From the NCBI GenBank assembly GCA_035530275.1, contig DATKVC010000001.1:5791-69790 (forward strand): a DNA stretch of 64,000 nucleotides. The letters run 5' to 3'. The notes beneath the pieces were generated by a model. That model did not search any database. It was not told the DNA's origin and saw only the letters and a list, made by a program, of their open reading frames with translations. Position numbers and translations under genes: made by a program. Source of the stretch: Rectinemataceae bacterium. GTDB taxonomy: Bacteria; Spirochaetota; Spirochaetia; Treponematales; Rectinemataceae. Shown one piece after another: positions 1 through 64,000 of the stretch. How positions within the stretch are numbered: position 1 is the stretch's first letter; every line of letters starts with the position of its first letter.

Positions 1-730
1 GGGCGTTCTCGCCGATCTTGGGTACTATGACGGGATAATCGGCGGGATAGGCAGGATAGAGATCGGCTAATTGCGCCGAAGACAGGCTCCGGCCGAGGAC
101 GGCGCGGGCAATATCGTCGTCCATATTGCCCCCGAGATCCCAGGCCATGGCCTTGCCCCAGGTGAGCGAATCGACGGGTGTCCAGGGCGCGATCCGGTAA
201 TCGGGGCTCAGGAGACCGAGGATGACGTACTCGAGGCTCGCCCGGTCGCCCGCGTGGTCCTTGAGCCAGGCGTTGACGCCGTCGACATAGGCCTGGAGGC
301 CGGACTTGCCGTCGGGCGAAAGGCCTTCCCACTCGGCTTCGGCGACGCGGGCCCAGCCGAGGGTGCGCAGGAAGGCGTCAGTCTTGACCTGCCCCTTGCC
401 GAACATCTCCGACAGGCTGCCTGAGCCGATGTGTCGCCAGGTGTCCATCTGCCAGAATCGCTCCTGGGCGTGGACAAAGCCCTGGGCGAAGTAGAGGTCG
501 TGGCTGGTGGAGGCGTAGATGTGCGGCACTCCCAGCCTGTCGCGGAGGACCTCGACCTTTCCGTTCAGGCCCGAGACCTTGAGTTCGCCTTGCACCTGCG
601 GAAAGGACTTCGGCGCCTCGACGGCCGGAAGCCAACCCCTGAACCAGATGAAGATTCCGAAGACGGCCACCGCGGCCAGAGCCACGATTGCCTTCCCGAT
701 ACTGAGGACGATTTTTGTCGCCTTCGCCAT
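1..730 (-). CDS. penicillin acylase / penicillin amidase family (Ntn hydrolase), N-terminal part; gene runs off the left edge
   Basis: Absent from the ORF track because it is open at the window edge. My translation of the minus strand from ATG 730 gives MAKATKIVLSIGKAIVALAAVAVFGIFIW...GVPHIYASTSHDLYFAQGFVHAQERFWQMD...DSLTWGKAMAWDLGGN. GGAGG lies a few nt upstream. Signal/TM anchor followed by family-typical motifs. Confidence 0.7.
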   Translation of the reverse strand, partial: MAKATKIVLSIGKAIVALAAVAVFGIFIWFRGWLPAVEAPKSFPQVQGELKVSGLNGKVEVLRDRLGVPHIYASTSHDLYFAQGFVHAQERFWQMDTWRHIGSGSLSEMFGKGQVKTDAFLRTLGWARVAEAEWEGLSPDGKSGLQAYVDGVNAWLKDHAGDRASLEYVILGLLSPDYRIAPWTPVDSLTWGKAMAWDLGGNMDDDIARAVLGRSLSSAQLADLYPAYPADYPVIVPKIGENA

Positions 731-758
731 GTTGCCTCCGATTCTATCATTGCCATAT

Positions 759-785
759 GGCGCCCTTCGAAGCCCGAAGGGCGCC
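759..785 (-). terminator. GC-rich hairpin just after the metH stop (11-bp stem ggcgcccttcg/cgaagggcgcc, 5-nt loop); no clear U-tract
   Basis: Perfect inverted repeat read directly from the sequence. It lies between the metH stop (790) and the acylase start (730). Confidence 0.45.
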
Positions 786-789
786 TGTT

Positions 790-3700
790 TCACGCTTCGG
801 GATCGAGTATGGCCCGCAGGGCTTCCTCGCTCGCGGAGAGGGGCTCTCCCCTGCGCGTCGCATATTCAGCCAATTGTTCCTTTCCGATCCGGCCGACGGC
901 GAAATACCGCGACTCGGGATGTGAAAGGCAGAAGGCCGAGACCGAGGCGGCGGGCACCATCATGGCGCTTTCGGTCAGGGTCATGCCGATGCGGCTCTCC
1001 GCCTCGAGAAGGCCGAGGATGGCCGCCTTGTCGCGGTGGTCGGGGCAGGCGGGATAGCCGGGCGCCGGCCTGATGCCGACATAGGGGCCGCGCAGGAGCT
1101 CGGGCGGAGCGAAGGCCTCATCGGCGGCATAGGCCCAGATGCTCCGCCTGATGTCCTCATGGGTCTTTTCGGCAAGGGCCTCCGCCAGGCGATCGGCGAG
1201 TATCTTCAACATGATGGCGCCGTAGTCGTCTCCCGCCTCGCGCAGCCTCCCTGCCGAAGCGTCGAGGCCGAGGCCGGCGGTGACGGCAAAGATCCCCATC
1301 CAATCGGGAACCTTGGAGGCAGCGGGCGCCATCCAGTCGGCGAGGCAGAGCTGGGGACTGCCGTCGTCCTTGGCGAAATCCTGGCGCAGGAAGGGGAATC
1401 GGGCTACGACCTTGTCGCGAGCCTCATCGGCGTAGACGAGGACGTCATCGCCCTCGGAGGCCGCGGGCAGGACTGCCGCCACCGAGGCAGTGGAAAGCAA
1501 ATGCTCGCGCTCGGCGCGTTGGAGCATGGCGAGTGCTTCCTCGCGAAGCTTGCGAGCCTCCTCGCCCAAGTCGGGGTCCTCGAGTATTTCCGGGTAGCGC
1601 TTTTTCATGCCCCACTGCCAGTAGAAAAAGGTCCAGTCGATATATGGCACTAATTCAGATATTTTGGGCCGCGACTCCACGATGCCCGCGATCCTGGGGG
1701 CGACCGGCCGGACTCCCGCGGGATCGAAGGCGAAGCGGCGCGAGCGAGCTTCGGCCAGCGACAGCCTCGGAGTTGCGGCGGCCTTCGCGAGCTGCTCGGC
1801 CCGAAGCCTTTCGTGACGGGCCGAAAGTTCCTCGGCGTACTCTGCCTTGCGCAGGGGATCGAGAAGGCGTTCGAGGACGCCGGGAGCCAGGGCGGCGTCG
1901 CGGACGTTGACGACGCTGCCCGAATAGGCCGGGGCGATGCGCAGCGCGGTATGGGCGGGATTGGTCGTGGCTCCTCCGATAAGGAGGGGTATCGCGAGGC
2001 CCTTCTCCTCCATGGCCTTCGCGACCCGCACCATCTCCTCGAGGGATGGCGTGATGAGGCCGGACAGGCCGATGGCGTCTGCCTTCGAGCTCACCGCTTC
2101 CTCGATGATGCGCTCGAGGGGAGTCATCACGCCGAGATCACGCACCTCGAAGCCGTTGCACTGGAGGACGACGCCCGCGATGTTCTTGCCTATGTCGTGG
2201 ACATCGCCCTTCACGGTGGCCATTACGATCGAGCCGCGCTTGGAGGAGCCCGAAGACTGCTCCTTCTCGAGCCAGGGCACGAGAACCGACACGGCCATCT
2301 TCATGACGCGCGCGCTCTTGACCACCTGGGGAAGGAACATCTTGCCCGCCCCGAAGAGCTCGCCGACGCGGTTCATGCCTTCCATCAGCGGTCCCTCGAT
2401 GACGGCGAGGGCGCCGCCTAGTTCGATGCGAGCCTCCTCGGCGTCGGCTGCTGCCCAGGCTTCGATACCCTTCACGAGGGCGTGCTTGAGGCGCTCGCGC
2501 ACCGGCGCGGAACGCCATTCCGGCTCCCCGGAGCTCCCCGGCCCCTCGTCCTCGTCTTTGAGCCCCGAGGCCAAGGCGAGAAGCCTCTCGGTGGCATCGT
2601 CACGCCTATCGAGAAGGAGGTCCTCGATGGCCTCTCGCAGGGTCGGCTCGATCTCGTCGTAGATGTCGAGCTGGGCGGGGTTGACGATGCCCATGGACAT
2701 GCCCGCCGATTTGGCGTGATAGAGGAAGGCCGAATGGATGGCTCTGCGCAGGGGGTCGTTGCCCCTGAAGGAGAAGGAGACGTTGGAGACCCCCCCCGAG
2801 ATCGGGGAGCCGGGGAATTCGCGCGACAGGATACGGCATGCCTCGAAGAAATCCTTCGCATAACTGCGATGTTCCGCGAGGCCCGTGCCCACGGCGAAGA
2901 TGTTGGGATCGAGGATGATGTCCGTCGGCTCGACGCCGCCCTTTTCGACGAGAACCTTCATCGCCCGCCTCAGCACGGAGACGCGGCGCTCGAGGCTGGC
3001 CGCCTGCCCCTCCTCGTCGAAGGCCATCACGACCATCGCCGCCCCGTAGCGTCCGATTTCTCGCGCCTTGGCGAGCAGGGCTTCCTCGCCCTCCTTCAGG
3101 CTCACCGAATTGACGATGCCCTTGCCTTGTATGCAGCGAAGACCGGCGACCACGGTGGGCCAGTCCGAGGAGTCGATCATCACCGGAACCTTCGAAAGGA
3201 AGGGATCGGCCGCGGCGAGGAGGAGGAAGGCCTCCATCTCCTTAGCCGAATCGAGGAGGGCATCGTCGAGGTTGACATCGAAGGCCTGGGCTCCCGCCTC
3301 GACCTGATCGCGGGCGACATCGACAGCCTCGTCGTACTTTTTCTCCCGGATGAGACGGGCGAATTTCTTGGAGCCCGCGACATTGCTCCGCTCGCCGACG
3401 TTGACGAAGAGGCTGTCGGGGCCGATGGTCAGGGCCTCGAAGCCGGAGAGCCTCGTCACGGGGCGGGGCGCGGGAGCACTTCGCGGCTTGACGCCGGCAA
3501 GGGCGGCCGACAAGGCGCGAATATGCTCGGGCGTCGTGCCGCAACAGCCGCCGACGATGTTGAGGCCGGCGCCCTCCCCCGCCCCGTCTCGCTCCGATTC
3601 GCGGGCCACACGGCCGAGGACCGAGGCGAAATGCTCCGGCGTCTCGTCGTAGGCGCCGAGGGCGTTGGGAAGACCCGCATTGGGATGAACGGAAACCGCG

Positions 3701-4506
3701 AAGGCAGCGTTGCGCGAAATATCGGCGAGATGGACAATGAGATCCTCGGCGCCGAATGAGCAATTGAAACCGACCGAAATGGGCCTCGCGTGGAGGACGG
3801 AGTGGAGGAAGGCCAGGGGCTCCTGGCCCGACAGGGTGCGGCCGGAGCGGTCGGTGACGGTTCCCGAAATCATCACCGGATACTCGAGGCCGCCTTCCTC
3901 GAAAACCGAGCGCAGGGCGTAGATGGCGGCCTTGGCGTTGAGGGTGTCGAAGGCAGTCTCGACCATGAGGATGTCGACGCCTCCCTCGATGAGGCCCTCG
4001 ATCTGATCGCGATAGGCGGCGGACAATCCCTCGAAGCTGATGGCCCTCCAGCCCGGCCTGTCGATGTCGGGGGACATCGACAGGGACTTGTTCGTCGGCC
4101 CGAGGGAGCCCGCGACGAAGCGTGGCTTGCCTGGATCGAGGGCCGTGACATCATCGGCGACCCTGCGCGCGAGACGGGCGGCGGCGACATTCATCTCGCG
4201 CACGACCTCCTCGAGACCGTAGTCGGCCTGGCTCACCCGCGTCGAATTGAAGGTGTTGGTTTCGATGATGTCGGCGCCGGCATCGAGGTAGGCCCGGTGA
4301 ATCGAGGCTATCGCCTCGGGTTTCGTGAGACTCAAAAGGTCATTGTCGCCCGCCAGACTATGGGGATGATCGCGGAAACGCTCGCCGCGAAAATCCGCCT
4401 CGACGAGGCCGAGCCTCTGGATCATCGTGCCCATCGCCCCGTCGAGGATGAGAATGCGCTCTGAAAGGATCGATTCGAGTCGTCTATATGCGGCGGTCTT
4501 GGTCAT
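790..4506 (-). CDS. metH: cobalamin-dependent methionine synthase
   Basis: 1238 aa from [30 protein letters not shown]. Homocysteine-binding, pterin-binding, B12-binding (DVHDIGKNI) and AdoMet-activation modules are recognisable. The ORF-track start at 4683 adds 59 implausible residues; ATG at 4506 was verified in the sequence. Confidence 0.95.
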
Positions 4507-4628
4507 GCGGCCGAGTATACCCACAGTGTACGAAGGGAGGAAAGGCCGACTTCGCAGGCGAGGCGCCGACGGCCATTGCGCGCCATCCGCGCTGGAACAA
4601 GGCACGCAGTAATTGCTACCCTGGAGCC

Positions 4629-5981
4629 ATGCAATCACCGAAAAGAGCCTTGCTTTCCCTCGTCCTTCCCGCATGGTCGACACGGGACATCGGCCTCGTC
4701 TTTTCCGCGCGTTTCTTCATGAGCGCGACTCGGGCCCTGGCCGGAATAGTCCTGCCAGTCTATCTCGCATCCCTCGGCTATTCGGGCTTCGCCCTCGGAA
4801 TATTGTACAGCCTCTCCGCGATCGCCTCGGCAATCCTCTCGACCCTCATCGGGTGGGGCTCGGACCGCTTCGGACGAAAGCCCTTTCTCATCGCCACGCC
4901 ACTCCTCACCGCATTGGCCTGTCTTGCTTTCATGTATTTCCGCGAGGCCCTCCCCCTTTTCGCCTTTGCCGCCCTCGGCTCCTTAGGTAGGGGCGCCGGA
5001 GCGGGCGCGGGAATGATAGGGCCCTACCAGCCGGCCGAGCAGGCTTATCTGACGGCCAAGGTAGGCGCGAAAGATCGCAACGCCCTTTTCGGGAGGATGG
5101 CCTTCACGTCGAGTCTCGGCGCCCTCGTCGGAGGGGGCCCGGCGATAGCCCTGGCGACCCTTCTCGCCTCGGGCAAGACTCCGGACGAATTTCGCCTCGA
5201 GTTTTTGTTCGGAGCACTCTTCGCCCTCGTTTGCGCCCTCCTCGCGATTCCCCTCGGCGAGAAGCGACCTCCCGCTCCAGCCGCGAAAAAACCTCGGGCC
5301 GAATCCGGCCGCCGCGGCCTCGGCGCCAGGCTCTCGCCGACCTCGTGGAAGATCCTCCTCAGGCTCTGGGTCACGAACGGCGTCAACGGGCTGGCCGTGG
5401 GTTTCTTCGGACCGCTTATTACCTATTGGTTCAATCGGCGCTTCGGCGCCTCCCCCCTCGAGATCGGCGTCCTCTATTCGCTCATAAACCTGGCGTCCCT
5501 GTCATCCAACCTCGCCTCCTCGAGGGTCGCCTCGCGTTTCGGCATCGTCAGGACCATCGTCGTCTCCCGCTTCGCCCAGGCTATCCTCATAGTACCCATG
5601 GTTCTCGCCCCTTCGTTCTGGCTCGCCGGCGCCATCTATCTCGTGCGCATGATGGTGCAGCGTCTGGGCCTGCCGCTCAGGCAATCCTTTGTGATGGGTG
5701 TCGTGCCCGACGAGGAGCGCGGCCGCGTCGGATCCCTCTCCAACCTGCCCTCGCAGGCGAGTTCAGCCCTCAGCCCCAGCCTCGCCGGCTATATTTTCGA
5801 GCGCCTCTCGATGGACGCTCCCTTCGCGATCGGGGCCCTTCTCCAGGGAGTGAACGCCTTCCTTTTCATGGTATTCTTTCGCGACATCAGGCCCCCGGAG
5901 GAAGCGCCTACTACCGAGTCCGATGAAAAAGTGACACAGCATTGCGGACTCGGTAGTAAGGGCGCCGATAGTCCTATCTAG
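4629..5981 (+). CDS. MFS transporter
   Basis: About 12 predicted TM segments and a [11 protein letters not shown] loop motif typical of MFS. Start moved to [12 protein letters not shown] (ATG 4629) because the ORF-track start overlaps metH. Confidence 0.8.
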
Positions 5982-6400
5982 GTCCTATTTTTCGCGAAAT
6001 CCCGCACGGCCGCCCTTATCTCGTCACGGACCTTCCGAACCCTGGCCATGATCTCCTCGTCGCTCCCGACGAAGGTCGAAGGATCGTCGAAAGGCCAGTG
6101 ATGGCGCTCCACCTTGCCCGGGAAGACGGGGCAGCGTTCGGCAGCCTCCTTCGAGCAGACGGTGACGACGACATCGTAGGTCCGGCCCGCGGAGCGGAGA
6201 TCGAAGACCGACTTGGTCGGGTTCCGCGAAATGTCGAGGCCGAACTCCGCCATCGAGCGTACAACGTAGGGATTGAGGCGGCCGGGCTCGAGGCCGGCGC
6301 TCTCGGCCTCGAAGCGATCGCCGGCCTCCGCCTTGAGAAAGGCCTCGGCCATCTGGCTCCGGGCGGAATTATGGACGCAAAGGAAGAGCACCTTCGTCAT
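5978..6400 (-). CDS. arsC: arsenate reductase, LMW-PTPase / thioredoxin-coupled type
   Basis: [21 protein letters not shown] with the CX5R P-loop and downstream cysteines. ATGA overlap with acr3 upstream. Confidence 0.9.
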
Positions 6401-7467
6401 GGCTGGCCTGGGATAGCGGCCCGGCCGGGGGCGAATCGAGTCTGAAACCGAAGCGCAACATTGACGAGGAGGAGCATCGCCGGCACTTCGATCAGGGGAC
6501 CGATAACGGCGGCGAAGGCCTGTCCCGAGCCAAGGCCGAAGACTGCCACCGCCACGGCGATGGCGAGCTCGAAATTGTTGCTCGCGGCCGTGAAGGAAAG
6601 GGTGACCGTCTTGGCGTAATCGGCGCCTATAGCCTTGCTCAGGGCGAAGCTGATGAAGAACATCGCGACGAAATAGATGAGGAGGGGTGCGGCGATTCGC
6701 AACACGTCCAGGGGAAGGGCGAGTATCTTCTCGCCTTTGAGGCTGAACATCACGAGGATGGTGAAGAGGAGGGCCACGAGGGTGAGGGGCGATATCTTCG
6801 GGATGAAGGAGGAGCGGTACCAGGCCTCGCCCTTCAGCCTCCTGAGGATCAGCCAGGAGATGAAGCCCGCGAGAAAGGGTATGCCGAGATAGATGCCGAC
6901 GCTCTTCGCTATCTCACCGATGCTCACGCGGACGGCGCTTCCGGCGAGCCCGAAGAGTGGCGGGATCAAGGTGACGAAAAGCCAGGCGTAGAGCGAGTAG
7001 AAGACGACTTGGAAAACCGAGTTAAAGGCCACGAGGCCGGCGCAGTACTCGGTGTCCCCCTTGGCCAGCTCGTTCCACACGATGACCATGGCGATGCAGC
7101 GCGCCAGCCCTATCATGATGAGGCCCACCATGTATTCCGGCTTGTCGCGGAGAAAGACGATGGCGAGGGCGGTCATGAGTATCGGGCCGATGACCCAGTT
7201 CTGGATGAGGGAGAGAGTCAGGACCTTCCTGTCCTTGAAAACGTCCTTTACCTCGTCGTAGCGCACCTTCGCCAGGGGCGGGTACATCATGAGGATGAGG
7301 CCTATTGCTATGGGGATATTCGTGGTCCCCACCGAGAGTCGATCCCAAAAGGAGGCGACGCCCGGGACCAGGGCGCCGGCCAAGACCCCGATGGCCATGG
7401 CGAGGAAAATCCAGAGCGTCAGCCAGCGGTCGAGGAAGGAGAGGCGCTTCGCGACGGTAGTCGGCAT
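6397..7467 (-). CDS. acr3: arsenite efflux permease, ACR3 family
   Basis: [20 protein letters not shown] and about 10 TM segments are typical of Acr3. Start chosen at MPTTVAK (ATG 7467) with GAGGAG upstream; the ORF track extends to 7512. Confidence 0.9.
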
Positions 7468-7633
7468 CGAGAGACTCCTCGAAATCAGTTGAAGGCTCTT
7501 TGCTACGCTCAACTCTTCATCCTTGCCTGTCTCATGTCAAGCACGACCATCCTCCCGCCTGCCCTCCTTAAGGAGGAGTTCTTTACCAGCTCCAAATCCT
7601 GCGCGACGTGGGTCCACTGCCCCCAGCAATCAA

Positions 7634-7661
7634 ATATTCTTATTGCGCAGCATAAGAATAT
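7634..7661. promoter_or_regulatory. perfect 10-bp inverted repeat ATATTCTTAT-N8-ATAAGAATAT in the AT-rich divergent acr3 / prpF-like intergenic region; candidate operator
   Basis: Read directly from the sequence. It is the only long perfect palindrome in this 312-nt gap. Confidence 0.4.
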
Positions 7662-7824
7662 ATTATTTTTCGGATACCTATGATCGTGCTACTCTTCGGT
7701 GACCGCTAGAAGTGTCCATCACTTTAGTCGGTCAACTGCGGTATGAATCAGTCACCAAAGAATAACTCGCCGGAGGCGGATCGATTCTTGGGGCAACTCC
7801 GCAATTCAAGTCGAGGAGGATGAG

Positions 7825-8997
7825 GTGCCGGTAGATCAGTCCGAATTCATGCGAATTCCCGCCATTTTCATGCGGGGGGGCACGAGCAAGGGCGTCTACC
7901 TCATGGCCGAGGATCTGCCCTCCGATCCTGCCCTCCGCGACCAGGTAATCCTCGACATTTACGGAAGTCCCGACCTCAGACAGATCAACGGCATGGGAGG
8001 GGCCGACCCACTGACGAGCAAGGTGGCCATCCTTTCGCCCTCGAAAAGGCCCGGCGTCGACATCGATTATACCTTCGGCTATGTGGGCATAGGAGAAGCC
8101 GCGGTGGATTACGATGGAAATTGCGGCAACATCTCCTCCGGCGTCGGCGTCTTCGCCATCAAAAAGGGCATCGTCGGAGCGACCGAAGGCGAGACCAAGG
8201 TCGTGATCTTCAATACCAATACCGGCAAGGTCATCGAAGCCATGATTCCGGTAAAGAACGGCGAGGTCAGCTTCGAAGGCGATTACGCCATCGCCGGCGT
8301 TCCCGGGACCGGCTCCAAGATCGTGATGAATTTTCCGAATTCCGCGGGGTCCAAGACGGGCAGGCTCCTCCCGACCGGCAATGTCCGCGACAGGATAACC
8401 TTGGCCGACGGTCGATCGATCGAGGTCAGCCTGGTGGACGCGGCCAACCCCGCCGTGTTTTTCAAGGCGAAGGATACCGGCTTGACGGGAAGGGAAATGC
8501 CCGCCGACTGCGAAGGAGACCCTTCAATTGTTACGATCATGGAGGAGGTCCGCCGCAGGGCCGCCGTAATGATGGACCTGGCCCCATCGCTCGACAGGGT
8601 CGGTCCGGCTGTGCCCAAGGTGGCCTTCGTCGCGGAAGCCGCGAGCTACGAGTCGAGCGAGGGCGAAACCATTCGCGGGTCGGACATCGATCTCATCGCT
8701 CGGACCCTGGCGATGGGCAAGATGCACAAGACCTACGCCGTGACGGGCGGAATCTGCCTCGCTACAGCGGCCCTGATCGATGGGACCATCGTCAATGACC
8801 TCGTCGATTCGCGGGCCAAGTCCAAAGGCGAAATCCGGATCGGCCATCCTTCCGGATGCCTGGAAGTCTTCGTCGATGTCAGGCGGGTAGAGGGCTCGGG
8901 ATGGGAACTCGTCAAGGCCGGCGTCTGCCGAACGGCTCGTCCGATCATGGACGGCTACGTCTACGCGTCTCGCAGGGCATTCCTGCCGAGGGCTTGA
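7825..8997 (+). CDS. PrpF / 3-methylitaconate isomerase family protein
   Basis: MRIPAIFMRGGTSKGVYL N-terminus and overall length are typical of the PrpF/Mii family. GTG start with GGAGG upstream. Confidence 0.8.
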   Translation: MPVDQSEFMRIPAIFMRGGTSKGVYLMAEDLPSDPALRDQVILDIYGSPDLRQINGMGGADPLTSKVAILSPSKRPGVDIDYTFGYVGIGEAAVDYDGNCGNISSGVGVFAIKKGIVGATEGETKVVIFNTNTGKVIEAMIPVKNGEVSFEGDYAIAGVPGTGSKIVMNFPNSAGSKTGRLLPTGNVRDRITLADGRSIEVSLVDAANPAVFFKAKDTGLTGREMPADCEGDPSIVTIMEEVRRRAAVMMDLAPSLDRVGPAVPKVAFVAEAASYESSEGETIRGSDIDLIARTLAMGKMHKTYAVTGGICLATAALIDGTIVNDLVDSRAKSKGEIRIGHPSGCLEVFVDVRRVEGSGWELVKAGVCRTARPIMDGYVYASRRAFLPRA

Positions 8998-9055
8998 TCA
9001 TATTTCGCCCACGCGATCGCAGGATCGCGCATGTATCGATCACGGAGGAAAGCGC

Positions 9056-10033
9056 ATGAAATCGAAGAATCTGTTCGTATCGGCGGTCGTCTTCGCCTCT
9101 CTCGCGATTACGCTGCCGAGTCTGACCGCCCAGAACTATCCGAGGCGGCCGATCGAGATGGTCATTCCCTTCGGCACGGGCGGGGCCAGCGATATTTTCG
9201 CCAGGAATTTCGCCCAGATAGCCTCCAAGTACATCGGAAAGCCCTTCACCCCCGTCAACAAGGGCGGTGCCGGCACCATCGAAGGCATGATGTACAGCTT
9301 CGGCGCCCCCGCCGATGGCTACACGATCCTCGAGATCACCCCCTCCCTCCTCATCGTCGAGGCGCAGAACAAGAGCTCGATCAAGTTCCGCCAGTCCTTC
9401 GAGCCCATCATGCGCGTCCAGTCCGACGTCGTTCTCTTCGGCGTGAAGGCGAACAGCAACCTCAAGACCCTCGAGGACATGATCGCCTTCGCCAAGGCCA
9501 ACCCCCGGAAGCTCAAGATCGGCGGCATCTCCCCCGGCGGCCTCGACGAGTACATCGCCCGGGGTTTCGCGGCAAAGGCGGGCATCGAGTGGACCTACGT
9601 CCCCTACAAGTCGGCCTCCGAGCTCAAGGCCGCCGTCCTCGGCGGCGAGCTCGACATCTACCAGGACAAGCTCATCTCCTTCATGAGCATGGTCTCGGGC
9701 GGCGATATCAGGCCCCTCGTCGTCCTCAGCGACAAGCGACTCCCCGTGCCCGAGCTCAAGGACGTACCCTGCTCCGTGGAAAAGGGGCTCGACTTCACGC
9801 AGGGTTCCTGGCGCGGTTTCGTCGTCAAGAAGGGCACGCCTCCCGAAATCAAGAAAATCATCATCGACGCCTTCGAGAAGGCCTACGCCGACCCCGCCTA
9901 CAAGGACATGGAGAAGAAGGAGATGACCGATCTCCTCCCCGGCTATCTCAACGCCGCCGACTTCGGCAAGCTCTGGGACTCCGAATTCAACGGCTACGTC
10001 GCGATCTTCAAGCAGATGGGACTAATTAAGTAG
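9056..10033 (+). CDS. tctC: tripartite tricarboxylate transporter substrate-binding protein (Bug/TctC family)
   Basis: Signal peptide, about 325 aa, PFGTGGASDIFAR motif, followed by tctB and tctA. Confidence 0.85.
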   Translation: MKSKNLFVSAVVFASLAITLPSLTAQNYPRRPIEMVIPFGTGGASDIFARNFAQIASKYIGKPFTPVNKGGAGTIEGMMYSFGAPADGYTILEITPSLLIVEAQNKSSIKFRQSFEPIMRVQSDVVLFGVKANSNLKTLEDMIAFAKANPRKLKIGGISPGGLDEYIARGFAAKAGIEWTYVPYKSASELKAAVLGGELDIYQDKLISFMSMVSGGDIRPLVVLSDKRLPVPELKDVPCSVEKGLDFTQGSWRGFVVKKGTPPEIKKIIIDAFEKAYADPAYKDMEKKEMTDLLPGYLNAADFGKLWDSEFNGYVAIFKQMGLIK

Positions 10034-10100
10034 GGTTCGATCCTTTCCGGCGCAGGGCCGCGACCCGCGCCGGATTTTTCCCGCGAAAGGGGTAATTCAT

Positions 10101-10589
10101 ATGGCTGAACTGATCTTCAACGCGGTCCTCGGGATCGTCCTGGTGGGTTACCTCGTCCTGGGACTGATCATGAAAAGGACCGACGACCCGACGGACGTCC
10201 TCGGGGCGGGGGGCTTCCCCGTCATAGTCGGCGCGATCGCCCTCGTCGTCCTCGTCGCCATCACCGTCAAGCTCCGGAGGAATCGAGAGGGAGAAAGGGC
10301 AAAACTCCCGATGTTCGATCTCAAACACGTCGACGGGAGGGCCGCCCTCCTCAACCTCATCCTCCTGGCTCTCTACATCGGTCTCCTCGACGTCATCGGA
10401 TTCACGCTGGACACCTTCCTCTACCTTCCCGCGGCGGCCCTGGCCATGGGCTATAGGAAAAAACTTAACATCGCGATCTTCACGGTGATCATGACGACTG
10501 TCATTATCCTCGCCTTCGGGAAGCTCTTCTTCGTACCCCTTCCCCGCGGCCTCGGCTTCCTTCGAGAGCTGAGCTTCATCCTCTACTGA
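10101..10589 (+). CDS. tctB: tripartite tricarboxylate transporter small membrane subunit
   Basis: 162 aa, 4 TM segments, positioned between tctC and tctA. Confidence 0.75.
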   Translation: MAELIFNAVLGIVLVGYLVLGLIMKRTDDPTDVLGAGGFPVIVGAIALVVLVAITVKLRRNREGERAKLPMFDLKHVDGRAALLNLILLALYIGLLDVIGFTLDTFLYLPAAALAMGYRKKLNIAIFTVIMTTVIILAFGKLFFVPLPRGLGFLRELSFILY

Positions 10590-10606
10590 GCGGGAAAGGA
10601 AACAAT

Positions 10607-12118
10607 ATGGACATTATTTGGCAATCGATGGTCGCGGTCTTCAACCCGCTCACCTTCGCTCTCATCCTGGTCGGCACCCTCTGGGGCATGATAGCCGGTG
10701 CCTTGCCGGGCCTCTCCACCTCGATGGCTGTCATCCTCCTCCTCCCCTTCACCTACGGCATGGAGCCTGTGAGGGCCATCGTCATGCTCGTCTCCTGCTA
10801 CGTCGGCGGCGCTGCCGGCGGCTCGATCTCGTCGATCCTCATCAAGACGCCGGGGACCCCGGAGGCCGTCGCCTCGACCTTTGACGGCTATCCGATGACC
10901 CAACAGGGCAAGTCCGGAGAGGCACTGGGGCTGTCCATCACGGCCTCTTCCTTCGGCACCATATTCTCCGCGCTGGTGATGATCATCGCGGCCCCGGCCC
11001 TGGCAGTAGTCGCCATCTCCTTCCAAAGCGCGGAGTACTTCGCCCTCGGGCTCCTGGGGCTTTCCTGCATCACCAGCATCGGCGCGAAAAACCAGCTCAA
11101 GGCCGTCCTTTCCGTGCTCATCGGCGTGGCCGTCTCGACCGTGGGCATCGACGGCATCAACGGGGTCGAGCGATACTCCTTCGGCCAGCCCTTCCTCATG
11201 AACGGCATCAACTTCATTTCCGTGATGATCGGCGCCTTCGCGATCGCCGAGGTCCTGAAGAACATCGAAGAGACCAGCACGCGCCAGGCCGGCACCTCCC
11301 TGCGCATCGCTGGCAAGATCTCGATGAAGCTGATGAAATTCGTCGACATGCTCAAGATGTGGAAGACCTTCATCGTCTCGTCGGTGATCGGCGTCATCAT
11401 CGGCATCATCCCCGCGGCGGGCGGCTCCATCGCGAGCCTCATCGCCTACGGCGAGGCGGCGCGATCCAACAAGGACCTCCCCAAATTCGGCGAGGGCAAC
11501 CCCAAGGGAGTCATCGCCCCCGAGTGCGGAGCCAACGCCTGCACGGGCGGCGCCATGGTGCCGACCATGGTCCTGGGCATCCCAGGCAGCCCGGTCACCG
11601 CCATCATCATGGCGGCCTTCATGATCATCGGGCTCAGGCCCGGCCCCCTCCTCCTCAGGCAGCAGCCCGTCCTCCTCAACGCCGTCTTCCTCGGACTCCT
11701 CGCCTCGGCCCTCCTCCTTTTCCTCTTCGGGCGCTTTCTCTCCCGCCAGTTCGGCCACATCCTCAAGCTCCCCTACCCCCTCCTCGGCACCTCGATCGTC
11801 CTCCTCGGCGTGGTCGGCGCCTATTCGCTCGGCAACAGCATCTACGACGTCATAGTTATGTTCATCTTCGGCCTCGTCGGCTACTTCTTCGATAAGTTCC
11901 AGTATTCGCCGGCCGGCATGATCCTGGGGCTGATACTGGGCGGCATCATAGAAAACTCGCTCCGAAAGCAGATCATAATCGGCGACGGTTCGGGCTGGGG
12001 CCTCATCACCCGCCCAATCGCCCTCGTCATCCTCCTTCTCGCGATCTTCACCTTCGTTTCGCCGATGATCACCAGGGCCCTCAAGAAAAAAAAACCGGTC
12101 GCCGCCTCTGAAGAATAG
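10607..12118 (+). CDS. tctA: tripartite tricarboxylate transporter large permease
   Basis: 503 aa polytopic protein; the LPGLSTSMAVILLLPFTY region is typical of TctA. Confidence 0.9.
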   Translation: MDIIWQSMVAVFNPLTFALILVGTLWGMIAGALPGLSTSMAVILLLPFTYGMEPVRAIVMLVSCYVGGAAGGSISSILIKTPGTPEAVASTFDGYPMTQQGKSGEALGLSITASSFGTIFSALVMIIAAPALAVVAISFQSAEYFALGLLGLSCITSIGAKNQLKAVLSVLIGVAVSTVGIDGINGVERYSFGQPFLMNGINFISVMIGAFAIAEVLKNIEETSTRQAGTSLRIAGKISMKLMKFVDMLKMWKTFIVSSVIGVIIGIIPAAGGSIASLIAYGEAARSNKDLPKFGEGNPKGVIAPECGANACTGGAMVPTMVLGIPGSPVTAIIMAAFMIIGLRPGPLLLRQQPVLLNAVFLGLLASALLLFLFGRFLSRQFGHILKLPYPLLGTSIVLLGVVGAYSLGNSIYDVIVMFIFGLVGYFFDKFQYSPAGMILGLILGGIIENSLRKQIIIGDGSGWGLITRPIALVILLLAIFTFVSPMITRALKKKKPVAASEE

Positions 12119-12235
12119 TGCAATTATTCTTTTTTAGGACGGGGTCTGCCGGAAGGCGGACCCCGCCTTCTCATGGCAGCCACGCGGAAAAGCCCGCCTG
12201 ACGACCGGCGGAAGAGCGTAGATCGCCATACTCGC

Positions 12236-12262
12236 CTCGATGAAAATGGATCGAGCTTGACA
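12236..12262. promoter_or_regulatory. inverted repeat CTCGAT-N8-ATCGAG abutting a TTGACA hexamer upstream of the LysR gene; candidate autoregulatory site / -35
   Basis: Seen in the sequence only; no convincing -10 was found. Confidence 0.25.
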
Positions 12263-12327
12263 ATGGCGGGAATTGGGCCATCTCATGATCGTCACGCACA
12301 ATCCTCGAAGGTCCAGGGAGAGGCAGG

Positions 12328-13215
12328 ATGAACGATCGAGATTGGACCCTGATCAAGACGATCGCGGAGGAAAAGAATCTCACGAAGACGGCCGAAAGGC
12401 TTTATCTTTCCCAACCCGCGGTCACCTATAGGCTTCGCATCCTGGAAGAGGAATTCGGGGCAAGGCTCGTCGTCCGCACCCCGAACGGCGTCATCCTGAC
12501 GCCCCAAGGGGAGCTTCTCGTCGAATATTCCGCCGACATGCTTCTCCGTCTCGCCCGGACCAAGGAACTGATATCGGGCTACGGCGACAAGGTGAAGGGA
12601 AGGCTCCGCATCGGCTCCTCGGCCATCTACGCGAACTACAAGCTCCCTCGACTTCTGCGGGGTTTCCTCGAGCGCTATCCCGAGGTGGAAATATCGCTAA
12701 AGACGGGACGAAGCGGCCAGGTCGTCAGGATGCTCGAACGCGAGGAGGTGGCCGTAGCCATCGTCAGGGGCGAACATAACTGGAAATTTGAAAGCCATCT
12801 CCTCTCCGAGGAACCGGTCTGCCTCGTCTCAAAGCGTCCCTTGGATTTGGCGGAGCTGCCCGGCCACCCGCGGATCGACTACGGAACCGACACCTCGCTT
12901 CAGGAAGAGATAGATGATTGGTGGCGGCTGACCTTTTCCACCCCTTCGACCGCGAGCATGGTGGTCGACACGATGGACACCTGCCTTCGGATGGTGGTTC
13001 AGGACCTCGGTTGGGCGATTCTTCCCTCGATCGGCCTCGAAGGTCTGAACGACCTCCGCATCGTGCCCCTTCGTTGGCCGGACGGAGAAGCCCTGATCAG
13101 ACGCAGTTCCATATTCTGCGGTTCCCACGCCGCCGAGCTGCCGGCCCTGCGGGCCTTCGTCGATTTCGTTATTGGCGAAACGGCGGAGGGCGACGAGGCC
13201 CGCATAGCCGGCTAG
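12328..13215 (+). CDS. LysR family transcriptional regulator
   Basis: N-terminal wHTH (NLTKTAERLYLSQPAVTYRLRILEEEFG) plus a LysR substrate-binding domain. Confidence 0.9.
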   Translation: MNDRDWTLIKTIAEEKNLTKTAERLYLSQPAVTYRLRILEEEFGARLVVRTPNGVILTPQGELLVEYSADMLLRLARTKELISGYGDKVKGRLRIGSSAIYANYKLPRLLRGFLERYPEVEISLKTGRSGQVVRMLEREEVAVAIVRGEHNWKFESHLLSEEPVCLVSKRPLDLAELPGHPRIDYGTDTSLQEEIDDWWRLTFSTPSTASMVVDTMDTCLRMVVQDLGWAILPSIGLEGLNDLRIVPLRWPDGEALIRRSSIFCGSHAAELPALRAFVDFVIGETAEGDEARIAG

Positions 13216-13257
13216 TCGCTCCCCCGGCGGCCCCGGGGGAGCGGGGAGCCGAGGCGT

Positions 13258-14043
13258 CTACCCCGCGAAGGCCATCACGGCGAACCTGATACCCACAATT
13301 ATGAGAATAGGCGCGATGATGAGGTTGACGACCTTGTTGAGCTTTTCCGACCAGAATTTCCCGACTATGAGGGCCACGAGGGTCACGAGGACGAACTCGT
13401 AGAGGGCGAGCACGAGGGACGAGACCGCGGGAACCGCGACGAAGGCGAATTGAGTCGCCATAGCCGCCCAGGCGGCGGCCACGATGCCCAAGGAGGCGAA
13501 GGCGTAGGCGCGCTGGGGATGATGGCCCATCGCGTTGTTGTACAGGGGGACGGCGAAGGGTTTTCCGCCGGCGGAGATGAGGCCGGCGAGGAAGCCCGAA
13601 CCCAGGCCGACGGGGGCGAGCAGGCCGATGTGGGCCTTCGACTCCCTTTCGGGCAAGGGCTTGATTATGAGAATCCTGAGGCCGACGAAGACGGCATAGA
13701 CGCCGAGCACGAGGAGCAGGGTCTTCGGCTGGAGGGCTGCCGCGAGGAATCGCCCCCCGACGCCGCCGGCGATCGCGGGCGGCACGATGAGGAGCCACTC
13801 CGCGCCGAAGGCTGGGCCCACGGCCTTCAGGGCCTTCCTCTGCCTGAATACCATGAGGAGGGCGGCGAGGGCCACGACGGCGAGGTTGACGACGATGGCG
13901 TCAGCGACGGGCAGCCCGACTATGCCGACCAGCATGATGACGAGGAAGACCCGGTCGACCCAGGACTTGATCGAGGAGGTCACGAATCCCACGATGAGGG
14001 CGGCCAGGAGGCCCTTCAACAAGATCGCTATGCTGAGCATCAT
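13258..14043 (-). CDS. TauE/SafE family sulfite/anion exporter
   Basis: 261 aa, 7-8 TM segments, internally repeated glycine-rich helices typical of TauE/SafE. Confidence 0.7.
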   Translation of the reverse strand: MMLSIAILLKGLLAALIVGFVTSSIKSWVDRVFLVIMLVGIVGLPVADAIVVNLAVVALAALLMVFRQRKALKAVGPAFGAEWLLIVPPAIAGGVGGRFLAAALQPKTLLLVLGVYAVFVGLRILIIKPLPERESKAHIGLLAPVGLGSGFLAGLISAGGKPFAVPLYNNAMGHHPQRAYAFASLGIVAAAWAAMATQFAFVAVPAVSSLVLALYEFVLVTLVALIVGKFWSEKLNKVVNLIIAPILIIVGIRFAVMAFAG

Positions 14044-14054
14044 TGCGCTCCGCC

Positions 14055-14411
14055 TTAATTAGGCTGGGCGAAAAGCCATTCGAGGGCTTGGGCGCTGTTG
14101 GAAATCACGGTCGAGGATTTGGAGAACTTGGCCACGGCGATGGCCTCCATGATCTCGCTCCTCGTCGCGCCCGCTTCCTTCGCGGTCTTCACATTGTTCA
14201 GGATGCAGACGGGGGCGTCGAGAGCCACCGCGGCGCCAAGGGCTACCAACGCCTTGTATTTCATCGGCAGGCCCGTCTCGGTGAAGACCGCAGCCCTCGA
14301 ATCGAGGTGGGCCAGCGCGCTTTTTTCGTCGAGGGCGCCGAGGAGTTCGAGAGGACGGGGAACTTCCCTGCCCATTTTCTTCATCGCCTCGAGTCGTTCA
14401 GTGATACCCAT
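14055..14411 (-). CDS. carboxymuconolactone decarboxylase (AhpD-like) family protein
   Basis: ALDEKSALAHLD...LPMKYKALVALGAAVAL...EAGATRSEIMEAIAVA is typical of the CMD family. Start at MGITERLE (ATG 14411) with AAGGAG upstream. Confidence 0.7.
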   Translation of the reverse strand: MGITERLEAMKKMGREVPRPLELLGALDEKSALAHLDSRAAVFTETGLPMKYKALVALGAAVALDAPVCILNNVKTAKEAGATRSEIMEAIAVAKFSKSSTVISNSAQALEWLFAQPN

Positions 14412-14482
14412 TCGATCGCTCCTTGCTCTAACAATTGGCGGAACCAGGTTCCGCAAGAAGAATCACGCGAAGATTCGCGGGT

Positions 14483-15556
14483 TCATATTTCATCGACGAA
14501 GGATTCGATCAGCTCTCGATTGGTTTCGATGAGCCGCTCGGCTATGTCCCGGAGGGCCTGGATGTTGGCGGGACTCGCGTCGTCCATCTCGTGGCTGCAG
14601 CCTTCGAGCCGTGTCGTGACCCTGAGGTAGCGCGCGCCGGTAATGCGACGGAGCATGTGGTTGACCGATTCGCTCTGGCCCGCGGCCATGATCGAAAAGA
14701 GGGGCAACCTCTTCATCGGGTTGATCCATTCGAAGAATCCCCAATTGGAAATTTCCTCGTAGGGGAAGCCCTCGGCCTGTTCCCCCGTCCCGAGGGAGAG
14801 GATCTGGTATTCATCGGCGTCGGGAAAGAGCTTCGTAGCCTCGATGTAGGCGTGGAGCGAAGGGTTGCTCGCGAACATCGAACCGTCGACGAGGCAATAT
14901 TTTTTTCCGTTCGTCGGAACGGGTTCGACAAGGGCAGGAGGAAAGAAGGTGGGAGCGGCCGTGGAGGCCCTCGCGGCATCCCTCATGTTAAAATCGAGGT
15001 CGTCCTGCCAGGCGAAACGCCAGGGCCTGTTCTTCATGCAGAGGGGCTGGAGTTCCTTCGTGTCGAAGCTCGTGATGAGGAGATTGGTGAGGCCGTCCTT
15101 GAGGGTCGCGTCGCCGAAGGTCTCGGATAACACGCGTTCGAGCCCCGCGCCGTCATACTTGTATCTGAACGCGTGGACTGTCGCGCGAATCCTACCGCCT
15201 GCTATGGGGGGAAAGATCTCCTGCCCTCGTCGAACGTAGAAATCGACGATATCGCCGAGAGACAGGGCCGGCTTCTGCGACAGCCCGTCCCGGAGCCCGC
15301 CCGACGCGGGAAGGGACTCCGGCAGTGCGAGGCCGAGACCGATGAGGGCCCCGGTCGAGGTTCCCGCGATGAGATCGAAGACGGAGGCGAGAGGCCGTCC
15401 CTTTCCGGACTTCTCGAGACGACGGTCGATTTCGGCGAGGAAGAGGGCGGGAATGAGGCCGCGGATTCCCCCGCCGTCGATGGAGAGTATCCGCCTCACG
15501 TTTCGTCGAGGCTTCGCTACGCTGGGGGTCTCGCCCACCCCGTCCGACGCCTTCAT
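14483..15556 (-). CDS. patatin-like phospholipase
   Basis: DGGGIRG oxyanion motif, GTSTG nucleophile elbow and a C-terminal DG(S/A) dyad. Start at MKASDG (ATG 15556) with AAGGAG upstream. Confidence 0.85.
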   Translation of the reverse strand: MKASDGVGETPSVAKPRRNVRRILSIDGGGIRGLIPALFLAEIDRRLEKSGKGRPLASVFDLIAGTSTGALIGLGLALPESLPASGGLRDGLSQKPALSLGDIVDFYVRRGQEIFPPIAGGRIRATVHAFRYKYDGAGLERVLSETFGDATLKDGLTNLLITSFDTKELQPLCMKNRPWRFAWQDDLDFNMRDAARASTAAPTFFPPALVEPVPTNGKKYCLVDGSMFASNPSLHAYIEATKLFPDADEYQILSLGTGEQAEGFPYEEISNWGFFEWINPMKRLPLFSIMAAGQSESVNHMLRRITGARYLRVTTRLEGCSHEMDDASPANIQALRDIAERLIETNRELIESFVDEI

Positions 15557-15624
15557 CTTCGCTCTCCTTTGACGACCCCGGCTCGGCGGCAAGGTCGCCG
15601 CCTCGTCGGGCTTGGGTCATCCGG

Positions 15625-16521
15625 CTACTTTATGACCGCATTGAAAAGATAGCCCGTCAGCATGATACCGACCGCAACGACCCCGAAATAGGTGACAAGG
15701 AGCTTGGGCTTGAGCACCTTGCGGAGGATGATGGCCTCGGGCAGGGACAGGGCCGTGACGGCCATCATGAACGAAAGGGAGGTGCCCATCGCCATGCCCT
15801 TCTCCATCAGCACGTTGACAATTGGTATGACTCCGGCGGCGTTCGAATAGAGCGGTACGCCGATGAGGACGGCCAGGGGGACGGCGTACCAGACGCCTGG
15901 ACCGGCTATCTTGACCAGGAGGTCGGCGGGGGCGTAGCCGTGCATGAAGCCGCCGATGGCGATGCCGACGAGGACGTAGGGCCAGACCTTGCCGACTATC
16001 TCCCCCACGTAGCCCCAGGCGTAGGCCAGGCGGTCCTTGAAGGAGAGGGTTTCGATCACCGACTCGGCAGCCCTGATCTTGTAGACGTACTCCTCGACCC
16101 ATCGTTCCAGCTTGAGCCTTCCGATCAGGGCGCCGCTCAGGATGGCGACCACGAGGCCGCTCGAGATGTACAGAAGCGCGATCTTCCAGCCGAAGAGGCC
16201 CCAGAGCATGATGAGGGGCACCCCCGCCTCGATGAAGCCGATGAAGAGGGGGACGGCGGAGCAGGAGCAGAAGGGCGTCACTATGCCCAGGAGGGAGGCG
16301 AGGATGTTGCCGAGGAACTCGGGCAGCTTCTCGAGGAAGCGTTTCGTCTTTTCGGGAGGGAAGAAGCTTCTCACGAATGCGATGGCGAATATAATTATAA
16401 TTAATAGAAAGAATATCTTTCCGGTGTCGTAAATGAAGAAATCGAGGGCCGAGCCCAGGGCCGACTTCGGCGAGAGACCGAAGACGCCGAACACGAGCCA
16501 ATCCGAGAAACGCTGCCACAT
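15625..16521 (-). CDS. permease of the DUF318 / ArsP-like family
   Basis: Polytopic protein with a TPFCSCSAVPL motif. Co-oriented with a small thioredoxin-fold gene and divergent from arsR. Confidence 0.75.
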   Translation of the reverse strand: MWQRFSDWLVFGVFGLSPKSALGSALDFFIYDTGKIFFLLIIIIFAIAFVRSFFPPEKTKRFLEKLPEFLGNILASLLGIVTPFCSCSAVPLFIGFIEAGVPLIMLWGLFGWKIALLYISSGLVVAILSGALIGRLKLERWVEEYVYKIRAAESVIETLSFKDRLAYAWGYVGEIVGKVWPYVLVGIAIGGFMHGYAPADLLVKIAGPGVWYAVPLAVLIGVPLYSNAAGVIPIVNVLMEKGMAMGTSLSFMMAVTALSLPEAIILRKVLKPKLLVTYFGVVAVGIMLTGYLFNAVIK

Positions 16522-16537
16522 GGTCGTTTCCCGGGCT

Positions 16538-16780
16538 CTAGTTCGCTCTCGTGAGGAAATCGGCTATCTGTTCCTTGGTGAGGACCCTGCCCGAGCTCTT
16601 GACCACGCCGTCGACGGCGAGTCCGGGCGTCGACATCACGCCCATGCGCATGATGTCCTCGACGGCGGTGATCTTTTCGATCTCCGCGTCTTCTAAATGA
16701 AATTCCGCGATGGCCTGACGGGCATGCTCCTCGAGCAATTTGCACCTCGCGCAGCCCGAACCGAGAATCTGGACCTTCAT
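16538..16780 (-). CDS. thioredoxin-fold protein (redox-active disulfide protein 2 type)
   Basis: MKVQILGSGCARCKLLEEHA with a CxxC motif, about 80 aa. ATG 16780 verified; the ORF-track start at 16834 is unlikely. Confidence 0.8.
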   Translation of the reverse strand: MKVQILGSGCARCKLLEEHARQAIAEFHLEDAEIEKITAVEDIMRMGVMSTPGLAVDGVVKSSGRVLTKEQIADFLTRAN

Positions 16781-16807
16781 TCCTCGCCTCCTCTTCCCGA
16801 TGCAAGT

Positions 16808-16829
16808 ATGTTGCATATATTGGCAACAT
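16808..16829. promoter_or_regulatory. inverted repeat ATGTTGC-N8-GCAACAT in the divergent promoter region; candidate ArsR operator (ACATTGCAA recurs near 16827 and 16870; second IR GTCAAG-N5-CTTGAC at 16841-16857)
   Basis: Read directly from the sequence, between the trx-like/permease operon and arsR. Confidence 0.45.
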
Positions 16830-16886
16830 TGCAAAGATAAGTCAAGCAGAACTTGACAAATGTTTCATAACATTGCAACTTTACGG

Positions 16887-17249
16887 ATGTCTATGGCAAA
16901 CACCAAGCGCTACGAACTCCGGGTCGAGGTCTTCAAGGCCCTCGCCCACCCGATGCGACTCATGCTCCTCGACAAAATAAGGGAAAGGCCCCGTTGCGTC
17001 TGCGAACTCGCGGAGGAGGTAGGCATCGACAAGTCCGTCGCCTCGAAGCATCTCTCCCAACTCAAGAGGGCCGGGCTCATCGACGATGCGAAGCGTGGCA
17101 CCCTCGTCGAGTACAGCCTCGTGGCGCCCTGCGTCCTCGATCTCGCCTCCTGCGCCGAGGGGGCGATCGTCGCGGCGAGAAAAAAGGGAATGGCTGAGGC
17201 TGAGGCGGGAGCGGAGGCTGTTGCGGAAGCGGGAGCGCCGGCGACCTAA
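16887..17249 (+). CDS. arsR: ArsR/SmtB family metalloregulator
   Basis: wHTH with HPMRLMLL and a CVCEL motif, equivalent to the ELCVCDL As(III) site of ArsR. Start uncertain (16860, 16887 or 16893). Confidence 0.85.
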   Translation: MSMANTKRYELRVEVFKALAHPMRLMLLDKIRERPRCVCELAEEVGIDKSVASKHLSQLKRAGLIDDAKRGTLVEYSLVAPCVLDLASCAEGAIVAARKKGMAEAEAGAEAVAEAGAPAT

Positions 17250-17253
17250 TCCC

Positions 17254-18318
17254 CTATGAAAGCCTCGTCGCGTCGACGAGGCCGAGAAGGTACTGGGAAC
17301 CGAGGGCGCGATCGTGCAAGCCGTAGCCAGGCCTCCCCTCCTCGCCCCAGATCATGCGCCCGTGGTCCGGGCGGAAGGGCCCCGAATAGCCGCGGCCAAG
17401 CAGGGCTCGCACGATGCCCGGAAGGTCGAGACTCCCCGCCCGGGCCCAGTGGGCGCTCTCTTGGAAGGATCGCGGACCCGTCACCTTCACGTTGCGGAGG
17501 TGGACGAAGGCGATACGATCGGCGAATTCCTCCGCCATGGACACGAGATCGTTGCCGGGGAGGACGCCGAAGGACCCCGAACAGAGGCAGATCGAATTGG
17601 CCGGCGAATCGACGAGAGCGAGGAGCCTGCGGACGGCGGCCGAGTCGACAATGATCCGGGGAATACCGAAGATCGGCCAGGGCGGGTCGTCGGGATGGAT
17701 AGCGAGGCGCATGCCGAGTTCCTCGACGACGGGCACTACGGCCTTGAGGAAGTAGGCGAAGTTCGACCAAAGCTCCTCGGCGCTGATCTCGCGCCATCGG
17801 TGAAGAAGCCTGAAGAGCTCCGAGCGCGAATAGTGGGCGAGCCAGCCGGGGAGTTCGAGATCGCCCTCTAGGGGGTCCATCCGGGCCACGACCTCTTCGT
17901 CGTAGGCCAGGGCCTTCGAACCGTCGGGCAAGAGCTTGTGGAGATCGCTGCGCGTCCAGTCGAAAACGGGCATGAAGTTGTAGGTGATGACGATGGGTTC
18001 CTCGGAGCCCGAGGGAGAGGGCGGACCTAGGGCCTCGGCGACCGACTTCGCGCTCTCGATCCAGGCCTCGATGCGGGCGTCGCGCTCCGGCCCGCCGTAT
18101 TTGATCTCCTCGTGGACGGGGATGGACTCGATCACCCGCCAGTCGAGGCCGGCCGCCTCGATCTTCGAGCGGAGGTCGGCGACGCGATAGACGGGCCAGG
18201 CCTCGCCGGGCCTGAGGTCGTAGAGGGCGGCGACGATGCCCCTAAGGCCGGGTATCTGCCTGATCCGGTCGAGACCGACGGGATCGGCCTCGGCGTACCA
18301 GCGGAAGGTGAGGACCAT
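17254..18318 (-). CDS. uxuA: mannonate dehydratase
   Basis: MVLTFRWYAEADPVGLDRIRQIPGL N-terminus and about 354 aa are typical of UxuA. Confidence 0.8.
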   Translation of the reverse strand: MVLTFRWYAEADPVGLDRIRQIPGLRGIVAALYDLRPGEAWPVYRVADLRSKIEAAGLDWRVIESIPVHEEIKYGGPERDARIEAWIESAKSVAEALGPPSPSGSEEPIVITYNFMPVFDWTRSDLHKLLPDGSKALAYDEEVVARMDPLEGDLELPGWLAHYSRSELFRLLHRWREISAEELWSNFAYFLKAVVPVVEELGMRLAIHPDDPPWPIFGIPRIIVDSAAVRRLLALVDSPANSICLCSGSFGVLPGNDLVSMAEEFADRIAFVHLRNVKVTGPRSFQESAHWARAGSLDLPGIVRALLGRGYSGPFRPDHGRMIWGEEGRPGYGLHDRALGSQYLLGLVDATRLS

Positions 18319-18369
18319 GTACGGATTATCGGCGCGAAGGGCGCGACGATGAAGGGTCGGAGCCTACCC

Positions 18370-20361
18370 TCATCCGGCTTCGTTATTCCTGATGCGCTCG
18401 ATCTCGTCGCGAAGGATGGCCGCCTGCTCGAACTCGAGGTTCTTCGCGTGCTCGAGCATCCGCGCCTCCATCGCCCTGATGAGGGCCTTTTTCTGCTCGG
18501 GCACGAGGATATTGTGGGAGCGCTTCAGGAGATCGATCTCCGAGCCCGCCTCGTCCAGCCTCTCCTCGTGGTGGCGTTCGAGGATGTCGTTGATGGCCTT
18601 CTTGATGGTGATGGGGGTGATGCCGTGGTCGGCGTTCCAGGCTTCCTGGAGGGCCCTGCGGCGCGAGGTCTCGTCGATGGCGACGCGCATGGCCTCCGAC
18701 ATGCGGTCGGCGTAGAGGACGACCGAGCCCGCCGCGTTTCGCGCCGCCCGGCCGATGATCTGGATGAGGCTCGTCGCGGAGCGGAGAAAGCCGATCTTGT
18801 CCGCGTCGAGGACGGCGATGAAGGAGACCTCGGGCAGGTCGATGCCCTCGCGGAGGAGGTTGATGCCGACGAGGATGTCGTACTCGCCCTGCCTCAGCTG
18901 CTTGAGGATTTCGACACGCTCGATGGTCTCGACCTCGGAATGGATGTAACGGACCTTGAGGCCGAGGCCGGCGAGGTACTCGGTGAGCTCCTCGGCCATG
19001 CGCTTGGTGAGGGTGAGGATGAGGCTGCGCTCGCCGAGGGCGATGCGCTTGCGCACCTCGGCGTAGATATCCTCCATCTGGCCCTCGCTCGGACGCACCT
19101 CGACGAGGGGATCGACGAGGCCCGTGGGTCGGATGAGCTGCTCCACGGGGGCTCCGGACTTACCCAATTCCACCGGGCCGGGAGTCGCCGAAACGTAGAT
19201 CGTCTGGCCGATGCGTTGCTCGAACTCTTCATATTTTAGAGGGCGATTGTCCATCGCCGAGGGGAGACGGAAGCCGTAGTCCACGAGGTTCTGCTTGCGC
19301 GCCCGGTCGCCGGCGTACATGGCGCCGATCTGGGAAAGGCTTACGTGCGACTCGTCGATGAAGGTGAGGAAGCCCTCGCCGAAATAATCGATGAGGACCG
19401 AGGGCGGCTCGCCGCGGCCGCGGCCGGAGAGGGGGGCGGAGTAGTTCTCGATGCCGGGGCAATAGCCCATCTCGGCCATCATCTCGAGGTCGTATTCGGT
19501 GCGGGTCTTGAGTCGCTGGGCCTCGACGATCTTCTTCGCCGCCATAAGGCTCTCGTAGCGCCCGTCCAGCTCGCCGCGGATCAGGTCGAGGGACTTCTGG
19601 ATCTGCTCCATCGGCAGGACGAACTGCTTGGCCGGCCAGATGACGGCCGTGTCGAGCTCCTCGAGGACTGCGCCCGAAATCGGGTCGAAGCGCCGTATCC
19701 GCGTCACGGTGTCGTAGTCGAGCTCGATGCGATAGGCCTCCTGGGACGAGGCGGGATAGACCTCGAGGACGTCGCCGCGGAGGCGGAAGCGGCCGCGCTC
19801 GAGGACGGCGTCGTTGCGCTCGTACTGGAGGGCGACCAGACCGCGCTTGACCTCGTCGATGTCGATATCCTCGCCCACCGACAGGGTCACGTTCATCTCG
19901 CGGTAGGACTCCGGGGTCGCGAGGCCGTAGATGCAGGAGACCGTCGCAACTATGACGACATCGCGGCGTTCGAGGAGGCTGCGGGTCGCCGAGAGGCGCA
20001 TGCGCTCGATCTCCTCGTTGATGTTGGCGTCCTTCTCGATGTAGAGGTCCTTGGAGGGAACGTAGGCTTCGGGCTGGTAATAGTCATAATACGAAACGAA
20101 ATATTCCACCGCGTTGTCGGGGAGGAAGGCCTTGAACTCACGATAGAGCTGGGCCGACAGGGTCTTGTTGTGCGAGATGACGAGGGCGGGGCGCTGGGCA
20201 GCCTCGATGACCTTGGCCATCGTGAAGGTCTTGCCCGAGCCCGTCACTCCCTTGAGAGTCTGCCAGCGACGTCCGGCCGACAGACCGGACGCGAGAGCCT
20301 CGATCGCCCTGCCCTGGTCCCCCGCGGGGCCGTAGGGCGCTACGACGCGGAAGGGTCTCAA
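18370..20361 (-). CDS. uvrB: excinuclease ABC subunit B
   Basis: GDQGRAI, Walker A GVTGSGKT, helicase motifs and a C-terminal UVR domain (FEQAAILRDEI). TTG start overlaps the htrA stop. Confidence 0.97.
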   Translation of the reverse strand: MRPFRVVAPYGPAGDQGRAIEALASGLSAGRRWQTLKGVTGSGKTFTMAKVIEAAQRPALVISHNKTLSAQLYREFKAFLPDNAVEYFVSYYDYYQPEAYVPSKDLYIEKDANINEEIERMRLSATRSLLERRDVVIVATVSCIYGLATPESYREMNVTLSVGEDIDIDEVKRGLVALQYERNDAVLERGRFRLRGDVLEVYPASSQEAYRIELDYDTVTRIRRFDPISGAVLEELDTAVIWPAKQFVLPMEQIQKSLDLIRGELDGRYESLMAAKKIVEAQRLKTRTEYDLEMMAEMGYCPGIENYSAPLSGRGRGEPPSVLIDYFGEGFLTFIDESHVSLSQIGAMYAGDRARKQNLVDYGFRLPSAMDNRPLKYEEFEQRIGQTIYVSATPGPVELGKSGAPVEQLIRPTGLVDPLVEVRPSEGQMEDIYAEVRKRIALGERSLILTLTKRMAEELTEYLAGLGLKVRYIHSEVETIERVEILKQLRQGEYDILVGINLLREGIDLPEVSFIAVLDADKIGFLRSATSLIQIIGRAARNAAGSVVLYADRMSEAMRVAIDETSRRRALQEAWNADHGITPITIKKAINDILERHHEERLDEAGSEIDLLKRSHNILVPEQKKALIRAMEARMLEHAKNLEFEQAAILRDEIERIRNNEAG

Positions 20362-21596
20362 TTGGCTGTCGTCGGCGCGCCGCGCATCTCCGCAAGGGGA
20401 ACCTCGACGGAGATTTTCTTTCCGTTGCGCCAGAGTTCGACGGTCACGCGGTCACCCGGCTTGTTGTCCTCGAGGGCCGCGTAGAACTCGGCGAGGGAGC
20501 CGACAGGGGCCCCGTCCACCGCAACGATGATGTCCCCGCCGACGTAGAAGACGGAGCGGCCGTAACGCACCGCCGTCGTGCCGCCTCGGATGCCGGCCCG
20601 GTCGGCGTTGCCGCCGCGCTTCGCCTGTGAGACGAGGAGACCCTTGTCGACGGGCACGGGATAGCCGTTCTGCTTCATGTAGTCGACGAGCTCGGGGAAG
20701 AGCTGGACGCCGTCGACCTCGATGGTCCCCCTCGTCACCTTGCCGTCCTTTATGAGCTGCGGAACTATCCGTTTGGCCGTGGCCACGGGGATGGCGAAGC
20801 CCACGCCGACCGAGCCGCCGGAGGGCGAATAGATCATCGTGTTTACGCCGATCATCTCGCCGCGGCTGTTGAGGAGGGGGCCGCCGGAATTGCCGGGGTT
20901 GATGGAGGCATCGGTCTGGATCATGTCGCGGAGGATGGTGGTGCTGTCCTCCTGCACCGGGCGGCCGAGGCCGGAGACGATGCCGACGGTGAGGGTCCGC
21001 TCGAGGCCGAAGGGATTGCCGATGGCCAGGACGCGTTGGCCGACCTTGAGATTCGAGGAGTCTCCGAAGGGGATGGTGCCGAGGGTGAGGCCCTTGGGCG
21101 GGGTGAATTTGATGACGGCGAGATCGCTTTCCGGATCGGTGCCGACCACCTTGGCCTCGTAGCGGGAGCCGTCCGCCAGGTTGACATAGAGCTTGTAGGC
21201 TCCCTTGACGACATGGTTGTTGGTGAGCACGTAGCCGCGGCTGTCGATAATCGAGCCGGAGCCCGAGCCGCCGTCCTGGGGCACGGGCTCCATGAACCAG
21301 TTGACCGCCACGATTTCGGTGGTGATGTTGACGACGGCCTCGTTGAGCCGGCCGTAGACGTCGATGTTCTGCTGCTCTTCGACGCTGTAGGCCGGACCGA
21401 GATCGACGGTGCGGGCAAGGGACTGGGTCGAAGCGGGGCTCGACAGGGCTGTCGAGACGGCGGAGCTACCGGTAGCGCCGCCTGGGGACGGGGAAGCCGA
21501 AGAAAAGCGCGCGCCCAGCCCGAAGCCGACGCCGAGGGCCGCTACGGCGAGGGATGCACCCAAAATAAGAATTTGCGATCGGCTGTACAGTTTCAT
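20358..21596 (-). CDS. HtrA/DegP-family serine protease with PDZ domain
   Basis: Signal anchor, trypsin-like domain (TNNHVV, GNSGGPL) and one PDZ domain. Confidence 0.9.
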   Translation of the reverse strand: MKLYSRSQILILGASLAVAALGVGFGLGARFSSASPSPGGATGSSAVSTALSSPASTQSLARTVDLGPAYSVEEQQNIDVYGRLNEAVVNITTEIVAVNWFMEPVPQDGGSGSGSIIDSRGYVLTNNHVVKGAYKLYVNLADGSRYEAKVVGTDPESDLAVIKFTPPKGLTLGTIPFGDSSNLKVGQRVLAIGNPFGLERTLTVGIVSGLGRPVQEDSTTILRDMIQTDASINPGNSGGPLLNSRGEMIGVNTMIYSPSGGSVGVGFAIPVATAKRIVPQLIKDGKVTRGTIEVDGVQLFPELVDYMKQNGYPVPVDKGLLVSQAKRGGNADRAGIRGGTTAVRYGRSVFYVGGDIIVAVDGAPVGSLAEFYAALEDNKPGDRVTVELWRNGKKISVEVPLAEMRGAPTTAN

Positions 21597-21717
21597 GAAC
21601 AGGACCTCCGGTTTGCGGGGCAGTACCGCGAATATACAGAGACGAGGACCTTCGCGTCGAGTCGCGAAGCCCGGCGGTCGCCGTGACTTTCCCGGCTGCC
21701 GATGCTACCTTCATTGC

Positions 21718-22878
21718 ATGCCGGCGCAGATCTCCCATATTCTCGCCGCCGAGGAGGCCCTTCTCCGAGGCGCCCCAGCCCTCGCCGAGGCGTGGGGCCT
21801 GGGAGTCAAGGCGAAGGGCGGATGGGCCGTCGGCAAGGAAACCACCGAGGCAGCCGCCTGGTTTCGCCTCGGGGCCCAGGGCCCTGACATCTTCTACCAT
21901 AATCAGCGCACCCACCCCTCAGGGCTCCATTACGGCCCCCTCTGCCACCGGCGCAACTATGGATTGACCGTCGAGGCGATGTGCGCCGCCCTCATCGACG
22001 CCGGGACGGCCACCGCCTCGCCCGAAGCCGCGTGGCTCCTCGGTTTCGCCACCCATGCCGCGGTGGATCGGGTCATTCACCCCTTCATCGTATACTTTTC
22101 GGGCTGGCAATTGCCCCTCGTCCCCGAAAGCGCGCGCTACAGGTCCTGCCACCCCTTTCTCGAAAGGCTGCTGGACATCGACATTCTCGCGAGGCTCCGC
22201 GGCCTCTCCATCGGCGACTGCGATCTTGAAGACCTCCTTCCGCTCGGAGCCAAGGAAAAGCGAACGGAGTTCAGCGCGCCTGGCCCAGGGGCGAACGAGC
22301 GACTCGACGGCGCCGTCGTCCGCCTCATCGCGACCGGCCTTCGCGCGGCCTTTCCCAGGGCGGCTGTGGCCGATTTCCTGATCGAGCGGAGGATCCAGAA
22401 CGCCTTGGCCGACGCTCGCTATTTTCTCCGCGTGACCAATCCCGCCCTGACCTCGGCGGGAAGCGCGAGCCTTCTCCCCTGGTTCGACGACCGTTCAGGC
22501 TGGCGATCGATGGCCCTCATCTATCCCGAGGCCCTGCCCGAGGGTCTGGACATCGCGAACGAGGCGCGGAATACCTGGGAGCATCCGGCAGGCGACGGAA
22601 GGAGTCGTTCGAACTCGCACGCGGAGTTGTTCGAAGAGGCCATCCAGCATGCGGCCGAGGCCGTCGCCATGGTCGTGTCATCCCTCGAAAAAGGAGGGAT
22701 GGAAGCGGGCTTCGCGACGGCGATCGGCAACGGCGGCCTCTCGGTCACCGACGGGGACGGCATTCCCGTCCCGCCGCGCCTTTCGCAACCCTTGGCCCTC
22801 AAGGAAGCGATGGAGAAGGAATTCGAGCGACGCATCGCCTTCGAGCGCGAGTGGACAAGTCGGACCAGGCCTCTGTAA
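21718..22878 (+). CDS. hypothetical protein, possibly zinc-dependent phospholipase C-like
   Basis: Start moved to MPAQISHILAAEEAL (ATG 21718, in frame). The histidine/aspartate pattern (SHILA, GAQGPDIFYH, THAAVDRVIHP) resembles the Zn-PLC fold. Weak call. Confidence 0.45.
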   Translation: MPAQISHILAAEEALLRGAPALAEAWGLGVKAKGGWAVGKETTEAAAWFRLGAQGPDIFYHNQRTHPSGLHYGPLCHRRNYGLTVEAMCAALIDAGTATASPEAAWLLGFATHAAVDRVIHPFIVYFSGWQLPLVPESARYRSCHPFLERLLDIDILARLRGLSIGDCDLEDLLPLGAKEKRTEFSAPGPGANERLDGAVVRLIATGLRAAFPRAAVADFLIERRIQNALADARYFLRVTNPALTSAGSASLLPWFDDRSGWRSMALIYPEALPEGLDIANEARNTWEHPAGDGRSRSNSHAELFEEAIQHAAEAVAMVVSSLEKGGMEAGFATAIGNGGLSVTDGDGIPVPPRLSQPLALKEAMEKEFERRIAFEREWTSRTRPL

Positions 22879-22887
22879 GATTCGTCC

Positions 22888-24153
22888 ATGAGAATGAAGG
22901 ATCGCCTCACCAAGGCCTATGGAACGTCGGCCCCCAAGGCCGGCGCCGCGCCCGCCGACAAGGCATTCGGCGACTCGAAGATCAAGGGCGGCGATCCGAA
23001 GACGACCAGGATCGGGACCGGCAGTCAGCTTCCCGCGGCGAGGAGCGGCAAGGCCGCTGGCGGCAAGCCGCCGAAGAAGGCCGACTCGGCCGGCAAGCCC
23101 GGCGCTCCCGCGACGGCGGGTCTCGATGCCGCCGAGACGCGGGCCGAGGGCCTCCTCAAGTCGGGCAACGAAACAGGCATATCGAGGGCGGCCAAATTCC
23201 TCCTCCTCCTCGGCACGGACGAGGCGGCCAAGGTCCTGTCGCAGCTCCCGGCCGAGGACATCGACCGGGTCGCGAAGGAAATACTCTCAATTAGGAACAT
23301 CGACGCCATCGAGGCCAACGACGTGCTCGCCGAATTCGGCTGGCTCGTCAAGACGAAGGGCTGGGCCCTGGAGGGCGGACCGGAGACGGCCGAGAAGATC
23401 CTCGTCGCCGCCTTCGGTCCCGAGCGCGCGCGCGAACTCCTCAGGAAGGCGGCGCCAGAGGCGATCAGGCCCTTCCGCTTCCTCAACGACTTCCAGCCCT
23501 CCGAACTCATGGTCATCCTCAAGGACGAGTCCTCCCAGGTCTTCGCCCTCATCCTGCCCTACATCGAGCCGAAGCGGGCCTCGGGCCTCATCGAGCTGCT
23601 CGATGAGGCGCGGCGCATCGACGTGGTCAAACGGGTCGCCAGGCTCGAGAAGGTCAATCCGGAAATCCTAAGGCGGGTCGAGGAGACGCTCAAGGACAGG
23701 ATCAGGAGAATCGGGACGATGTCCAGCGACGAGATCGACGGCAAGTCGGCCCTCGCCGGCATCCTCCGCCATGTCGACCCCCGCCTCGAGGCGAGGGTCC
23801 TCGATGCGCTCGAGGAGGACAACCCCGAAATTTCGAGGAGCGTCCGCGAGCGCCTCTTCACCCTCGAGGACGTGGTGCGCGTCCCCTCGAGGGAACTGCA
23901 AAAAGCCCTCAGGGACTTCCAGGATCGCGATCTCGCCCTCGTGCTCAAGGGAAGGAGCGACGATTTCCGCGAAAAGATCCTCGGGAACGTCTCGAAGAAT
24001 CGGCGCGAACTCATTCTCGACGAGTACAAGATCCTGGGCGCGGTGCGCCGCGAGGACGCCGACGAGGCCGCGCGGGAACTCCTCTCCTACCTCAAGCATG
24101 CCTGGGACGCCGGCGAACTGATCCTCGAAGGCGAGGACGAGCTCGTCGAGTAA
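22888..24153 (+). CDS. fliG: FliG-like flagellar motor switch paralog with a roughly 95-aa K/A/G/P-rich N-terminal extension
   Basis: AAKFLLLLGTDEAAKVLSQLPAEDIDRVAKEI, and C-terminal LFTLEDVVRVPSRELQKALRD...LALVLKG...NVSKNRRELI, match FliG middle and C domains. Confidence 0.8.
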   Translation: MRMKDRLTKAYGTSAPKAGAAPADKAFGDSKIKGGDPKTTRIGTGSQLPAARSGKAAGGKPPKKADSAGKPGAPATAGLDAAETRAEGLLKSGNETGISRAAKFLLLLGTDEAAKVLSQLPAEDIDRVAKEILSIRNIDAIEANDVLAEFGWLVKTKGWALEGGPETAEKILVAAFGPERARELLRKAAPEAIRPFRFLNDFQPSELMVILKDESSQVFALILPYIEPKRASGLIELLDEARRIDVVKRVARLEKVNPEILRRVEETLKDRIRRIGTMSSDEIDGKSALAGILRHVDPRLEARVLDALEEDNPEISRSVRERLFTLEDVVRVPSRELQKALRDFQDRDLALVLKGRSDDFREKILGNVSKNRRELILDEYKILGAVRREDADEAARELLSYLKHAWDAGELILEGEDELVE

Positions 24154-24169
24154 GGGAGTCCGGGGCGAC

Positions 24170-24733
24170 TCATGGAGGGGCTTCGCCTTTTTCTTCCCCG
24201 GAACCAAATCTCGGAGCGAAGGTGAGTTTGCCCTCGGCGGCCTCCTCGGCCCGCGCGAGCATGAACAGCCAGTCGGAAAGGCGATTGAGCCAGACGCGGA
24301 GCGAGCCCGATACCTCGACCTCGCGCGCCAGCGAAAGGACCCTCCGCTCGGCACGGCGCGATACGGCCCTGGCCACGTCGAGGGCGGCCGAACCGGCCGT
24401 CATGCCCGGAAGCACGAAACCCGTCAGGGCTACCTTTGCCTCGAGGGCCTTCGTCGCCTCGGTGACGGCCTCGACGTCGGCCTCTCCGAGGGGGACGCCG
24501 AAGGGTTTGCCGCGCGAGGCCAGCTCCCCTCCGGCCCGCACGAGATCGCGCTGGATCGATTCTATTGCCGCGAGGGTCGCGGGGAGACGCACCGAATGCC
24601 TCGCGAGGCCGAGCTGGGAGGAAAGCTCGTCGATCGTCCCGTAGGCCTCGACCCTCGGATCGTCCTTGCGGACCCTTTCCCCCGACCAGAGGCTTGTCAG
24701 GCCTCCGTCTCCCGTCTTGGTCACGATGCTCAT
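24170..24733 (-). CDS. PduO-type ATP:cob(I)alamin adenosyltransferase
   Basis: MSIVTKTGDGGLTSLWSGERVRKDDPRVEAYGTIDELSSQLG is the canonical PduO-type N-terminus. Confidence 0.9.
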   Translation of the reverse strand: MSIVTKTGDGGLTSLWSGERVRKDDPRVEAYGTIDELSSQLGLARHSVRLPATLAAIESIQRDLVRAGGELASRGKPFGVPLGEADVEAVTEATKALEAKVALTGFVLPGMTAGSAALDVARAVSRRAERRVLSLAREVEVSGSLRVWLNRLSDWLFMLARAEEAAEGKLTFAPRFGSGEEKGEAPP

Positions 24734-24817
24734 CGGCGAAGGATAGCCCGAAGAAGGCCTTTCGTGAAGGCGAGCCGCACTTGACTCGTCAGCGTCCCGG
24801 CGTCCATCTTTCCGGAC

Positions 24818-27766
24818 ATGCGTTCATACCACGGATCCTTCGAAACCCTCTCCGAGACCGATCTTCCCGAATACCGGGCCCGCGGCATCCTCCTCAGGCA
24901 CCGGAAGACGGGATGCGAGGTCTACAAGCTCGCGGCCGACGAGGTCGAAAACTCCTTCGCCTTCGTCTTCCGCACCCCCCCGAAGGATGCCTCCGGCGTG
25001 GCGCACATCGTCGAGCATTCGGTGCTCTGCGGTTCGGAGGCGTACCCGGTCAAGGATTCCTTCCTCGTGATGTCCCGCCGAAGCCTCGCCACCTTCCTCA
25101 ACGCCTTCACCTGGCCCGACAAGACGGTCTACCCGGCGGCGAGCGCCGTGAGGCAGGATTTCTGGAACCTCCTCTCCGTCTACGGCGACGCCGTCTTCCA
25201 CCCCCTCCTGTCGGAAGAGACCTTCATGCAGGAGGCCCATCACCTCGAGTACGACGAGGAGGGCAAGCTCATCGTGAAGGGCGTGGTCTACAACGAGATG
25301 CGCGGCGACTACTCCTCAGCCGACTCGCTCGCGGGCACGGCCTCCTCGACGAAGCTCTTCACGCCCGGCCATCCCTATTCCTACGATTCGGGCGGCGACC
25401 CCGCCGTCATTCCCAGCCTCAACTACAAGACTTTCCGCGCCTTCCACGCGGAGCGTTATCATCCTTCCAATTGCAAGGTCTTTTTCCACGGCGACATCCC
25501 CCTCGAGGAGGAGCTCGTCTTCCTAGAGGAGAGGCTCCTCGGGGATTTCGAGGCGCGGAAGGTGGAAAGCGCCGTGCCGGTACAGGCCCGCATCGTCGAG
25601 CCCAGGCGCATCGACGTGCCCTATCCCCTCGCCGAAGGGGCCGAGGCGACGACCCAGATCGTCGTCAACTGGCTGGGTTCCGAGATCACCGACGAGCTCG
25701 AGTCCTTCGGGCTCGAACTCCTTGCCGAGGCCCTCCTCGGCCACGACGGCTCGCCGCTGGCCGCCGCCCTGCGCGGTTCCGGTCTCGGCGAGGATCTCTC
25801 CCCCCAATGCGGCATCGACACCGTCTTCAGGCAGGTAATATTCTCCGCCGGCCTGAGGGGCGCGGTCGCCGGAAGCGAGGCCGAGGTCGAAAAATTGATA
25901 CTTGGTACTATCCGCGACGTGGTCGAGAAGGGTCTGCCTCCAAAGGCGAAGGAGGCCGCCATCCACGCCTTCGTCTTCTCGAACCGCGAGGTGCGCCGCG
26001 ATTCCACGACCTACGGGCTCAAGCTCCTCTTCCGCTCCCTTCGGGGCTGGCTCCACGGCTCGGGACCCGAGGCCACCCTCTCCTTCGTCCGCGTCCTCGA
26101 GCGAGCCCAGGCGGCCATGGAGGCCGATCCCCGCTGGCTCGAGGGCCTCGCGCGGAAATGGCTCCTCGAGAATCCCCACCGCACGACGGTGACCGTCCGC
26201 CCCGAGGAGGGACTCTTCGAACAGCGCAAGACCGAGGAGGAACGCGCCCTCGCCGAGAAGGAAGCCTCCTTCGACGCGGCGGCGAAGGACGCGATCCGCG
26301 ATGCCCAGGCCCGACTCGCCGCCCTCCAGGAGCTCCCCGATCCTGCGGAAAAGCTCGCCCTCCTCCCCATGCTTCGCGTCGAGGATCTGCCCCGAGACGT
26401 GGAGCGCATCGTTCGGGAAAAGAGCGAGGTCGCCGGCGTTCCGATCAGCCTGAAACCCGTATTCACAAATGGTATCGTATATCTCGAACTCGCCTTCCCC
26501 CTCGACGGGCTTCCCCGCGAGACCCAGGTCTGGATGCCGATGCTTTCGCGCTTCATCGCCGGGGCCGGCCTCCCCGAAATGGGCTGGGCTGAGGTGGCGG
26601 AGGAGCTCGCCCTCAGCGCGGGCAACTTCGGCGCCAGCCTCGATGCTGGCAGTCTTGCCGTCGATACGGGCCCGGGGCCTGGCCGCGGCAAGAGGGGCGA
26701 TTCGCGAGCCTTCGTCTTCATCCGCCTCAAGGCCCTCTCCGACCGCTTTCCGCGCGCCCTCGAGCTCGCCCTCCGCCTCCTTTCCGAAGCCGACTCGACG
26801 GATACGGGGCGGGTCGGAGACCTCCTCGCCGAGCTCGGCAACGACATCGTGTCGGCCATCGTGCCGGCGGGCAATTCCTTCGCCGTCGCCAGGGCAAACG
26901 CCTCCTTCGGGGAATCCCTCGCCATCGAGGATCTCTGGAGGGGCACGAGCCAGGTGCTATTCGTGAAGGGCCTCCGCGCCGCCAAAGATATCGGAGGGCT
27001 CGCTTCATCCCTGGCAGCCCTCCGCTCGGGCATCTTCGTCCGCGAAGGACTCCGAGCGAGCCTCTCCGCCGACCCGGAACTGCTCGAGGCCGCGACTGCC
27101 GCCCTCGCGGCCCAGCTGCCTCGTCTTCCCTTCGGAGCCGTGGCCTCGTGGCCGACCTCCCCCGCCTTCGATCCTCCCTGGAGACACGAGGCCTGGTCCA
27201 TATCGGCCCAGGTCGGCTACGCGGCGGCGGCCTGCCCCTCGACTCGTTTCGGGGAAAAGGATTTCGCGGCGACGAGCGTACTCATGCACCATTTGACGCG
27301 CGGAGCCCTCTGGGACGAACTCCGTGTCCGGCGCGGTGCCTACGGGGCCTCGGCCTGGCTCGAAAGCCTCGAAGGGGTGGCCTGTTTCTCAACCTATCGC
27401 GATCCGAGCCCTGCCCAGAGCATCGGCTGGTTCCGCGAGGCCCTCTTCGCGGCCGCGAGCGGGAGCGGCATGGATTCCGCCATGGAATCGGTCATCGGGG
27501 CCTCGGGGCGGGACCTCAAGCCACTCCTCCCCGAAGAGCGTTCGGCGGTGGACTTCCGACGCGAGATCTTCGGAATCACCGACGAGCTCAGGCAGGAGAA
27601 ACGAGACGGCATGCTCGCCTGCACCAGGGCCGATCTGGAAGCGGCGGCGGGCCGGCTCGCGGCTTCGATGGAAGGCCTGTCCTCCGTATTGATTTCCGGC
27701 GAGAAGGATATACAATCGACGACTGTATTGCGGCCCGACACCCGCATCCTCGCGACGCCCTTATGA
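24818..27766 (+). CDS. M16 family metallopeptidase, PreP/insulinase-like (M16C)
   Basis: HIVEHSVLCGS inverted zinc motif (HxxEH) and about 980 aa with four M16 half-domains. Confidence 0.85.
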   Translation: MRSYHGSFETLSETDLPEYRARGILLRHRKTGCEVYKLAADEVENSFAFVFRTPPKDASGVAHIVEHSVLCGSEAYPVKDSFLVMSRRSLATFLNAFTWPDKTVYPAASAVRQDFWNLLSVYGDAVFHPLLSEETFMQEAHHLEYDEEGKLIVKGVVYNEMRGDYSSADSLAGTASSTKLFTPGHPYSYDSGGDPAVIPSLNYKTFRAFHAERYHPSNCKVFFHGDIPLEEELVFLEERLLGDFEARKVESAVPVQARIVEPRRIDVPYPLAEGAEATTQIVVNWLGSEITDELESFGLELLAEALLGHDGSPLAAALRGSGLGEDLSPQCGIDTVFRQVIFSAGLRGAVAGSEAEVEKLILGTIRDVVEKGLPPKAKEAAIHAFVFSNREVRRDSTTYGLKLLFRSLRGWLHGSGPEATLSFVRVLERAQAAMEADPRWLEGLARKWLLENPHRTTVTVRPEEGLFEQRKTEEERALAEKEASFDAAAKDAIRDAQARLAALQELPDPAEKLALLPMLRVEDLPRDVERIVREKSEVAGVPISLKPVFTNGIVYLELAFPLDGLPRETQVWMPMLSRFIAGAGLPEMGWAEVAEELALSAGNFGASLDAGSLAVDTGPGPGRGKRGDSRAFVFIRLKALSDRFPRALELALRLLSEADSTDTGRVGDLLAELGNDIVSAIVPAGNSFAVARANASFGESLAIEDLWRGTSQVLFVKGLRAAKDIGGLASSLAALRSGIFVREGLRASLSADPELLEAATAALAAQLPRLPFGAVASWPTSPAFDPPWRHEAWSISAQVGYAAAACPSTRFGEKDFAATSVLMHHLTRGALWDELRVRRGAYGASAWLESLEGVACFSTYRDPSPAQSIGWFREALFAAASGSGMDSAMESVIGASGRDLKPLLPEERSAVDFRREIFGITDELRQEKRDGMLACTRADLEAAAGRLAASMEGLSSVLISGEKDIQSTTVLRPDTRILATPL

Positions 27767-27820
27767 GACGCGTCGCGACGATGCCTTTATAAGACGCGGC
27801 GCGACGATGCCTTACTGGAG
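27751..27820 (+). repeat. three tandem imperfect copies (about 20-26 nt) of CG(N)CGCGACG(ATG)CCTT(T)A... straddling the M16 stop codon
   Basis: cgcgacgcccttatgagacg / cgtcgcgacgatgcctttataagacg / cggcgcgacgatgccttactggag, read directly from the sequence. Confidence 0.6.
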
Positions 27821-27864
27821 GTCGTCGCCGCCATAGGCAGATTCGAATCGAGGAGTCCCTGACC

Positions 27865-28065
27865 ATGGAAGATCGAGGCCTCGCCCTCCTGCGTAAGCTC
27901 ATGTCCGATGTCGAAGGGGCCCCCTTCCCCGGCTCGGTCCCGGAAGAACGTTATGCGATCTGGTACGAACACGCGCAGAGCGTGGCCCAGGAGGCCCTCG
28001 AATACCTCAACCAACTCGATCCGGACTACGGGCGTGACGAAGCCATGCCCGATCTCCTGGCGTGA
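27865..28065 (+). CDS. small hypothetical protein (66 aa)
   Basis: ORF with GC-rich third codon positions in an otherwise empty 365-nt gap, co-oriented with the downstream cyclase. No recognisable motif. Confidence 0.3.
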   Translation: MEDRGLALLRKLMSDVEGAPFPGSVPEERYAIWYEHAQSVAQEALEYLNQLDPDYGRDEAMPDLLA

Positions 28066-28131
28066 CGGAATGATCATACAGAACCCCCATTTCGCAGCTC
28101 CGCGCGAAGCGGACAAGGGCCGCGACTGACC

Positions 28132-30306
28132 ATGTCGAGCGAATCCCAGCAAGAACTGCGCGCGCGGATAAACGCGAGCAATCTCGAGGCCTGGGATCGC
28201 ATGCTCTCGGACCCGCAGACCACCCTCGCCCTCGCCCGCGAAACCCTCGAAGAGGCCCAAGCCTGCGACTACCGCGACGGCGAGGGCGAGGCCGAACTCA
28301 ATATCGGCTGGTGCGAATTCTACCTCTCCCGGCTGGGCGAGGCGCTCAGGCACTTCGAGAGGGCTCGGACGATCTTCGAGGAAATTTCGCATCCCCTCGG
28401 GCTCATGAAGGCCTACAACGCCCTCGGCGGCGTCCACCAGGAATTCGGCCGCTTCGATGTCGCGATGGACTTCTACGCCCGGAGCCTCGACGAGGCCAGG
28501 CGTCATGGGAACGCCCTGCGCGAGGCGGCCACCCTCAACAACATCGGCGAGATATGCCTCGAACGCGGCGACGTGAAGGAGGGGCTCGACTACCTCCTCA
28601 GGGCCTACGAAACGGTGATGGAGGCCGACGATCGGGAGCTTATCGCCAATGTCCTCATCAATCTCGGCAAGGGATTCCACAGCATGGAGAACTGGGTCCT
28701 CGCCTGGGACTTCGCCGAGAAGGCCCTGGACGTGACCAAGGGCTCGGGAAACCGAACCCTCGAGGCGGAAGCCGAGCTCGTTTTCGGCAGGATCGTGCGC
28801 GATTCCACCTCGGCGGCGGAGGCCGAGCCCCACTTCCTCTCGGCCCTCGCGATCGCAGAGAGCCTCGGCAACGAGAAATCGCGGGTGGCCACCCTGCTGG
28901 AGCTCGGCGCCCTGGACGCCCTCAGAGGCGACAACGAAGGGGCACTGGAGCGCTATCGCAACGCCCTCGCGGGCGCCGAAATGCTCGGCGCGAAGAAGCT
29001 GCTCAATCTCGCCTATGAACGGCTGTCGGAGGTCCATGCCGCCCTCGGCGATTACCAGATCGCCCTCGACTACTACATTCGTCACGCCCGCTTCGAAAAG
29101 GAGGCCCTCGGCGAGGACACTTCCCGCAAGATCAACGGCATCACGGTGCAGTACGAAGTGGAGCGGAGCAAGCAGGAGGCGGAGATCTATCGGCTCAGGA
29201 ACATCGAACTCAGGGAAAAGACCCTCGAGCTCGAGGAACTCAACGGCCAACTTCGCTCGATCTCGGAGATCGGAAGGCGAGTGACCTCCAGCCTCGACCT
29301 CGACACGGTGATATCCACATTGCACGAGAGCCTCGGGCGGCACATGGATGTCTCGGTCTTCGGCATCGCGGTCTATTCGGAGGAGGAGAAGGTCCTCGAC
29401 TGGAAGGCCTACTTCGAGCTGTCGAAGCGCCTGCATCGGCCCCTTCGGAAGATCGATCCCCATCGGAGCATCGCGGCCTGGTGCATAGCCAATCGACAGA
29501 CGGCCTTCATCAACGACCCCGAGCTCGAGGCGAAGAAGTATATCGACGGTCCGCCGAGCGTCTTCGGCACGCCGACGGGCTCGCTCATCTTCATACCTCT
29601 TAGCATAGAAGAGCGTGTGATCGGCATCCTGACCGTCCAGGCGATCGCCCGAAACGCCTATACCCAGCTCCATCGCGCCCTCCTCGAGGCCCTCGGTCCC
29701 TACGTCGCCATCGCCATCGAGAACAGCCTGATCCACGACCGCCTCTCCGAGATGCACCGCGCGATCATGGGGGAGAAGGCCGAGCTCGAGCGGAGCGCGA
29801 CGTATTCGAGCCATCTCGCCAACCACGACAGTCTCACCGGCCTTCCCAACCGAAGGCTCCTCTTCGAGCTCCTTCAGAAATCCTTCGATATAGCCGCGCG
29901 CAACGGTACCAAGGTCGGCATCGTCTTCATCGACCTCGACGACTTCAAGCCAGTCAACGACCGCTTCGGCCACCTTTCCGGCGACGCCGTCCTCGTCGAG
30001 ATCGCCAACAGGCTTCAGACCTCGCTTCGGTCGTCGGACACCATCGCGCGGGTAGGCGGCGACGAATTCATCGTCGTGCTCACCAATGTTCGCGACACTT
30101 CGGTCATCGGTCTCGCGAGGCAGAAGCTCGCCGAGGCGACTCTTCGCCCCATCGAGATGGACGAGGGCGTCTGCAGCATCGGGCTTTCCATGGGCATCTC
30201 CGTATTTCCCGACGACGGAACAAACGTCGAGGAGCTCCTGGGAAAGGCCGATGCGGGCATGTACGCAGAAAAGGCCTCGAAAAAGCCCAAGATCGGCTCC
30301 CATTGA
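28132..30306 (+). CDS. TPR-GAF-GGDEF diguanylate cyclase
   Basis: N-terminal TPR repeats, coiled coil, GAF-like region and a C-terminal GGDEF domain (RVGGDEFIVVL) with an RSSD I-site five residues upstream. Confidence 0.9.
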   Translation: MSSESQQELRARINASNLEAWDRMLSDPQTTLALARETLEEAQACDYRDGEGEAELNIGWCEFYLSRLGEALRHFERARTIFEEISHPLGLMKAYNALGGVHQEFGRFDVAMDFYARSLDEARRHGNALREAATLNNIGEICLERGDVKEGLDYLLRAYETVMEADDRELIANVLINLGKGFHSMENWVLAWDFAEKALDVTKGSGNRTLEAEAELVFGRIVRDSTSAAEAEPHFLSALAIAESLGNEKSRVATLLELGALDALRGDNEGALERYRNALAGAEMLGAKKLLNLAYERLSEVHAALGDYQIALDYYIRHARFEKEALGEDTSRKINGITVQYEVERSKQEAEIYRLRNIELREKTLELEELNGQLRSISEIGRRVTSSLDLDTVISTLHESLGRHMDVSVFGIAVYSEEEKVLDWKAYFELSKRLHRPLRKIDPHRSIAAWCIANRQTAFINDPELEAKKYIDGPPSVFGTPTGSLIFIPLSIEERVIGILTVQAIARNAYTQLHRALLEALGPYVAIAIENSLIHDRLSEMHRAIMGEKAELERSATYSSHLANHDSLTGLPNRRLLFELLQKSFDIAARNGTKVGIVFIDLDDFKPVNDRFGHLSGDAVLVEIANRLQTSLRSSDTIARVGGDEFIVVLTNVRDTSVIGLARQKLAEATLRPIEMDEGVCSIGLSMGISVFPDDGTNVEELLGKADAGMYAEKASKKPKIGSH

Positions 30307-30451
30307 GGTTCCCGACCGTCGGCATGACCATTTCCCCGATCCCCGACCGTCGTTGACAGCCCTTCGCGGGCGTGCTACCGTCTCGGTCGTTTCTGCCCGA
30401 AATCGACCGCGACTTCGTTGTCGCAAGCCCTCTCCTCGACGGAAGGAAATC

Positions 30452-32014
30452 ATGGCATTCCAGTCAAAGAATTCAGGAGCCGCCAAGCCGGCTCAGACCC
30501 CGGCCAAGAAGGCCGGATCGGACACACCGCGCAGGGGAATAAAAAACCCCTTCATCTATTTCGGCACCATCGCCTTCCTCGTCCTCGTCATCGTCGCCTT
30601 CGTCTTCTTCCCGACCAGCGCGAGCGTCGGCGGCGCCGGGGCCCTCTCCTTCGGCAGCTACGCCGGCAGGCCCATTTCCTACACCCAGAATTCCTATATG
30701 GTGCAGCAGGTCCAGGCCCTGAGCCAGGCGAACCCGGCCACCGACAACAACGAGCTCTCCAACCAGCTCAGGAACTACCAGATTTACCGGGCGGCTTTCG
30801 AAAGCTCCGTCATCCACGAAGGCATCCTCGACGCGGTCGACCACGCGGGCATCGTCGTCCCCGATGAGATCATCGACGCGGAAATGGCGAAGATGCCGCA
30901 GTTCCAGGAAAACGGGGCCTTTTCGCCCAAACTCTACCAGAACACGCCGAGTTCGCAGCGCCTCGACATACGGGCCCAGCTCCGCGACCAGTACCTCACG
31001 CAGAGCTATACCAATGCTGTCTATTCCATAAAGCCCTCGTCGAAGGAGAACGCCTTCATCGCCGACATGGCGAAGGAGACGCGGACCATCGACTACGCCC
31101 TCTTCCCCCTCTCCGCCTATCCCGATTCCGAACTTGTCGCCTGGGCCCAGTCGAATGCGGGCCTATTCCGACGCCTCAAACTGTCCAGGATCACCATGGC
31201 CAAGGAAGCCGAAGTCGCAGACCTCGCCAAGAAGATCGCCGGCGGACTGGCTTTCGCCGATGCCGCGAAGAAGTCCTCCACCGATTCCTGGGCGAGCCAG
31301 GGAGGCGACCTCGGCCTTCGCTACTTCCACGAGCTTCAGGGCGACCTCTCCTCGAAGGCGGATGCGGATAAGGTCGCCGGCCTGAAGAAGGGCGAGATCT
31401 CGGTTCCGATCAAGACCTCGGCCGGCTCCTGGGCAATCTTCAAGCTCGAGGATGACATCCTCGCCCCCGCCTTCACCGATCCTGCCGTGCTCGCGGACGC
31501 CCGCAGTTACATGACGCAGACCGAAAAAGGAAAGATCGAGGATTGGACCCTCGCCAAGGCCAAGGCCTTCGCGGCCCTTCCCGCCGCCGATTTCGACCGA
31601 AACGCCAAGAAAGATGGTATTGTGACGAAATTGGCCGGCCCCTTCTCCCTCGACTACGGCAACGCCACGGTCAATCTCTACGGCCAGAACGCACCCCTCT
31701 TCACGCCCCTGCCGACTTCGGGAGCCCCCGAGCTCTCGGCGGCCTCGACCAGCGACAAGTTCTTCCAAGCGGCCTTCGGCCTCGCGCCGGGAGCCGTCTC
31801 CGACCCCTTCGTCCTGGGCGACAACGTCATGGTCGTCAAGGTAAAGGAGGCCGGCGTCTCGACGGACGCGGGTCTCGTTTCGGCCTATTATCCCTATTTC
31901 GTCCAGCGCACGATCGACGGCGATCTCCGCTCCATGTTCCTCGCGAGTCCCAAGCTCAAGGACCGCTTCATGGATGTCTACTTCAAGTACTTCAGCCCCA
32001 AGCCCACGAAATAA
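30452..32014 (+). CDS. membrane-anchored PpiD/SurA-like peptidyl-prolyl isomerase (parvulin domain)
   Basis: Start at MAFQSKNSG (ATG 30452). N-terminal TM anchor and a parvulin-like segment (GGDLGLRYF...GEISVPIKTSAGSWAIFKL). Confidence 0.65.
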   Translation: MAFQSKNSGAAKPAQTPAKKAGSDTPRRGIKNPFIYFGTIAFLVLVIVAFVFFPTSASVGGAGALSFGSYAGRPISYTQNSYMVQQVQALSQANPATDNNELSNQLRNYQIYRAAFESSVIHEGILDAVDHAGIVVPDEIIDAEMAKMPQFQENGAFSPKLYQNTPSSQRLDIRAQLRDQYLTQSYTNAVYSIKPSSKENAFIADMAKETRTIDYALFPLSAYPDSELVAWAQSNAGLFRRLKLSRITMAKEAEVADLAKKIAGGLAFADAAKKSSTDSWASQGGDLGLRYFHELQGDLSSKADADKVAGLKKGEISVPIKTSAGSWAIFKLEDDILAPAFTDPAVLADARSYMTQTEKGKIEDWTLAKAKAFAALPAADFDRNAKKDGIVTKLAGPFSLDYGNATVNLYGQNAPLFTPLPTSGAPELSAASTSDKFFQAAFGLAPGAVSDPFVLGDNVMVVKVKEAGVSTDAGLVSAYYPYFVQRTIDGDLRSMFLASPKLKDRFMDVYFKYFSPKPTK

Positions 32015-32021
32015 GGGGCCT

Positions 32022-33665
32022 GTGGGTTCGGGCGATCGCCTCGACGGCGACCGCCCCGCCGATCCCGCGATCGTCTTCTGTTCCGGCGAGGAGAATATCC
32101 TCGCGAAGGGCCGCCTCCTGTACCCGGAGCGCGGCCCTTCGCGTTTTGCCCGGCGCATGGCGGAGGTCGCCCTCGAGGAATCTCGCCGCTCGGGGCCGGC
32201 AAGGCTTATTCTCGTCCTCTCGCCTGGCCTGTGGTTCGGCGTGACCGAGCTTCTCGCCGGATTGCCCGCCGACGGAGCCCTGCTCTGCGTCGAGACCGAT
32301 CCGGAACTCGCAGCCCTCTCTCGCGCGCACATGCCCGCGGGCCTCCTCGCCGATCGACGTGTGGGATTCGTCGCAGGCCGGGATCCCCGAGCCTGGGTCG
32401 AGGCCGCGGCGAGGCTCGGCCGATTTCGGCGCTGCCACCCGGTGCGGCTTTCGGGGGGCGCCGATCTGGACCAGCAGTCCTACCGAGACGCTGCCTTCGT
32501 CCTCGACGAGGATTTCTCCGCCTATTGGCGCAATCGAGCCTCGCTCGCGGCCATGGGCCGCCTTTGGGTCAGGAACATATTCCGCAACCTCTCTCGCCTG
32601 AAAGAGATGGCGCAGCGAACCTTGACGCCCATCTCGGGGGCGACCCTCGTTTGCGGGGCCGGCCCCTCGCTCGAGACCGCCCTTCCCCTCGTCGCCCGCC
32701 ATAGGGATAAGCTCTTCGTCGTGGCGGCCGACACTGCCGCCGGCCCCCTCGCCCTCGCGGGCATCGTGCCCGACCTCGTCGTCTGCCTCGAGGCCCAGAT
32801 CTGGAACCTCAGGGACTTCCTTCCGCTCGAAGGAGCGGAGTTCGCCCTTCTCGCCGACCTGTCGAGCCACCCTTCGAGCTTCGGGATTCCGGGTGCGATC
32901 AATTCATTAAGTATTGTGCGCATTTTCGCGGGAGCCCTGATGGAAAGGCTCCGGAGCCTTGGTCTCCCCGCCCTCGACCTCCCGCCCCTCGGATCGGTCG
33001 GTGTCCAGGCCCTCCATGTCGCCTGGCGTCTCGGAGCCGACCCGCTGTTCGTCGCGGGCCTCGACTTCGCCTTCGAGCCGGGCAAGACCCACGCCCGGGG
33101 CAGCCCCGCCCTCCTCGCCGACCTAGCGACGGCGTCTCGCCTTTCGCCTCTAGGTTCCCGTCCTCTCGCCACGAGCTTTCGGGAAGGAGTGAGGCCGGCA
33201 AACCGCGAGGGGAGCCTGACCGATCCCGTGCTGTCACGTTATGCGGAACAGGCGGCCGAGGAACTCGGGATTTCGGGAGCGAAGGTCTTCGATCTGAGAG
33301 GAGACTTCGGCCTGCCCTTGGGGGCCGAGCGCCTCGATGCCGCTTCAGCGAATCGACTCCTGGGCGAATTGCCCTCACGGAGGGCGTGGGGGCGCGGGGT
33401 GCAGGACAGCGGCGATACCGCGGCCCGAGCCCGTGAATTCCTCGCGGCCGAATCGAAAAGGCTGCTCGTCCTCGAAAAAATGCTGAGGGGCGGCTCGCGT
33501 CCTGACGATTCCACGCTGCTTGGCGCAATCGCCGAGCTCGATTATCTCCTCTGGCCCATGCCCGACGCCGAGCGCATCGCGGCCCTGCCCCAGGATCTCC
33601 TCAACCGTGTCCTCGTCGAGACTGAATACTGGCTCGCCCAACTCGCCGATATTACGGCCCTCTAG
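32022..33665 (+). CDS. DUF115 / MptE-like (motility accessory factor Maf-like) protein
   Basis: TLVCGAGPSLETALPLVARHRDKLFVVAADTAAGPLALAGIVPDLVVCLE is the DUF115 core. GTG start at 32022 with AAGGGG upstream. Confidence 0.65.
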   Translation: MGSGDRLDGDRPADPAIVFCSGEENILAKGRLLYPERGPSRFARRMAEVALEESRRSGPARLILVLSPGLWFGVTELLAGLPADGALLCVETDPELAALSRAHMPAGLLADRRVGFVAGRDPRAWVEAAARLGRFRRCHPVRLSGGADLDQQSYRDAAFVLDEDFSAYWRNRASLAAMGRLWVRNIFRNLSRLKEMAQRTLTPISGATLVCGAGPSLETALPLVARHRDKLFVVAADTAAGPLALAGIVPDLVVCLEAQIWNLRDFLPLEGAEFALLADLSSHPSSFGIPGAINSLSIVRIFAGALMERLRSLGLPALDLPPLGSVGVQALHVAWRLGADPLFVAGLDFAFEPGKTHARGSPALLADLATASRLSPLGSRPLATSFREGVRPANREGSLTDPVLSRYAEQAAEELGISGAKVFDLRGDFGLPLGAERLDAASANRLLGELPSRRAWGRGVQDSGDTAARAREFLAAESKRLLVLEKMLRGGSRPDDSTLLGAIAELDYLLWPMPDAERIAALPQDLLNRVLVETEYWLAQLADITAL

Positions 33666-33706
33666 CAATGGACCTTACTTGCGCTCTTTGTTCTTGTCTT
33701 CGTTCT

Positions 33707-33748
33707 TCGCGATCGCTGCGCGATCGCGTTGCGGATGCTGCGCATCCG
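33707..33748. terminator. twin GC hairpins (cgcgatcgc-tgc-gcgatcgcg, then gcggatgc-tgc-gcatccgc) between the convergent maf-like and lepA genes; candidate bidirectional terminator
   Basis: Perfect stems read from the sequence; no U-tract on either strand. Confidence 0.45.
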
Positions 33749-33757
33749 CACAGACCA

Positions 33758-35581
<1,824 letters not shown>

Positions 35582-35704
35582 GTCGCACTGTAGCGCGAAA
35601 AGGCCTTTTTTTCCAGAGCCGGCATCGCTAACTTACCTCGTCACGCGGATTTTGCTATAGTGGCTCGGCGGTTCTTGAGTTGCCGAACCGGCAAAGGGGG
35701 CTCC

Positions 35705-36010
35705 ATGCTCGAAGATCTCGAATACACTCTCGTCGAGGGGACGCGGAAGGACCACGCGATTTCCCTCTATACACTGTCCACATGCGGTTTCTGCAAAAAG
35801 GCGATGTCCTTTCTTGCCCGCGAAGGTTTCGCCTACCGGTATATCCATGTCGATATGATACCCCTCGAAAAAAAGACGGTCATCAAAAAGGTCCTCAAGG
35901 AAAAATTCAAACAGGACGTCGCCTTTCCCTTCGCCGTCGTCGATGACGCCCAGCACCTGGTTGGATTCATCGAACCCGACTGGAAGCTCACCCTCGGCGT
36001 GAAGGGTTGA
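35705..36010 (+). CDS. glutaredoxin/NrdH-like small redoxin (CGFC active site)
   Basis: ISLYTLSTCGFCKKAMSFL; about 101 aa. ATG 35705 with a purine-rich RBS upstream. Confidence 0.75.
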   Translation: MLEDLEYTLVEGTRKDHAISLYTLSTCGFCKKAMSFLAREGFAYRYIHVDMIPLEKKTVIKKVLKEKFKQDVAFPFAVVDDAQHLVGFIEPDWKLTLGVKG

Positions 36011-36014
36011 GCCC

Positions 36015-36344
36015 ATGGCCGAAAAGAGCCTCGATCAGGTCCGCGTCTTCACCGAGATGGTCGCGGAAAAGCAGGGCTGGGTCCTCAATCAGGACAAGGA
36101 ATTCTACGGCACTCTCGTGTCCGGCCTCATGGCCAACTGGAACCGTTTCGGGTACTTTCTCTGCCCCTGTCGCGACTCGGAGGGAAGCCGGGCTGAAGAC
36201 TCCAAGGCAGTCTGCCCCTGCGTCTGGGCGCGGTCCGATATCCAGAAATACGGCCACTGCTATTGCGCCCTCTATATGTCGAAGGAATTTTCCGAAAGCG
36301 GCAAGGAGCCTTCGGGCATTCCCGACGGTCGATACGCGACCTGA
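36015..36344 (+). CDS. ferredoxin:thioredoxin reductase catalytic-subunit-like protein (FTRc/FDR type)
   Basis: CPC-X14-CPC-X12-CYC cysteine pattern (FLCPCRDSEG...AVCPCVWARSDIQKYGHCYCALY) is typical of FTR catalytic chains. Confidence 0.8.
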   Translation: MAEKSLDQVRVFTEMVAEKQGWVLNQDKEFYGTLVSGLMANWNRFGYFLCPCRDSEGSRAEDSKAVCPCVWARSDIQKYGHCYCALYMSKEFSESGKEPSGIPDGRYAT

Positions 36345-36362
36345 TCGACCGAAGCTTCCGCG

Positions 36363-37553
36363 ATGATCTATCTCGACTGGGCAAGCACCTCCCTCCCCGA
36401 CCGCGAACTCCTCGTCGAGGCTGTCGGCATCGCCGCCGACTTTCCCGGCAACCCTTCGAGCCCTCACGCCCTGGGGAGGGCAGCCAAGGAGAAACTCGAG
36501 GATGCGAGAAAGGGCATCCTCGCCCGGCTCGGCAGAGCTAACCCCGCGCAGAGCCTCGTCTTCGCCGGCTCGGGCTCCGAGGCCGACGCCATTCCCCTCC
36601 TTGCCCTCGCGCGCAAGGCTTCCAAGGATGGGAGCACACCGCACATTCTCGTCAGCGCCATCGAGCACGCGGCTATTCACGAGGAGCTCCCGATACTCAA
36701 GCGGCTCGGCGTCGAATCGACCCTCGTATTTCCCGGCGCCGACGGCCTCATCGATCCGGCCGCCCTCGAAAAGGCCCTGCGTCCCGAAACCGAGGCTGTC
36801 TTCGTGATGGCCGTCAACAACGAGACCGGGGCGATCCAGCCCCTCGCCGAAATCGTCAAGGCCGTCCAAACGCGCGCGGCAATCCTGGGCAAACGGAGGC
36901 CCCGTATCCACGCCGACGCCGTCCAGGCCCTGGGGAAGATGCCCTTCGCCCCCGCGGAACTCGGCCTCGACTCGGCTGCCTTCGCCGCCCATAAACTCCG
37001 CGGCCCCCGCGGCATCGGAGCCCTCTGGCTCGGTCGCCCCCTCGAGCCCCTGGTCCTTGGCGGCGGACAGGAGGGAGGCATGAGGCCTGGCACCGAGAGC
37101 CTCCAGGCGGCATGGGCCTTTCGCGCCTGCCTCGACCGCGCCATCGGCGCTTTGGAAGCCCGGGTCTCGGCAGCCCGAGCCCTCGAGTCGAGGCTCATCG
37201 AAGGCCTCCTCGACATGGGTGCCCTCCCCCTCCCCCTGGGCCGCGAGCCCGGCGACGCACGCTATTCGCCCTTCATCCTCTCGGCGGCCTTTCCCGGCCT
37301 TTCCGGCGAGGTTTTCGCGCGCGCTCTCGCCGCGGGCTGTGCCGAGGCTCCCGACGGCGTTGCCGTCTCGACGGGCTCGGCCTGTTCGCACAACGCGCGC
37401 ACGAAGGGCCGCCGCATCCTCGAGGCCATGGGTCTCCCCGAGGCCCTCTCCTTTTCCTCGATTCGCGTGTCGACGGGGGATCTCACGACCGAAGGGGACA
37501 TCGAGGCCTTCCTCAAGGCCGCGCGAAGGCTCTACACTGCGCTGAAGACCTGA
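36363..37553 (+). CDS. class V aminotransferase / cysteine desulfurase (NifS/IscS-like)
   Basis: SAIEHAAI, HADAVQALGK (PLP lysine) and STGSACS (active-site Cys loop). Confidence 0.85.
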   Translation: MIYLDWASTSLPDRELLVEAVGIAADFPGNPSSPHALGRAAKEKLEDARKGILARLGRANPAQSLVFAGSGSEADAIPLLALARKASKDGSTPHILVSAIEHAAIHEELPILKRLGVESTLVFPGADGLIDPAALEKALRPETEAVFVMAVNNETGAIQPLAEIVKAVQTRAAILGKRRPRIHADAVQALGKMPFAPAELGLDSAAFAAHKLRGPRGIGALWLGRPLEPLVLGGGQEGGMRPGTESLQAAWAFRACLDRAIGALEARVSAARALESRLIEGLLDMGALPLPLGREPGDARYSPFILSAAFPGLSGEVFARALAAGCAEAPDGVAVSTGSACSHNARTKGRRILEAMGLPEALSFSSIRVSTGDLTTEGDIEAFLKAARRLYTALKT

Positions 37554-37600
37554 GAAAAAGCGAAGGCCCCTTGGCCGCATCGCAAGACAACGGAGAAAGC

Positions 37601-38794
37601 ATGGAAGCCACTGCCCTCTACCTCGTGAAGGTGGGCGAAATACTCCTCAAGCTCGGCAATCGCAGGGAATTCGAGAACAGGCTCAAGGCCGACATCGGCA
37701 AGCGCCTTTCGGGCATCCCCCACAAGATCGAATATCAGCCCGGCAGATACTTCGTGTCCGTGGACGAGGAGAGCGCCGCCGCCGCCGAGGAGATACTTTC
37801 CCGAACCCCCGGTGTGAACGGTTGGGCGCGCTGCCTCCGCAGGTCCAAGAACTTCGCCGAAATAGAGAAGGCTGCCCTCGAGGTCGCGGCGACCGCGATG
37901 GCGAAGGGCGGGCGGAGCTTCAAGGTCGAGTCGCGGAGGTCGGACAAGAGCTTTCCCCTCGACTCCTTCGCGATATCGAAGGAATTGGGACATTCGATCC
38001 TCGTGGCGAATCCCGAGAGCAGGGTCGACCTCCACAAGCCCGATTTCCTCGTGAACGTCGAGATCCGCGACCGCGCCTTCGTGTACGGCAATCCTAGCCG
38101 GGGCGTCAAGGGCCTGCCCGTCGGCAGCCAGGGCCGCGGCCTCCTCCTCCTCTCCGGCGGCATCGACTCGCCGGTGGCAGGCTACCTCATGGCCAAGCGC
38201 GGCCTGAACCTCGAGGCCATGTACTTCCACGCCTGGCCCTACACCTCGAAGGAGGCTCACGACAAGGTTAAGGATCTCGCGCGGGTCCTTTCCGCCTATA
38301 CGGGCGGCATCACCCTCTGGACCGTGCCCTTCACCGACATCCAGATGGCCCTCAAGAAGGGCGCGCGCGAGGATCTCACAACACTGATGATGCGGGCCGC
38401 GATGATGGAGATAGCCCATTCTTTCGCGACCAAGCGCGGCGACACCTGCATCGTCACCGGCGAAAGCCTCGGCCAGGTGGCGAGCCAGACCGCCCAGAAC
38501 CTCCGCTTCACCCAGTTCCCCACCGACCTGCCCGTCCTCCGCCCCCTCATCGGCATCGACAAGGAAGATACCATCGCAATTGCGAAGGAAATCGGCAGCT
38601 TCGACATCTCGGTGCGACCCTTCGAGGACTGCTGCGTGATCTTCAGCCCCGAGCATCCCCTCCTCCGCGCCGTCCTGGGGCGCGAAAAGGCCGCATACGA
38701 GGCCCTGGGCCTCGGTCCCCTCATCGCCGCCGCCATCGAGGGCATCGAGAAACTCGAGTTGCCCTTCTCCGAGAGGATCGTGCCGGGGCGCTGA
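37601..38794 (+). CDS. thiI: tRNA 4-thiouridine synthase (no rhodanese domain)
   Basis: Ferredoxin-like and THUMP N-terminus, and a PP-loop LLLLSGGIDSPVA. ATG 37601 verified. Confidence 0.9.
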   Translation: MEATALYLVKVGEILLKLGNRREFENRLKADIGKRLSGIPHKIEYQPGRYFVSVDEESAAAAEEILSRTPGVNGWARCLRRSKNFAEIEKAALEVAATAMAKGGRSFKVESRRSDKSFPLDSFAISKELGHSILVANPESRVDLHKPDFLVNVEIRDRAFVYGNPSRGVKGLPVGSQGRGLLLLSGGIDSPVAGYLMAKRGLNLEAMYFHAWPYTSKEAHDKVKDLARVLSAYTGGITLWTVPFTDIQMALKKGAREDLTTLMMRAAMMEIAHSFATKRGDTCIVTGESLGQVASQTAQNLRFTQFPTDLPVLRPLIGIDKEDTIAIAKEIGSFDISVRPFEDCCVIFSPEHPLLRAVLGREKAAYEALGLGPLIAAAIEGIEKLELPFSERIVPGR

Positions 38795-38883
38795 AGCGGC
38801 AGAGGTAAAGACCAACATGGGCGCGGGCGGCTCGAATTTTGAAGCAAATAGCCTCCTCCCCCGCGTTGTGGTAGATTGGAGGC

Positions 38884-39483
38884 ATGAAGGTGGCAGACCC
38901 CGCATTGAAACTCGAGGACTATTTCACCTACGGGCAGTACAAGCATTGGCCCGAAGACGACCGATGGGAGCTGATCCATGGGAAGGCCTGGGCCATGTCG
39001 GCCCCCTCGGCTGCCCATCAGCGGCTACTTCTCAAGCTCCTTAGGCTATTTGCCGATTTCCTCGACGACAAACCCTGCGAGGTTCTGCCAGCTCCCTTCG
39101 ACATACTCCTGCCTAAGGGAGACGAGGAGGAAGACGCGGTCGACACCGTCATCCAGCCGGATATCGTGGTGTTCTGCGATCCGGCCAAGGTCCGGAATCG
39201 CTATGGCTGGGGAGCCCCCGATCTCGCCGTCGAGATCCTATCGCCTTCCACGGCCAAGAAAGATCTCAATGAGAAATTCGATCTTTTCGAAGCGCATGGG
39301 GTGAGGGAGTACTGGGTCTTCGATCCCTTCGCCCGGAGCGTTTGGGTGTACCGCCGGACTCAGGAAGGGCATTTCGATCGGGGCGAGCTCCGGGAATCGC
39401 CCCAGGATCTCGAACCAATTGCATCGAAGGTCCTCGAGGGTTTCTCGGTCGATCCTGCGGCAATATTCGCCGGGCTGACCTAG
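38884..39483 (+). CDS. Uma2 (DUF820) family PD-(D/E)xK endonuclease-like protein
   Basis: PDLAVEILSPSTAKKDLNEKFDLFEAHGVREYWVFDP is the typical Uma2 core. Confidence 0.8.
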   Translation: MKVADPALKLEDYFTYGQYKHWPEDDRWELIHGKAWAMSAPSAAHQRLLLKLLRLFADFLDDKPCEVLPAPFDILLPKGDEEEDAVDTVIQPDIVVFCDPAKVRNRYGWGAPDLAVEILSPSTAKKDLNEKFDLFEAHGVREYWVFDPFARSVWVYRRTQEGHFDRGELRESPQDLEPIASKVLEGFSVDPAAIFAGLT

Positions 39484-39490
39484 TCCCGAT

Positions 39491-40477
39491 TCACCCCACG
39501 GCCGAGCCCACCTCCTGAAAGAAGCGAAGGAAATTGCGGCCGGCCATATCGTCCAGCTCCGCCTCCGAAAAGCCTCGTTTTGATAAGGCCTCGACGATGT
39601 TCGCATTGTCGAACAAATTCCTGTACCCGGCCATATTCCCGGGAACGCCGTTGATGTCGCTTCCGATCGCCACATGCCGCGTGCCCACTAGATCGGCGCA
39701 ATGGGCGGCGTACGCGGCGAAGGTGCCGATATCGGGAATGCCGGCCCCCTTGTCCCGATATGGCCAGAGACCGATGAGCCCCCCCGCCCCGGATATCGCC
39801 TTCATGAGCTCGTCAGGGATGTAGCGGGCGAAATTCTGGAGGCTCCTCGGCCCCGTATGGCTGCAGATCATCGGCGCGCTCGAAGCGTCCAGCGCCCCGC
39901 GAATCGTTTCGTCGTCGGCATGGGCGAGATCTATCACAATACCGAGTTCATTCGCGCGGCGGACGACCGAGCTTCCAAAATCGGAAAGGCCGCTCCGCTC
40001 CGATTCGGGGATGATCCTTCCGCCCCAGCCCAGGGAAATCGAGCCGATGGCGTTCTTGGAGAAATGGACGAGAACCAGGAGACGAACGCCGAGGGCATAA
40101 ACCGAGTCGAGGCGACCCAGATCCTCGCCGAGGAAATCGCCGCCCTCGATGCCGAGGACGAGGGCCGGCTTTAGGACAGCTGCCGCCTCGGAAATGGCCA
40201 CGGCATCGAGAGCCACGAGGGCGCCCGCCTCGGCGATCCTCTTCCGCGCGGACTCCAGTTGCCGACGCACGCTGCGGAATGGATCAATCTTGAGATGAAG
40301 GGGATTGAAGGAGTTCGGGTCGCCGATCACGCAGAGCACAAAACCTGCGGCCCCCGTATCGGCGAGTTCGGCCAGTCTGACATCGGCGGGTATGGAATTG
40401 CCCGGAATGAGACGCAGGGGAGCGGGAAGGGTTCCCTCGGGGTGCCCATGGACGTCGAAATAGAAGCGGCGATTCAC
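39491..40477 (-). CDS. M19-like membrane dipeptidase family protein
   Basis: FDVHGH N-terminal metal motif, DLAHADD, SHTG. Confidence 0.65.
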   Translation of the reverse strand: MNRRFYFDVHGHPEGTLPAPLRLIPGNSIPADVRLAELADTGAAGFVLCVIGDPNSFNPLHLKIDPFRSVRRQLESARKRIAEAGALVALDAVAISEAAAVLKPALVLGIEGGDFLGEDLGRLDSVYALGVRLLVLVHFSKNAIGSISLGWGGRIIPESERSGLSDFGSSVVRRANELGIVIDLAHADDETIRGALDASSAPMICSHTGPRSLQNFARYIPDELMKAISGAGGLIGLWPYRDKGAGIPDIGTFAAYAAHCADLVGTRHVAIGSDINGVPGNMAGYRNLFDNANIVEALSKRGFSEAELDDMAGRNFLRFFQEVGSAVG

Positions 40478-41037
40478 GGCTTCCGCAACCTCTCAAGGAG
40501 TCCGTCGAAATCCATGAGAAGGCCCTCGTTCTTTTCAGCGTCGTCGGGATCGTTCGCCGTGCCGTAGGCGAAGCCCCGAAGATCGGCCTCGAGAAAGCGG
40601 AACATGTGCTCGAAGGAGCCGATCGCGTTGATCCCGCCCGAGGAATAGATATCCCTGTCCCCATAGACGAGGGCCACGCCCACCGGGCGCCCCTTGAGGA
40701 AGGCATTATCATGGTTCCATAAGCCGTAGAGCCGGTCGACCAGGAGCTTGAGCTGGGCGCTGTAGTTGAACCAGTACACCGGCGCTATGAAGAGGAGCGC
40801 CTTCGCGCAGATGATGGATTCGTAGATATCCGTCATCCCGTCTTTGAAAACACAGTATTCCGATGATTCCGCCCGGCAGAGATCGCAGCCCGTGCAGGGG
40901 CCGATCTTCTTCTGAGCGAGAGCGACGACCTCGATCGACGCGCCGGCGGCCGCCAGGGACTCGGCGGCGCGCCGCGAAAGATAGGAGCAATTGCCCTTTG
41001 TTCGGGGGCTTCCATTGAGCACGAGAAGGTCGGCCAT
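40474..41037 (-). CDS. flavodoxin-like NAD(P)H-dependent FMN reductase / iron-sulfur flavoprotein
   Basis: LVLNGSPRTKGNCSYL, a CTGCDLC cluster and PVYWFN. Confidence 0.75.
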   Translation of the reverse strand: MADLLVLNGSPRTKGNCSYLSRRAAESLAAAGASIEVVALAQKKIGPCTGCDLCRAESSEYCVFKDGMTDIYESIICAKALLFIAPVYWFNYSAQLKLLVDRLYGLWNHDNAFLKGRPVGVALVYGDRDIYSSGGINAIGSFEHMFRFLEADLRGFAYGTANDPDDAEKNEGLLMDFDGLLERLRKP

Positions 41038-41323
41038 GATGATTCTCCTATCTCGATCAGACCGGGCTTGCCGGAGGCATGCCAGACTGCAGCCATGCCA
41101 AGTCCTTTTATGCAGTGGATCGATTGCCGCCCAGACTCAAGCCAGTCTAGTCGCGGAGAAGTCGAAAGGCAACTCTGGCTGTGCCAGACCGCCTGCTGAG
41201 CATCCCGCAAGCGATAAATGGGGATACGGGCGCGATTCCCCTTTCCCTAGAGTTCGAAACCGATCGAACCGCGGCTCGGCCGCGGTCCAGGCAAGCCTAT
41301 GCCAAACTCTCCGGGTGCGTCCA

Positions 41324-41632
41324 TCATTCGAAGAGCTCCAAAAGACTGGCATGCCAGATTTCCAGGGGAATGGTGCCCATCTTTTCACCGAGTCGGCGTT
41401 TTTCGACACAACGAAGTTGATCAAGAAGAAGGAGGGCCTCTTTTCCGCCAAAATGGACAGCCGGACGACAACCAAGGCGTTGCCCCTTACTGGTCAATGG
41501 AGCCATGATGACACGGGGAAGAGCAGCATTGAGATCGTCCGGAGAAATGACAAGAGCTGGCCGAGTCTTCCGGATTTCGCTGCCAACACTCGGATCGAGA
41601 TTGACCCAATAAACATCGCCCCGCGCTACCAT
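41324..41632 (-). CDS. mazF: type II toxin, MazF/PemK mRNA interferase
   Basis: MVARGDVYWVNLDPSVGSEIRKTRPALVISPD is the canonical PemK/MazF N-terminus. Overlaps mazE by 7 nt. Confidence 0.9.
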   Translation of the reverse strand: MVARGDVYWVNLDPSVGSEIRKTRPALVISPDDLNAALPRVIMAPLTSKGQRLGCRPAVHFGGKEALLLLDQLRCVEKRRLGEKMGTIPLEIWHASLLELFE

Positions 41633-41883
41633 TCCCAGTCCTTGTCCAAAGCATCAGAGTCAGCGGCTTGGGCAGCATCCCAAAGAGGCGTATCTTCGTA
41701 GGCAGCATCGGAAACAGCCTTGTCTTCAAACCAACCTTCACGTGGACGACGACTCGCAGCGATAACAAGCCTCCCATCCTCCACGGACAACTCGACAGTC
41801 GACTCGATTCCACAGGTTGCCAATAGGGCGGCAGGAATGATGATACCTCTCGAATTACCGATCTTCCTCACTGTCGCAAGCAT
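41626..41883 (-). CDS. mazE: type II antitoxin, AbrB/MazE/SpoVT fold
   Basis: MLATVRKIGNSRGIIIPAALL swapped-hairpin motif; acidic C-terminus. Confidence 0.85.
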   Translation of the reverse strand: MLATVRKIGNSRGIIIPAALLATCGIESTVELSVEDGRLVIAASRRPREGWFEDKAVSDAAYEDTPLWDAAQAADSDALDKDWEW

Positions 41884-42527
41884 GGCGGCCTCCTGTTATA
41901 ACAATGATAGTACATCAAAGTGCCAGCGACAAGCGATCCAAGGCAAGGGAATGGGCCTTGGCTGCAAGCAGAAGCGGAAGTTAAAGGCAACGAACGAACT
42001 CGAAGCACGACCTCCCGAGCAGGGCCCTCGACGCCGAACTGGAAGCGGCTCTCGTTACGCTCAGGAAGGTACACTCGGCCGTCGGCCTGCCGGTCTTCGT
42101 GAAGCTCGCGCGGAGCCTGAAGATCCTCGATGGGACGGACAAGGGCCCTTCGGACATAAAGAATTGCGTCGACTTTGGCGCTGTCGAAGAGGGCGGCATA
42201 GCTTTGCCTAAATGCCGGGTCCATGGCCGCAGCCGCCTCCCTGTCGAAAAGACGCAGGGACTTGGTGCGGGGAATGATGCCGTGAAGATCGTCGATCAGC
42301 CATCGCGAGAAGGGGCTTGCAAGCTCCTCGTGGGCATAGGTAAAGGTCCCGAGCGCGACGAGGATGCTCGGGTTCCAATAATTGGCCGCGGCCTGGTCGA
42401 GGGCGGAGGCAAGTTCGTCATTCCAGGAATCGGCTGCCAGACGAGGAGGAGACGCCACTACCGTCGCGAGGAGAATCGCGACGGCCGCGATGCGGAAGAC
42501 TCGGAAAATGGCGAATCGGTACGGCAC
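41868..42527 (-). CDS. hypothetical secreted protein; the 3-prime end may have been remodelled by the mazEF insertion
   Basis: Signal peptide (AILLATVVASPPRLAADS). The last 40 or so codons lie in lower-GC DNA and overlap the mazE start by 16 nt. Confidence 0.45.
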   Translation of the reverse strand: MPYRFAIFRVFRIAAVAILLATVVASPPRLAADSWNDELASALDQAAANYWNPSILVALGTFTYAHEELASPFSRWLIDDLHGIIPRTKSLRLFDREAAAAMDPAFRQSYAALFDSAKVDAILYVRRALVRPIEDLQAPRELHEDRQADGRVYLPERNESRFQFGVEGPAREVVLRVRSLPLTSASACSQGPFPCLGSLVAGTLMYYHCYNRRPPCLRQ

Positions 42528-42603
42528 TTTATGATATTCCTCAATTCGATAATAGGAATATCACCAAGTTAAGGGCCTATTCGTCCCCCTCGCAATCGGA
42601 ATG

Positions 42604-42969
42604 TCAGGCGACCGCTTCGACCTTGAGCACGTCGCTGATGGCGCGCTCGAGTTCTTTTTTGGGCAGGGCGCCCATGGCATAGCTCGGCTGGCCTTCCATC
42701 GGGATGAAAAATATCGTTGGAATGCTCTGGACCTGGAACATGCCGGCGAGCTCGGGTTCGGCTTCCGTGTCGATCTTGTAGACCCGAAGCTTGCCGTCGT
42801 ACTTCTTGCCGAGTTCCTCGAGGACGGGCGCGACCATCCTGCAGGGGGCGCACCAGTCGGCATAGAAGTCGATGATGGCGGGAAGATCGCCCTCATACTT
42901 CCATTCCTTGTTGGCCTCGAAGTTGAAAACCTTCTCCTTGAAGGTCGTCATGGTAAGATGCTCGCTCAT
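42604..42969 (-). CDS. trxA: thioredoxin
   Basis: DFYADWCAPCRMVAP (WCxPC). Start at MSEHLTMTTF (ATG 42969) with AAGGAG upstream. Confidence 0.9.
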   Translation of the reverse strand: MSEHLTMTTFKEKVFNFEANKEWKYEGDLPAIIDFYADWCAPCRMVAPVLEELGKKYDGKLRVYKIDTEAEPELAGMFQVQSIPTIFFIPMEGQPSYAMGALPKKELERAISDVLKVEAVA

Positions 42970-43141
42970 GCTACGCTCCTTTATGCGCTGACCATGGGGA
43001 TCCGTATATCCGTCGGCGGTCGCTCTGCCGCTATGCACGATCACGTTAAAAACAATATAGCGTTTTCTATATGTTTAGTCCAGTACGCGAAGGCCCGACA
43101 AACCAGACAAACCTTCGATCGGGCAAGGAAAGGAATGACCC

Positions 43142-43534
43142 ATGAGCGAAGACAAGCTTTTCGACAAAAGCATCGCCGAATGGCAGAAGGAGCGCCTCCT
43201 CCTCAACGAAAAGGTGATGGATGTCGCCGGTCTCGAAATCAAGCGCTTCTTCAGCCTCGACACCCAAACCTACCGCGAAGGGGCCCTCCCGGCAAGGACG
43301 AAGGAACTCCTCGGCCTCGTCGCCTCCCTCGTACTCCGCTGCGACGACTGCATCCTCTACCACGTCATCAGATGCCATGAAGAAGGCATCTCAAGCGAGG
43401 AATTCCAGGAGGCCTGCTCGGTCGGCCTCATCGTCGGCGGCTCGATCGTCATTCCCCATCTCCGTCGGGCGGCTGCCCGCTGGGCGGAATTGACCGAAAG
43501 GCGGGGCCAACCCGGCACGGATCAGCCGGTCTGA
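43142..43534 (+). CDS. AhpD-like / carboxymuconolactone decarboxylase family protein with a CxxC motif
   Basis: LLGLVASLVLRCDDCILYH is typical of AhpD-like alkylhydroperoxidase-family proteins. Confidence 0.75.
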   Translation: MSEDKLFDKSIAEWQKERLLLNEKVMDVAGLEIKRFFSLDTQTYREGALPARTKELLGLVASLVLRCDDCILYHVIRCHEEGISSEEFQEACSVGLIVGGSIVIPHLRRAAARWAELTERRGQPGTDQPV

Positions 43535-45000
43535 AGGGGGCGACCGATCAAGAAGAGACTCGCGTCGTCCCGAAGCGTCGCGCGCGAATGCCTATCGAGC
43601 ACCAAGGCGCGGAGCGAGTCCACCAACTCGTCGATCGACAAACCGCGCCGCGCCTCGAGGCTGGCGATGAGACCTCCCAAGTCGGCGCCGCTGTCGATTC
43701 CGAAGGCTCCTTCCAGAAAGCCGTCCGAAACCAGGAGAAGTCTGTCTCCCGGACCGAGGGCCCCCTCGACCTCTTCGACGGCGAGGCTGCTCATGACGCC
43801 GACGGCGACACCCTTCGGGCTAAGGACTCGACAGGATCCCGAGCTCGGCATGAGGAGAGCGGGGGGGTGTCCGGCGCGGGCAAGGGAATACTCCCCCGTC
43901 CGGCCGTCGATAAAACCCAGGGCGATCGTGAAAAAGGGCTTGCTGCCCTTGGCGCCGATATATCGTTCGTTGAGATTCCGAATCAGCGCTGCGGCCGAAT
44001 GCGAATCCCTTCTGCGCGACTCGGTCGCGAGATCCCGGATCATCGTATGCACGGAAAAAGCGACGAGCGAAGCCAGGCCCCCGTGGCCCGCGACATCGAG
44101 GTCGAAAAAAACCGCGTGTCGTGCATCGACGGGGAAGGCCTCAACGATGTCGCCCGAGCCCGAGGAACAGGGGAGGAGGAAGCCTCCCGTCTCGAAATCG
44201 GGGCCGGCGGAATCTGGGGTGGGCACAAGCGATTCGAGATCGCGGTTGATCGTCGCAGCCGAACGTTCGAGATGTCTTCGCTCGACAGGGCTCATGCTTT
44301 CGAAAAGGAGGAGGCTGCCGATTCGCTCGCCATCCTCATGGACTATGTCCTCGATGCGACAATATACCGTGATGAAACCCTCATCGGCTCCGCGCACGAT
44401 GGCCTCGCCCCCGCCAGGCAAGCCGTCGTCGCCGGTCTCTCCTCGCTGCACGAATCTCGACAAGGGCATCCCCCCGAGTCGCGCCGACTTGTCGAAGCCG
44501 AGAAGTTCGAGGGCGGAGGCATTCGCATGAACTATGACGTCTCCCAAGTCGGCAAGAAGGGCCGGTTCGCCGAGGGCGTCGAGCAGGGCTATTGAATCCC
44601 GCAATCCCATCTTCACGTGAGGCCCCGCATGGGCCTTGGCGAGGGCGAGCCCGATGTTCGCCGCCAGCTCCCTTTCGTCGAAGGGCTTGAGGAGGTAGGC
44701 GTCGGGTTCCGTCGCCGCCGCCCTCTCGAGTGTGCCGCGATCGGAATAGGCGGTCAGGTAGATCACGGGGATGTCGAATCGCGCCTTGAGCAGGGTAACG
44801 GCCTCGATGCCGTCGACCCTTCCCTCGATGTGCACGTCCATGAGCACCAGCGAAGGTTTCAGGCGGGTCACGGCCTCGAGCACCTCCTCGCCGACGCTGA
44901 TGATCTCGGGCACATGGTACCCGAGCTGCTCGAGATCTTCCTTGATCTCGAGGGCCACGAGAGGCTCGTCCTCCACCACCAGAATGGATTCAGTTTTCAA
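43522..45000 (-). CDS. response regulator with PAS-like linker and PP2C/SpoIIE phosphatase output
   Basis: REC domain (ILVVEDEP...LMDVHI...TAYSD), then a SpoIIE-type domain (FFDLDVAGHGGLAS...LLVSDG). Confidence 0.85.
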   Translation of the reverse strand: MKTESILVVEDEPLVALEIKEDLEQLGYHVPEIISVGEEVLEAVTRLKPSLVLMDVHIEGRVDGIEAVTLLKARFDIPVIYLTAYSDRGTLERAAATEPDAYLLKPFDERELAANIGLALAKAHAGPHVKMGLRDSIALLDALGEPALLADLGDVIVHANASALELLGFDKSARLGGMPLSRFVQRGETGDDGLPGGGEAIVRGADEGFITVYCRIEDIVHEDGERIGSLLLFESMSPVERRHLERSAATINRDLESLVPTPDSAGPDFETGGFLLPCSSGSGDIVEAFPVDARHAVFFDLDVAGHGGLASLVAFSVHTMIRDLATESRRRDSHSAAALIRNLNERYIGAKGSKPFFTIALGFIDGRTGEYSLARAGHPPALLMPSSGSCRVLSPKGVAVGVMSSLAVEEVEGALGPGDRLLLVSDGFLEGAFGIDSGADLGGLIASLEARRGLSIDELVDSLRALVLDRHSRATLRDDASLFLIGRPLQTG

Positions 45001-47068
45001 GATTCTTCTCCTTATCCGGCCCTGACGGCTCGGATGCGACGACGAAAGGGGTGACTGACGGCCCGGAGTTCGTCTTGCCGAGGATCGCCAGGCTCAATTC
45101 GATGCGCCCTCCGGGGCCGGGCATCACGACGAGACTCCCGCGATGCTTCTTGACAAGCCCGGTGAGGATCCGGAATCCGAGGGTCTTGGCCGAGGAGGGA
45201 TTGAAACCCTGCGCAAAGCCGGGCCCACCGTCCTCGATGCCGAGGCGCAGCATCGCGCCTTCCGACCTCAATCGGAGTCGTATCGAGATGGGCTGGCCCT
45301 CCGAGGTCGAATGCTTGACCGCGTTCACGACGAGCTCGGTGAGAATGAGTCCGAAGTCCACGCAGTCGTCCACGTCCACCATGAGAGGGCTGGTCTCAAT
45401 GTCGATCTGCAGCGCCTCCGACACGCCATTGGCATCGCCGCCGAAATTGCCGGCGAGCTGGCCGACGAGATCGCGCGCGTATTCGCCAATGTCGAGGAAC
45501 TCGGATGACCGCAGGCCATAGAGTTTTTCATGCACGAGGCTGATGGCGCGTATGCGGTGGCGCGCCATGCCGTAGACCTCGAGCACCGCCGGGTCGCTCG
45601 TGCGATGGGCTTGGAGCCCGAGGCTGCTCGACACGATCTGGAGGCTGTTCTTGACGCGATGATGAACCTCGCGAAGAAGGAGGTCCTTCTCCGCCAGGGC
45701 CGTCTCGAGCCTCTCTTGGGTGTCGCGATAAAGCTCGTTTTCTTCCGCCAGCCGCGAGTTGACTGAGGCAAGCTCCCTTTGCAGGGTTTCGCTGCGATCG
45801 AAGGCCTTCGAGAAACGCTTCCCGAGAATGCCGGATTGCACCATGGTGAAGGCGACGAAGCCGAGTCCGATCATATTGCCTGTAGTTATGATGAAACTCG
45901 TATAGAGCACGTCGTTCGCCATGGCGGCCGCGAGGATGAGGCCGCCGCAAAGGATCGGCACGGCGCCTTCCCTCTTGCGTCGAATCGCGGGCAGGATGAT
46001 GCCCGCAAGTATGAGGACCGCGGCCACCAAGGCGATGGCATAGAAGGCGAATACGGACCAGGATAGGACGGAAAGCGGCACGGGAGGCAGGCACAGAAGG
46101 AAGAGGGCCGCGAAGGGGAGGATTATCGCGACGACGAGACCCTGTCTTCTTTCCAGCGGGAAAAGCTCGGTCAAGAATAGGGTGAACAAGGGAATCGGCA
46201 GAAAGACCGAAAGGTATTCGAGGCGTACGACGAGGCCGAATGAAACGGTCGGGAAGATCTCGACGAGGAGGTATTCGCCGGTGACCCACATCCTGAGGAA
46301 GAGATCGAGGGCGAAGAGGGTGAAATAGAGATAAACCTTTTCCTGCCTGCGGAAGAAAAATATGATTGCCGAATTGATCGCCATTATGAGGATCGCGGTG
46401 GCCTCGACGTAGACCATGATGTCCGCTGCCCGCTTCGAATCCTCGAGCAAGGTGGCCTTTCCGAGGATGAAGGGGCGCCATAGCCCCCCTTCCCTGTACT
46501 CATGGTTCGATACCCTCACGACGAGATCGAGTTCCTGCCTCCCCTCCGGAAGGATAGACACGCCGGGCTGAAAGGTCGGGATCGCCGCGGATTCGTCGAG
46601 GCTCGGCTTGCCGGCTTTGGCGAGAAGCATATCGTTGACCTCGAGTTCGAAGGCGGTCGACACGGTTCGATACCGGATCGCGAGCTCCGGAGCGGAGGGG
46701 GGGAGGAGGACACGGAGCCTATAGGTTCCGGCGCCCTTGCCCCAGCTCTCGCCCGCGTCCTTACCCTTCCAGAGATCGGGAACACGCCTATATGCGGAGG
46801 CCGGCGCCGCCTCCGCTTCCTTTTCTCCGATCAAGCGTTCAGGATAGAAGGCCCACGTTCCCGCGAGAGGCAGGGCCCCGTCGCGATCGAAATCCCATGA
46901 TCGCAAATCGAGGATACCCGCCGCAGCCTTGGGCTCGCCGCGATCGACGCAGGAAATGGATGATAAGGATAGCAGGATGATGCCGATAGCTTCCGCCACA
47001 TGCAGAGCGCGCGACGCAGGCCTGACGATGAGGCCGGAATTTCCGCTACTGACAAGCGCTGGCATCAC
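44990..47068 (-). CDS. 7TMR-DISM sensor histidine kinase (HisKA_2/HWE-type)
   Basis: Periplasmic 7TMR-DISMED2-like N-terminus, 7 TM helices, coiled coil, the phosphoacceptor motif EVHHRVKNSLQIV and an HATPase domain. Overlaps the RR gene by 11 nt. Confidence 0.85.
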   Translation of the reverse strand: MMPALVSSGNSGLIVRPASRALHVAEAIGIILLSLSSISCVDRGEPKAAAGILDLRSWDFDRDGALPLAGTWAFYPERLIGEKEAEAAPASAYRRVPDLWKGKDAGESWGKGAGTYRLRVLLPPSAPELAIRYRTVSTAFELEVNDMLLAKAGKPSLDESAAIPTFQPGVSILPEGRQELDLVVRVSNHEYREGGLWRPFILGKATLLEDSKRAADIMVYVEATAILIMAINSAIIFFFRRQEKVYLYFTLFALDLFLRMWVTGEYLLVEIFPTVSFGLVVRLEYLSVFLPIPLFTLFLTELFPLERRQGLVVAIILPFAALFLLCLPPVPLSVLSWSVFAFYAIALVAAVLILAGIILPAIRRKREGAVPILCGGLILAAAMANDVLYTSFIITTGNMIGLGFVAFTMVQSGILGKRFSKAFDRSETLQRELASVNSRLAEENELYRDTQERLETALAEKDLLLREVHHRVKNSLQIVSSSLGLQAHRTSDPAVLEVYGMARHRIRAISLVHEKLYGLRSSEFLDIGEYARDLVGQLAGNFGGDANGVSEALQIDIETSPLMVDVDDCVDFGLILTELVVNAVKHSTSEGQPISIRLRLRSEGAMLRLGIEDGGPGFAQGFNPSSAKTLGFRILTGLVKKHRGSLVVMPGPGGRIELSLAILGKTNSGPSVTPFVVASEPSGPDKEKNLEN

Positions 47069-47281
47069 CTTACTCCATCACGCGCGCGCTCGCGACATGG
47101 CCGACCGGGCGCGATTCCGGCGCCTCGGAGCGACGACCCTCGTCACCCGCGATTTCGGCTCGCTTCATCATAGCCCCTTCGGGCCGAAGATCAAGCCAGC
47201 ACGATCATAAAGCGATAACGAAGCGGCTAACCTGCACTTGTGGCGCTCGGCCCGGTGTCCTCGAATTTCGAGATTCGGAAG

Positions 47282-47314
47282 AAAAAAAAGCCGTCCGAAT
47301 CGCCGGACGGCTTT
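47282..47314 (-). terminator. rho-independent terminator after tRNA-Glu
   Basis: On the minus strand: agccgtccg-gcgatt-cggacggct followed by T8. Confidence 0.85.
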
Positions 47315-47319
47315 ACAAA

Positions 47320-47391
47320 CATCCCCATGGGTAATCGAAACCCAGTTGCCGGGATGAAAACCCGGTGTCCTAACCGCTAGACGATGGGGAC
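47320..47391 (-). tRNA. tRNA-Glu (anticodon UUC), 72 nt, CCA not encoded
   Basis: Hand-folded cloverleaf: acceptor GTCCCCA/TGGGGAT, D arm GTCT-AGCGGTTA-GGAC, anticodon arm CCGGG-TTTTCAT-CCCGG, T arm TGGGT-TTCGATT-ACCCA, discriminator G. Confidence 0.9.
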
Positions 47392-47400
47392 AGGCACCAT

Positions 47401-47429
47401 TTTTTTACCCGAATGGCAGGGGAGTGTCA
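47401..47429 (-). promoter_or_regulatory. sigma70-like promoter for tRNA-Glu (TTGACA-N17-TAAAAA), about 10 nt upstream of the mature 5-prime end
   Basis: Hexamers and spacing read from the minus strand. Confidence 0.45.
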
Positions 47430-47492
47430 AGATGGAACAAGGAAAGAAGACCGGAGCGGAATCTCGATCACGGTCGCTGCCGATTCGCTCCT

Positions 47493-48746
47493 TCACATCC
47501 TAAGTTTATCGAGGACGAGGCGTTTGAGTTCTCGAGCTTCGTGGCTGTCCGGGTTGATCTTCAGGGATTCCTCGCAGTCGGCCAGGGCCTTGGGAAAATC
47601 GCCGATATGCCAGTAGCACTGGGCCCTGCGATAGAGGGCGAAGAACTGGTAGGGATTGATGCGGAGGGAAAGGCTGAAATCATCGATACCCGCGCCGTAT
47701 TCACCCGTGACCGAGCGTGTCACCCCGCGAAAGTAGGCCGACTTGTAGCAGCTTGGATTCAGGTCGAGGGCCCTTCCGAAGTCGGCGATGGCCTCGTCGT
47801 ACCGCGACTCCGAAAAAAAGGCCATGCCGCGGTGCTTGTGTACCGCCGAAGCGAGGACGGGGGGCAGCTCGTTTTCGAGGATCGAGCTATAGATGCCGAT
47901 GGCGAGCGCGTAATTTCGCCTATTGTGGGCGTAGAGCGCGTCGAGGAGGAGATCGTCGATGGTGATCGCCCCGGAGGGAGGGAAGGTCTCGTCATCCTCC
48001 TCGTCCCGGGGACCGGCTGGACCGCCGGCAGGAACGGGAAAAACCGAGCCGTCTATCGCCTCTCCGATCTTCAGGTAAAAGGCTTCGCGACGGGAGTTGA
48101 GCTCGTAGCCGAGGCGATGCTGATAGTCGCGAATCTCCTGGAAAATGATGTCCGATAGGGAAAGATTCGCGTTGAGGGCGGCCAGCTTGCGCTTCATCGG
48201 CTCGTCGAAGGGGGTTATTTCCGCCTTGTAAACGAGCTCGTGCTCGACCTCGGCCCAGGCTTCTTGAAGGATGGTGCGAAGCTGGATTTCCACCAGCTCG
48301 AGGCCGGAATCGGGCATCTCTTGCTTGAGATTGGCCGGGATCTCGACAAGGAGATGAATGGACTCGTAGCCGAATTCCTTGAAGGAGCGCTCCGCGCCCT
48401 TTCGTTCGACTTCGGCGATGGAAAAGACCTCGCGCAACGCGGCTTCCACGCCTTCGATATCGCCGAGAAAGGGACATACGATCCTGATGCCTATGATGTC
48501 CGTAAGCTTGGCGACGCTTCGCCCCCCCTCCCTCGCCTCTCGAAGCAGTCTGAGCTTCTTGCGATAGAGGCTTTCAAAGCTCTTCACCCTGCCCTTGATG
48601 GTGGGATGAAAGCCCTTGCGTTCGACAGCCGCCCGCGCCTGCCTCTCTATCGCGGCAAGGAGGCCTCGCCAGGACTCTTCCCTGCGTCGATAGTCGGCCT
48701 CGACCAGGCTTCTATCGGGTATAGGCTCGATGCGATCGCTTTCCAT
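47493..48746 (-). CDS. small alarmone synthetase (RelA/SpoT synthetase domain) fused to C-terminal TPR repeats
   Basis: GRVKSFESLYRKK, DIIGIRIVCPF, FGYESIHLLV and EIQLRTILQEAWAEVEHELVYK are synthetase motifs. The last 170 or so aa are TPR-like. No HD hydrolase domain. Confidence 0.85.
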   Translation of the reverse strand: MESDRIEPIPDRSLVEADYRRREESWRGLLAAIERQARAAVERKGFHPTIKGRVKSFESLYRKKLRLLREAREGGRSVAKLTDIIGIRIVCPFLGDIEGVEAALREVFSIAEVERKGAERSFKEFGYESIHLLVEIPANLKQEMPDSGLELVEIQLRTILQEAWAEVEHELVYKAEITPFDEPMKRKLAALNANLSLSDIIFQEIRDYQHRLGYELNSRREAFYLKIGEAIDGSVFPVPAGGPAGPRDEEDDETFPPSGAITIDDLLLDALYAHNRRNYALAIGIYSSILENELPPVLASAVHKHRGMAFFSESRYDEAIADFGRALDLNPSCYKSAYFRGVTRSVTGEYGAGIDDFSLSLRINPYQFFALYRRAQCYWHIGDFPKALADCEESLKINPDSHEARELKRLVLDKLRM

Positions 48747-48785
48747 GGGCCCTGCCTTGGCGTAAGTTCGGAAGAAGTGCGTCCA

Positions 48786-48814
48786 GAAAAAAGGAGCCGT
48801 CTTCGACGGCTCCT
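48786..48814 (-). terminator. rho-independent terminator after flaA
   Basis: On the minus strand: aggagccgtc-gaa-gacggctcct followed by T6-7. Confidence 0.75.
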
Positions 48815-48836
48815 CGTGTTTCGAAAAATAGACCGC

Positions 48837-49970
48837 TTACTTGGTAGGCGTAGAGGCGCTGAAGTCGGCGTTCGTATCCTGCTTCTGCTTCTCGAGGTAG
48901 CGCTCGACCTGGACGTTGCCGAAGCTCCTGGACTCGAGGATCTTCCTCTCCTTTTCGCGGTCGCTGATGATACCCCAGACGGCCTCATCGTTGATGTCAC
49001 GGACGGGGTCGAGGACGGCGCGGTCATAGAGGATCTTCACATCCTTGAAGTAGGCGACGAAATCGCCTCCGACCGCATTCGCGTCGCGGGTGATCACGAA
49101 GCCGGCGAGCTTCACGAAGGGGACGGACGCCGGATAAAGGGGGTCGATCCTGAGCTCGCGGTTGCGGACCTGCGAAACGTACTGGGGATTGTCCCAGCGA
49201 AGTTCCTTCCAACCGTCGAAATTGAGGTAGCCCATGAAAACCATGTGCTCGTCGTTGTTCTGGTCGGTGAGGACGGCGTAGAGCCCGTGGGGGAACTGGA
49301 GACCGCGGACCGTGACGGCGACGGACTTGAGGGTTCCGACGTTTTTCACGATGCCGTAGGCGGTGATGACCTTGCTGGTCGTGTCGTAGCTGCCCTCGAA
49401 GCGGCTCAAGTTGGCATTGATGGGATCGGTGGCGGGAGCCGCCGCCGCGGTCGTCCCCGTGGCAGCCGTACCGGAGGCCGCGGTGGCCCCGACGGGCGTG
49501 ATCACGCCCTGATCGTCAATCGTCGCCTTGGGTTCGAAGGCGGGAATCTCGAAGGGGGGATTGATGCGCGCCCAGCTGTTGAAGGGAGCGGTCGGGAAAT
49601 GGATCCTGACGCCGAAGACAGTCTGTCCGGCATACTGCTTGGCGCTGGCGGAAACGGCGGCTTCCTTGGTGTAGGAAAGCTCGTTGTTGAGGATGTTCTG
49701 GGACGAAGAGGCTAGAAGCACATCCCAGTTGCCGATCGCGAGCGAGGTCCGCATCTGCTTTTTCTGCTCGTCCGTGAAGCTGGCGCCGGCGGTGGACGAG
49801 AAGTCCATCATGGTCGCTCGGTTCTGGGTCATCACTCCCTGGTTGGCGGGATCGGGAATGATGTCCGCCTTGAGGAGGTTGAAGTCCATGAGGACGGCTT
49901 CGTCGGCGGACAAGGCGACGCCACCCACGAAGAGAAGAGCAAGCGCGATTACGAAGAACTGCCTTCTCAT
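48837..49970 (-). CDS. flaA: flagellar filament outer layer (sheath) protein
   Basis: Signal peptide, then SADEAVLMDFNLLKADI. Size and composition match spirochaetal FlaA as I recall it; flagellar context. Confidence 0.7.
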   Translation of the reverse strand: MRRQFFVIALALLFVGGVALSADEAVLMDFNLLKADIIPDPANQGVMTQNRATMMDFSSTAGASFTDEQKKQMRTSLAIGNWDVLLASSSQNILNNELSYTKEAAVSASAKQYAGQTVFGVRIHFPTAPFNSWARINPPFEIPAFEPKATIDDQGVITPVGATAASGTAATGTTAAAAPATDPINANLSRFEGSYDTTSKVITAYGIVKNVGTLKSVAVTVRGLQFPHGLYAVLTDQNNDEHMVFMGYLNFDGWKELRWDNPQYVSQVRNRELRIDPLYPASVPFVKLAGFVITRDANAVGGDFVAYFKDVKILYDRAVLDPVRDINDEAVWGIISDREKERKILESRSFGNVQVERYLEKQKQDTNADFSASTPTK

Positions 49971-50026
49971 AACTGAAGCTCCTTTCGTATCATTCTAGTC
50001 AAGGGAATGCTCGTATTTGCTCTCGA

Positions 50027-50054
50027 AGTATAATCTCCGAAAGACCTTTGTCAA
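50027..50054 (-). promoter_or_regulatory. sigma70-like promoter for flaA (TTGACA-N16-TATACT); the -35 overlaps the stop codon of the upstream gene
   Basis: Hexamers read on the minus strand. AAAGGAG RBS lies before ATG 49970. Confidence 0.5.
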
Positions 50055-50593
50055 TTCTTTTCACGGTTTTTCCGGGCGGTTGGCATCGCTTGAGCGAGTC
50101 CCTCGTCCCAAGGCTGGAAGCCCCCTATTGTGATGACGACATGCCTAACCTGGTGCAGGCCGAGACGAAGCGTCCTTTCCAGGGCCGTAAGGGCGAGCCG
50201 AAGGTCGCTTCCGGGAATGAGGGCGGCTTCTTCGCCGATATCGACGAAGAGGGTTCCCTTCCGATAGAGGAGCCCATTCAAGGCCGTTCCCGATGGAACG
50301 GCGGGCAGAAGATTGGGATTCGCGGGGCCGAGAAGGAATTCCGCGACGAGACCCCGGGCCTTCTCTTCGGTGCCGGAACGCCTGGGCATGTAGCGCAGCT
50401 CCCCTTGGAGGGATTTTCCGCCGGCATTCGGGAAATAGAGCAGGTAGCCGCTATTCTTGTCGAAAATCGCCCAGGATCCGAGCGAGACGAGGAAGGCGAG
50501 CACTAGAAGAAAGGCGAAAAGACGAGTTGGAGGGGAAACCCAGACGAAAAACTGCCGTAGCCGCCCGAGAGCACGTTCGGGAATATTCTTCAT
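50051..50593 (-). CDS. GerMN domain protein (membrane-anchored)
   Basis: TM anchor then a GerMN-like domain (LYFPNAGG...AEFLLGP...TLFVDIG). ATGA overlap with the amidase gene. Confidence 0.6.
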   Translation of the reverse strand: MKNIPERALGRLRQFFVWVSPPTRLFAFLLVLAFLVSLGSWAIFDKNSGYLLYFPNAGGKSLQGELRYMPRRSGTEEKARGLVAEFLLGPANPNLLPAVPSGTALNGLLYRKGTLFVDIGEEAALIPGSDLRLALTALERTLRLGLHQVRHVVITIGGFQPWDEGLAQAMPTARKNREKN

Positions 50594-51711
50594 TTGTCCG
50601 CGGGGCCTCTCTGCTTTTCGAAGTCGCTCACGAAATCGACGAGGCCAGTATATATGCCATCGGAGATCTTCTTCAAGTAATCATCCGTCGAGAGCAACTT
50701 CGCCTCTTCCGGGTTGGTGACGAAGCCCATTTCGACGAGGACCGAAGGCATCTTCGCGTTCCGCACCACGAACCATTCCTCCGCCCGGATGCCGCGATTG
50801 GGGCTGCTGGCGCCGATGCCCTGTTGGAGACGGGAATCGATGTCGCGAGCGAGGATGATGCTCTCCGTCGTGAACTCCTCCTCGAGCATCGCGTTGAGAA
50901 TGGGCGCGATCGAGCGATCGGAGCCTTTTACCGAGGAGCCGTCGATGACGGTCCGGCGGTACTCGGGGTTGAGGTACCAGATCTCGAAGCCCTTCGCCGT
51001 CTTATTAAAGGAGGCGTTGGCGTGAATCGAAACATAGATGATGGCTTCGTTCTTGCCGAGATCGACGGAGTTGGCCATCGCGACCCGCTGCTCGAGGGTC
51101 GGGTAGGTGTCGCCTTCGCGGCTCAAGAGTATCCGCTTGTCCGGGAAGCGCATCGCCAAATCGTCGCGGACTTCCCTCCCCACTTTGAGGGCGATGTCCT
51201 TTTCGACGACCCGCAGCGTCGTGGAGCCGAATCGGTGCTCTCCTACGGCCCCCGTATCCTTCCCCCCATGGCCGGGGTCGATGAGAATGGCGGCGATGGA
51301 AAAATGGGAGGCCCGGGCCGCGTCCGCCGCGCCGAAGCGCGAGCCGATGGCCTCGAGCGAAGCGGGGCTGAACAGGGGACCCGTCTTTCCCAAGACCGGC
51401 GGATCGATCGTCAGGCGTTCGGAAAAATCCCAGAGCGCGAGGGGCAGGCCCACGGCGAAGGCGAGACGGTCGCCGTTTTTTCCGATCCAGCCCGAGGCGG
51501 TCAGGGGGTCCCAGGAAAGCCTCGCCTTCTGCCCTCCGAGCCAGGTAGACAAGGAAATCGTCGCCGAGGATGAGGGTGCGGATGCGACCGGCGAGGCAAG
51601 GGCGGCATCGGGGGCCTGTCGGCTCACGGCCGGCTGGGCCCCGCCTTCGGGCCATCCGGAAAGAACGGCGATGGCGCCGAGACAGGCCGCGAGGACCGTT
51701 CCTGCTTTCAC
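50590..51711 (-). CDS. N-acetylmuramoyl-L-alanine amidase (Amidase_3, AmiC-like)
   Basis: ILIDPGHGGKDTGA, VSIHANA and VLVEMGFVTN. GTG start at 51711 gives a signal peptide and a GTGA overlap with the upstream stop; the ORF-track start at 51900 overlaps the ATP-grasp gene. Confidence 0.85.
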   Translation of the reverse strand: MKAGTVLAACLGAIAVLSGWPEGGAQPAVSRQAPDAALASPVASAPSSSATISLSTWLGGQKARLSWDPLTASGWIGKNGDRLAFAVGLPLALWDFSERLTIDPPVLGKTGPLFSPASLEAIGSRFGAADAARASHFSIAAILIDPGHGGKDTGAVGEHRFGSTTLRVVEKDIALKVGREVRDDLAMRFPDKRILLSREGDTYPTLEQRVAMANSVDLGKNEAIIYVSIHANASFNKTAKGFEIWYLNPEYRRTVIDGSSVKGSDRSIAPILNAMLEEEFTTESIILARDIDSRLQQGIGASSPNRGIRAEEWFVVRNAKMPSVLVEMGFVTNPEEAKLLSTDDYLKKISDGIYTGLVDFVSDFEKQRGPADK

Positions 51712-53300
51712 GGAAGGGTTGCGCCCTTTCGAAGGCAATCGAGGACATAGAGCCCTCCCTGGGCGCCGCCGACGATCAGGGCCTTCCAGAAGGCGCGACC
51801 GACGAGGGGGGAAGCCGGGGAGGCCTCCGCCGACAGGAGGTAGCCCCCTCCCCTTTCGAGGGCGAGACGCGCGGATTCCGCTAGGCTCCTTCCCGACCAA
51901 TCGCGGAGTTCAAGCGTCTCGGCGAGGGGAAGGGCCGCGACGGCGATGGGCGCAGCCGCAGTCGTCGCGCGGAGGACGCCCTCGGGGAGGGCATCGATGG
52001 CAGCCTCGAAATCCGCGTCGACTGCGAAGGCGCGGGGAGGCCAGGTGGCTCCGTCGAATCCCGCCTCGGTAAGGGCGCCGCGCAGGAAGACGGAAGTCGC
52101 CTCGTTCGGAGCTTCGAGCCGAATGAAAATGGATCTGACTGCGGCCTCGGCCGCGCGGGCGGCCCCTTCGCGATCGGGGGCCTGCGAGATCAGATTGCCG
52201 CACTTCTCGACATTGTTCGAGGGAAAGACGACCTCCTCCCCTTCCGCAGTCCGAAGGAAGAGATCCTTGATGAAGGGGGCGTTCCGGGCCGCGCGAAGGC
52301 CCTCGATGCCGGCGACCTTGCCCGGAATGGAAATGAAGGCCCGTTCGGCCGAGTGCCAGCCGCGATCGATCCGCGGTCCTTCGGGTCGAAGGCCGGCGGC
52401 GAGGAGGAGGGCGTCGCGGGTGAGATCGATGCCCGAGGCGTAGGGATAGGTCCAGCCCGACATGTAGCCGCCCGAAAGCCTCGCGGCGATCTCGCCGATC
52501 ATCGGACGACCCCTGGCGAGACTCCATTTCATGTCGCCCTTGGCCGCCCCATGGGAGAGCCCCAGGCTGCGAAGGCCAGCCTCGAAGACGGCGAGTATGT
52601 CCTTCTTCATTCGCTCGTCGATCGAGGTCGGCAGGCTATGGCCGAGTTCGACGAAGTAGGGCGAAAAGGCGATGTGACGGTCGGCTAAGCCCCTGATTTC
52701 GACCTTTCCGTCGTAGACGAGGGCGTCGATGGAGAACTCCGGTCCCTCGATGTATTCCTCGACGATGGCCCGACCCGTCCGGCTGAGCGGCAGCGCTGCC
52801 TCCAGGGCCATAGCCAGCTCGGCCTCATTCCGGACGAGGCGACAGCCGCGAGCACCCATGTTGTCCGCTGGCTTGACCACGAGGGGAAACCCGAGGCCGC
52901 GACGAGCCTCGGAAAGGAGGCCCGACTCGAGGTCCCGACACTCGAAGAAGAGGGGCGAGGAAAGGCCGGCCTCGGCGAAACGCGCACGCATGAGGAGCTT
53001 GTCCGATGCGGCAAGGGCGGCCTCGGGTCGATGCCCCGGAAGGCCGAGGCGATCGGCGAGCCACGCGACATTCGAGGAAAAATCCGTGCCCGCCGTGAAG
53101 ACGGCATCGGCGCCGAGAGCGGAGGCGGCCGCGAGAAGCCCCTCGCGATCCTTGAGGTCGACCGCGAAGAAGCGATCGCAGTACGCCGCGCCCGGGGCCT
53201 TGGGATTGCCGTCGGCGGCGCCCACCTTCCATCCGAGTTCCCTGGCTATCGCCAGGGCGGGGATCTGCATCACCCCTGCGCCGAGCATGAACAAGGTCAT
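51708..53300 (-). CDS. ATP-grasp ligase with a roughly 130-aa C-terminal extension of unknown function
   Basis: PLVVKPADNMGARGCRLV, IVEEYIEGPEFSIDAL and GEIAARLSGG are ATP-grasp motifs. AGGTGGA RBS upstream. Confidence 0.75.
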   Translation of the reverse strand: MTLFMLGAGVMQIPALAIARELGWKVGAADGNPKAPGAAYCDRFFAVDLKDREGLLAAASALGADAVFTAGTDFSSNVAWLADRLGLPGHRPEAALAASDKLLMRARFAEAGLSSPLFFECRDLESGLLSEARRGLGFPLVVKPADNMGARGCRLVRNEAELAMALEAALPLSRTGRAIVEEYIEGPEFSIDALVYDGKVEIRGLADRHIAFSPYFVELGHSLPTSIDERMKKDILAVFEAGLRSLGLSHGAAKGDMKWSLARGRPMIGEIAARLSGGYMSGWTYPYASGIDLTRDALLLAAGLRPEGPRIDRGWHSAERAFISIPGKVAGIEGLRAARNAPFIKDLFLRTAEGEEVVFPSNNVEKCGNLISQAPDREGAARAAEAAVRSIFIRLEAPNEATSVFLRGALTEAGFDGATWPPRAFAVDADFEAAIDALPEGVLRATTAAAPIAVAALPLAETLELRDWSGRSLAESARLALERGGGYLLSAEASPASPLVGRAFWKALIVGGAQGGLYVLDCLRKGATLP

Positions 53301-53310
53301 GTATCCACCT

Positions 53311-55227
53311 TCAATTTCTGATACGATTGCCGTCCGGGGAGCTCGGGAGGTCGGCGCCGCCGCCTTCCTTGAGGCCCCGCTCGCGGATCGGGGGCAGCTC
53401 CCTGGGTTCCCCCGTCTGCGACACCTTCACCGCGTAAAGCTCGAAGGTGTCGCCCAGGCCGAAGAGGCGCGAGACCCGGTCGAAGAGGCCGAGGCAGAGC
53501 TTCCGGAATCGCCCGCGCATGATGCCGCCTTCGCGGAGGAATGGGAAGCGCTCGGAATGATGACCGGTTATACGGATCTTCTCGAGCCTGAATCCGTGGA
53601 AGGCCAGGGGAACCCGCGCCCGCGAGGGTTCCCAGATGGTGAAATGATCCTCGGGGCTGGCCGAGAAAAACGAAGCGGGAGCGAAGCGGGCCGAGACTCC
53701 CTCACCCGAGGGCGTGGATATGGCGAGTATTCCGCCCGTTCGCAGGAGGGCCGAGGCGTTGCGGAGCACGGCATCGAGATCCTCGAAGTGTTCGATGACA
53801 TACCAGAGCGAGATGCAGTCGAAGGGTCCGCCGAAGCTGCCCGCCACGCGAATGTCGGCGAAGTCGCCGGGAACGGCGGGGAGGCCGAGTTCCTCGCGGA
53901 CGTAGCGCGCGGCCTCGGTGGAAATATCGATGCCGTAGGGTTCATGGCCCCGAGCCTTCGCCGCCTCGAGATAAGGCCCGTAGGCGCAGCCGACATCGAG
54001 GAGGGAGAGTCCCGCGGTTCGCCCCAGGGTTTTCGCGGCCAGGGCCTCGATCGAAGCCAGACGCGTCGCCGCGAAGGATACGAGGGCGGGCCAGTCGTCG
54101 AGATAGCTGCGACCGTATTGCCTTCGGTATTCGTCGAAAAAGTAGGTGGCTGTATAGGGCGCCTTCCTGGTCGAGCCGAAACGCGTGAGGTAGAGCATTC
54201 CGCAGGACTGGCAGCGGAAATAGCTCTTGTTCGCCTCCCGATGGATAGCCTTTCGCTCGCGACTCCCGCAGAGGGGGCAGGCGACGGGGCCGCTCGTCTC
54301 GAGGCTCCCGACCAGGGCGGCAATGGATTGGGGCGCAGCGGGCAGAATCGCCGCTGCCCTGGCGAGGGTCGCCGGGACATCCCCGATCCAGCGCAGGAGG
54401 GAGCGGCGATCGATCGTGCCGACGCCGATTTCCGGAAAGCCCGCCCGGCGCGCGAGGGCCCGGTGATAGCTCGAGGGATTGAAGAGGATGACCCCGCAGC
54501 CCGACCAGGCCGCTTCGAAGGCGGTAAGGCCGAATTGGGTGAAGACGAGGTCCCAACCGTGGAGGTGCTCCTTGAGATCCTGCACGGGACCGAGGACGGT
54601 AACGCCCTCGAGACCGAGGGGCGGGGCGCCTCGCCTGAGGGCGCCAGAGACGAGGGTGAGGTCGGAGGCCTCCACGAGGCCGAGGGAAAGGAGGGCCCGT
54701 GAAAGCGGCAGGGCGAGGCCGGCGGGGTCTTCGCCGCCGAAACTCACGAGAATTTTCCGGAAGCGAGAGGGAGGCGTACGACGGTGTTGGGGCAGGTCGA
54801 GAAAGCCGAGGGAGGAGCTGTTGGCCGAATCGCAGTTCCCTCGCCTATGCGCTTTTTCAAGACGGGGAAGGATGTCGATGAGGTAGGAAGCGGCCTCGCG
54901 GGCCTCCCCCCCCTCGTCGAGCGAGGCGACCGGGGCGATGCTTTCCCAAAAGCCCAGTTCGTCGTAGCTCGTCGCGCGCCGATCGAGAAGGACGAGATCC
55001 CAGGCTCCCGCCGTCGCAAGATCGTCGACGATGCGCACTCCCTCGATTTCGCGGGTGTAGGAGAGGCGGAGTTCGGCCGCGCTCCAGCCCTGGTCCGTCT
55101 TGGTCGCGGGAAGATAGACCGCGGCCGTGTAGCCGAGGCTGCGTGCCAACCTGAAGGATCGGACGATATGCCCCGAGCCGTTGCCCTTGCTCACGGAGGG
55201 AACGAGGAGGACCCTGATGCTCGTCAT
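53311..55227 (-). CDS. fusion protein: PseG/SpsG-like GT-B domain + Zn-ribbon + class I SAM methyltransferase
   Basis: N-terminus VLLVPSVSKGNGSGHIVRSFRLA and FGGEDPAGL (PseG/SpsG-like). Middle CPLCGS...FRCQSCG. C-terminus LLDVGCAYGPYL...GIDIS...ISLWYVIEH (SAM-MTase motifs I-III). Confidence 0.7.
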   Translation of the reverse strand: MTSIRVLLVPSVSKGNGSGHIVRSFRLARSLGYTAAVYLPATKTDQGWSAAELRLSYTREIEGVRIVDDLATAGAWDLVLLDRRATSYDELGFWESIAPVASLDEGGEAREAASYLIDILPRLEKAHRRGNCDSANSSSLGFLDLPQHRRTPPSRFRKILVSFGGEDPAGLALPLSRALLSLGLVEASDLTLVSGALRRGAPPLGLEGVTVLGPVQDLKEHLHGWDLVFTQFGLTAFEAAWSGCGVILFNPSSYHRALARRAGFPEIGVGTIDRRSLLRWIGDVPATLARAAAILPAAPQSIAALVGSLETSGPVACPLCGSRERKAIHREANKSYFRCQSCGMLYLTRFGSTRKAPYTATYFFDEYRRQYGRSYLDDWPALVSFAATRLASIEALAAKTLGRTAGLSLLDVGCAYGPYLEAAKARGHEPYGIDISTEAARYVREELGLPAVPGDFADIRVAGSFGGPFDCISLWYVIEHFEDLDAVLRNASALLRTGGILAISTPSGEGVSARFAPASFFSASPEDHFTIWEPSRARVPLAFHGFRLEKIRITGHHSERFPFLREGGIMRGRFRKLCLGLFDRVSRLFGLGDTFELYAVKVSQTGEPRELPPIRERGLKEGGGADLPSSPDGNRIRN

Positions 55228-55961
55228 GCCGCCTCCGGACCTCCGGCCGTCGAGCGCTCCCTGATCGCACCCAGGATCCGCGCGCTCGGAATCGGGCTCC
55301 CGTCGTAGTAGGCCCCGTAGAGGCCGCGGACGAATTCGTAGTCCCGCTGCGTATCGACCGTGACCCTACCCTCGGGAAAGCGATAATCCGCCGGCGCATC
55401 GGGGCGGTCGATGGAAAATCGCCCCGGATTGTTGTAGAGGTGGGGGCAGACGTGCTCGCGCTCGTAGGCGTCGCGGGCATCCCTTTCCGCCAGAAGAAGG
55501 GCCGCGGCGTTGACCGATTCGACGCCCATGCCCAGGGGAAGGCCGACGTGGCTCGCGTAGTCGGCCTCGCTGCCTTCGCGGCTCGCGATGAGAAGATTGG
55601 CGGCCTCGTGGCAGACCAGGGGATTGTCGCCCGTGGCGCGGATGACGCGGTCGAGGCCGAATTCCCTGATGACCATGCAGTAGCGCCCCAGGACATCCTC
55701 TTCGGGGCCCACGAGGAGTTCGAAGCCGTGGCGCCGGGCTATCGGCGCCAATTCGCCCGCGCTCGTAGGCTCGGTGGCGAGGACGCGGAGATCGGCCTCG
55801 ACGAGGGCCAGCCGCGCGAGAACCATGTCGAGGAGGGTCGCGCCGCCGAGGGGAAGGAGGGCCTTGCGCGCGAGCCGGGTCGACCCGAGGCGGGCCTGGA
55901 CCACGACGCCTACGCGCCGCGCTGCCGCGACTCGGCCTTGCGCAGTTCCGCCTGGGCTCAT
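55224..55961 (-). CDS. SpsF/PseF-like cytidylyltransferase (CTP_transf_3 type)
   Basis: VGVVVQARLGSTRLARKALLPL, EEDVLGRY, RATGDNPL and EHVCPHLY. ATGA overlaps at both ends. Confidence 0.8.
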   Translation of the reverse strand: MSPGGTAQGRVAAARRVGVVVQARLGSTRLARKALLPLGGATLLDMVLARLALVEADLRVLATEPTSAGELAPIARRHGFELLVGPEEDVLGRYCMVIREFGLDRVIRATGDNPLVCHEAANLLIASREGSEADYASHVGLPLGMGVESVNAAALLLAERDARDAYEREHVCPHLYNNPGRFSIDRPDAPADYRFPEGRVTVDTQRDYEFVRGLYGAYYDGSPIPSARILGAIRERSTAGGPEAA

Positions 55962-56923
55962 TCGCCTTCCTCCTCCCAAAGCTCCACGAGACGCTCGGCG
56001 TCCTCGCGAAAACGGAAACGGTTGATTTCGACCCAGGCTCGGGCTGCGCCGAACTCGCCCAGGGCCCCGACGATGCCGCCCTTCCTGCTCAGGAGATACT
56101 CGAGGAAGCGCGACCGAGGCAGGACCGAGGAATCGCCGCGATGTCGCGGAGCGATGTTCTTGAGCCAGAACCAGCGATAATCGGCATCGATCGTCGAATC
56201 GTCCTGAGGGGGCCCCTCTTCATAGGCGACGCGGAGGGACTGCGAAAGCCTGATCTCCTCGCCCCAGAGCCAGGCGCGGAAACCGAAGTCGAGCCGCTGC
56301 CAGAAGGGATTGGCGAGACGACCGTCGAAGCCGCCGAGGAGGATGAAGCGTTCACGGCTATAGATGCCGCAATAATCGAAGGGATAGAGGCTCCTCGCCC
56401 CTTCTTTCGCCGCCGACAGGGGCAGGATGCGGAGGCTCGATCCCTGAAGGGCCGGGGTCGCCGATACCGGCAGGAGATTGCCGTCGGAGCCCGAAAGGAA
56501 GGGGGCGAGACAGACCCTGTCCTTCTCGACGATGCGTTCGAGAAAGCGGCCGGAGAGACCCGCCGTCGCTATGTTCATGTCGTTCCAGAGCACGAAGACG
56601 AAGGGGGAAGCCGATTCGCGGACGGCGATGTTGATGCGGGTGCCCGTGTCGGCGGGGGCGCCGAGGAGGATGAAGCGGAGCTTCGGGAAGCGTTGGCAGA
56701 GGCTCTCGATGTCGAAGAGCTCCCCTCCCTGTTCCTCGACGAGGGTGATCGAATCGAAGCCGAGACGGTCGAAGTCCTTGAGGGCTTCGGCCCGGAAGAG
56801 CCGCGGCCCCCGATCGAGGATGACGAGGGAGACGGGCACGCCCGAGCCCGAGCCTCCCCGCGCCCCCCCGACGACCGTGTAGGGCACGGCCGAGTCGCTA
56901 AGCATTGTAGGTATAGTATTCAT
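55958..56923 (-). CDS. GT-A (GT2)-like protein lacking an obvious DxD motif
   Basis: VSLVILDRG...FVFVLWNDM...LDFGFRAWLWG pattern. Start uncertain (56923 or 56905); either one overlaps the SPASM gene stop. Confidence 0.5.
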   Translation of the reverse strand: MNTIPTMLSDSAVPYTVVGGARGGSGSGVPVSLVILDRGPRLFRAEALKDFDRLGFDSITLVEEQGGELFDIESLCQRFPKLRFILLGAPADTGTRINIAVRESASPFVFVLWNDMNIATAGLSGRFLERIVEKDRVCLAPFLSGSDGNLLPVSATPALQGSSLRILPLSAAKEGARSLYPFDYCGIYSRERFILLGGFDGRLANPFWQRLDFGFRAWLWGEEIRLSQSLRVAYEEGPPQDDSTIDADYRWFWLKNIAPRHRGDSSVLPRSRFLEYLLSRKGGIVGALGEFGAARAWVEINRFRFREDAERLVELWEEEGE

Positions 56924-58442
56924 CGCAGTTCCTGCAGGCCTCGGGTAGTTCGCCTTCGACATGGAGACGGTGCCAGCCTTCCCCAGCCGCCCAAAGACGG
57001 GCGAAGGCCGCCTCAAAGAAGGCCTCGTCGCCCGCCTCGCCCTCTCCGAGCCCCTCGAAAAGGGAGCCGAGGGACGCCGCCGCACCGCTCAGGTCCCGGC
57101 AGGGCGGCACCGTGCCGTCGAGAAGGACCGTGAGATCGCGCCTGAGATGCCAGCAGGGATGGCGCTTGAGGGGAGAGAGATCGGCGACGGCCAGCTCGGG
57201 CAGGCGCGAGGCGAAGCGCGAATACTTCTGCACGATGACCCCTTCGGTCTTGGCCTTCCAGCCTCGCCAAAAGGCCTCGAGCTCGGCCTCGTTCTCGCGG
57301 TGCCTGACCATCTGGGGATGGAAGCGCTCGGGCCAGAGGGCGCCGAGACGGCTCGCGCATCGTTGGGCCTCCTCCCAGCCCTCGCCGCGCAGACGGGCGT
57401 AGGTAGCGCTCTCGGCGGCGTCGAGGGAAAGGATCCAGTCGATGCGATCCCTGTGCCGCGCGGCGATGGCCTCGAGGCTGCCTTCCTTCCAGCCGAGACC
57501 CGAAGTCTCGACGATGAGGGAGAGGCCCTCTCGGGCGAGGACGGCATCGACGAGGGAGGGAAAATCGGGGTGAAGGGAGGGCTCGCCCCAGGGTGAGAGA
57601 TCGACGACGGCGTCGCCGGCGAAGGCTGCCAGTCCGCCCATCATCGCGGCGAAGCGATCCGCGGGCAGGAAGTCCCGGCGAGAGAGGATGTCGCCGCCGA
57701 AGGAAGGCCAGGGACAGAGCTTGCAGGACTGGAGGCAGCCCCCTGTCACCTGGACCGAAACAAAGGCCGGCAGGCTTCGCAAAAGATCATCGCGCTTGGG
57801 AATGATGTCGAGGGCGCTCGCCGCGTCGCGAAGACCTGCTGCCATCAGGCCTTCGACGAGGAGGACGTTGCGCTTGGTGTCGCAGGCGAGACTGATCCGC
57901 CGATCGCGGAGGTCTCGCGGCGAAATTTCTGTTTCGATGTCGAAGGCGTTGATGTCCCGTTGGATTACATTGAAGAGCCAGTTTCTCTCCGGCGCCATGG
58001 GACTCTTTTCCGCCAAGGCGACGAGGGCGGGAAGAATTCGCGGATGGAGGATCTCGACGGCCAGGCCGAGGGGATAGCCGTCCGCGAAGGAATAGTCGGC
58101 CCTGTAGCGCCGATGGGCTTCGAGCATCTTTCCGGCAAGAGCGGGGTCGAGGAAGGGTTCGTCGGCGCGAACGAAGACCAGGGCCTCCGGCCCTTCCGGC
58201 AGAGAGGCGGTAAAGGCGGCCGCCTCCGCGAGGAGGTCCCGGTCGCTCCATTCGGCCTTTGAGCGCCGGAGCAGCCCTCTCTCGGGGGTGGCTACGCGGC
58301 CTTCGAGGAGGATGCTGCCGCAGAGCTCGGGCAGGGCCGCCACAAAGGAAAGGACCCTGTCGAAAGCCGAAGCGCCGCCGGAAAGGGGCGACAAGGCCCT
58401 TTCCGTGATCGAACCGGCATAGATGATGACTGCAGTTCTCAT
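56898..58442 (-). CDS. spiro-SPASM-type protein: SpsF-like nucleotidyltransferase domain + radical SAM + SPASM
   Basis: N-terminus AVIIYAGS...VRADEPFLDP...FADGYPLGLAVEIL. Then CLQSCKLC (CxxxCxxC) and a C-terminal Cys-rich region CWHLRRDLTVLLDGTVPPC...CRNCDEYY. Start at MRTAVIIY (ATG 58442). Confidence 0.7.
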   Translation of the reverse strand: MRTAVIIYAGSITERALSPLSGGASAFDRVLSFVAALPELCGSILLEGRVATPERGLLRRSKAEWSDRDLLAEAAAFTASLPEGPEALVFVRADEPFLDPALAGKMLEAHRRYRADYSFADGYPLGLAVEILHPRILPALVALAEKSPMAPERNWLFNVIQRDINAFDIETEISPRDLRDRRISLACDTKRNVLLVEGLMAAGLRDAASALDIIPKRDDLLRSLPAFVSVQVTGGCLQSCKLCPWPSFGGDILSRRDFLPADRFAAMMGGLAAFAGDAVVDLSPWGEPSLHPDFPSLVDAVLAREGLSLIVETSGLGWKEGSLEAIAARHRDRIDWILSLDAAESATYARLRGEGWEEAQRCASRLGALWPERFHPQMVRHRENEAELEAFWRGWKAKTEGVIVQKYSRFASRLPELAVADLSPLKRHPCWHLRRDLTVLLDGTVPPCRDLSGAAASLGSLFEGLGEGEAGDEAFFEAAFARLWAAGEGWHRLHVEGELPEACRNCDEYYTYNA

Positions 58443-58658
58443 TGCTCTCCCGATTATCGGCCCCGGAGGCTGGCCCGACAGGGAATTGCGGAGGAGGACC
58501 GAGGCTCTTTCCGCTTTCTTCTTTTTATATCGTGAAAATCGCGGCAAGGCCACAGCAGGAATAAAGGTTTGGAGTGGCGGAAGGAAAGACCGCGGCGTCC
58601 GGATGCGGCCGAGCTTCGGAAATTTTTCTTTGAAATCCCTCTTGAAAGCTAGGGGAAG

Positions 58659-58674
58659 AGACTATACATTGTGG
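58659..58674 (+). promoter_or_regulatory. NrdR box 1 (agactatacattgtgg), overlapping a possible -10 (TACATT; TTGAAA -35 at 58642)
   Basis: 13/16 match to the remembered NrdR consensus acaCwAtATaTwGtgt. Confidence 0.6.
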
Positions 58675-58690
58675 ACTCTTCGGGTTAGTA

Positions 58691-58706
58691 CCACTATATA
58701 AAGTGT
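58691..58706 (+). promoter_or_regulatory. NrdR box 2 (ccactatataaagtgt), 32 bp from box 1
   Basis: 14/16 match to the consensus. The spacing of about three helical turns is typical of tandem NrdR boxes. Confidence 0.65.
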
Positions 58707-58731
58707 GACTGAGATACGAGGGGGGAGCGAT

Positions 58732-61700
58732 ATGAAAATTGAGCGTTTCTTCACTACAAAAGGAAATGGACCCTACGAGGGCATCGAATGGGTGGCTCGG
58801 ACGAGCGAAATCCGCAATCCCGACGGCAAGATCGTCTTCAAGATGGAAGGCGCGATCGTTCCCGCGAGCTGGAGTCCCATCGCCTCCGATATACTCGCGC
58901 AAAAATATTTCCGCAAGGCAGGGGTGCCCGCGGACCGGGCCGAGGAGTGGCAGAAGCATGTTCCCGCCTCGCAACTCGCCCTCGCCGGGCCCTCGCCCAA
59001 GCCGGGCGCCGAACACGACGCCCGACAGGTCTTCCACCGCCTCGCCACGACCTGGGTTCTCTGGGGCAAGTCGGAGGGCTATTTCGACTCGAAAGAGGAT
59101 GAAGAAGCCTTCTACGACGAGCTCCTCTACATGTTCGCCCGCCAGATGGCGGCCCCCAACAGCCCCCAGTGGTTCAACACGGGCCTCAACGCCGCCTACG
59201 GCATCGAAGGCCCCGCCCAGGGCCATTACTACGTCGATCCCAAGACAGGCGAGGTGACGAAGAGCGCCTCGGCCTACGCCCGCCCCCAACCCCACGCCTG
59301 CTTTATCCTCGATGTCCAGGACGACCTCGTCAACGAGGGCGGCATCATGGACCTCGTCACCCGCGAGGCGAGGCTCTTCAAATACGGATCGGGTACGGGC
59401 TCGAACTTCTCCAAGATCCGCGGCCTCAACGAATCCCTGTCCGGCGGCGGCGTCTCGAGCGGCCTCCTTTCCTTCCTCAAGATAGCCGATCGCTCGGCCT
59501 CGGCCATCAAGTCGGGCGGGACCACCCGACGAGCCGCCAAGATGGTCATCCTCGACGACGACCATCCCGACATCGAGACCTTCGTCGACTGGAAGGCCGA
59601 GGAGGAGTTCAAGGTAGCCAGCCTCGCGGCCGGCTCCGCCCTCCTCCGCCGCCACGCAGCCGACATCCTCACCGCCTTTCACGCGCCCGGCATCGACGAG
59701 GACAATCGCCTTTCCTTCACCGCCAACCCCGCCCTACGCCGAAGCGTCCGCGACGCCCTTCGCTCGGGCGTGCCGGCTCCCTGGATCCATCAGCTTCTTT
59801 CGAAAATCCGCCAGGGCGACGAGAGCCTCGAGATGCCGCACTACGACACCGCCTGGGAGGGCGAGGCCTACAACACCGTCGCGGGACAGGCTTCCAACAA
59901 TTCGGTCAGGCTTTCCAACGAATTCATGCAGGCCATGCTCGAGGACGGCGACTGGTCGATGACGGGCCGCATCAACGGCAAGACGACGAAGACCATCAAG
60001 GCCCGCGCCCTCTGGGATCGCATCGCGAAGGCGGCCTGGCAGTGCGCCGATCCGGGCCTCCAGTTCCACGGCACCGTCAACGAATGGCACACCTGCCCCG
60101 CCGACGGCGAGATCCGCGGTTCGAACCCCTGCTCCGAGTACATGTTCCTCGACGACACGGCCTGCAACCTCGCCTCCCTCAATCTCCTGACCTTCTTCGA
60201 CGCGGAGAAGGAAAGCTTCGACGACGTCGCCTACCGCCACGCCATCCGCATCTGGACCACCGTCCTCGAGATCTCGGTGGTGATGGCCCAGTTCCCCTCG
60301 AAGGAGATCGCGAAGCGAAGCTACGAGTTCCGCACCCTCGGCCTCGGCTACGCCAACCTCGGTTCCCTCCTCATGCAGATGGGCCTCGCCTACGACTCCG
60401 ACGAGGGCCGGGCCGTCGCGGCCGCCCTCTCCGCCATCCTCACGGGCGAGGCCTACGCCCAATCCGCGCGGATGGCCCGCGAGTGGGGCCCCTTCATCCG
60501 CTACGCCGCCAACCGCGACCATATGCTCCGCGTCATCCGCAACCACAGACGCGCGGCCTGGAACGCGGCCGACGCCGAGTACGAGAGCCTCACCGTCAAG
60601 CCCCAGGGACTCCGCGAGGAATTCTCGCCGAAGAACCTCGTCGACGCGGCTCGCGATTCCTGGGACGAGGCCCTCGCCTTGGGGGAGAAGCACGGCTACC
60701 GCAACGCCCAGGTCACCGCGATCGCCCCGACCGGTACGATCGGCCTCCTCATGGACTGCGACACCACGGGCGTCGAGCCCGACTACGCCCTCGTCAAATT
60801 CAAGAAACTCGCCGGCGGCGGCTACTTCAAGATCATCAACCAGAGCGTCCCCCCGGCCCTTCGCGCCCTCGGCTACGCCGAGACCGAGCTCGGAATCATC
60901 GAGACCTACGCCCTCGGCCGCGGCACACTCCGCGGCGCCCCCGGCCTTTCCTTCGAGTCCCTCCTCGCCAAGGGTCTGCCCCTCGCCTCCCTCGAAAAGG
61001 CCGAGGCCGCGATCAAAGGCGCCTTCTCCCTGGAGAGCTGCTTCGCCTCCTACGTCCTCGGCGCAGAGGCCTTCGCGGCACTCGGCATCCCCGAGGTCAC
61101 CTACAAGCTCCCCGGCTTCTCCCTGCTTCGCCATCTCGGCTACAGCGAGGACGAAATCGAGGAGGCCGAGCTCTGGGCCTGCGGCACGATGGGCGTCGAG
61201 GGAGCGCCTGGCCTCGATCCGGCGCATTACGGCGTCTTCGACACGGCCACCCCCTCGGGCAAGCGCGGCACCCGCGCCATAGCCTGGGAGGCCCACATCG
61301 CCATGATGGCGGCCGTTCAACCCTTCATAACTGGTGCTATTTCCAAGACGATCAACATGCCGAACACGGCGAGCTACGAGGACGTGAAGGGAGCCCACCT
61401 CCTCGCCTGGCGCTCGATGCTCAAGTCCATCGCCCTCTATCGCGACGGCTCCAAGCTCTCGCAGCCCCTGGCCGCCCTCGCTCCCGGAGCCGACCTCGTC
61501 GCCGACTCCATCGTCGCCCTGCAGACAGGCGATGAGGAGGACGAGGAGCCCCGGCAGTCCCCGCAGGGCGAGGCCCAGCAGCGGCTCTTCCGCGAAGAGG
61601 CGCCCGAGCTCCCCGGCCTGCCCGCGGCCCCCCGCGGAAGGCGCCGCGCCCTGCCCAACCGCCGCGCCGGCTACACGCAGAAGGCCAAGATCGCCGGTCA

Positions 61701-62331
61701 CTCCGTCTTCGTCCGCACAGGCGAATACGAGGACGGGGCCCTCGGAGAGATCTTCCTTGACATGCACAAGGAGGGAGCGGCCTTCAGGTCGATCCTCAAC
61801 TCCTTCGCCATCGCCGTGTCGCTCGGCCTGCAATACGGCGTCCCCCTCGAGGAATACGTCGACGCCTTCACCTTCACCCGCTTCGAGCCCAACGGCATGA
61901 TCCAGGGCCACGACTACATCAAGATCTCGACGAGCGTCCTCGACTACGTGTTCCGCGACCTCGCCATCGCCTACCTCCAGCGCCACGACCTCGGCCAGAT
62001 CAAACCCGAGGATCTCGAAGCCACCGGCATGCAGACGCGGACCCTGCGCAATTCCTCGGGATTCTCCCAGCCGCAGCGGGAGCGCCACGATTCCATCCAA
62101 GGCGTTCTCGGCACCCGTTCCGGCGACGAAGCCGCGGCGTCTCGCGAGACCGCGCCGCGCGAGACGACGGCCAAGCGCGCCGAGGAGCGCGCGCCTCGAG
62201 ACAGCGCCCGAACCGCGCGGATGAAAGGCTTCGAGGGCGACCCCTGCCCCGTCTGCGGCAACATGACCCTCGTCCGCAACGGAACATGCCTGAAGTGCGA
62301 GACATGTGGGTCGACTACAGGTTGTAGTTGA
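58732..62331 (+). CDS. nrdJ: class II (adenosylcobalamin-dependent) ribonucleotide reductase with C-terminal zinc-finger / redox tail
   Basis: About 1200 aa. NPCSEY active-site region and [10 protein letters not shown]-terminus [31 protein letters not shown] 58732 with a GAGGGGGGAG RBS upstream. Confidence 0.95.
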
Positions 62332-62529
62332 GTCTCGCACTTCAGGCTCATAGGCCCCGCGGAATCGCGCAAGCGATTCCGCACCGCCATCGCGCAGCGA
62401 TGGCGAGGGACTTGCGGTAGCACAACTGGCTGTAGCTGAGCCTCGCGCTTCAGGCTCATAGGCCCCGACGAAGGCGCAAGCCTTCGTCACGCGATCGCGC
62501 ACGCGCGATCGCGAGGGACCTGCTTCGAT
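62305..62529 (+). repeat. tandem 108-nt modules (unit A 62305-62412, unit B 62413-62520, truncated third start at 62521), each with a [11 protein letters not shown] coding segment, a conserved 24-nt box and two hairpins
   Basis: Aligned by hand; see the first finding. Hairpins at 62359-62382, 62385-62405, 62467-62488 and 62490-62513. Confidence 0.9.
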
Positions 62530-62694
62530 GAAATCGTCTATCTTGTAGAACAAGGCCCATCGAATCCCCCCCGAAAATAAAATCTCGCGAAATTCCTTGT
62601 CCCCCTCCCCCTGGACGCGTAATTTTGTCGCCAGGAGTCTCGATCATCGCCCGCGCCACGGGCGAGCGAGTTCCGGTCTTGGATGGATACATGA

Positions 62695-64000
<1,306 letters not shown>

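Follow-up and report, generated by a model that had tools for sequence, protein, structure and literature searches.

The closest described counterparts of the locus analyzed here are the Pse pathway of Campylobacter and Helicobacter (PseB-C-H-G-I-F plus Maf) and the sps system of Bacillus subtilis (SpsA, SpsF, and SpsG), with which it shares a PseG/SpsG-like GT-B domain and an SpsF-type cytidylyltransferase. The Leg of Clostridium botulinum flagellin carries an N-methyl-glutamyl group, and we know of no biosynthetic genes shown experimentally to build extended acyl groups of nonulosonates. In Treponema denticola, FlaB bears a nonulosonic acid of Pse type whose C6 acyl group is O-methylated and attached through an amide (2-methoxy-4,5,6-trihydroxyhexanoyl on N7), and the FlaB glycans contact the FlaA sheath; among spirochaete glycans whose structure is known, this one alone calls for methyl, amide, and ulosonic chemistry together (PMC13439194). 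The amidase, a small downstream gene, and flaA also follow one another in this order in Borrelia burgdorferi (bb0665-bb0667) and T. denticola (TDE1716-TDE1712); the studies of these regions concern the amidase and flaA only and do not discuss the first four genes described below (PMC9481697; PMC11863449).

The window (the whole 64,000-nucleotide stretch analyzed) holds seven minus-strand genes at 50051-58442, with the coordinates that an earlier note had read from the sequence (g1 to g7; Table 1). The junctions reported there match the sequence exactly, and the tight coupling is real: the g1/g2 overlap, given as 8-26 nt, is settled at 26 nt, the g2/g3 and g3/g4 junctions are each ATGA, g4 and g5 are separated by a 10-nt gap (TGA-AGGTGGATAC-ATG), and g5/g6 and g6/g7 meet at GTGA and ATGA, respectively. 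The domain calls were likewise correct, including GT-A for g2, whose fold comes from structure prediction.

TABLE 1. The seven-gene block and neighboring features, in positions of the window.
Feature	Position	Strand	Details
g1, spiro-SPASM protein	56898..58442	-	514 aa; TIGR04321 470 bits (cut-off 250)
Conserved dual-coding overlap g1/g2	56898..56923	-	26 nt
g2, GT-A-fold glycosyltransferase-like protein	55958..56923	-	321 aa; predicted fold
g3, SpsF-like cytidylyltransferase	55224..55961	-	245 aa; CTP_transf_3 95.6 bits
g4, PseG-like + zinc ribbon + methyltransferase	53311..55227	-	638 aa; Methyltransf_23 70 bits
g5, ATP-grasp ligase, L-amino-acid-ligase type	51708..53300	-	530 aa; LAL_C2 55 bits, ATP-grasp_4 48 bits
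g6, N-acetylmuramoyl-L-alanine amidase	50590..51711	-	Amidase_3 154.5 bits
g7, GerMN protein	50051..50593	-	Germane 42.5 bits (cut-off 23)
Sigma-70-like promoter candidate for flaA	50027..50054	-	TTGACA-16-TATACT, 11/12 positions
flaA, flagellar filament outer-layer (sheath) protein	48837..49970	-	PF04620 FlaA 245 bits
Intrinsic-terminator-like hairpin after flaA	48791..48815	-	11-bp stem, then T run
RelA_SpoT-domain + TPR protein	47493..48746	-	Pfam; conserved downstream neighbor of flaA
Maf-like (MptE-like/DUF115) protein	31974..33665	+	PF01973 77.3 bits (cut-off 34.6)

Set against the Pse and sps pathways, the block offers a GT-A protein (g2) comparable to SpsA, a Maf-like gene in the same window, and an adjoining flagellar filament gene. 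It differs from them in that the dehydratase, aminotransferase, acetyltransferase, and synthase are found neither in the block nor in the window, and in that its PseG-like and PseF-like parts score far below the family cut-offs. Moreover, its PseG-like domain is fused to a methyltransferase (in Treponema to the cytidylyltransferase too), and a radical-SAM enzyme and an ATP-grasp ligase form an integral part of it. The flagellin nonulosonic acids with amide-linked extended acyl groups (the T. denticola Pse and the C. botulinum Leg) require just such an amide-forming ligase and methyltransferase in addition to a NulO core, and the block may be linked to glycans of this kind.

Gene order proved to be conserved across spirochaetes. 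The order g1-g2-g3-g4-g5-g6-(g7)-flaA was present in essentially every sufficiently long locus among 80 genome loci, down to 37% g1 identity, and also in additional related contigs, giving a total of ~90 spirochaete loci ending in flaA, with junctions in related loci mostly of -4 nt. Such recurrence represents clustering far beyond chance. The g1/g2 overlap is, in addition, selectively maintained. The ATG that starts g2 straddles GAT-GAA, two codons of the CDEY motif that is invariant at the C-terminus of g1. All 75 of the loci compared use GAT here, whereas the Asp codon usage of each gene itself would predict 31.6. Read from the overlap start, g2 measures 315-324 aa in ~65 of 73 loci, and independent gene callers on related contigs gave products of 319-321 aa. 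The genes upstream of flaA are co-transcribed in the orthologous region of T. denticola (the TDE1716-TDE1712 transcript; PMC9481697), as is the orthologous Borrelia region (Yang and Li, 2009, as cited in PMC11863449).

The block is nevertheless divisible, contrary to its earlier treatment as one seven-gene unit. In T. pallidum g1-g4 stand by themselves (PMC3265458, PMC4403809), as they do in termite Treponema; in both, g5 does not follow g4. The amidase gene, by contrast, is always directly preceded by g5. Given that g1-g4 occur alone and that g6 is a cell-separation amidase in Borrelia, the block does not form one indivisible pathway.

The product of g1 combines two halves. Its first 205 residues (about 57828-58442) make up a degenerate cytidylyltransferase domain of the SpsF-like kind, which profile comparison with g3 (probability 97%, E 2.6e-11) and the predicted structure indicate is a g3 paralogue without the CTP loop. 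Residues 225-514 contain a radical-SAM core, with CX3CX2C at C236/C240/C243 (57714-57737), and a Twitch-like domain with cysteines C430, C448, C503, and C506. BtrN, the butirosin 2-deoxy-scyllo-inosamine dehydrogenase, is a Twitch-domain radical-SAM enzyme acting on a carbohydrate-like small molecule, and was both the best PDB sequence match and the best target-normalized structure match of g1. In the AF2 model (pLDDT 94), the catalytic half superposes on all of BtrN (4m7t; TMt, the TM-score over target length, 0.71), while the Leptospira cytidylyltransferase 6oew reached 0.70 and peptide maturases 0.41-0.54. The two enzymes share CX3CX2C and four cysteines in the pattern C-x17-C...C-x2-C, which we take to be the spacing of the BtrN auxiliary-cluster ligands. 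They differ in the additional ~205-aa N-terminal domain of g1 and are only ~15% identical. The SPASM label needs qualifying: the family that TIGR04321 describes is curated as SPASM, but this domain of g1 retains only four conserved C-terminal cysteines, a Twitch-like set as in BtrN. No RRE or peptide-recognition domain was found in g1. Our literature search found no published function for the spiro-SPASM family, in agreement with the earlier note. For g2, no Pfam, NCBIfam, or PDB sequence match was obtained; its AF2 model (pLDDT 72, pTM 0.78) gave ppGalNAc-transferases, RmlT, LARGE1, and K4CP as top Foldseek matches (E down to 4e-9, TM ~0.5), and its DXD position reads W-N-D in the alignment.

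The g3 protein retains a complete CTP-binding loop near its N-terminus (Q22, R24, S27, R29, and K33), and the closest PDB relative is again 6oew (E 5.9e-37). It is not a canonical PseF, with TIGR03584 matching only one of 22 orthologues. KdsB-type models matched 22 of 22, all below cut-off, and the best scores of the orthologues were to CMP-Kdo synthetase models; the family to which g3 belongs activates 3-deoxy-2-ulosonic acids. The g4 protein consists of a PseG-like GT-B domain (residues 1-300, about 54313-55227), a four-Cys zinc ribbon (residues 317-342), and a class I SAM methyltransferase (residues about 390-510) followed by a conserved C-terminal extension, with the GxGxGH..R motif and the CPxC...CxxC ribbon visible in the alignment. 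Among NCBIfam models, PseG (TIGR03590) came first for the N-terminal halves of all 16 orthologues compared, every score being below cut-off (best E 3e-17), and the domain is a diverged PseG-like one. PDB profile matches of g4 were 3cc8, UbiG, and two C-methyltransferases of nucleotide-sugars, TcaB9 and KijD1. The g3 and g4 genes form a single protein in many Treponema and in T. pallidum (TP0288_289; PMC3265458), which argues that they act in one pathway.

The ligase g5 matched 4dim (3.9e-37), the L-amino-acid ligase BL00235 (8.9e-36), and BacD in PDB profiles, and has a conserved C-terminal extension of ~130 aa. The amidase g6 carries an N-terminal hydrophobic signal or anchor, and its scores reach neither the AmiA nor the CwlD equivalog cut-off; the Borrelia amidase gene shares an operon with bb0665, and this operon (bb0665-bb0667) affects cell division (PMC11863449). 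An N-terminal transmembrane segment is present in g7, and Germane was also found in a short gene at the same position in three related contigs (L085, L086, and L088).

Downstream, flaA follows the block in nearly all loci. Its promoter candidate, a strong match just upstream of the gene, is the best site in 11.6 kb and overlaps the g7 stop codon. The RelA_SpoT-TPR gene occupies the same position in 27 of the tblastn-tested loci and in contigs L087 and L089, and it and a flanking RNR gene are syntenic without an obvious functional link. The Maf/DUF115-like gene noted previously is present, unlinked and ~17 kb from the block. A scan of all called genes found no PseB, PseC, PseH, or PseI in the 64-kb window; the earlier note was right that the core NulO genes are missing from the block. 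That note held that Pse genes adjacent in relatives would make this an ordinary split NulO cluster. None lay beside the cluster in the domain-annotated related contigs (a set separate from the 80 genome loci), but the NulO synthases of T. pallidum and T. denticola are encoded elsewhere in the genome (bioRxiv 10.1101/2022.03.25.485807), suggesting a split NulO pathway with unusual tailoring rather than one without a core.

Given these results, we favor, at a probability of about one half, the reading that g1-g5 carry out late and tailoring steps, specific to spirochaetes, in the pathway to the pseudaminic-acid glycan of FlaB. Of the hypotheses raised earlier, that of a modified nucleotide-sugar destined for the flagellar filament has the stronger support and fits the chemistry of the T. 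denticola FlaB glycan (PMC13439194), while the substrate and step for each enzyme are ones we infer. By our own arithmetic, a Pse diamino residue (232.1), acetyl (42.0), and a C7H12O5 acyl group (176.1) sum to 450.2, in agreement with the 450.2-Da FlaB modification of T. denticola. Building this glycan takes an O-methyltransferase, a ligase that forms amides, and the chemistry of deoxy-sugar acids, which matches the non-canonical enzymes of the block. Core steps (PseB, PseC, and PseI-type enzymes) would be encoded outside the block, as would the Maf transferase, for which the Maf-like protein is, by analogy with the Maf family, a candidate that may transfer the block's product to flagellin. 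We propose that g5 would use the 4-amino group of a UDP-4-amino-4,6-dideoxy-hexose intermediate as the acceptor in ligating a C6 3-deoxy-hexonic acid; as this position becomes N7 of the nonulosonate, g5 would replace the acetyltransferase PseH. The 2-O-methyl group would come from the g4 methyltransferase and nucleotide removal from its diverged PseG-like half, followed by PseI condensation with PEP and formation of the CMP-activated sugar by g3. The dead cytidylyltransferase domain of g1 may hold a nucleotide-linked or ulosonic-acid substrate while its BtrN-like half abstracts a hydrogen from the sugar or from the acyl chain, in an oxidation or a deoxygenation; g2, presumably made in fixed proportion to g1 via the 26-nt overlap, is probably its partner. 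A second unit, g6-g7, would supply an amidase that acts in the periplasm in cell separation, together with a GerMN protein as its partner. A third, flaA, would supply the sheath protein packing against the glycosylated core; it is probably transcribed from a promoter of its own, with read-through as a further route in other species.

We count in favor of this FlaB-glycan reading the retention of g1, g2, and g3-g4 in the 1.1-Mb genome of T. pallidum (PMC4403809, PMC3265458), the NulO synthases that T. pallidum and T. denticola encode elsewhere, the Maf-like gene in the window, the adjacency of flaA in ~90 loci, and the contact of the FlaB glycans with the FlaA sheath (PMC13439194). The enzyme types also speak for it: PseG as the best family for the g4 N-terminal half, the ulosonic-acid family of g3, the g3-g4 fusion, the g1/g3 paralogy, and the likeness of g1 to BtrN. 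Several observations weigh against it: g3 is not a canonical PseF and the N-terminal half of g4 is far below the PseG cut-off; g5 always lies directly before the amidase, and in T. pallidum and termite Treponema it does not follow g4; it is hard to see where a BtrN-type dehydrogenase would act in 3-deoxy-2-O-methyl-hexonoyl synthesis; and since Maf already covers transfer to flagellin, g2 is left without a clear step. If bb0665 is a g5 homologue, it would further argue for a wall-related role of g5.

Such a role, the earlier note's other hypothesis, is a remaining rival for g5-g7, albeit an unlikely one. Here g5, alone or with g1-g4, would modify a cytoplasmic wall precursor: the ligase might join the bridging glycine to the stem-peptide L-ornithine, or the glycosyltransferase, methyltransferase, and radical-SAM enzymes might modify the glycan strand, and the amidase and GerMN protein may act on the modified wall in cell separation or flagellar insertion. 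The g5-amidase overlap (GTGA here, -4 nt in most loci) is consistent with this, as is the precedent of ATP-grasp ligases, such as D-aspartate ligase, that extend stem peptides with side-chain residues. A Mur-ligase gene lies directly upstream of g1 in one locus, but in only that one of 86, and g5 groups with BL00235 and BacD and apart from the known wall ligases, whether of Ddl type or another. Moreover, g3 is of ulosonic-acid type and the N-terminal half of g4 of PseG type. The effect of the Borrelia operon on cell division (PMC11863449) also fits a wall role, while T. pallidum and termite Treponema keep g1-g4 apart from the amidase gene (PMC3265458).

Unlikely, too, though slightly less so, is that the block makes a methylated, CMP-activated sugar, Kdo-like or of another ulosonic type, that goes to a glycolipid, FlaA, or another periplasmic protein instead of FlaB. 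The CMP-Kdo synthetase scores of g3, the adjoining flaA, and the predicted g2 fold, that of protein/polysaccharide O-glycosyltransferases and possibly of a Maf-independent transferase, would suit this. However, the KdsB-model matches are all far below cut-off, and T. pallidum keeps g1-g4 although, to our knowledge, it has no LPS or Kdo; the FlaB glycan is also the only known spirochaete structure that fits the required chemistry (PMC13439194). We consider it quite improbable that the block is a set of unrelated housekeeping genes frozen in order by overlapping reading frames and a shared promoter that make rearrangement costly. The splitting of the block in some Treponema, with g1-g4 retained, and the syntenic RNR and RelA_SpoT-TPR flanks could be read that way, but the g3-g4 fusion, g1/g3 paralogy, and maintained g1/g2 overlap indicate that g1-g4, at least, are functionally linked. 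Most SPASM-family enzymes mature peptides, ATP-grasp ligases and methyltransferases occur in RiPP clusters, and Foldseek on g1 also returned SuiB, CteB, SkfB, and anSME. RiPP-type maturation of a peptide or protein, such as FlaA or a small precursor, is nonetheless very improbable, given the nucleotidyltransferase fold of the g1 N-terminus in place of a peptide-binding domain, the Twitch-like cysteines, the higher TMt for BtrN, the richness of the block in sugar-nucleotide enzymes, and the lack of any short precursor-like gene called inside the block in the related contigs. If g1-g5 do tailor the FlaB glycan, this would provide the first testable job for the orphan spiro-SPASM radical-SAM family.

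Seven minus-strand genes adjoining flaA, here g1 to g7, run head to tail over 50051-58442 in a window of ~63% G+C whose nearest protein relatives are Rectinemataceae or Spirochaetota by name. Curated models agree with the domain calls of an earlier note made from the sequence alone, and the tight junctions that it described downstream of g2 can all be read: ATGA, ATGA, a 10-nt gap containing AGGTGGA, GTGA and ATGA. A genome scan with a spiro-SPASM alignment matched at least 575 species-level genomes, and gene order was read from its best 80 loci; a representative search, taken to the best 150 of 471 matches, gave cluster names of 'Treponema sp.' or 'Spirochaetia' only. The order g1-g2-g3-g4-g5-g6-(g7)-flaA recurred in essentially every locus that was long enough (tblastn with eight window proteins), and this synteny persists down to 37-40% g1 identity and over 35-70% G+C. 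Four-nucleotide overlaps are the commonest junction type across related loci. Contigs with pre-computed domain annotation have the same order, with the Germane gene between the amidase and flaA. The block is ancient and under selection. As sequence it is nothing new: it occurs in well-known pathogens, and one member already belongs to a named curated family.

Features of the window, with the supporting model or evidence (bit scores, with model cut-offs in brackets)
Feature	Position	Strand	Evidence
g1, spiro-SPASM protein	56898-58442	-	TIGR04321, 470 bits (250), spanning 2-510 of 510
g2, GT-A-fold protein	55958-56923	-	structure prediction
g3, CTP_transf_3 cytidylyltransferase	55224-55961	-	PF02348, 95.6 bits (22.6)
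g4, weak PseG match + zinc ribbon + class I methyltransferase	53311-55227	-	
g5, ATP-grasp + LAL_C2	51708-53300	-	Pfam: LAL_C2 55.3 bits (29.4), ATP-grasp_4 47.9 bits (27)
g6, Amidase_3 amidase	50590-51711	-	Pfam, 154.5 bits (27)
g7, Germane-domain protein	50051-50593	-	Pfam, 42.5 bits (23)
flaA	48837-49970	-	FlaA Pfam, 245 bits (25)
B12-dependent class II ribonucleotide reductase with TSCPD domain	58705-62331	+	
RelA_SpoT + C-terminal TPR protein (small alarmone synthetase-like)	47493-48746	-	
tRNA gene	47320-47391	-	Rfam
AbrB/MazE-like antitoxin ORF	41626-41883	-	by eye from translations
MazF/PemK-like toxin ORF	41324-41632	-	by eye from translations
Maf/DUF115-like putative transferase	31974-33665		MptE-like domain, 77.3 bits (34.6)
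FliG homologue	22888-24153	+	
UxuA (mannonate dehydratase)	17254-18318	-	

The overlap between g1 and g2, previously placed at 8-26 nt, is 26 nt long. The g2 start is the ATG in GAT-GAA, the Asp-Glu codons of the invariant g1 C-terminal motif CDEY(Y/H)T(Y/F)N. This Asp codon is GAT in 75 of 75 loci (expected count 31.6), while GAC is the more frequent Asp codon in most of the g1 genes compared. Read from the overlap start, g2 is 315-324 aa long in about 65 of 73 loci, and independent gene callers concur. Given the fixed GAT and the uniform g2 length, the overlap is dual-coding and kept by selection, a clean case of synonymous-site selection preserving an internal start codon; it suggests that the translation of g2 is coupled to that of g1. 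Synonymous sites in the final g1 codons (56898-56923 in the window, and the 80 loci of relatives) are unusually uniform as well, with TAC in 69/75, ACC in 65/75 and AAC in 67/75 despite 35-70% G+C. This uniformity fits selection on the g2 N-terminus, MNTIPTT.

Within g1, the cysteines of the CX3CX2C motif (C236, C240, C243) are invariant among 77 sequences, and the radical-SAM model PF04055 is matched at 29.6 bits (cut-off 29.5). In an AlphaFold2 model built from 77 sequences (pLDDT 94, pTM 0.91), the last 290 residues align in structure with the entire length of BtrN, a radical-SAM dehydrogenase from the butirosin pathway (target-length TM-score, TMt, 0.71; rmsd 4.2 Å), whereas the peptide maturases SuiB, CteB, SkfB and anSME fit more poorly (TMt 0.41-0.54). 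BtrN is also the top PDB sequence match of g1. Beyond CX3CX2C only four cysteines are conserved, in C430-x12-G443-x4-C448 and C503-x2-C506; the full seven-cysteine SPASM motif of the type with two auxiliary clusters (CX9-15GX4C then CX2CX5CX3C...C) was not found in g1, and its match to SPASM PF13186 lies under the cut-off (17.3 of 21.5 bits). Judged by sequence, these cysteines fit an abridged Twitch-like pattern with one putative auxiliary cluster, and the ligands of the auxiliary cluster in BtrN are spaced in the same way.

The N-terminal 205 residues of g1 are a paralogue of g3 (hhalign 97% probability, E 2.6e-11, 187 columns) and superpose on the Leptospira borgpetersenii cytidylyltransferase 6oew (TMt 0.70). 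The invariant g3 loop Q-x-R-x-x-S-x-R-x-x-x-K is replaced in g1 by G-S-L-x-x-x-A-L, and in our reading the domain has probably lost catalysis and serves to dock a ligand that is nucleotide-linked or an ulosonic acid. An apparent g1-g2 fusion (P0330, 801 aa, at 10001-12406 of related contig L082) turned out to be g1 with a low-complexity insertion on a contig without g2. There, ~300 aa of Q/A/D/S-rich repeats replace CX3CX2C, and the homologue could be either a copy in decay or, at 7.5x coverage, an artefact of assembly. The same contig retains g3, g4, g5 and the amidase, with two flaB, flaG and fliD upstream. Its two FlaB proteins read VEVAQL and VEFSQL at the glycosylation-motif positions and are not informative.

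No match to g2 was found by sequence among Pfam, NCBIfam or PDB profiles, so its fold was recognised by structure prediction only. The model (pLDDT 72, pTM 0.78) has a GT-A fold (Foldseek probability 1.0, E down to 4e-9, TM ~0.5), with polypeptide GalNAc-transferases, RmlT, LARGE1 and chondroitin polymerase as top structural matches. Its DXD position reads W-N-D, or W-[N/S/D/T]-[D/N/E] among orthologues, where D115 is >90% conserved. The nucleotide-binding loop of g3 is intact (Q22, R24, S27, R29 and K33 invariant) and its nearest solved structure is 6oew (E 5.9e-37), whose Leptospira source is an indirect hint at how widely the cluster is spread among spirochaetes. CMP-Kdo synthetase-type models match g3 in 22 of 22 orthologues, all under cut-off, and canonical PseF was rejected, as TIGR03584 matches 1 of 22 (E 5.5e-4, under cut-off). 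It is a member of the clade of enzymes that activate 3-deoxy-2-ulosonic acids.

For the N-terminal half of g4, all 16 orthologues compared have PseG (TIGR03590) as their top curated family (best E 3e-17), and the GxGxGH..R motif is invariant (G15, G17, G19, H20, R23); in PseG the corresponding GxGH..R motif holds the catalytic His. A canonical PseG was nevertheless rejected: the window protein reaches 24 bits where the cut-off is 153.55, and all orthologues fall below it. The profile match to PseG structure 3hbm is likewise weak (E 0.42). The C-terminal half, a zinc ribbon and methyltransferase, has its matches among generic methyltransferases as well as TcaB9 and KijD1, which are C-methyltransferases of nucleotide sugars. 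In many Treponema contigs g3 and g4 form one protein of 807-846 aa; this fusion is shown, as are the gene identities, the g1/g3 paralogy and the synteny. The g5 product groups with the L-amino-acid ligases, matching BL00235 (8.9e-36) and BacD. Our literature search found no paper on 'spiro-SPASM' or TIGR04321, and no published function for g1, g2, g4 or g5.

Further along the block, g6 falls under the CwlD, AmiA, AmiB and AmiC equivalog cut-offs. A near-consensus candidate promoter (TTGACA-16-TATACT, 50054-50027) supports the earlier suggestion that flaA has its own, and a strong predicted terminator follows the gene. The flaA gene of T. denticola shares a transcript with the four ORFs before it, driven by a sigma-70 promoter (PMC9481697). 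Unrelated genes come after g1-g4 in two termite Treponema loci. Resequencing of T. pallidum joined TP0284+0285, TP0286+0287 and TP0288+0289 into three genes (PMC3265458), and the annotation calls TPASS_0285 a SPASM iron-sulfur protein and TPASS_0289 a SAM methyltransferase (PMC4403809). This trio matches g1, g2 and the g3-g4 fusion. It lies far from the amidase and flaA, which are presumably TP0247 and TP0249. Neither TPASS_0245 nor TPASS_0246 is an ATP-grasp (PMC4403809). The seven-gene operon proposed in the earlier note therefore stands in its order and tight junctions, but it splits into modules. Because g1-g4 stand apart in termite Treponema and T. pallidum, and given both the flaA promoter and the T. 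denticola co-transcription, we describe the block as a conserved supra-operon of three parts: cytoplasmic sugar-tailoring genes g1-g4, usually joined by g5; the amidase and GerMN protein as a periplasmic pair; and flaA.

The core genes for pseudaminic acid (Pse) that the earlier note described as lacking are indeed absent, with no PseB, PseC, PseH or PseI in the 64-kb window. Likewise, no dehydratase, aminotransferase, N-acetyltransferase or NeuB-type synthase lies within 10 kb in the Pfam-annotated related contigs L081-L091. The likeness to a nonulosonic acid (NulO) route holds in that PseG is the top family for half of g4 and g3 is of ulosonate type; it fails at the PseG and PseF cut-offs. 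The Maf/DUF115-like gene was also recovered. NulO synthases of T. pallidum and T. denticola, encoded elsewhere, have been used in complementation tests (bioRxiv 10.1101/2022.03.25.485807).

Other neighbours were surveyed as well. In 37 loci, as in the window, a class II ribonucleotide reductase gene stands upstream of the block and is transcribed away from it; in the window the 262-nt region between it and g1 has no Rfam match. An Rfam scan of the whole window gave the tRNA gene as its sole match, with no leader or riboswitch near the operon. The RelA_SpoT-TPR gene directly after flaA recurs downstream of flaA in 27 loci by tblastn and in no fewer than 29 relatives in all; it has no evident functional tie to the cluster. 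One Treponema contig (L085, 8525-9961) has a Mur-ligase-family gene 40 nt upstream of g1, which was rejected as a conserved partner (1 of 86 loci). The overlapping MazF/MazE-like pair occupies the lowest-G+C stretch of the window (~58%). The FliG homologue, which has an N-terminal extension of ~95 aa, and flaA are the window's only flagellar structural genes.

The flagellar core protein FlaB of T. denticola is O-glycosylated at four or five Ser/Thr with a 450.2-Da Pse bearing a 2-methoxy-4,5,6-trihydroxyhexanoyl group at N7 (PMC13439194). By mass this is a Pse diamino residue (232.1), an acetyl (42.0) and a C7H12O5 acyl (176.1). Such a glycan needs a Pse core, an O-methyltransferase, an enzyme forming a sugar-acid amide in place of acetyl transfer, and 3-deoxy hexonic acid chemistry. 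Against these needs, the cluster offers a PseG-like hydrolase, a CMP-ulosonate synthetase type, a fused methyltransferase, a carboxylate-amine ligase and a carbohydrate-type radical-SAM enzyme. We found no route to the unusual N7 acyl group in the literature. Since the enzyme set fits the glycan, NulO synthases lie elsewhere, a Maf-like gene is present and the local Pse core is absent, we propose that a split Pse pathway serves FlaB and that g1-g5 form its late and tailoring branch, with a probability of roughly one half; each single step is less probable than the whole. Substrates and step order are what we infer. In place of PseH, the ligase g5 would act at the 4-amino (future N7) position; the methoxy group would come from the g4 methyltransferase, and the g4 N-terminal half would take off the nucleotide. 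The CMP-sugar would then be produced by g3, and g1 and g2 may work on the side chain or the CMP-sugar. What is new here is this proposed reading, a NulO pathway to a flagellin glycan whose tailoring enzymes are of the radical-SAM, ATP-grasp and methyltransferase types. The window also encodes UxuA, unlinked to the cluster, whose product 2-keto-3-deoxy-gluconate is a six-carbon 3-deoxy-ulosonic acid. If reduced and O-methylated, it would equal the T. denticola glycan acyl, though the presence of UxuA may be coincidence.

Several observations weigh against the late-branch proposal. The PseG-like and PseF-like parts are non-canonical, g5 does not follow g4 in T. pallidum and termite Treponema, and neither a BtrN-type dehydrogenase nor g2 has an obvious place in the scheme. 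Among rival readings, that g1-g5 make some other glycoconjugate is plausible, if unlikely. A peptidoglycan role, above all for g5, draws on the fact that g5 invariably abuts the amidase, and we hold it distinctly unlikely. It is quite improbable that frozen synteny is all that ties these genes together. Peptide maturation is scarcely credible, as the domain architecture of g1 speaks against it: g1 was rejected as a RiPP or peptide maturase for its nucleotidyltransferase-fold N-terminal domain and its lack of a peptide-recognition (RRE-like) domain. In nine annotated related contigs, the block held no called short gene that could encode a precursor.

Returning to the Pse tailoring branch, we tentatively offer a more specific version, which we consider possible but doubtful. 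Spiro-SPASM would be the first radical-SAM enzyme of NulO biosynthesis, BtrN-like with a single auxiliary cluster, and its substrate dock would be a dead copy of the pathway's own CMP-sugar synthetase; together with the GT-A protein to which it is translationally coupled, it would assemble the side chain, a deoxy-sugar acid, and g1-g5 would be the route to the N7-acyl Pse that spirochaete filaments, including those of T. pallidum, need for assembly. The Pse tailoring hypothesis can already be put to the test in T. denticola, which is open to genetic manipulation and whose 450.2-Da mass tag is simple to follow. The agents of syphilis, periodontitis and leptospirosis depend heavily on motility to invade tissue. 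If the proposal is true, TIGR04321, so far a curated orphan, and a GT-A family that lacks annotation would each get a function, NulO tailoring would gain radical-SAM chemistry, and there would be spirochaete-specific enzyme targets that even the minimal T. pallidum genome has kept.

Follow-up and report, generated by a model that had tools for sequence, protein, structure and literature searches.

A covarying RNA structure and a duplicated gene end downstream of nrdJ in the Rectinemataceae

The nrdJ gene of a member of the spirochaete family Rectinemataceae ends in two tandem units, in each of which a 33-nt gene end is followed by a short box and a twin hairpin, and the RNA structure formed by the first of these units together with the nrdJ coding sequence is maintained in related lineages through compensatory changes. 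A twin hairpin of the same type, again accompanied by a duplicated gene end, lies behind lepA in the same window, by which we mean the whole stretch of 64,000 nucleotides that was analysed. The explanation that we favour, and to which we give about an even chance, is that the nrdJ 3' region is an array of structured 3'-UTR cassettes that was built and reshuffled by recombination, the second nrdJ tail being a displaced former gene end.

The nrdJ gene and its duplicated end

The product of nrdJ is 100% identical to P0001, annotated as 'vitamin B12-dependent ribonucleotide reductase [Rectinemataceae bacterium]', and matches the Pfam families PF08471, PF02867 and PF12637. The features of the gene and of the region that follows it are:

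58732-62331, plus strand: nrdJ (class II, B12-dependent ribonucleotide reductase), 1199 aa, C-terminal part with CPVC, from the open reading frame and its homologues
62288-62303, plus strand: X, the 5' arm of helix P0, inside the nrdJ coding sequence, GCCTGAAGTGCGAGAC, codons for CLKCET; a perfect 16-nt inverted repeat with 62332-62347, present in the minimum-free-energy fold
62299-62331, plus strand: direct repeat copy A (33 nt), composed of GAGACA, the final 8 codons and TGA; the true nrdJ end and the loop of P0
62332-62358, plus strand: box A, GTCTCGCACTTCAGGC, the 3' arm of P0, with linker TCATAGGCCCC
62359-62382, plus strand: HP1 of unit A, GCGGAATCGC-GCAA-GCGATTCCGC, with four pairs that covary across lineages
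62385-62405, plus strand: HP2 of unit A, CGCCATCGC-GCA-GCGATGGCG, with two covarying pairs; the microhomology of the junction is GCGA(G), at its 3' end
62407-62439, plus strand: direct repeat copy B, GGGACT plus a second tail CGSTTGCS plus TGA; untranslated, read as a displaced gene end
62440-62466, plus strand: box B, GCCTCGCGCTTCAGGC, with linker
62467-62488, plus strand: HP1 of unit B, GACGAAGGC-GCAA-GCCTTCGTC, whose orthologue in L001 is the hairpin behind the second tail
62490-62513, plus strand: HP2 of unit B, CGCGATCGCGC-AC-GCGCGATCGCG
62514-62523, plus strand: truncated third junction, AGGGACC TGC, where a third repeat copy begins and breaks off after its first codon

An earlier note on this DNA had reported that the nrdJ tail (62305-62331) recurs in frame 108 nt downstream (62413-62439), with 9 of 27 nucleotides different and every difference synonymous, a TCG/AGC serine pair included. 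The repeat was found exactly so, as were the two TGAs that are the sole in-frame stops before the TAA at 62578-62580 and the motif gagggacYtgc that closes both units. The repeat in fact begins at GAGACA/GGGACT, 6 nt upstream of the start first given. When nine changes were placed at random in the tail, none of 200,000 sets preserved both the peptide and the stop. The C-terminal tail of NrdJ is nearly invariant among the 120 homologues listed. Third-position identity averages about 0.32 over the last nine codons of the gene and about 0.67 over the remainder. A scan of all 249 open reading frames of at least 120 aa in the window revealed downstream copies at just two gene ends, that of nrdJ being one of them.

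RNA structure at the nrdJ 3' end

Box A (62332-62347) is the perfect reverse complement of coding sequence 62288-62303, which creates a 16-bp helix, P0, around the tail and stop; this helix had escaped the earlier note. The nrdJ 3' region folds with z = -8.6, with P0 in the minimum-free-energy fold. Box B retains the ability to pair with X, one of the pairs being G.U, and can likewise pair with GCGAGG at 62403-62408. A search of the 64 kb for the box sequence CTTCAGGCTCATAGGCCCC found it at 62340 and 62448 only, where 0 matches are expected by chance. An antisense open reading frame (61971-62459), whose start codon is the CAT in the box, was rejected because its ATG is not conserved in L014, L016 and L019.

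Comparison with relatives showed that P0, HP1 and HP2 are maintained through compensatory changes in seven Rectinemataceae lineages. Among six first units, 96% of cells were paired and nine pairs displayed double compensatory change; three P0 pairs show compensatory change across lineages. On four of five covariation measures, 0 of 500 shuffles reached the observed value (33 of 500 did so on the measure of further pair types), and slid controls gave values of about zero. The box follows synonymous changes in the codons with which it pairs: aaG is accompanied by C and aaA by T, and in L019 the codons TTG and GAA are matched by box A and T. Some pairs are G.U on the plus strand only, and the plus-strand fold is at least as stable as its complement in 28 of 32 hairpins. 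The covarying twin hairpins proposed from the window alone are thus real across the family, but HP1 of unit B is not simply a covarying copy of HP1 of unit A. A further helix predicted in the window (P1, AGGCCCC/GAGGGAC) is not kept in relatives.

No known RNA family accounted for the region: an Rfam search of 61800-63000 at permissive E-values gave a top match of 18.8 bits against a threshold of 76, and over the entire window nothing but a tRNA passed its gathering score. A terminator scan of 62000-63000 found no site with the hairpin and U-tract of an intrinsic terminator. A classical intrinsic terminator is present in an element-free relative (L020).

Distribution and history of the arrays

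The comparison sample comprised 12 lineages. A second nrdJ tail is present in six of them (the window, L001, L013, L014, L016 and L019), and in L002 the module is present and the contig then ends; a naive single-cassette allele was seen in none of the 12. Arrays of the same kind were found in contigs from JGI, ENA and NCBI. The junction is identical in all arrays, HP2-GCGA-GRGACN-TGC, so that every second copy opens with GRGACN after GCGA, and its codons are intact or almost so. L016 has TAA at both stops.

The divergence of copy B from copy A is bimodal, with 0-2 differences in L001 and L013 and 8-11 of 33 in the others. The differences are overwhelmingly synonymous (9/9 in the window, 8/8 in L014, 7/7 in L016 and 7/9 in L019), and at serine-3 the tree calls for four or more switches between TCN and AGY codons. 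Over the six second tails there are about 30 synonymous and about four non-synonymous changes, and the stop is kept in all; slight decay is seen as C to R in L013 and G to R in L019, and the junction codon has changed from E to G in the window and in L013. Tail A of the window differs at four positions from that of the distant L019 and at eight from that of its sister L001. The module tree conflicts with the nrdJ tree: modules L014A and L016A share 91% identity, whereas L013A and L014A, which belong to sister lineages, share only 73%. Upstream and downstream unit types appear orthologous in L001, L014 and L016, which suggests that the array is old.

Searches for the box pattern in representative genomes and JGI metagenomes returned only the nrdJ genes of L001's species (L007, L009) and two matches that we read as chance. 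One of these (L006) lies within a coding sequence of a metagenome-assembled genome labelled Acidobacteriota and the other (L008) has no nrdJ in the approximately 800 nt around it; a 22-mer common to them encodes MSLKRE on the opposite strand, i.e. ordinary GC-rich coding sequence. The HP1 pattern GCGGAA...TTCCGC was found only at nrdJ in the window and the relatives' loci.

A second site at lepA

The second gene end with a downstream copy is that of lepA (EF4), where the following features were located:

33758-33803, minus strand: lepA end, with copy A GAG AAC GAA GAC GAT TCA AAC GAG CGG AGG TGA (33790-33758)
33708-33749, minus strand: twin-hairpin module behind lepA, GCGGATGC-GCA-GCATCCGC, AA, CGCGATCGC-GCA-GCGATCGCG
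33675-33707, minus strand: second, untranslated lepA end AAG AAC GAA GAC AAG AAC AAA GAG CGC AAG TAA (KNEDKNKERK*)

The second lepA end was the top match of the gene-end scan, with 23 of 33 positions identical and the stop aligned; it lies 83 nt past copy A and out of frame. The module between the two ends scored 42.7 bits (E about 6e-8) with a covariance model, R1, that had been built without the lepA site, and was confirmed with filters off. The lepA end also contains a helix similar to P0, formed between CCGTCCTCCGC and GCGGAGG-TG-ATGG, and the lepA HP2 is closest to the window's own nrdJ HP2s. At both genes the 33-nt direct repeats begin with GAGA after GC and finish at the stop. The differences between the lepA copies fall at all three codon positions, and the second tail is similar to those of LepA in more distantly related lineages, e.g. 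RENEDNKKER/K. With a second model, R2, and filters off, three copies at two loci were detected in the 64 kb; applied to 131 kb of relatives' loci, R2 detected no copies beyond those linked to nrdJ.

Origin and maintenance of the second tail

One of three suggestions in the earlier note had been a scar, left by duplication or recombination, that preserves a conserved structured element of the 3' UTR, and in essence this is what the covariation, the bimodal divergence and the module tree support. In the form that we favour, the array consists of two tandem 'nrdJ 3' cassettes', each made up of the final 10 codons and stop (33 nt), a box reverse-complementary to the upstream CLKCET codons, and the twin hairpin HP1/HP2. 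It would form the 3' end of the nrdJ transcript and fold on the plus strand, with P0 joining the coding sequence to the UTR, the tail codons and stop held in its loop, and HP1 and HP2 directly after. The compact 3' structure would be the part under selection, most likely as a 3'-end barrier and stabiliser or as a terminator-like element. Because a ribosome on the last 15 codons would have to open P0, the state of the structure is probably coupled to translation. Recombination may take place at the short homology between the HP2 end (...GCGA(G)) and the codons tGC GAG, 33 nt upstream of the stop, and cassettes may also be swapped among related lineages; each event would insert a gene end and a module ahead of the resident end, which would thereby move downstream. 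The two tails would then differ only synonymously because each took shape while serving as the functional end of a separate allele. The counter-point to displacement is that the second tails behave in a coding-like manner, whereas simple relics or conversion predict roughly equal synonymous and non-synonymous counts, and displacement accounts for this behaviour only with recent or recurring events. For the same reason we rejected gene conversion alone, the observed A-B differences being about four non-synonymous and about 30 synonymous. The orthologous unit types, the failure to see a naive single-cassette allele among the 12 lineages and the missing terminator U-tract also weigh against the favoured explanation.

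An assembly artefact, in which the nrdJ 3' ends of two strains became concatenated, has a negligible chance of being the explanation: although the contigs are metagenome-derived and those of L002 and L015 end within the element, assemblies from different samples and pipelines agree. The window is identical over 62201-62900 to L010 and L011, contigs assembled from two other samples, the arrays of L001 and L009 read alike, as do those of L016, L017 and L018 over 420 nt, the units are mosaic rather than allelic copies, and the inter-unit repeats are much shorter than the assembly k-mer. Recoding, in which the first stop is read through as UGA or selenocysteine, or is bypassed by hopping, to yield NrdJ isoforms that end in the second tail, is hardly more attractive and we consider it very improbable. 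In its favour, the spacing is open and in frame in three lineages, at 108 nt in the window, 126 nt in L001 and 138 nt in L016, conservation of the second tail is coding-like and includes its stop, and a strong hairpin surrounds the nrdJ stop, resembling known bypass sites such as that of T4 gene 60, where the stop is enclosed by a hairpin. However, the path is closed in the other three of the six lineages (L013 by a +2 frame and stops, L014 by a +1 frame and a stop, L019 by a TGA in frame), and the first nrdJ stop is TAA in L016-L018 and in L019, so that UGA readthrough or selenocysteine insertion, raised in the earlier note, finds no support as the general explanation. The likeness to bacterial SECIS elements, a UGA followed by a hairpin with the downstream frame open in the window, ends there: the sequence directly 3' of the UGA is a helix arm that pairs back to the coding sequence rather than a SECIS-like hairpin, and a tRNA and tmRNA scan of the 64 kb found tRNA-Glu as the sole tRNA and no tRNA-Sec. 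The intervening 'peptide' is altered wherever the stems covary, and a fused double tail occurs in none of the 120 NrdJ homologues listed. As for hopping, the Thr codons preceding both tails are identical in only two of six lineages (L001 and L013), or three if ACT and ACC of L016 share a tRNA, and a hop would yield the same protein as normal termination. Selection on the peptide of a translated second tail, which the earlier note had read from the synonymous differences, found no support, and the second tail is probably not a protein extension. Inversion of the 28-nt P0 loop, which would open the window's frame to the second tail, was rejected as well: so short a loop suits no known invertase, and for L013 and L014 the argument from the reading frame does not hold.

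Two further explanations merit more weight, neither of them as much as recombining cassettes. The twin hairpin may be a low-copy REP- or MITE-like element that inserts at gene 3' ends and duplicates a target of at least about 33 nt, the nrdJ array being an old, domesticated case; we regard this as improbable, if well short of negligible. The earlier suggestion of a small palindromic element that brings its own replacement gene end stood in so far as the twin hairpin is found again behind lepA with a duplicated lepA end, and failed in that the box is not dispersed and transposase-type hallmarks were not found. In favour of a mobile element, the 64 kb contain the module behind two unrelated genes, each time with a 33-nt repeat, the lepA HP2 is most similar to the nrdJ HP2s of the window, and the repeats of L001 and L013 are identical or nearly so, like a fresh target duplication; against this stand the low copy number and confinement to nrdJ in relatives described above, the failure to find terminal inverted repeats beyond the internal hairpins or a transposase, and the TCG and AGC serine codons, which cannot come from identical duplication under purifying selection. 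MITEs are defined by terminal inverted repeats and target duplications of 2-10 bp, and the flanking repeats here are 33 nt of gene end; a target duplication of 33 nt is beyond the range known for transposases, which we counted against a mobile element. Somewhat better placed, but still unlikely, is direct selection on the second tail where it stands, as a structural or sequence mimic of the true end in the 3' UTR, serving as second binding site or decoy for a factor that recognises the tail by those nucleotides alone which coding constraint holds fixed, or as a spare, landing or backup end regularly brought into use by deletion or conversion, by ribosomal or polymerase bypass or by hairpin-driven deletion. 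Consistent with this, variation in the six second tails is almost wholly third-position and the stop is kept, the downstream HP1 and HP2, where present, have perfect stems of different sequence, the unit types look orthologous across deep lineages, and box B of the window has a T-to-C change that corresponds to the A-to-G change at its junction; moreover, the second lepA tail, whose peptide is not conserved, lacks such constraint. On the other side, the segment from the junction through the second tail to box B folds no better than shuffled sequence (z 0.0 to +1.2) with helix registers that differ between lineages, and a conserved hairpin around the second tail was rejected on these grounds; non-synonymous changes are present in the second tails of L013 and L019, no candidate for the recognising factor is known, and deletion or conversion between copies that are 33% diverged should be too rare to impose selection. 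If direct selection were nevertheless the cause, it would mean coding-like constraint on sequence never reached by normal translation, and the twin-hairpin module would represent a new class of element, one by which the final 10 codons and stop of the gene ahead of it are systematically duplicated.

Comparison with known systems

REP and BIME palindromes at gene 3' ends stabilise mRNA 3' ends and are mobilised by RAYT proteins. Like them, the module consists of paired short GC-rich hairpins right after stops, occurs at more than one locus per genome with copies most similar within the genome, and is a plausible barrier against 3' exonucleases. Unlike them, it numbers three copies in 64 kb and, apart from nrdJ, none in 131 kb, is flanked by 33-nt gene-end repeats, has no RAYT gene within the 64 kb, and includes an extra helix with one arm in the coding sequence that covaries with synonymous sites. 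In one account of the REP super-families, the palindrome end bears a GTAG or CGTC tetranucleotide tag (PMC3733652). The upstream-type HP1 (GCGG...CCGC) carries neither tag, and the downstream-type HP1 reads GACG...CGTC.

Phage 21 and e14 in the icd gene of E. coli are integrative elements that bring a replacement 3' end for their target gene. There too, two gene ends flank an insert, the in-frame one functional and the displaced one silent, and their differences are mostly synonymous; in the present arrays, however, only 81-111 nt separate the copies, there is no integrase and no other open reading frame, and what is conserved throughout a bacterial family is an RNA structure. For Rhs, CDI and T6SS effector-immunity loci, Kirchberger et al. 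in 2017 reportedly described how gene ends or effector modules are displaced one after another and accumulate downstream as 'orphan' arrays. In those arrays an incoming allele recombines through conserved upstream sequence, the other joint being illegitimate or based on microhomology, the resident end is pushed downstream and arrays accumulate; as in them, the silent copy here starts with a short conserved upstream piece and both copies resemble functional alleles. The displaced piece, in contrast, is 10 codons of a housekeeping enzyme that specify the same peptide with no diversification, and is tied to a structured RNA module. The TR/VR pairs of diversity-generating retroelements resemble the nrdJ array in that an untranslated copy of the 3' end just downstream keeps coding information and hairpins lie beside the gene end, but the nrdJ peptide is invariant rather than diversified. 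An origin of this kind was rejected: the differences are not adenine-specific, only two of the nine being at adenines of the downstream copy, and no reverse transcriptase was found among the Pfam matches of the neighbouring genes.

Significance

For annotation, the nrdJ arrays are a warning that in-frame duplicated tails are no ground for calling recoding, and they provide a clean natural case in which to ask how untranslated sequence retains a coding-like substitution pattern. The hairpin module is linked with the duplication of exactly the last 10 codons and stop at two unrelated genes, which points to a specific gene-end recombination process; a literature search returned no description of such gene-end duplications or of a process of this kind. 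In the Rectinemataceae, a conserved and covarying RNA structure lies at the 3' end of an essential gene, nrdJ, and because one strand of its main helix, P0, is coding sequence, the synonymous sites of nrdJ are constrained by their partner in the UTR, and the UTR by them.

The duplicated end of nrdJ

Three features of the window carry the argument:

58732-62331, + strand: nrdJ, class II ribonucleotide reductase, 1199 aa, assigned from the open reading frame and protein identity
62332-62347, + strand: box after the stop codon, GTCTCGCACTTCAGGC, perfect reverse complement of coding sequence 62288-62303 (codons CLKCET)
33675-33803, - strand: end of lepA with a twin-hairpin module and a second end

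The window NrdJ is identical to the protein of a Rectinemataceae MAG named vitamin B12-dependent ribonucleotide reductase by NCBI, and its C-terminus (CPVC... to the tail) fits the six-cysteine zinc-binding array shown to be an electron carrier in class II enzymes (PMC5704485). The tail is near-invariant among the 120 homologues listed, four of which differ, at one tail residue. The second tail that the earlier note described 108 nt downstream of the gene end differs at 9 of 27 nt, all nine changes being synonymous; peptide and stop were preserved in none of 200,000 random sets of nine changes. Its other elements also proved to be in place: the 19-nt box occurs exactly twice in the window (none expected), two perfect hairpins follow each box, gagggacYtgc closes each unit, and two TGAs are the only interruptions of the nrdJ frame to 62580. 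Since window 62201-62900 is identical in contigs of two other samples, the array is not an assembly artefact. The direct repeat begins 6 nt upstream of the tail (GAGACA in the gene, GGGACT in the second copy), so each copy comprises the last 10 codons and the stop, 33 nt. The observation is real, and better founded than a reading of the sequence alone could know.

Two side observations concern the same gene. L011, a strain-level contig encoding an identical NrdJ, differs from the window at 26 silent sites, and 25 of these crowd into a stretch of some 735 nt in the 5' third of nrdJ (window 59007-59742), a cluster that looks like a recombination tract; the element and the final 131 nt of the gene are free of such differences. 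On the minus strand, a 162-aa antisense ORF (61971-62459), whose ATG derives from the CAT in the second box (ctCATagg), crosses both tails backwards in the frame that shares their wobble positions; its ATG is not kept in L014, L016 and L019, so it is probably spurious.

A folded structure around the stop codon

Because the box is the reverse complement of the CLKCET codons, the last nine nrdJ codons and the stop lie in the loop of a 16-bp helix, P0, with two hairpins, HP1 and HP2, directly 3' of it. The nrdJ-end region folds far more stably than shuffled sequence (z = -8.6). In an alignment of six first units, the RNAalifold consensus contained 16 pairs in P0, 11 in HP1 and 7 in HP2, with 96% of cells paired and double compensatory changes at 9 pairs, so that covarying structure after nrdJ, anticipated from the window, is present in relatives. 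None of 500 shuffles matched the observed values for cells paired, covariation score or both-sided changes, 33 of 500 matched that for further pair types, and sliding the consensus structure by 1-3 columns left essentially no signal. Synonymous changes in the coding sequence are mirrored by the box: Lys AAG or AAA is paired by C or T, and in L019 Leu-TTG and Glu-GAA are paired by A and T. Some pairs in the L002 box, the second box of the window and HP1 of the second L001 unit are G.U on the plus strand only, and for 28 of the 32 hairpins the plus-strand fold equals or exceeds that of the other strand in stability, which suggests that the element acts as RNA. We therefore read P0, HP1 and HP2 as a probable RNA structure under selection at the 3' end of the nrdJ mRNA. 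An Rfam search returned no family matching it.

Distribution among relatives

The nrdJ loci of 11 further lineages (72-89% protein identity) were compared with the window.

Module and second tail at nrdJ in the window and relatives' loci (L numbers), with the distance from the true tail to the second tail and the frame between them
window: both; 108 nt; in frame, open
L001 (= L009): both; 126 nt; in frame, open
L016 (= L017, L018): both; 138 nt; in frame, open
L019: both; 120 nt; in frame, interrupted by an in-frame TGA
L013: both; 128 nt; +2 frame, with stops
L014: both; 118 nt; +1 frame, with a stop
L002: module, contig ending inside it
L003, L004, L012, L020, L021: neither

Lineages with and without the element are interleaved on the nrdJ tree, and L020 has an ordinary terminator in its place. 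Wherever the element is present its architecture is the same. X (CCTGAARTGCGAGAC), the 5' arm of P0 inside the coding sequence, is followed by tail A, the true end, with its stop codon. After a spacer of 0-30 nt come the box, reverse-complementary to X, and a linker, then HP1, of type GCGGAA...TTCCGC or GACGAAG...CTTCGTC, HP2 and the junction GCGA-GRGACN. Tail B, the second end, with its stop codon, and a second unit, often degenerate, complete the array.

Individual loci add detail. L013 carries three twin-hairpin modules after nrdJ (6100-6363), two of them nearly identical (1 difference over 65 nt compared) with a divergent one between (GCAGAATCGCC...GGCGATTCTGC and GCCAGCGC...GCGCTGGC). The contigs of L002 (6658, 61 nt after the nrdJ stop) and L015 (6201, 14 nt after) both end inside the element, which may reflect heterogeneous unit numbers in the population or trouble in assembling palindromes. 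Downstream of nrdJ, element-free L003 has an unrelated array of roughly 100-nt tandem repeats (about 6880-7300), each with the hairpin GGCGCTGCGCGCC, that runs into an assembly gap of Ns. In L020, a complete 3.26-Mb genome lacking the element, a 14-nt string identical to the second window box (GCGCTTCAGGCTCA, about 5190-5212) sits at the stop of a convergent arginine-deiminase-family (ADI) gene, 120-140 nt after nrdJ; it may be a coincidence or a remnant. Across the 12 loci nearly every lineage has a different gene on the 3' side of nrdJ (katG, MCP-like HAMP protein, HAD hydrolase, alpha-amylase, glyoxalase, ADI, FAD-binding protein) and a radical-SAM-like gene is kept upstream in 11 of the 12, all except L020, marking the 3' flank as a rearrangement hotspot.

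A second site at lepA

Dispersal of the box over many sites, which would have reduced it to a common repeat, was not seen: an exact pattern scan of 185,579 representative genomes and JGI metagenomes found it only at nrdJ of L001's species, plus two matches read as chance. The covariance-model scan proposed in the earlier note did yield a second site: a model of the first units matched window 33701-33798 (minus strand; 42.7 bits, E about 6e-8), a site outside the model, at the 3' end of lepA (EF4). There a P0-like helix involves the last codons and the stop, next comes the same twin hairpin, with an HP2 nearly identical to those of the window's nrdJ, and the last 10 codons and stop are duplicated 83 nt downstream of the first copy, out of frame (ENEDDSNERR* in the real tail, KNEDKNKERK* in the second). 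When all 249 window ORFs of at least 120 aa were scanned blind for a repeat of their final 33 nt further downstream, lepA (23/33) and nrdJ (22/33) ranked at the top, both with the stop aligned, the rest being noise; the same scan of relatives' loci returned nrdJ only. With a model of the hairpins alone, three copies were found in the 64 kb with filters off (the nrdJ and lepA sites), and only nrdJ-linked copies in 131 kb of other loci at default filters. Both repeats are 33 nt, start with GAGA and have GC before them, and both modules end in ...GCGAT(G/C)GCGA, which defines the junction as a 4-6-nt microhomology with 1-2 extra bases. The same module thus behaves alike at a second gene.

Origin and maintenance of the second tail

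The earlier proposal that UGA recoding adds extra redox tails is not supported as a general explanation. The path to tail B is closed or out of frame in L013, L014 and L019, and L016 and L019 have TAA as their first stop. No fused double tail appeared among the 120 NrdJ homologues listed and no tRNA-Sec within the 64-kb window, and the sequence right after the stop is a helix arm pairing back to the coding sequence, not a SECIS geometry. Ribosome hopping to tail B would be independent of frame, but its product would be the same as the normal protein, and the Thr codons preceding tail A and tail B match exactly in just two of the six lineages, ACT and ACC in a third, L016, possibly being read by one tRNA.

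Several patterns, read from sequence comparison, point instead to exchange and displacement of the whole 3' cassette (gene-end codons, stop, box and twin hairpin), rather than to gradual in-place divergence. The distance between copies A and B has a bimodal distribution: 0/33 in L001 and 2/33 in L013, 8-11/33 in the window, L014, L016 and L019. The invariant serine underwent at least four TCN/AGY switches on the tree, and TCG to AGC is not attainable by synonymous steps. Tail A of the window has 4 differences to distant L019 and 8 to its sister L001. Identities of first modules (L014-L016 91%, L013-L014 73%, window-L013 84%) contradict the gene tree, on which L013 and L014 are sisters. The homogenised segment varies by genome (tails in L001 and L013, box in the window, hairpins in L013), and in L019 the first unit is of the downstream type and pairs perfectly with that lineage's codons. 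The silent lepA tail, equal in length to the real one, resembles the LepA tails, for example RENEDNKKER/K, that more distant relatives have. Third positions of the last nine nrdJ codons (window 62302-62328; 12 lineages) have a pairwise identity of 0.18-0.59 (mean about 0.32), against about 0.67 in the rest of the gene, and lack its C/G-ending bias; the shift is sharp, at the start of the repeat and of the P0 loop, and could reflect loop hypermutation, cassette turnover or selection against pairing.

The second nrdJ tails show a coding-like pattern of change. Over six lineages their changes are about 30 synonymous to about 4 non-synonymous (a C-to-R change in L013, a G-to-R change in L019, and E-to-G changes in the junction codon of both the window and L013), and their stops are always kept, both being TAA in L016. 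Relics decaying in place, or gene conversion alone, predict about equal numbers of the two classes, and for displacement to account for the pattern, events would have to be recent or recurrent. Yet in L001, L014 and L016 the upstream and downstream types of unit seem to be orthologous, and none of the lineages studied showed an allele with a single cassette; for these reasons direct selection on tail B in place stays a live alternative. Against it, shuffled sequence folds at least as well as the stretch from the junction through tail B to the second box, in which no helix recurs consistently, and the changes in the silent lepA copy are spread over the three codon positions (3:3:4), the outcome to be expected if filtering acts on essential tails alone.

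A proposed mechanism

Sequence comparison shows that the helices exist, that they covary and that they surround the stop; the roles that follow are proposed. P0, HP1 and HP2 would make up a compact 3' structure that protects the mRNA against 3'-to-5' decay, terminates transcription with no need of a U-tract, or both. A ribosome has to melt P0 in order to decode the last 15 codons, and in this way the structure would report on translation of the mRNA end. With P0 open, the GCGAGRGAC junction could become the partner of the box (7 bp with a bulge), which would close a three-way junction around HP1 and HP2. In DNA, the hairpins may bring the GCGAG of the coding sequence and the GCGA(G) after HP2 together, favouring template switching and unequal exchange that duplicate or delete cassettes. 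In the best-fitting model, a gene end and module from another allele or the neighbouring unit would join 33 nt ahead of the stop, where the GCGA(G) microhomology lies, and the resident end would be displaced downstream.

Displaced-end arrays are known for Rhs, CDI and T6SS effectors, and phage 21 and e14 carry a replacement icd end; we liken the window array to a miniature of both. At the 3' end of nrdJ lies a structured cassette array, conserved among relatives, in which the gene end is present twice; set beside extragenic hairpin modules and displaced or replacement gene ends, it is a variant of these rather than new in kind.
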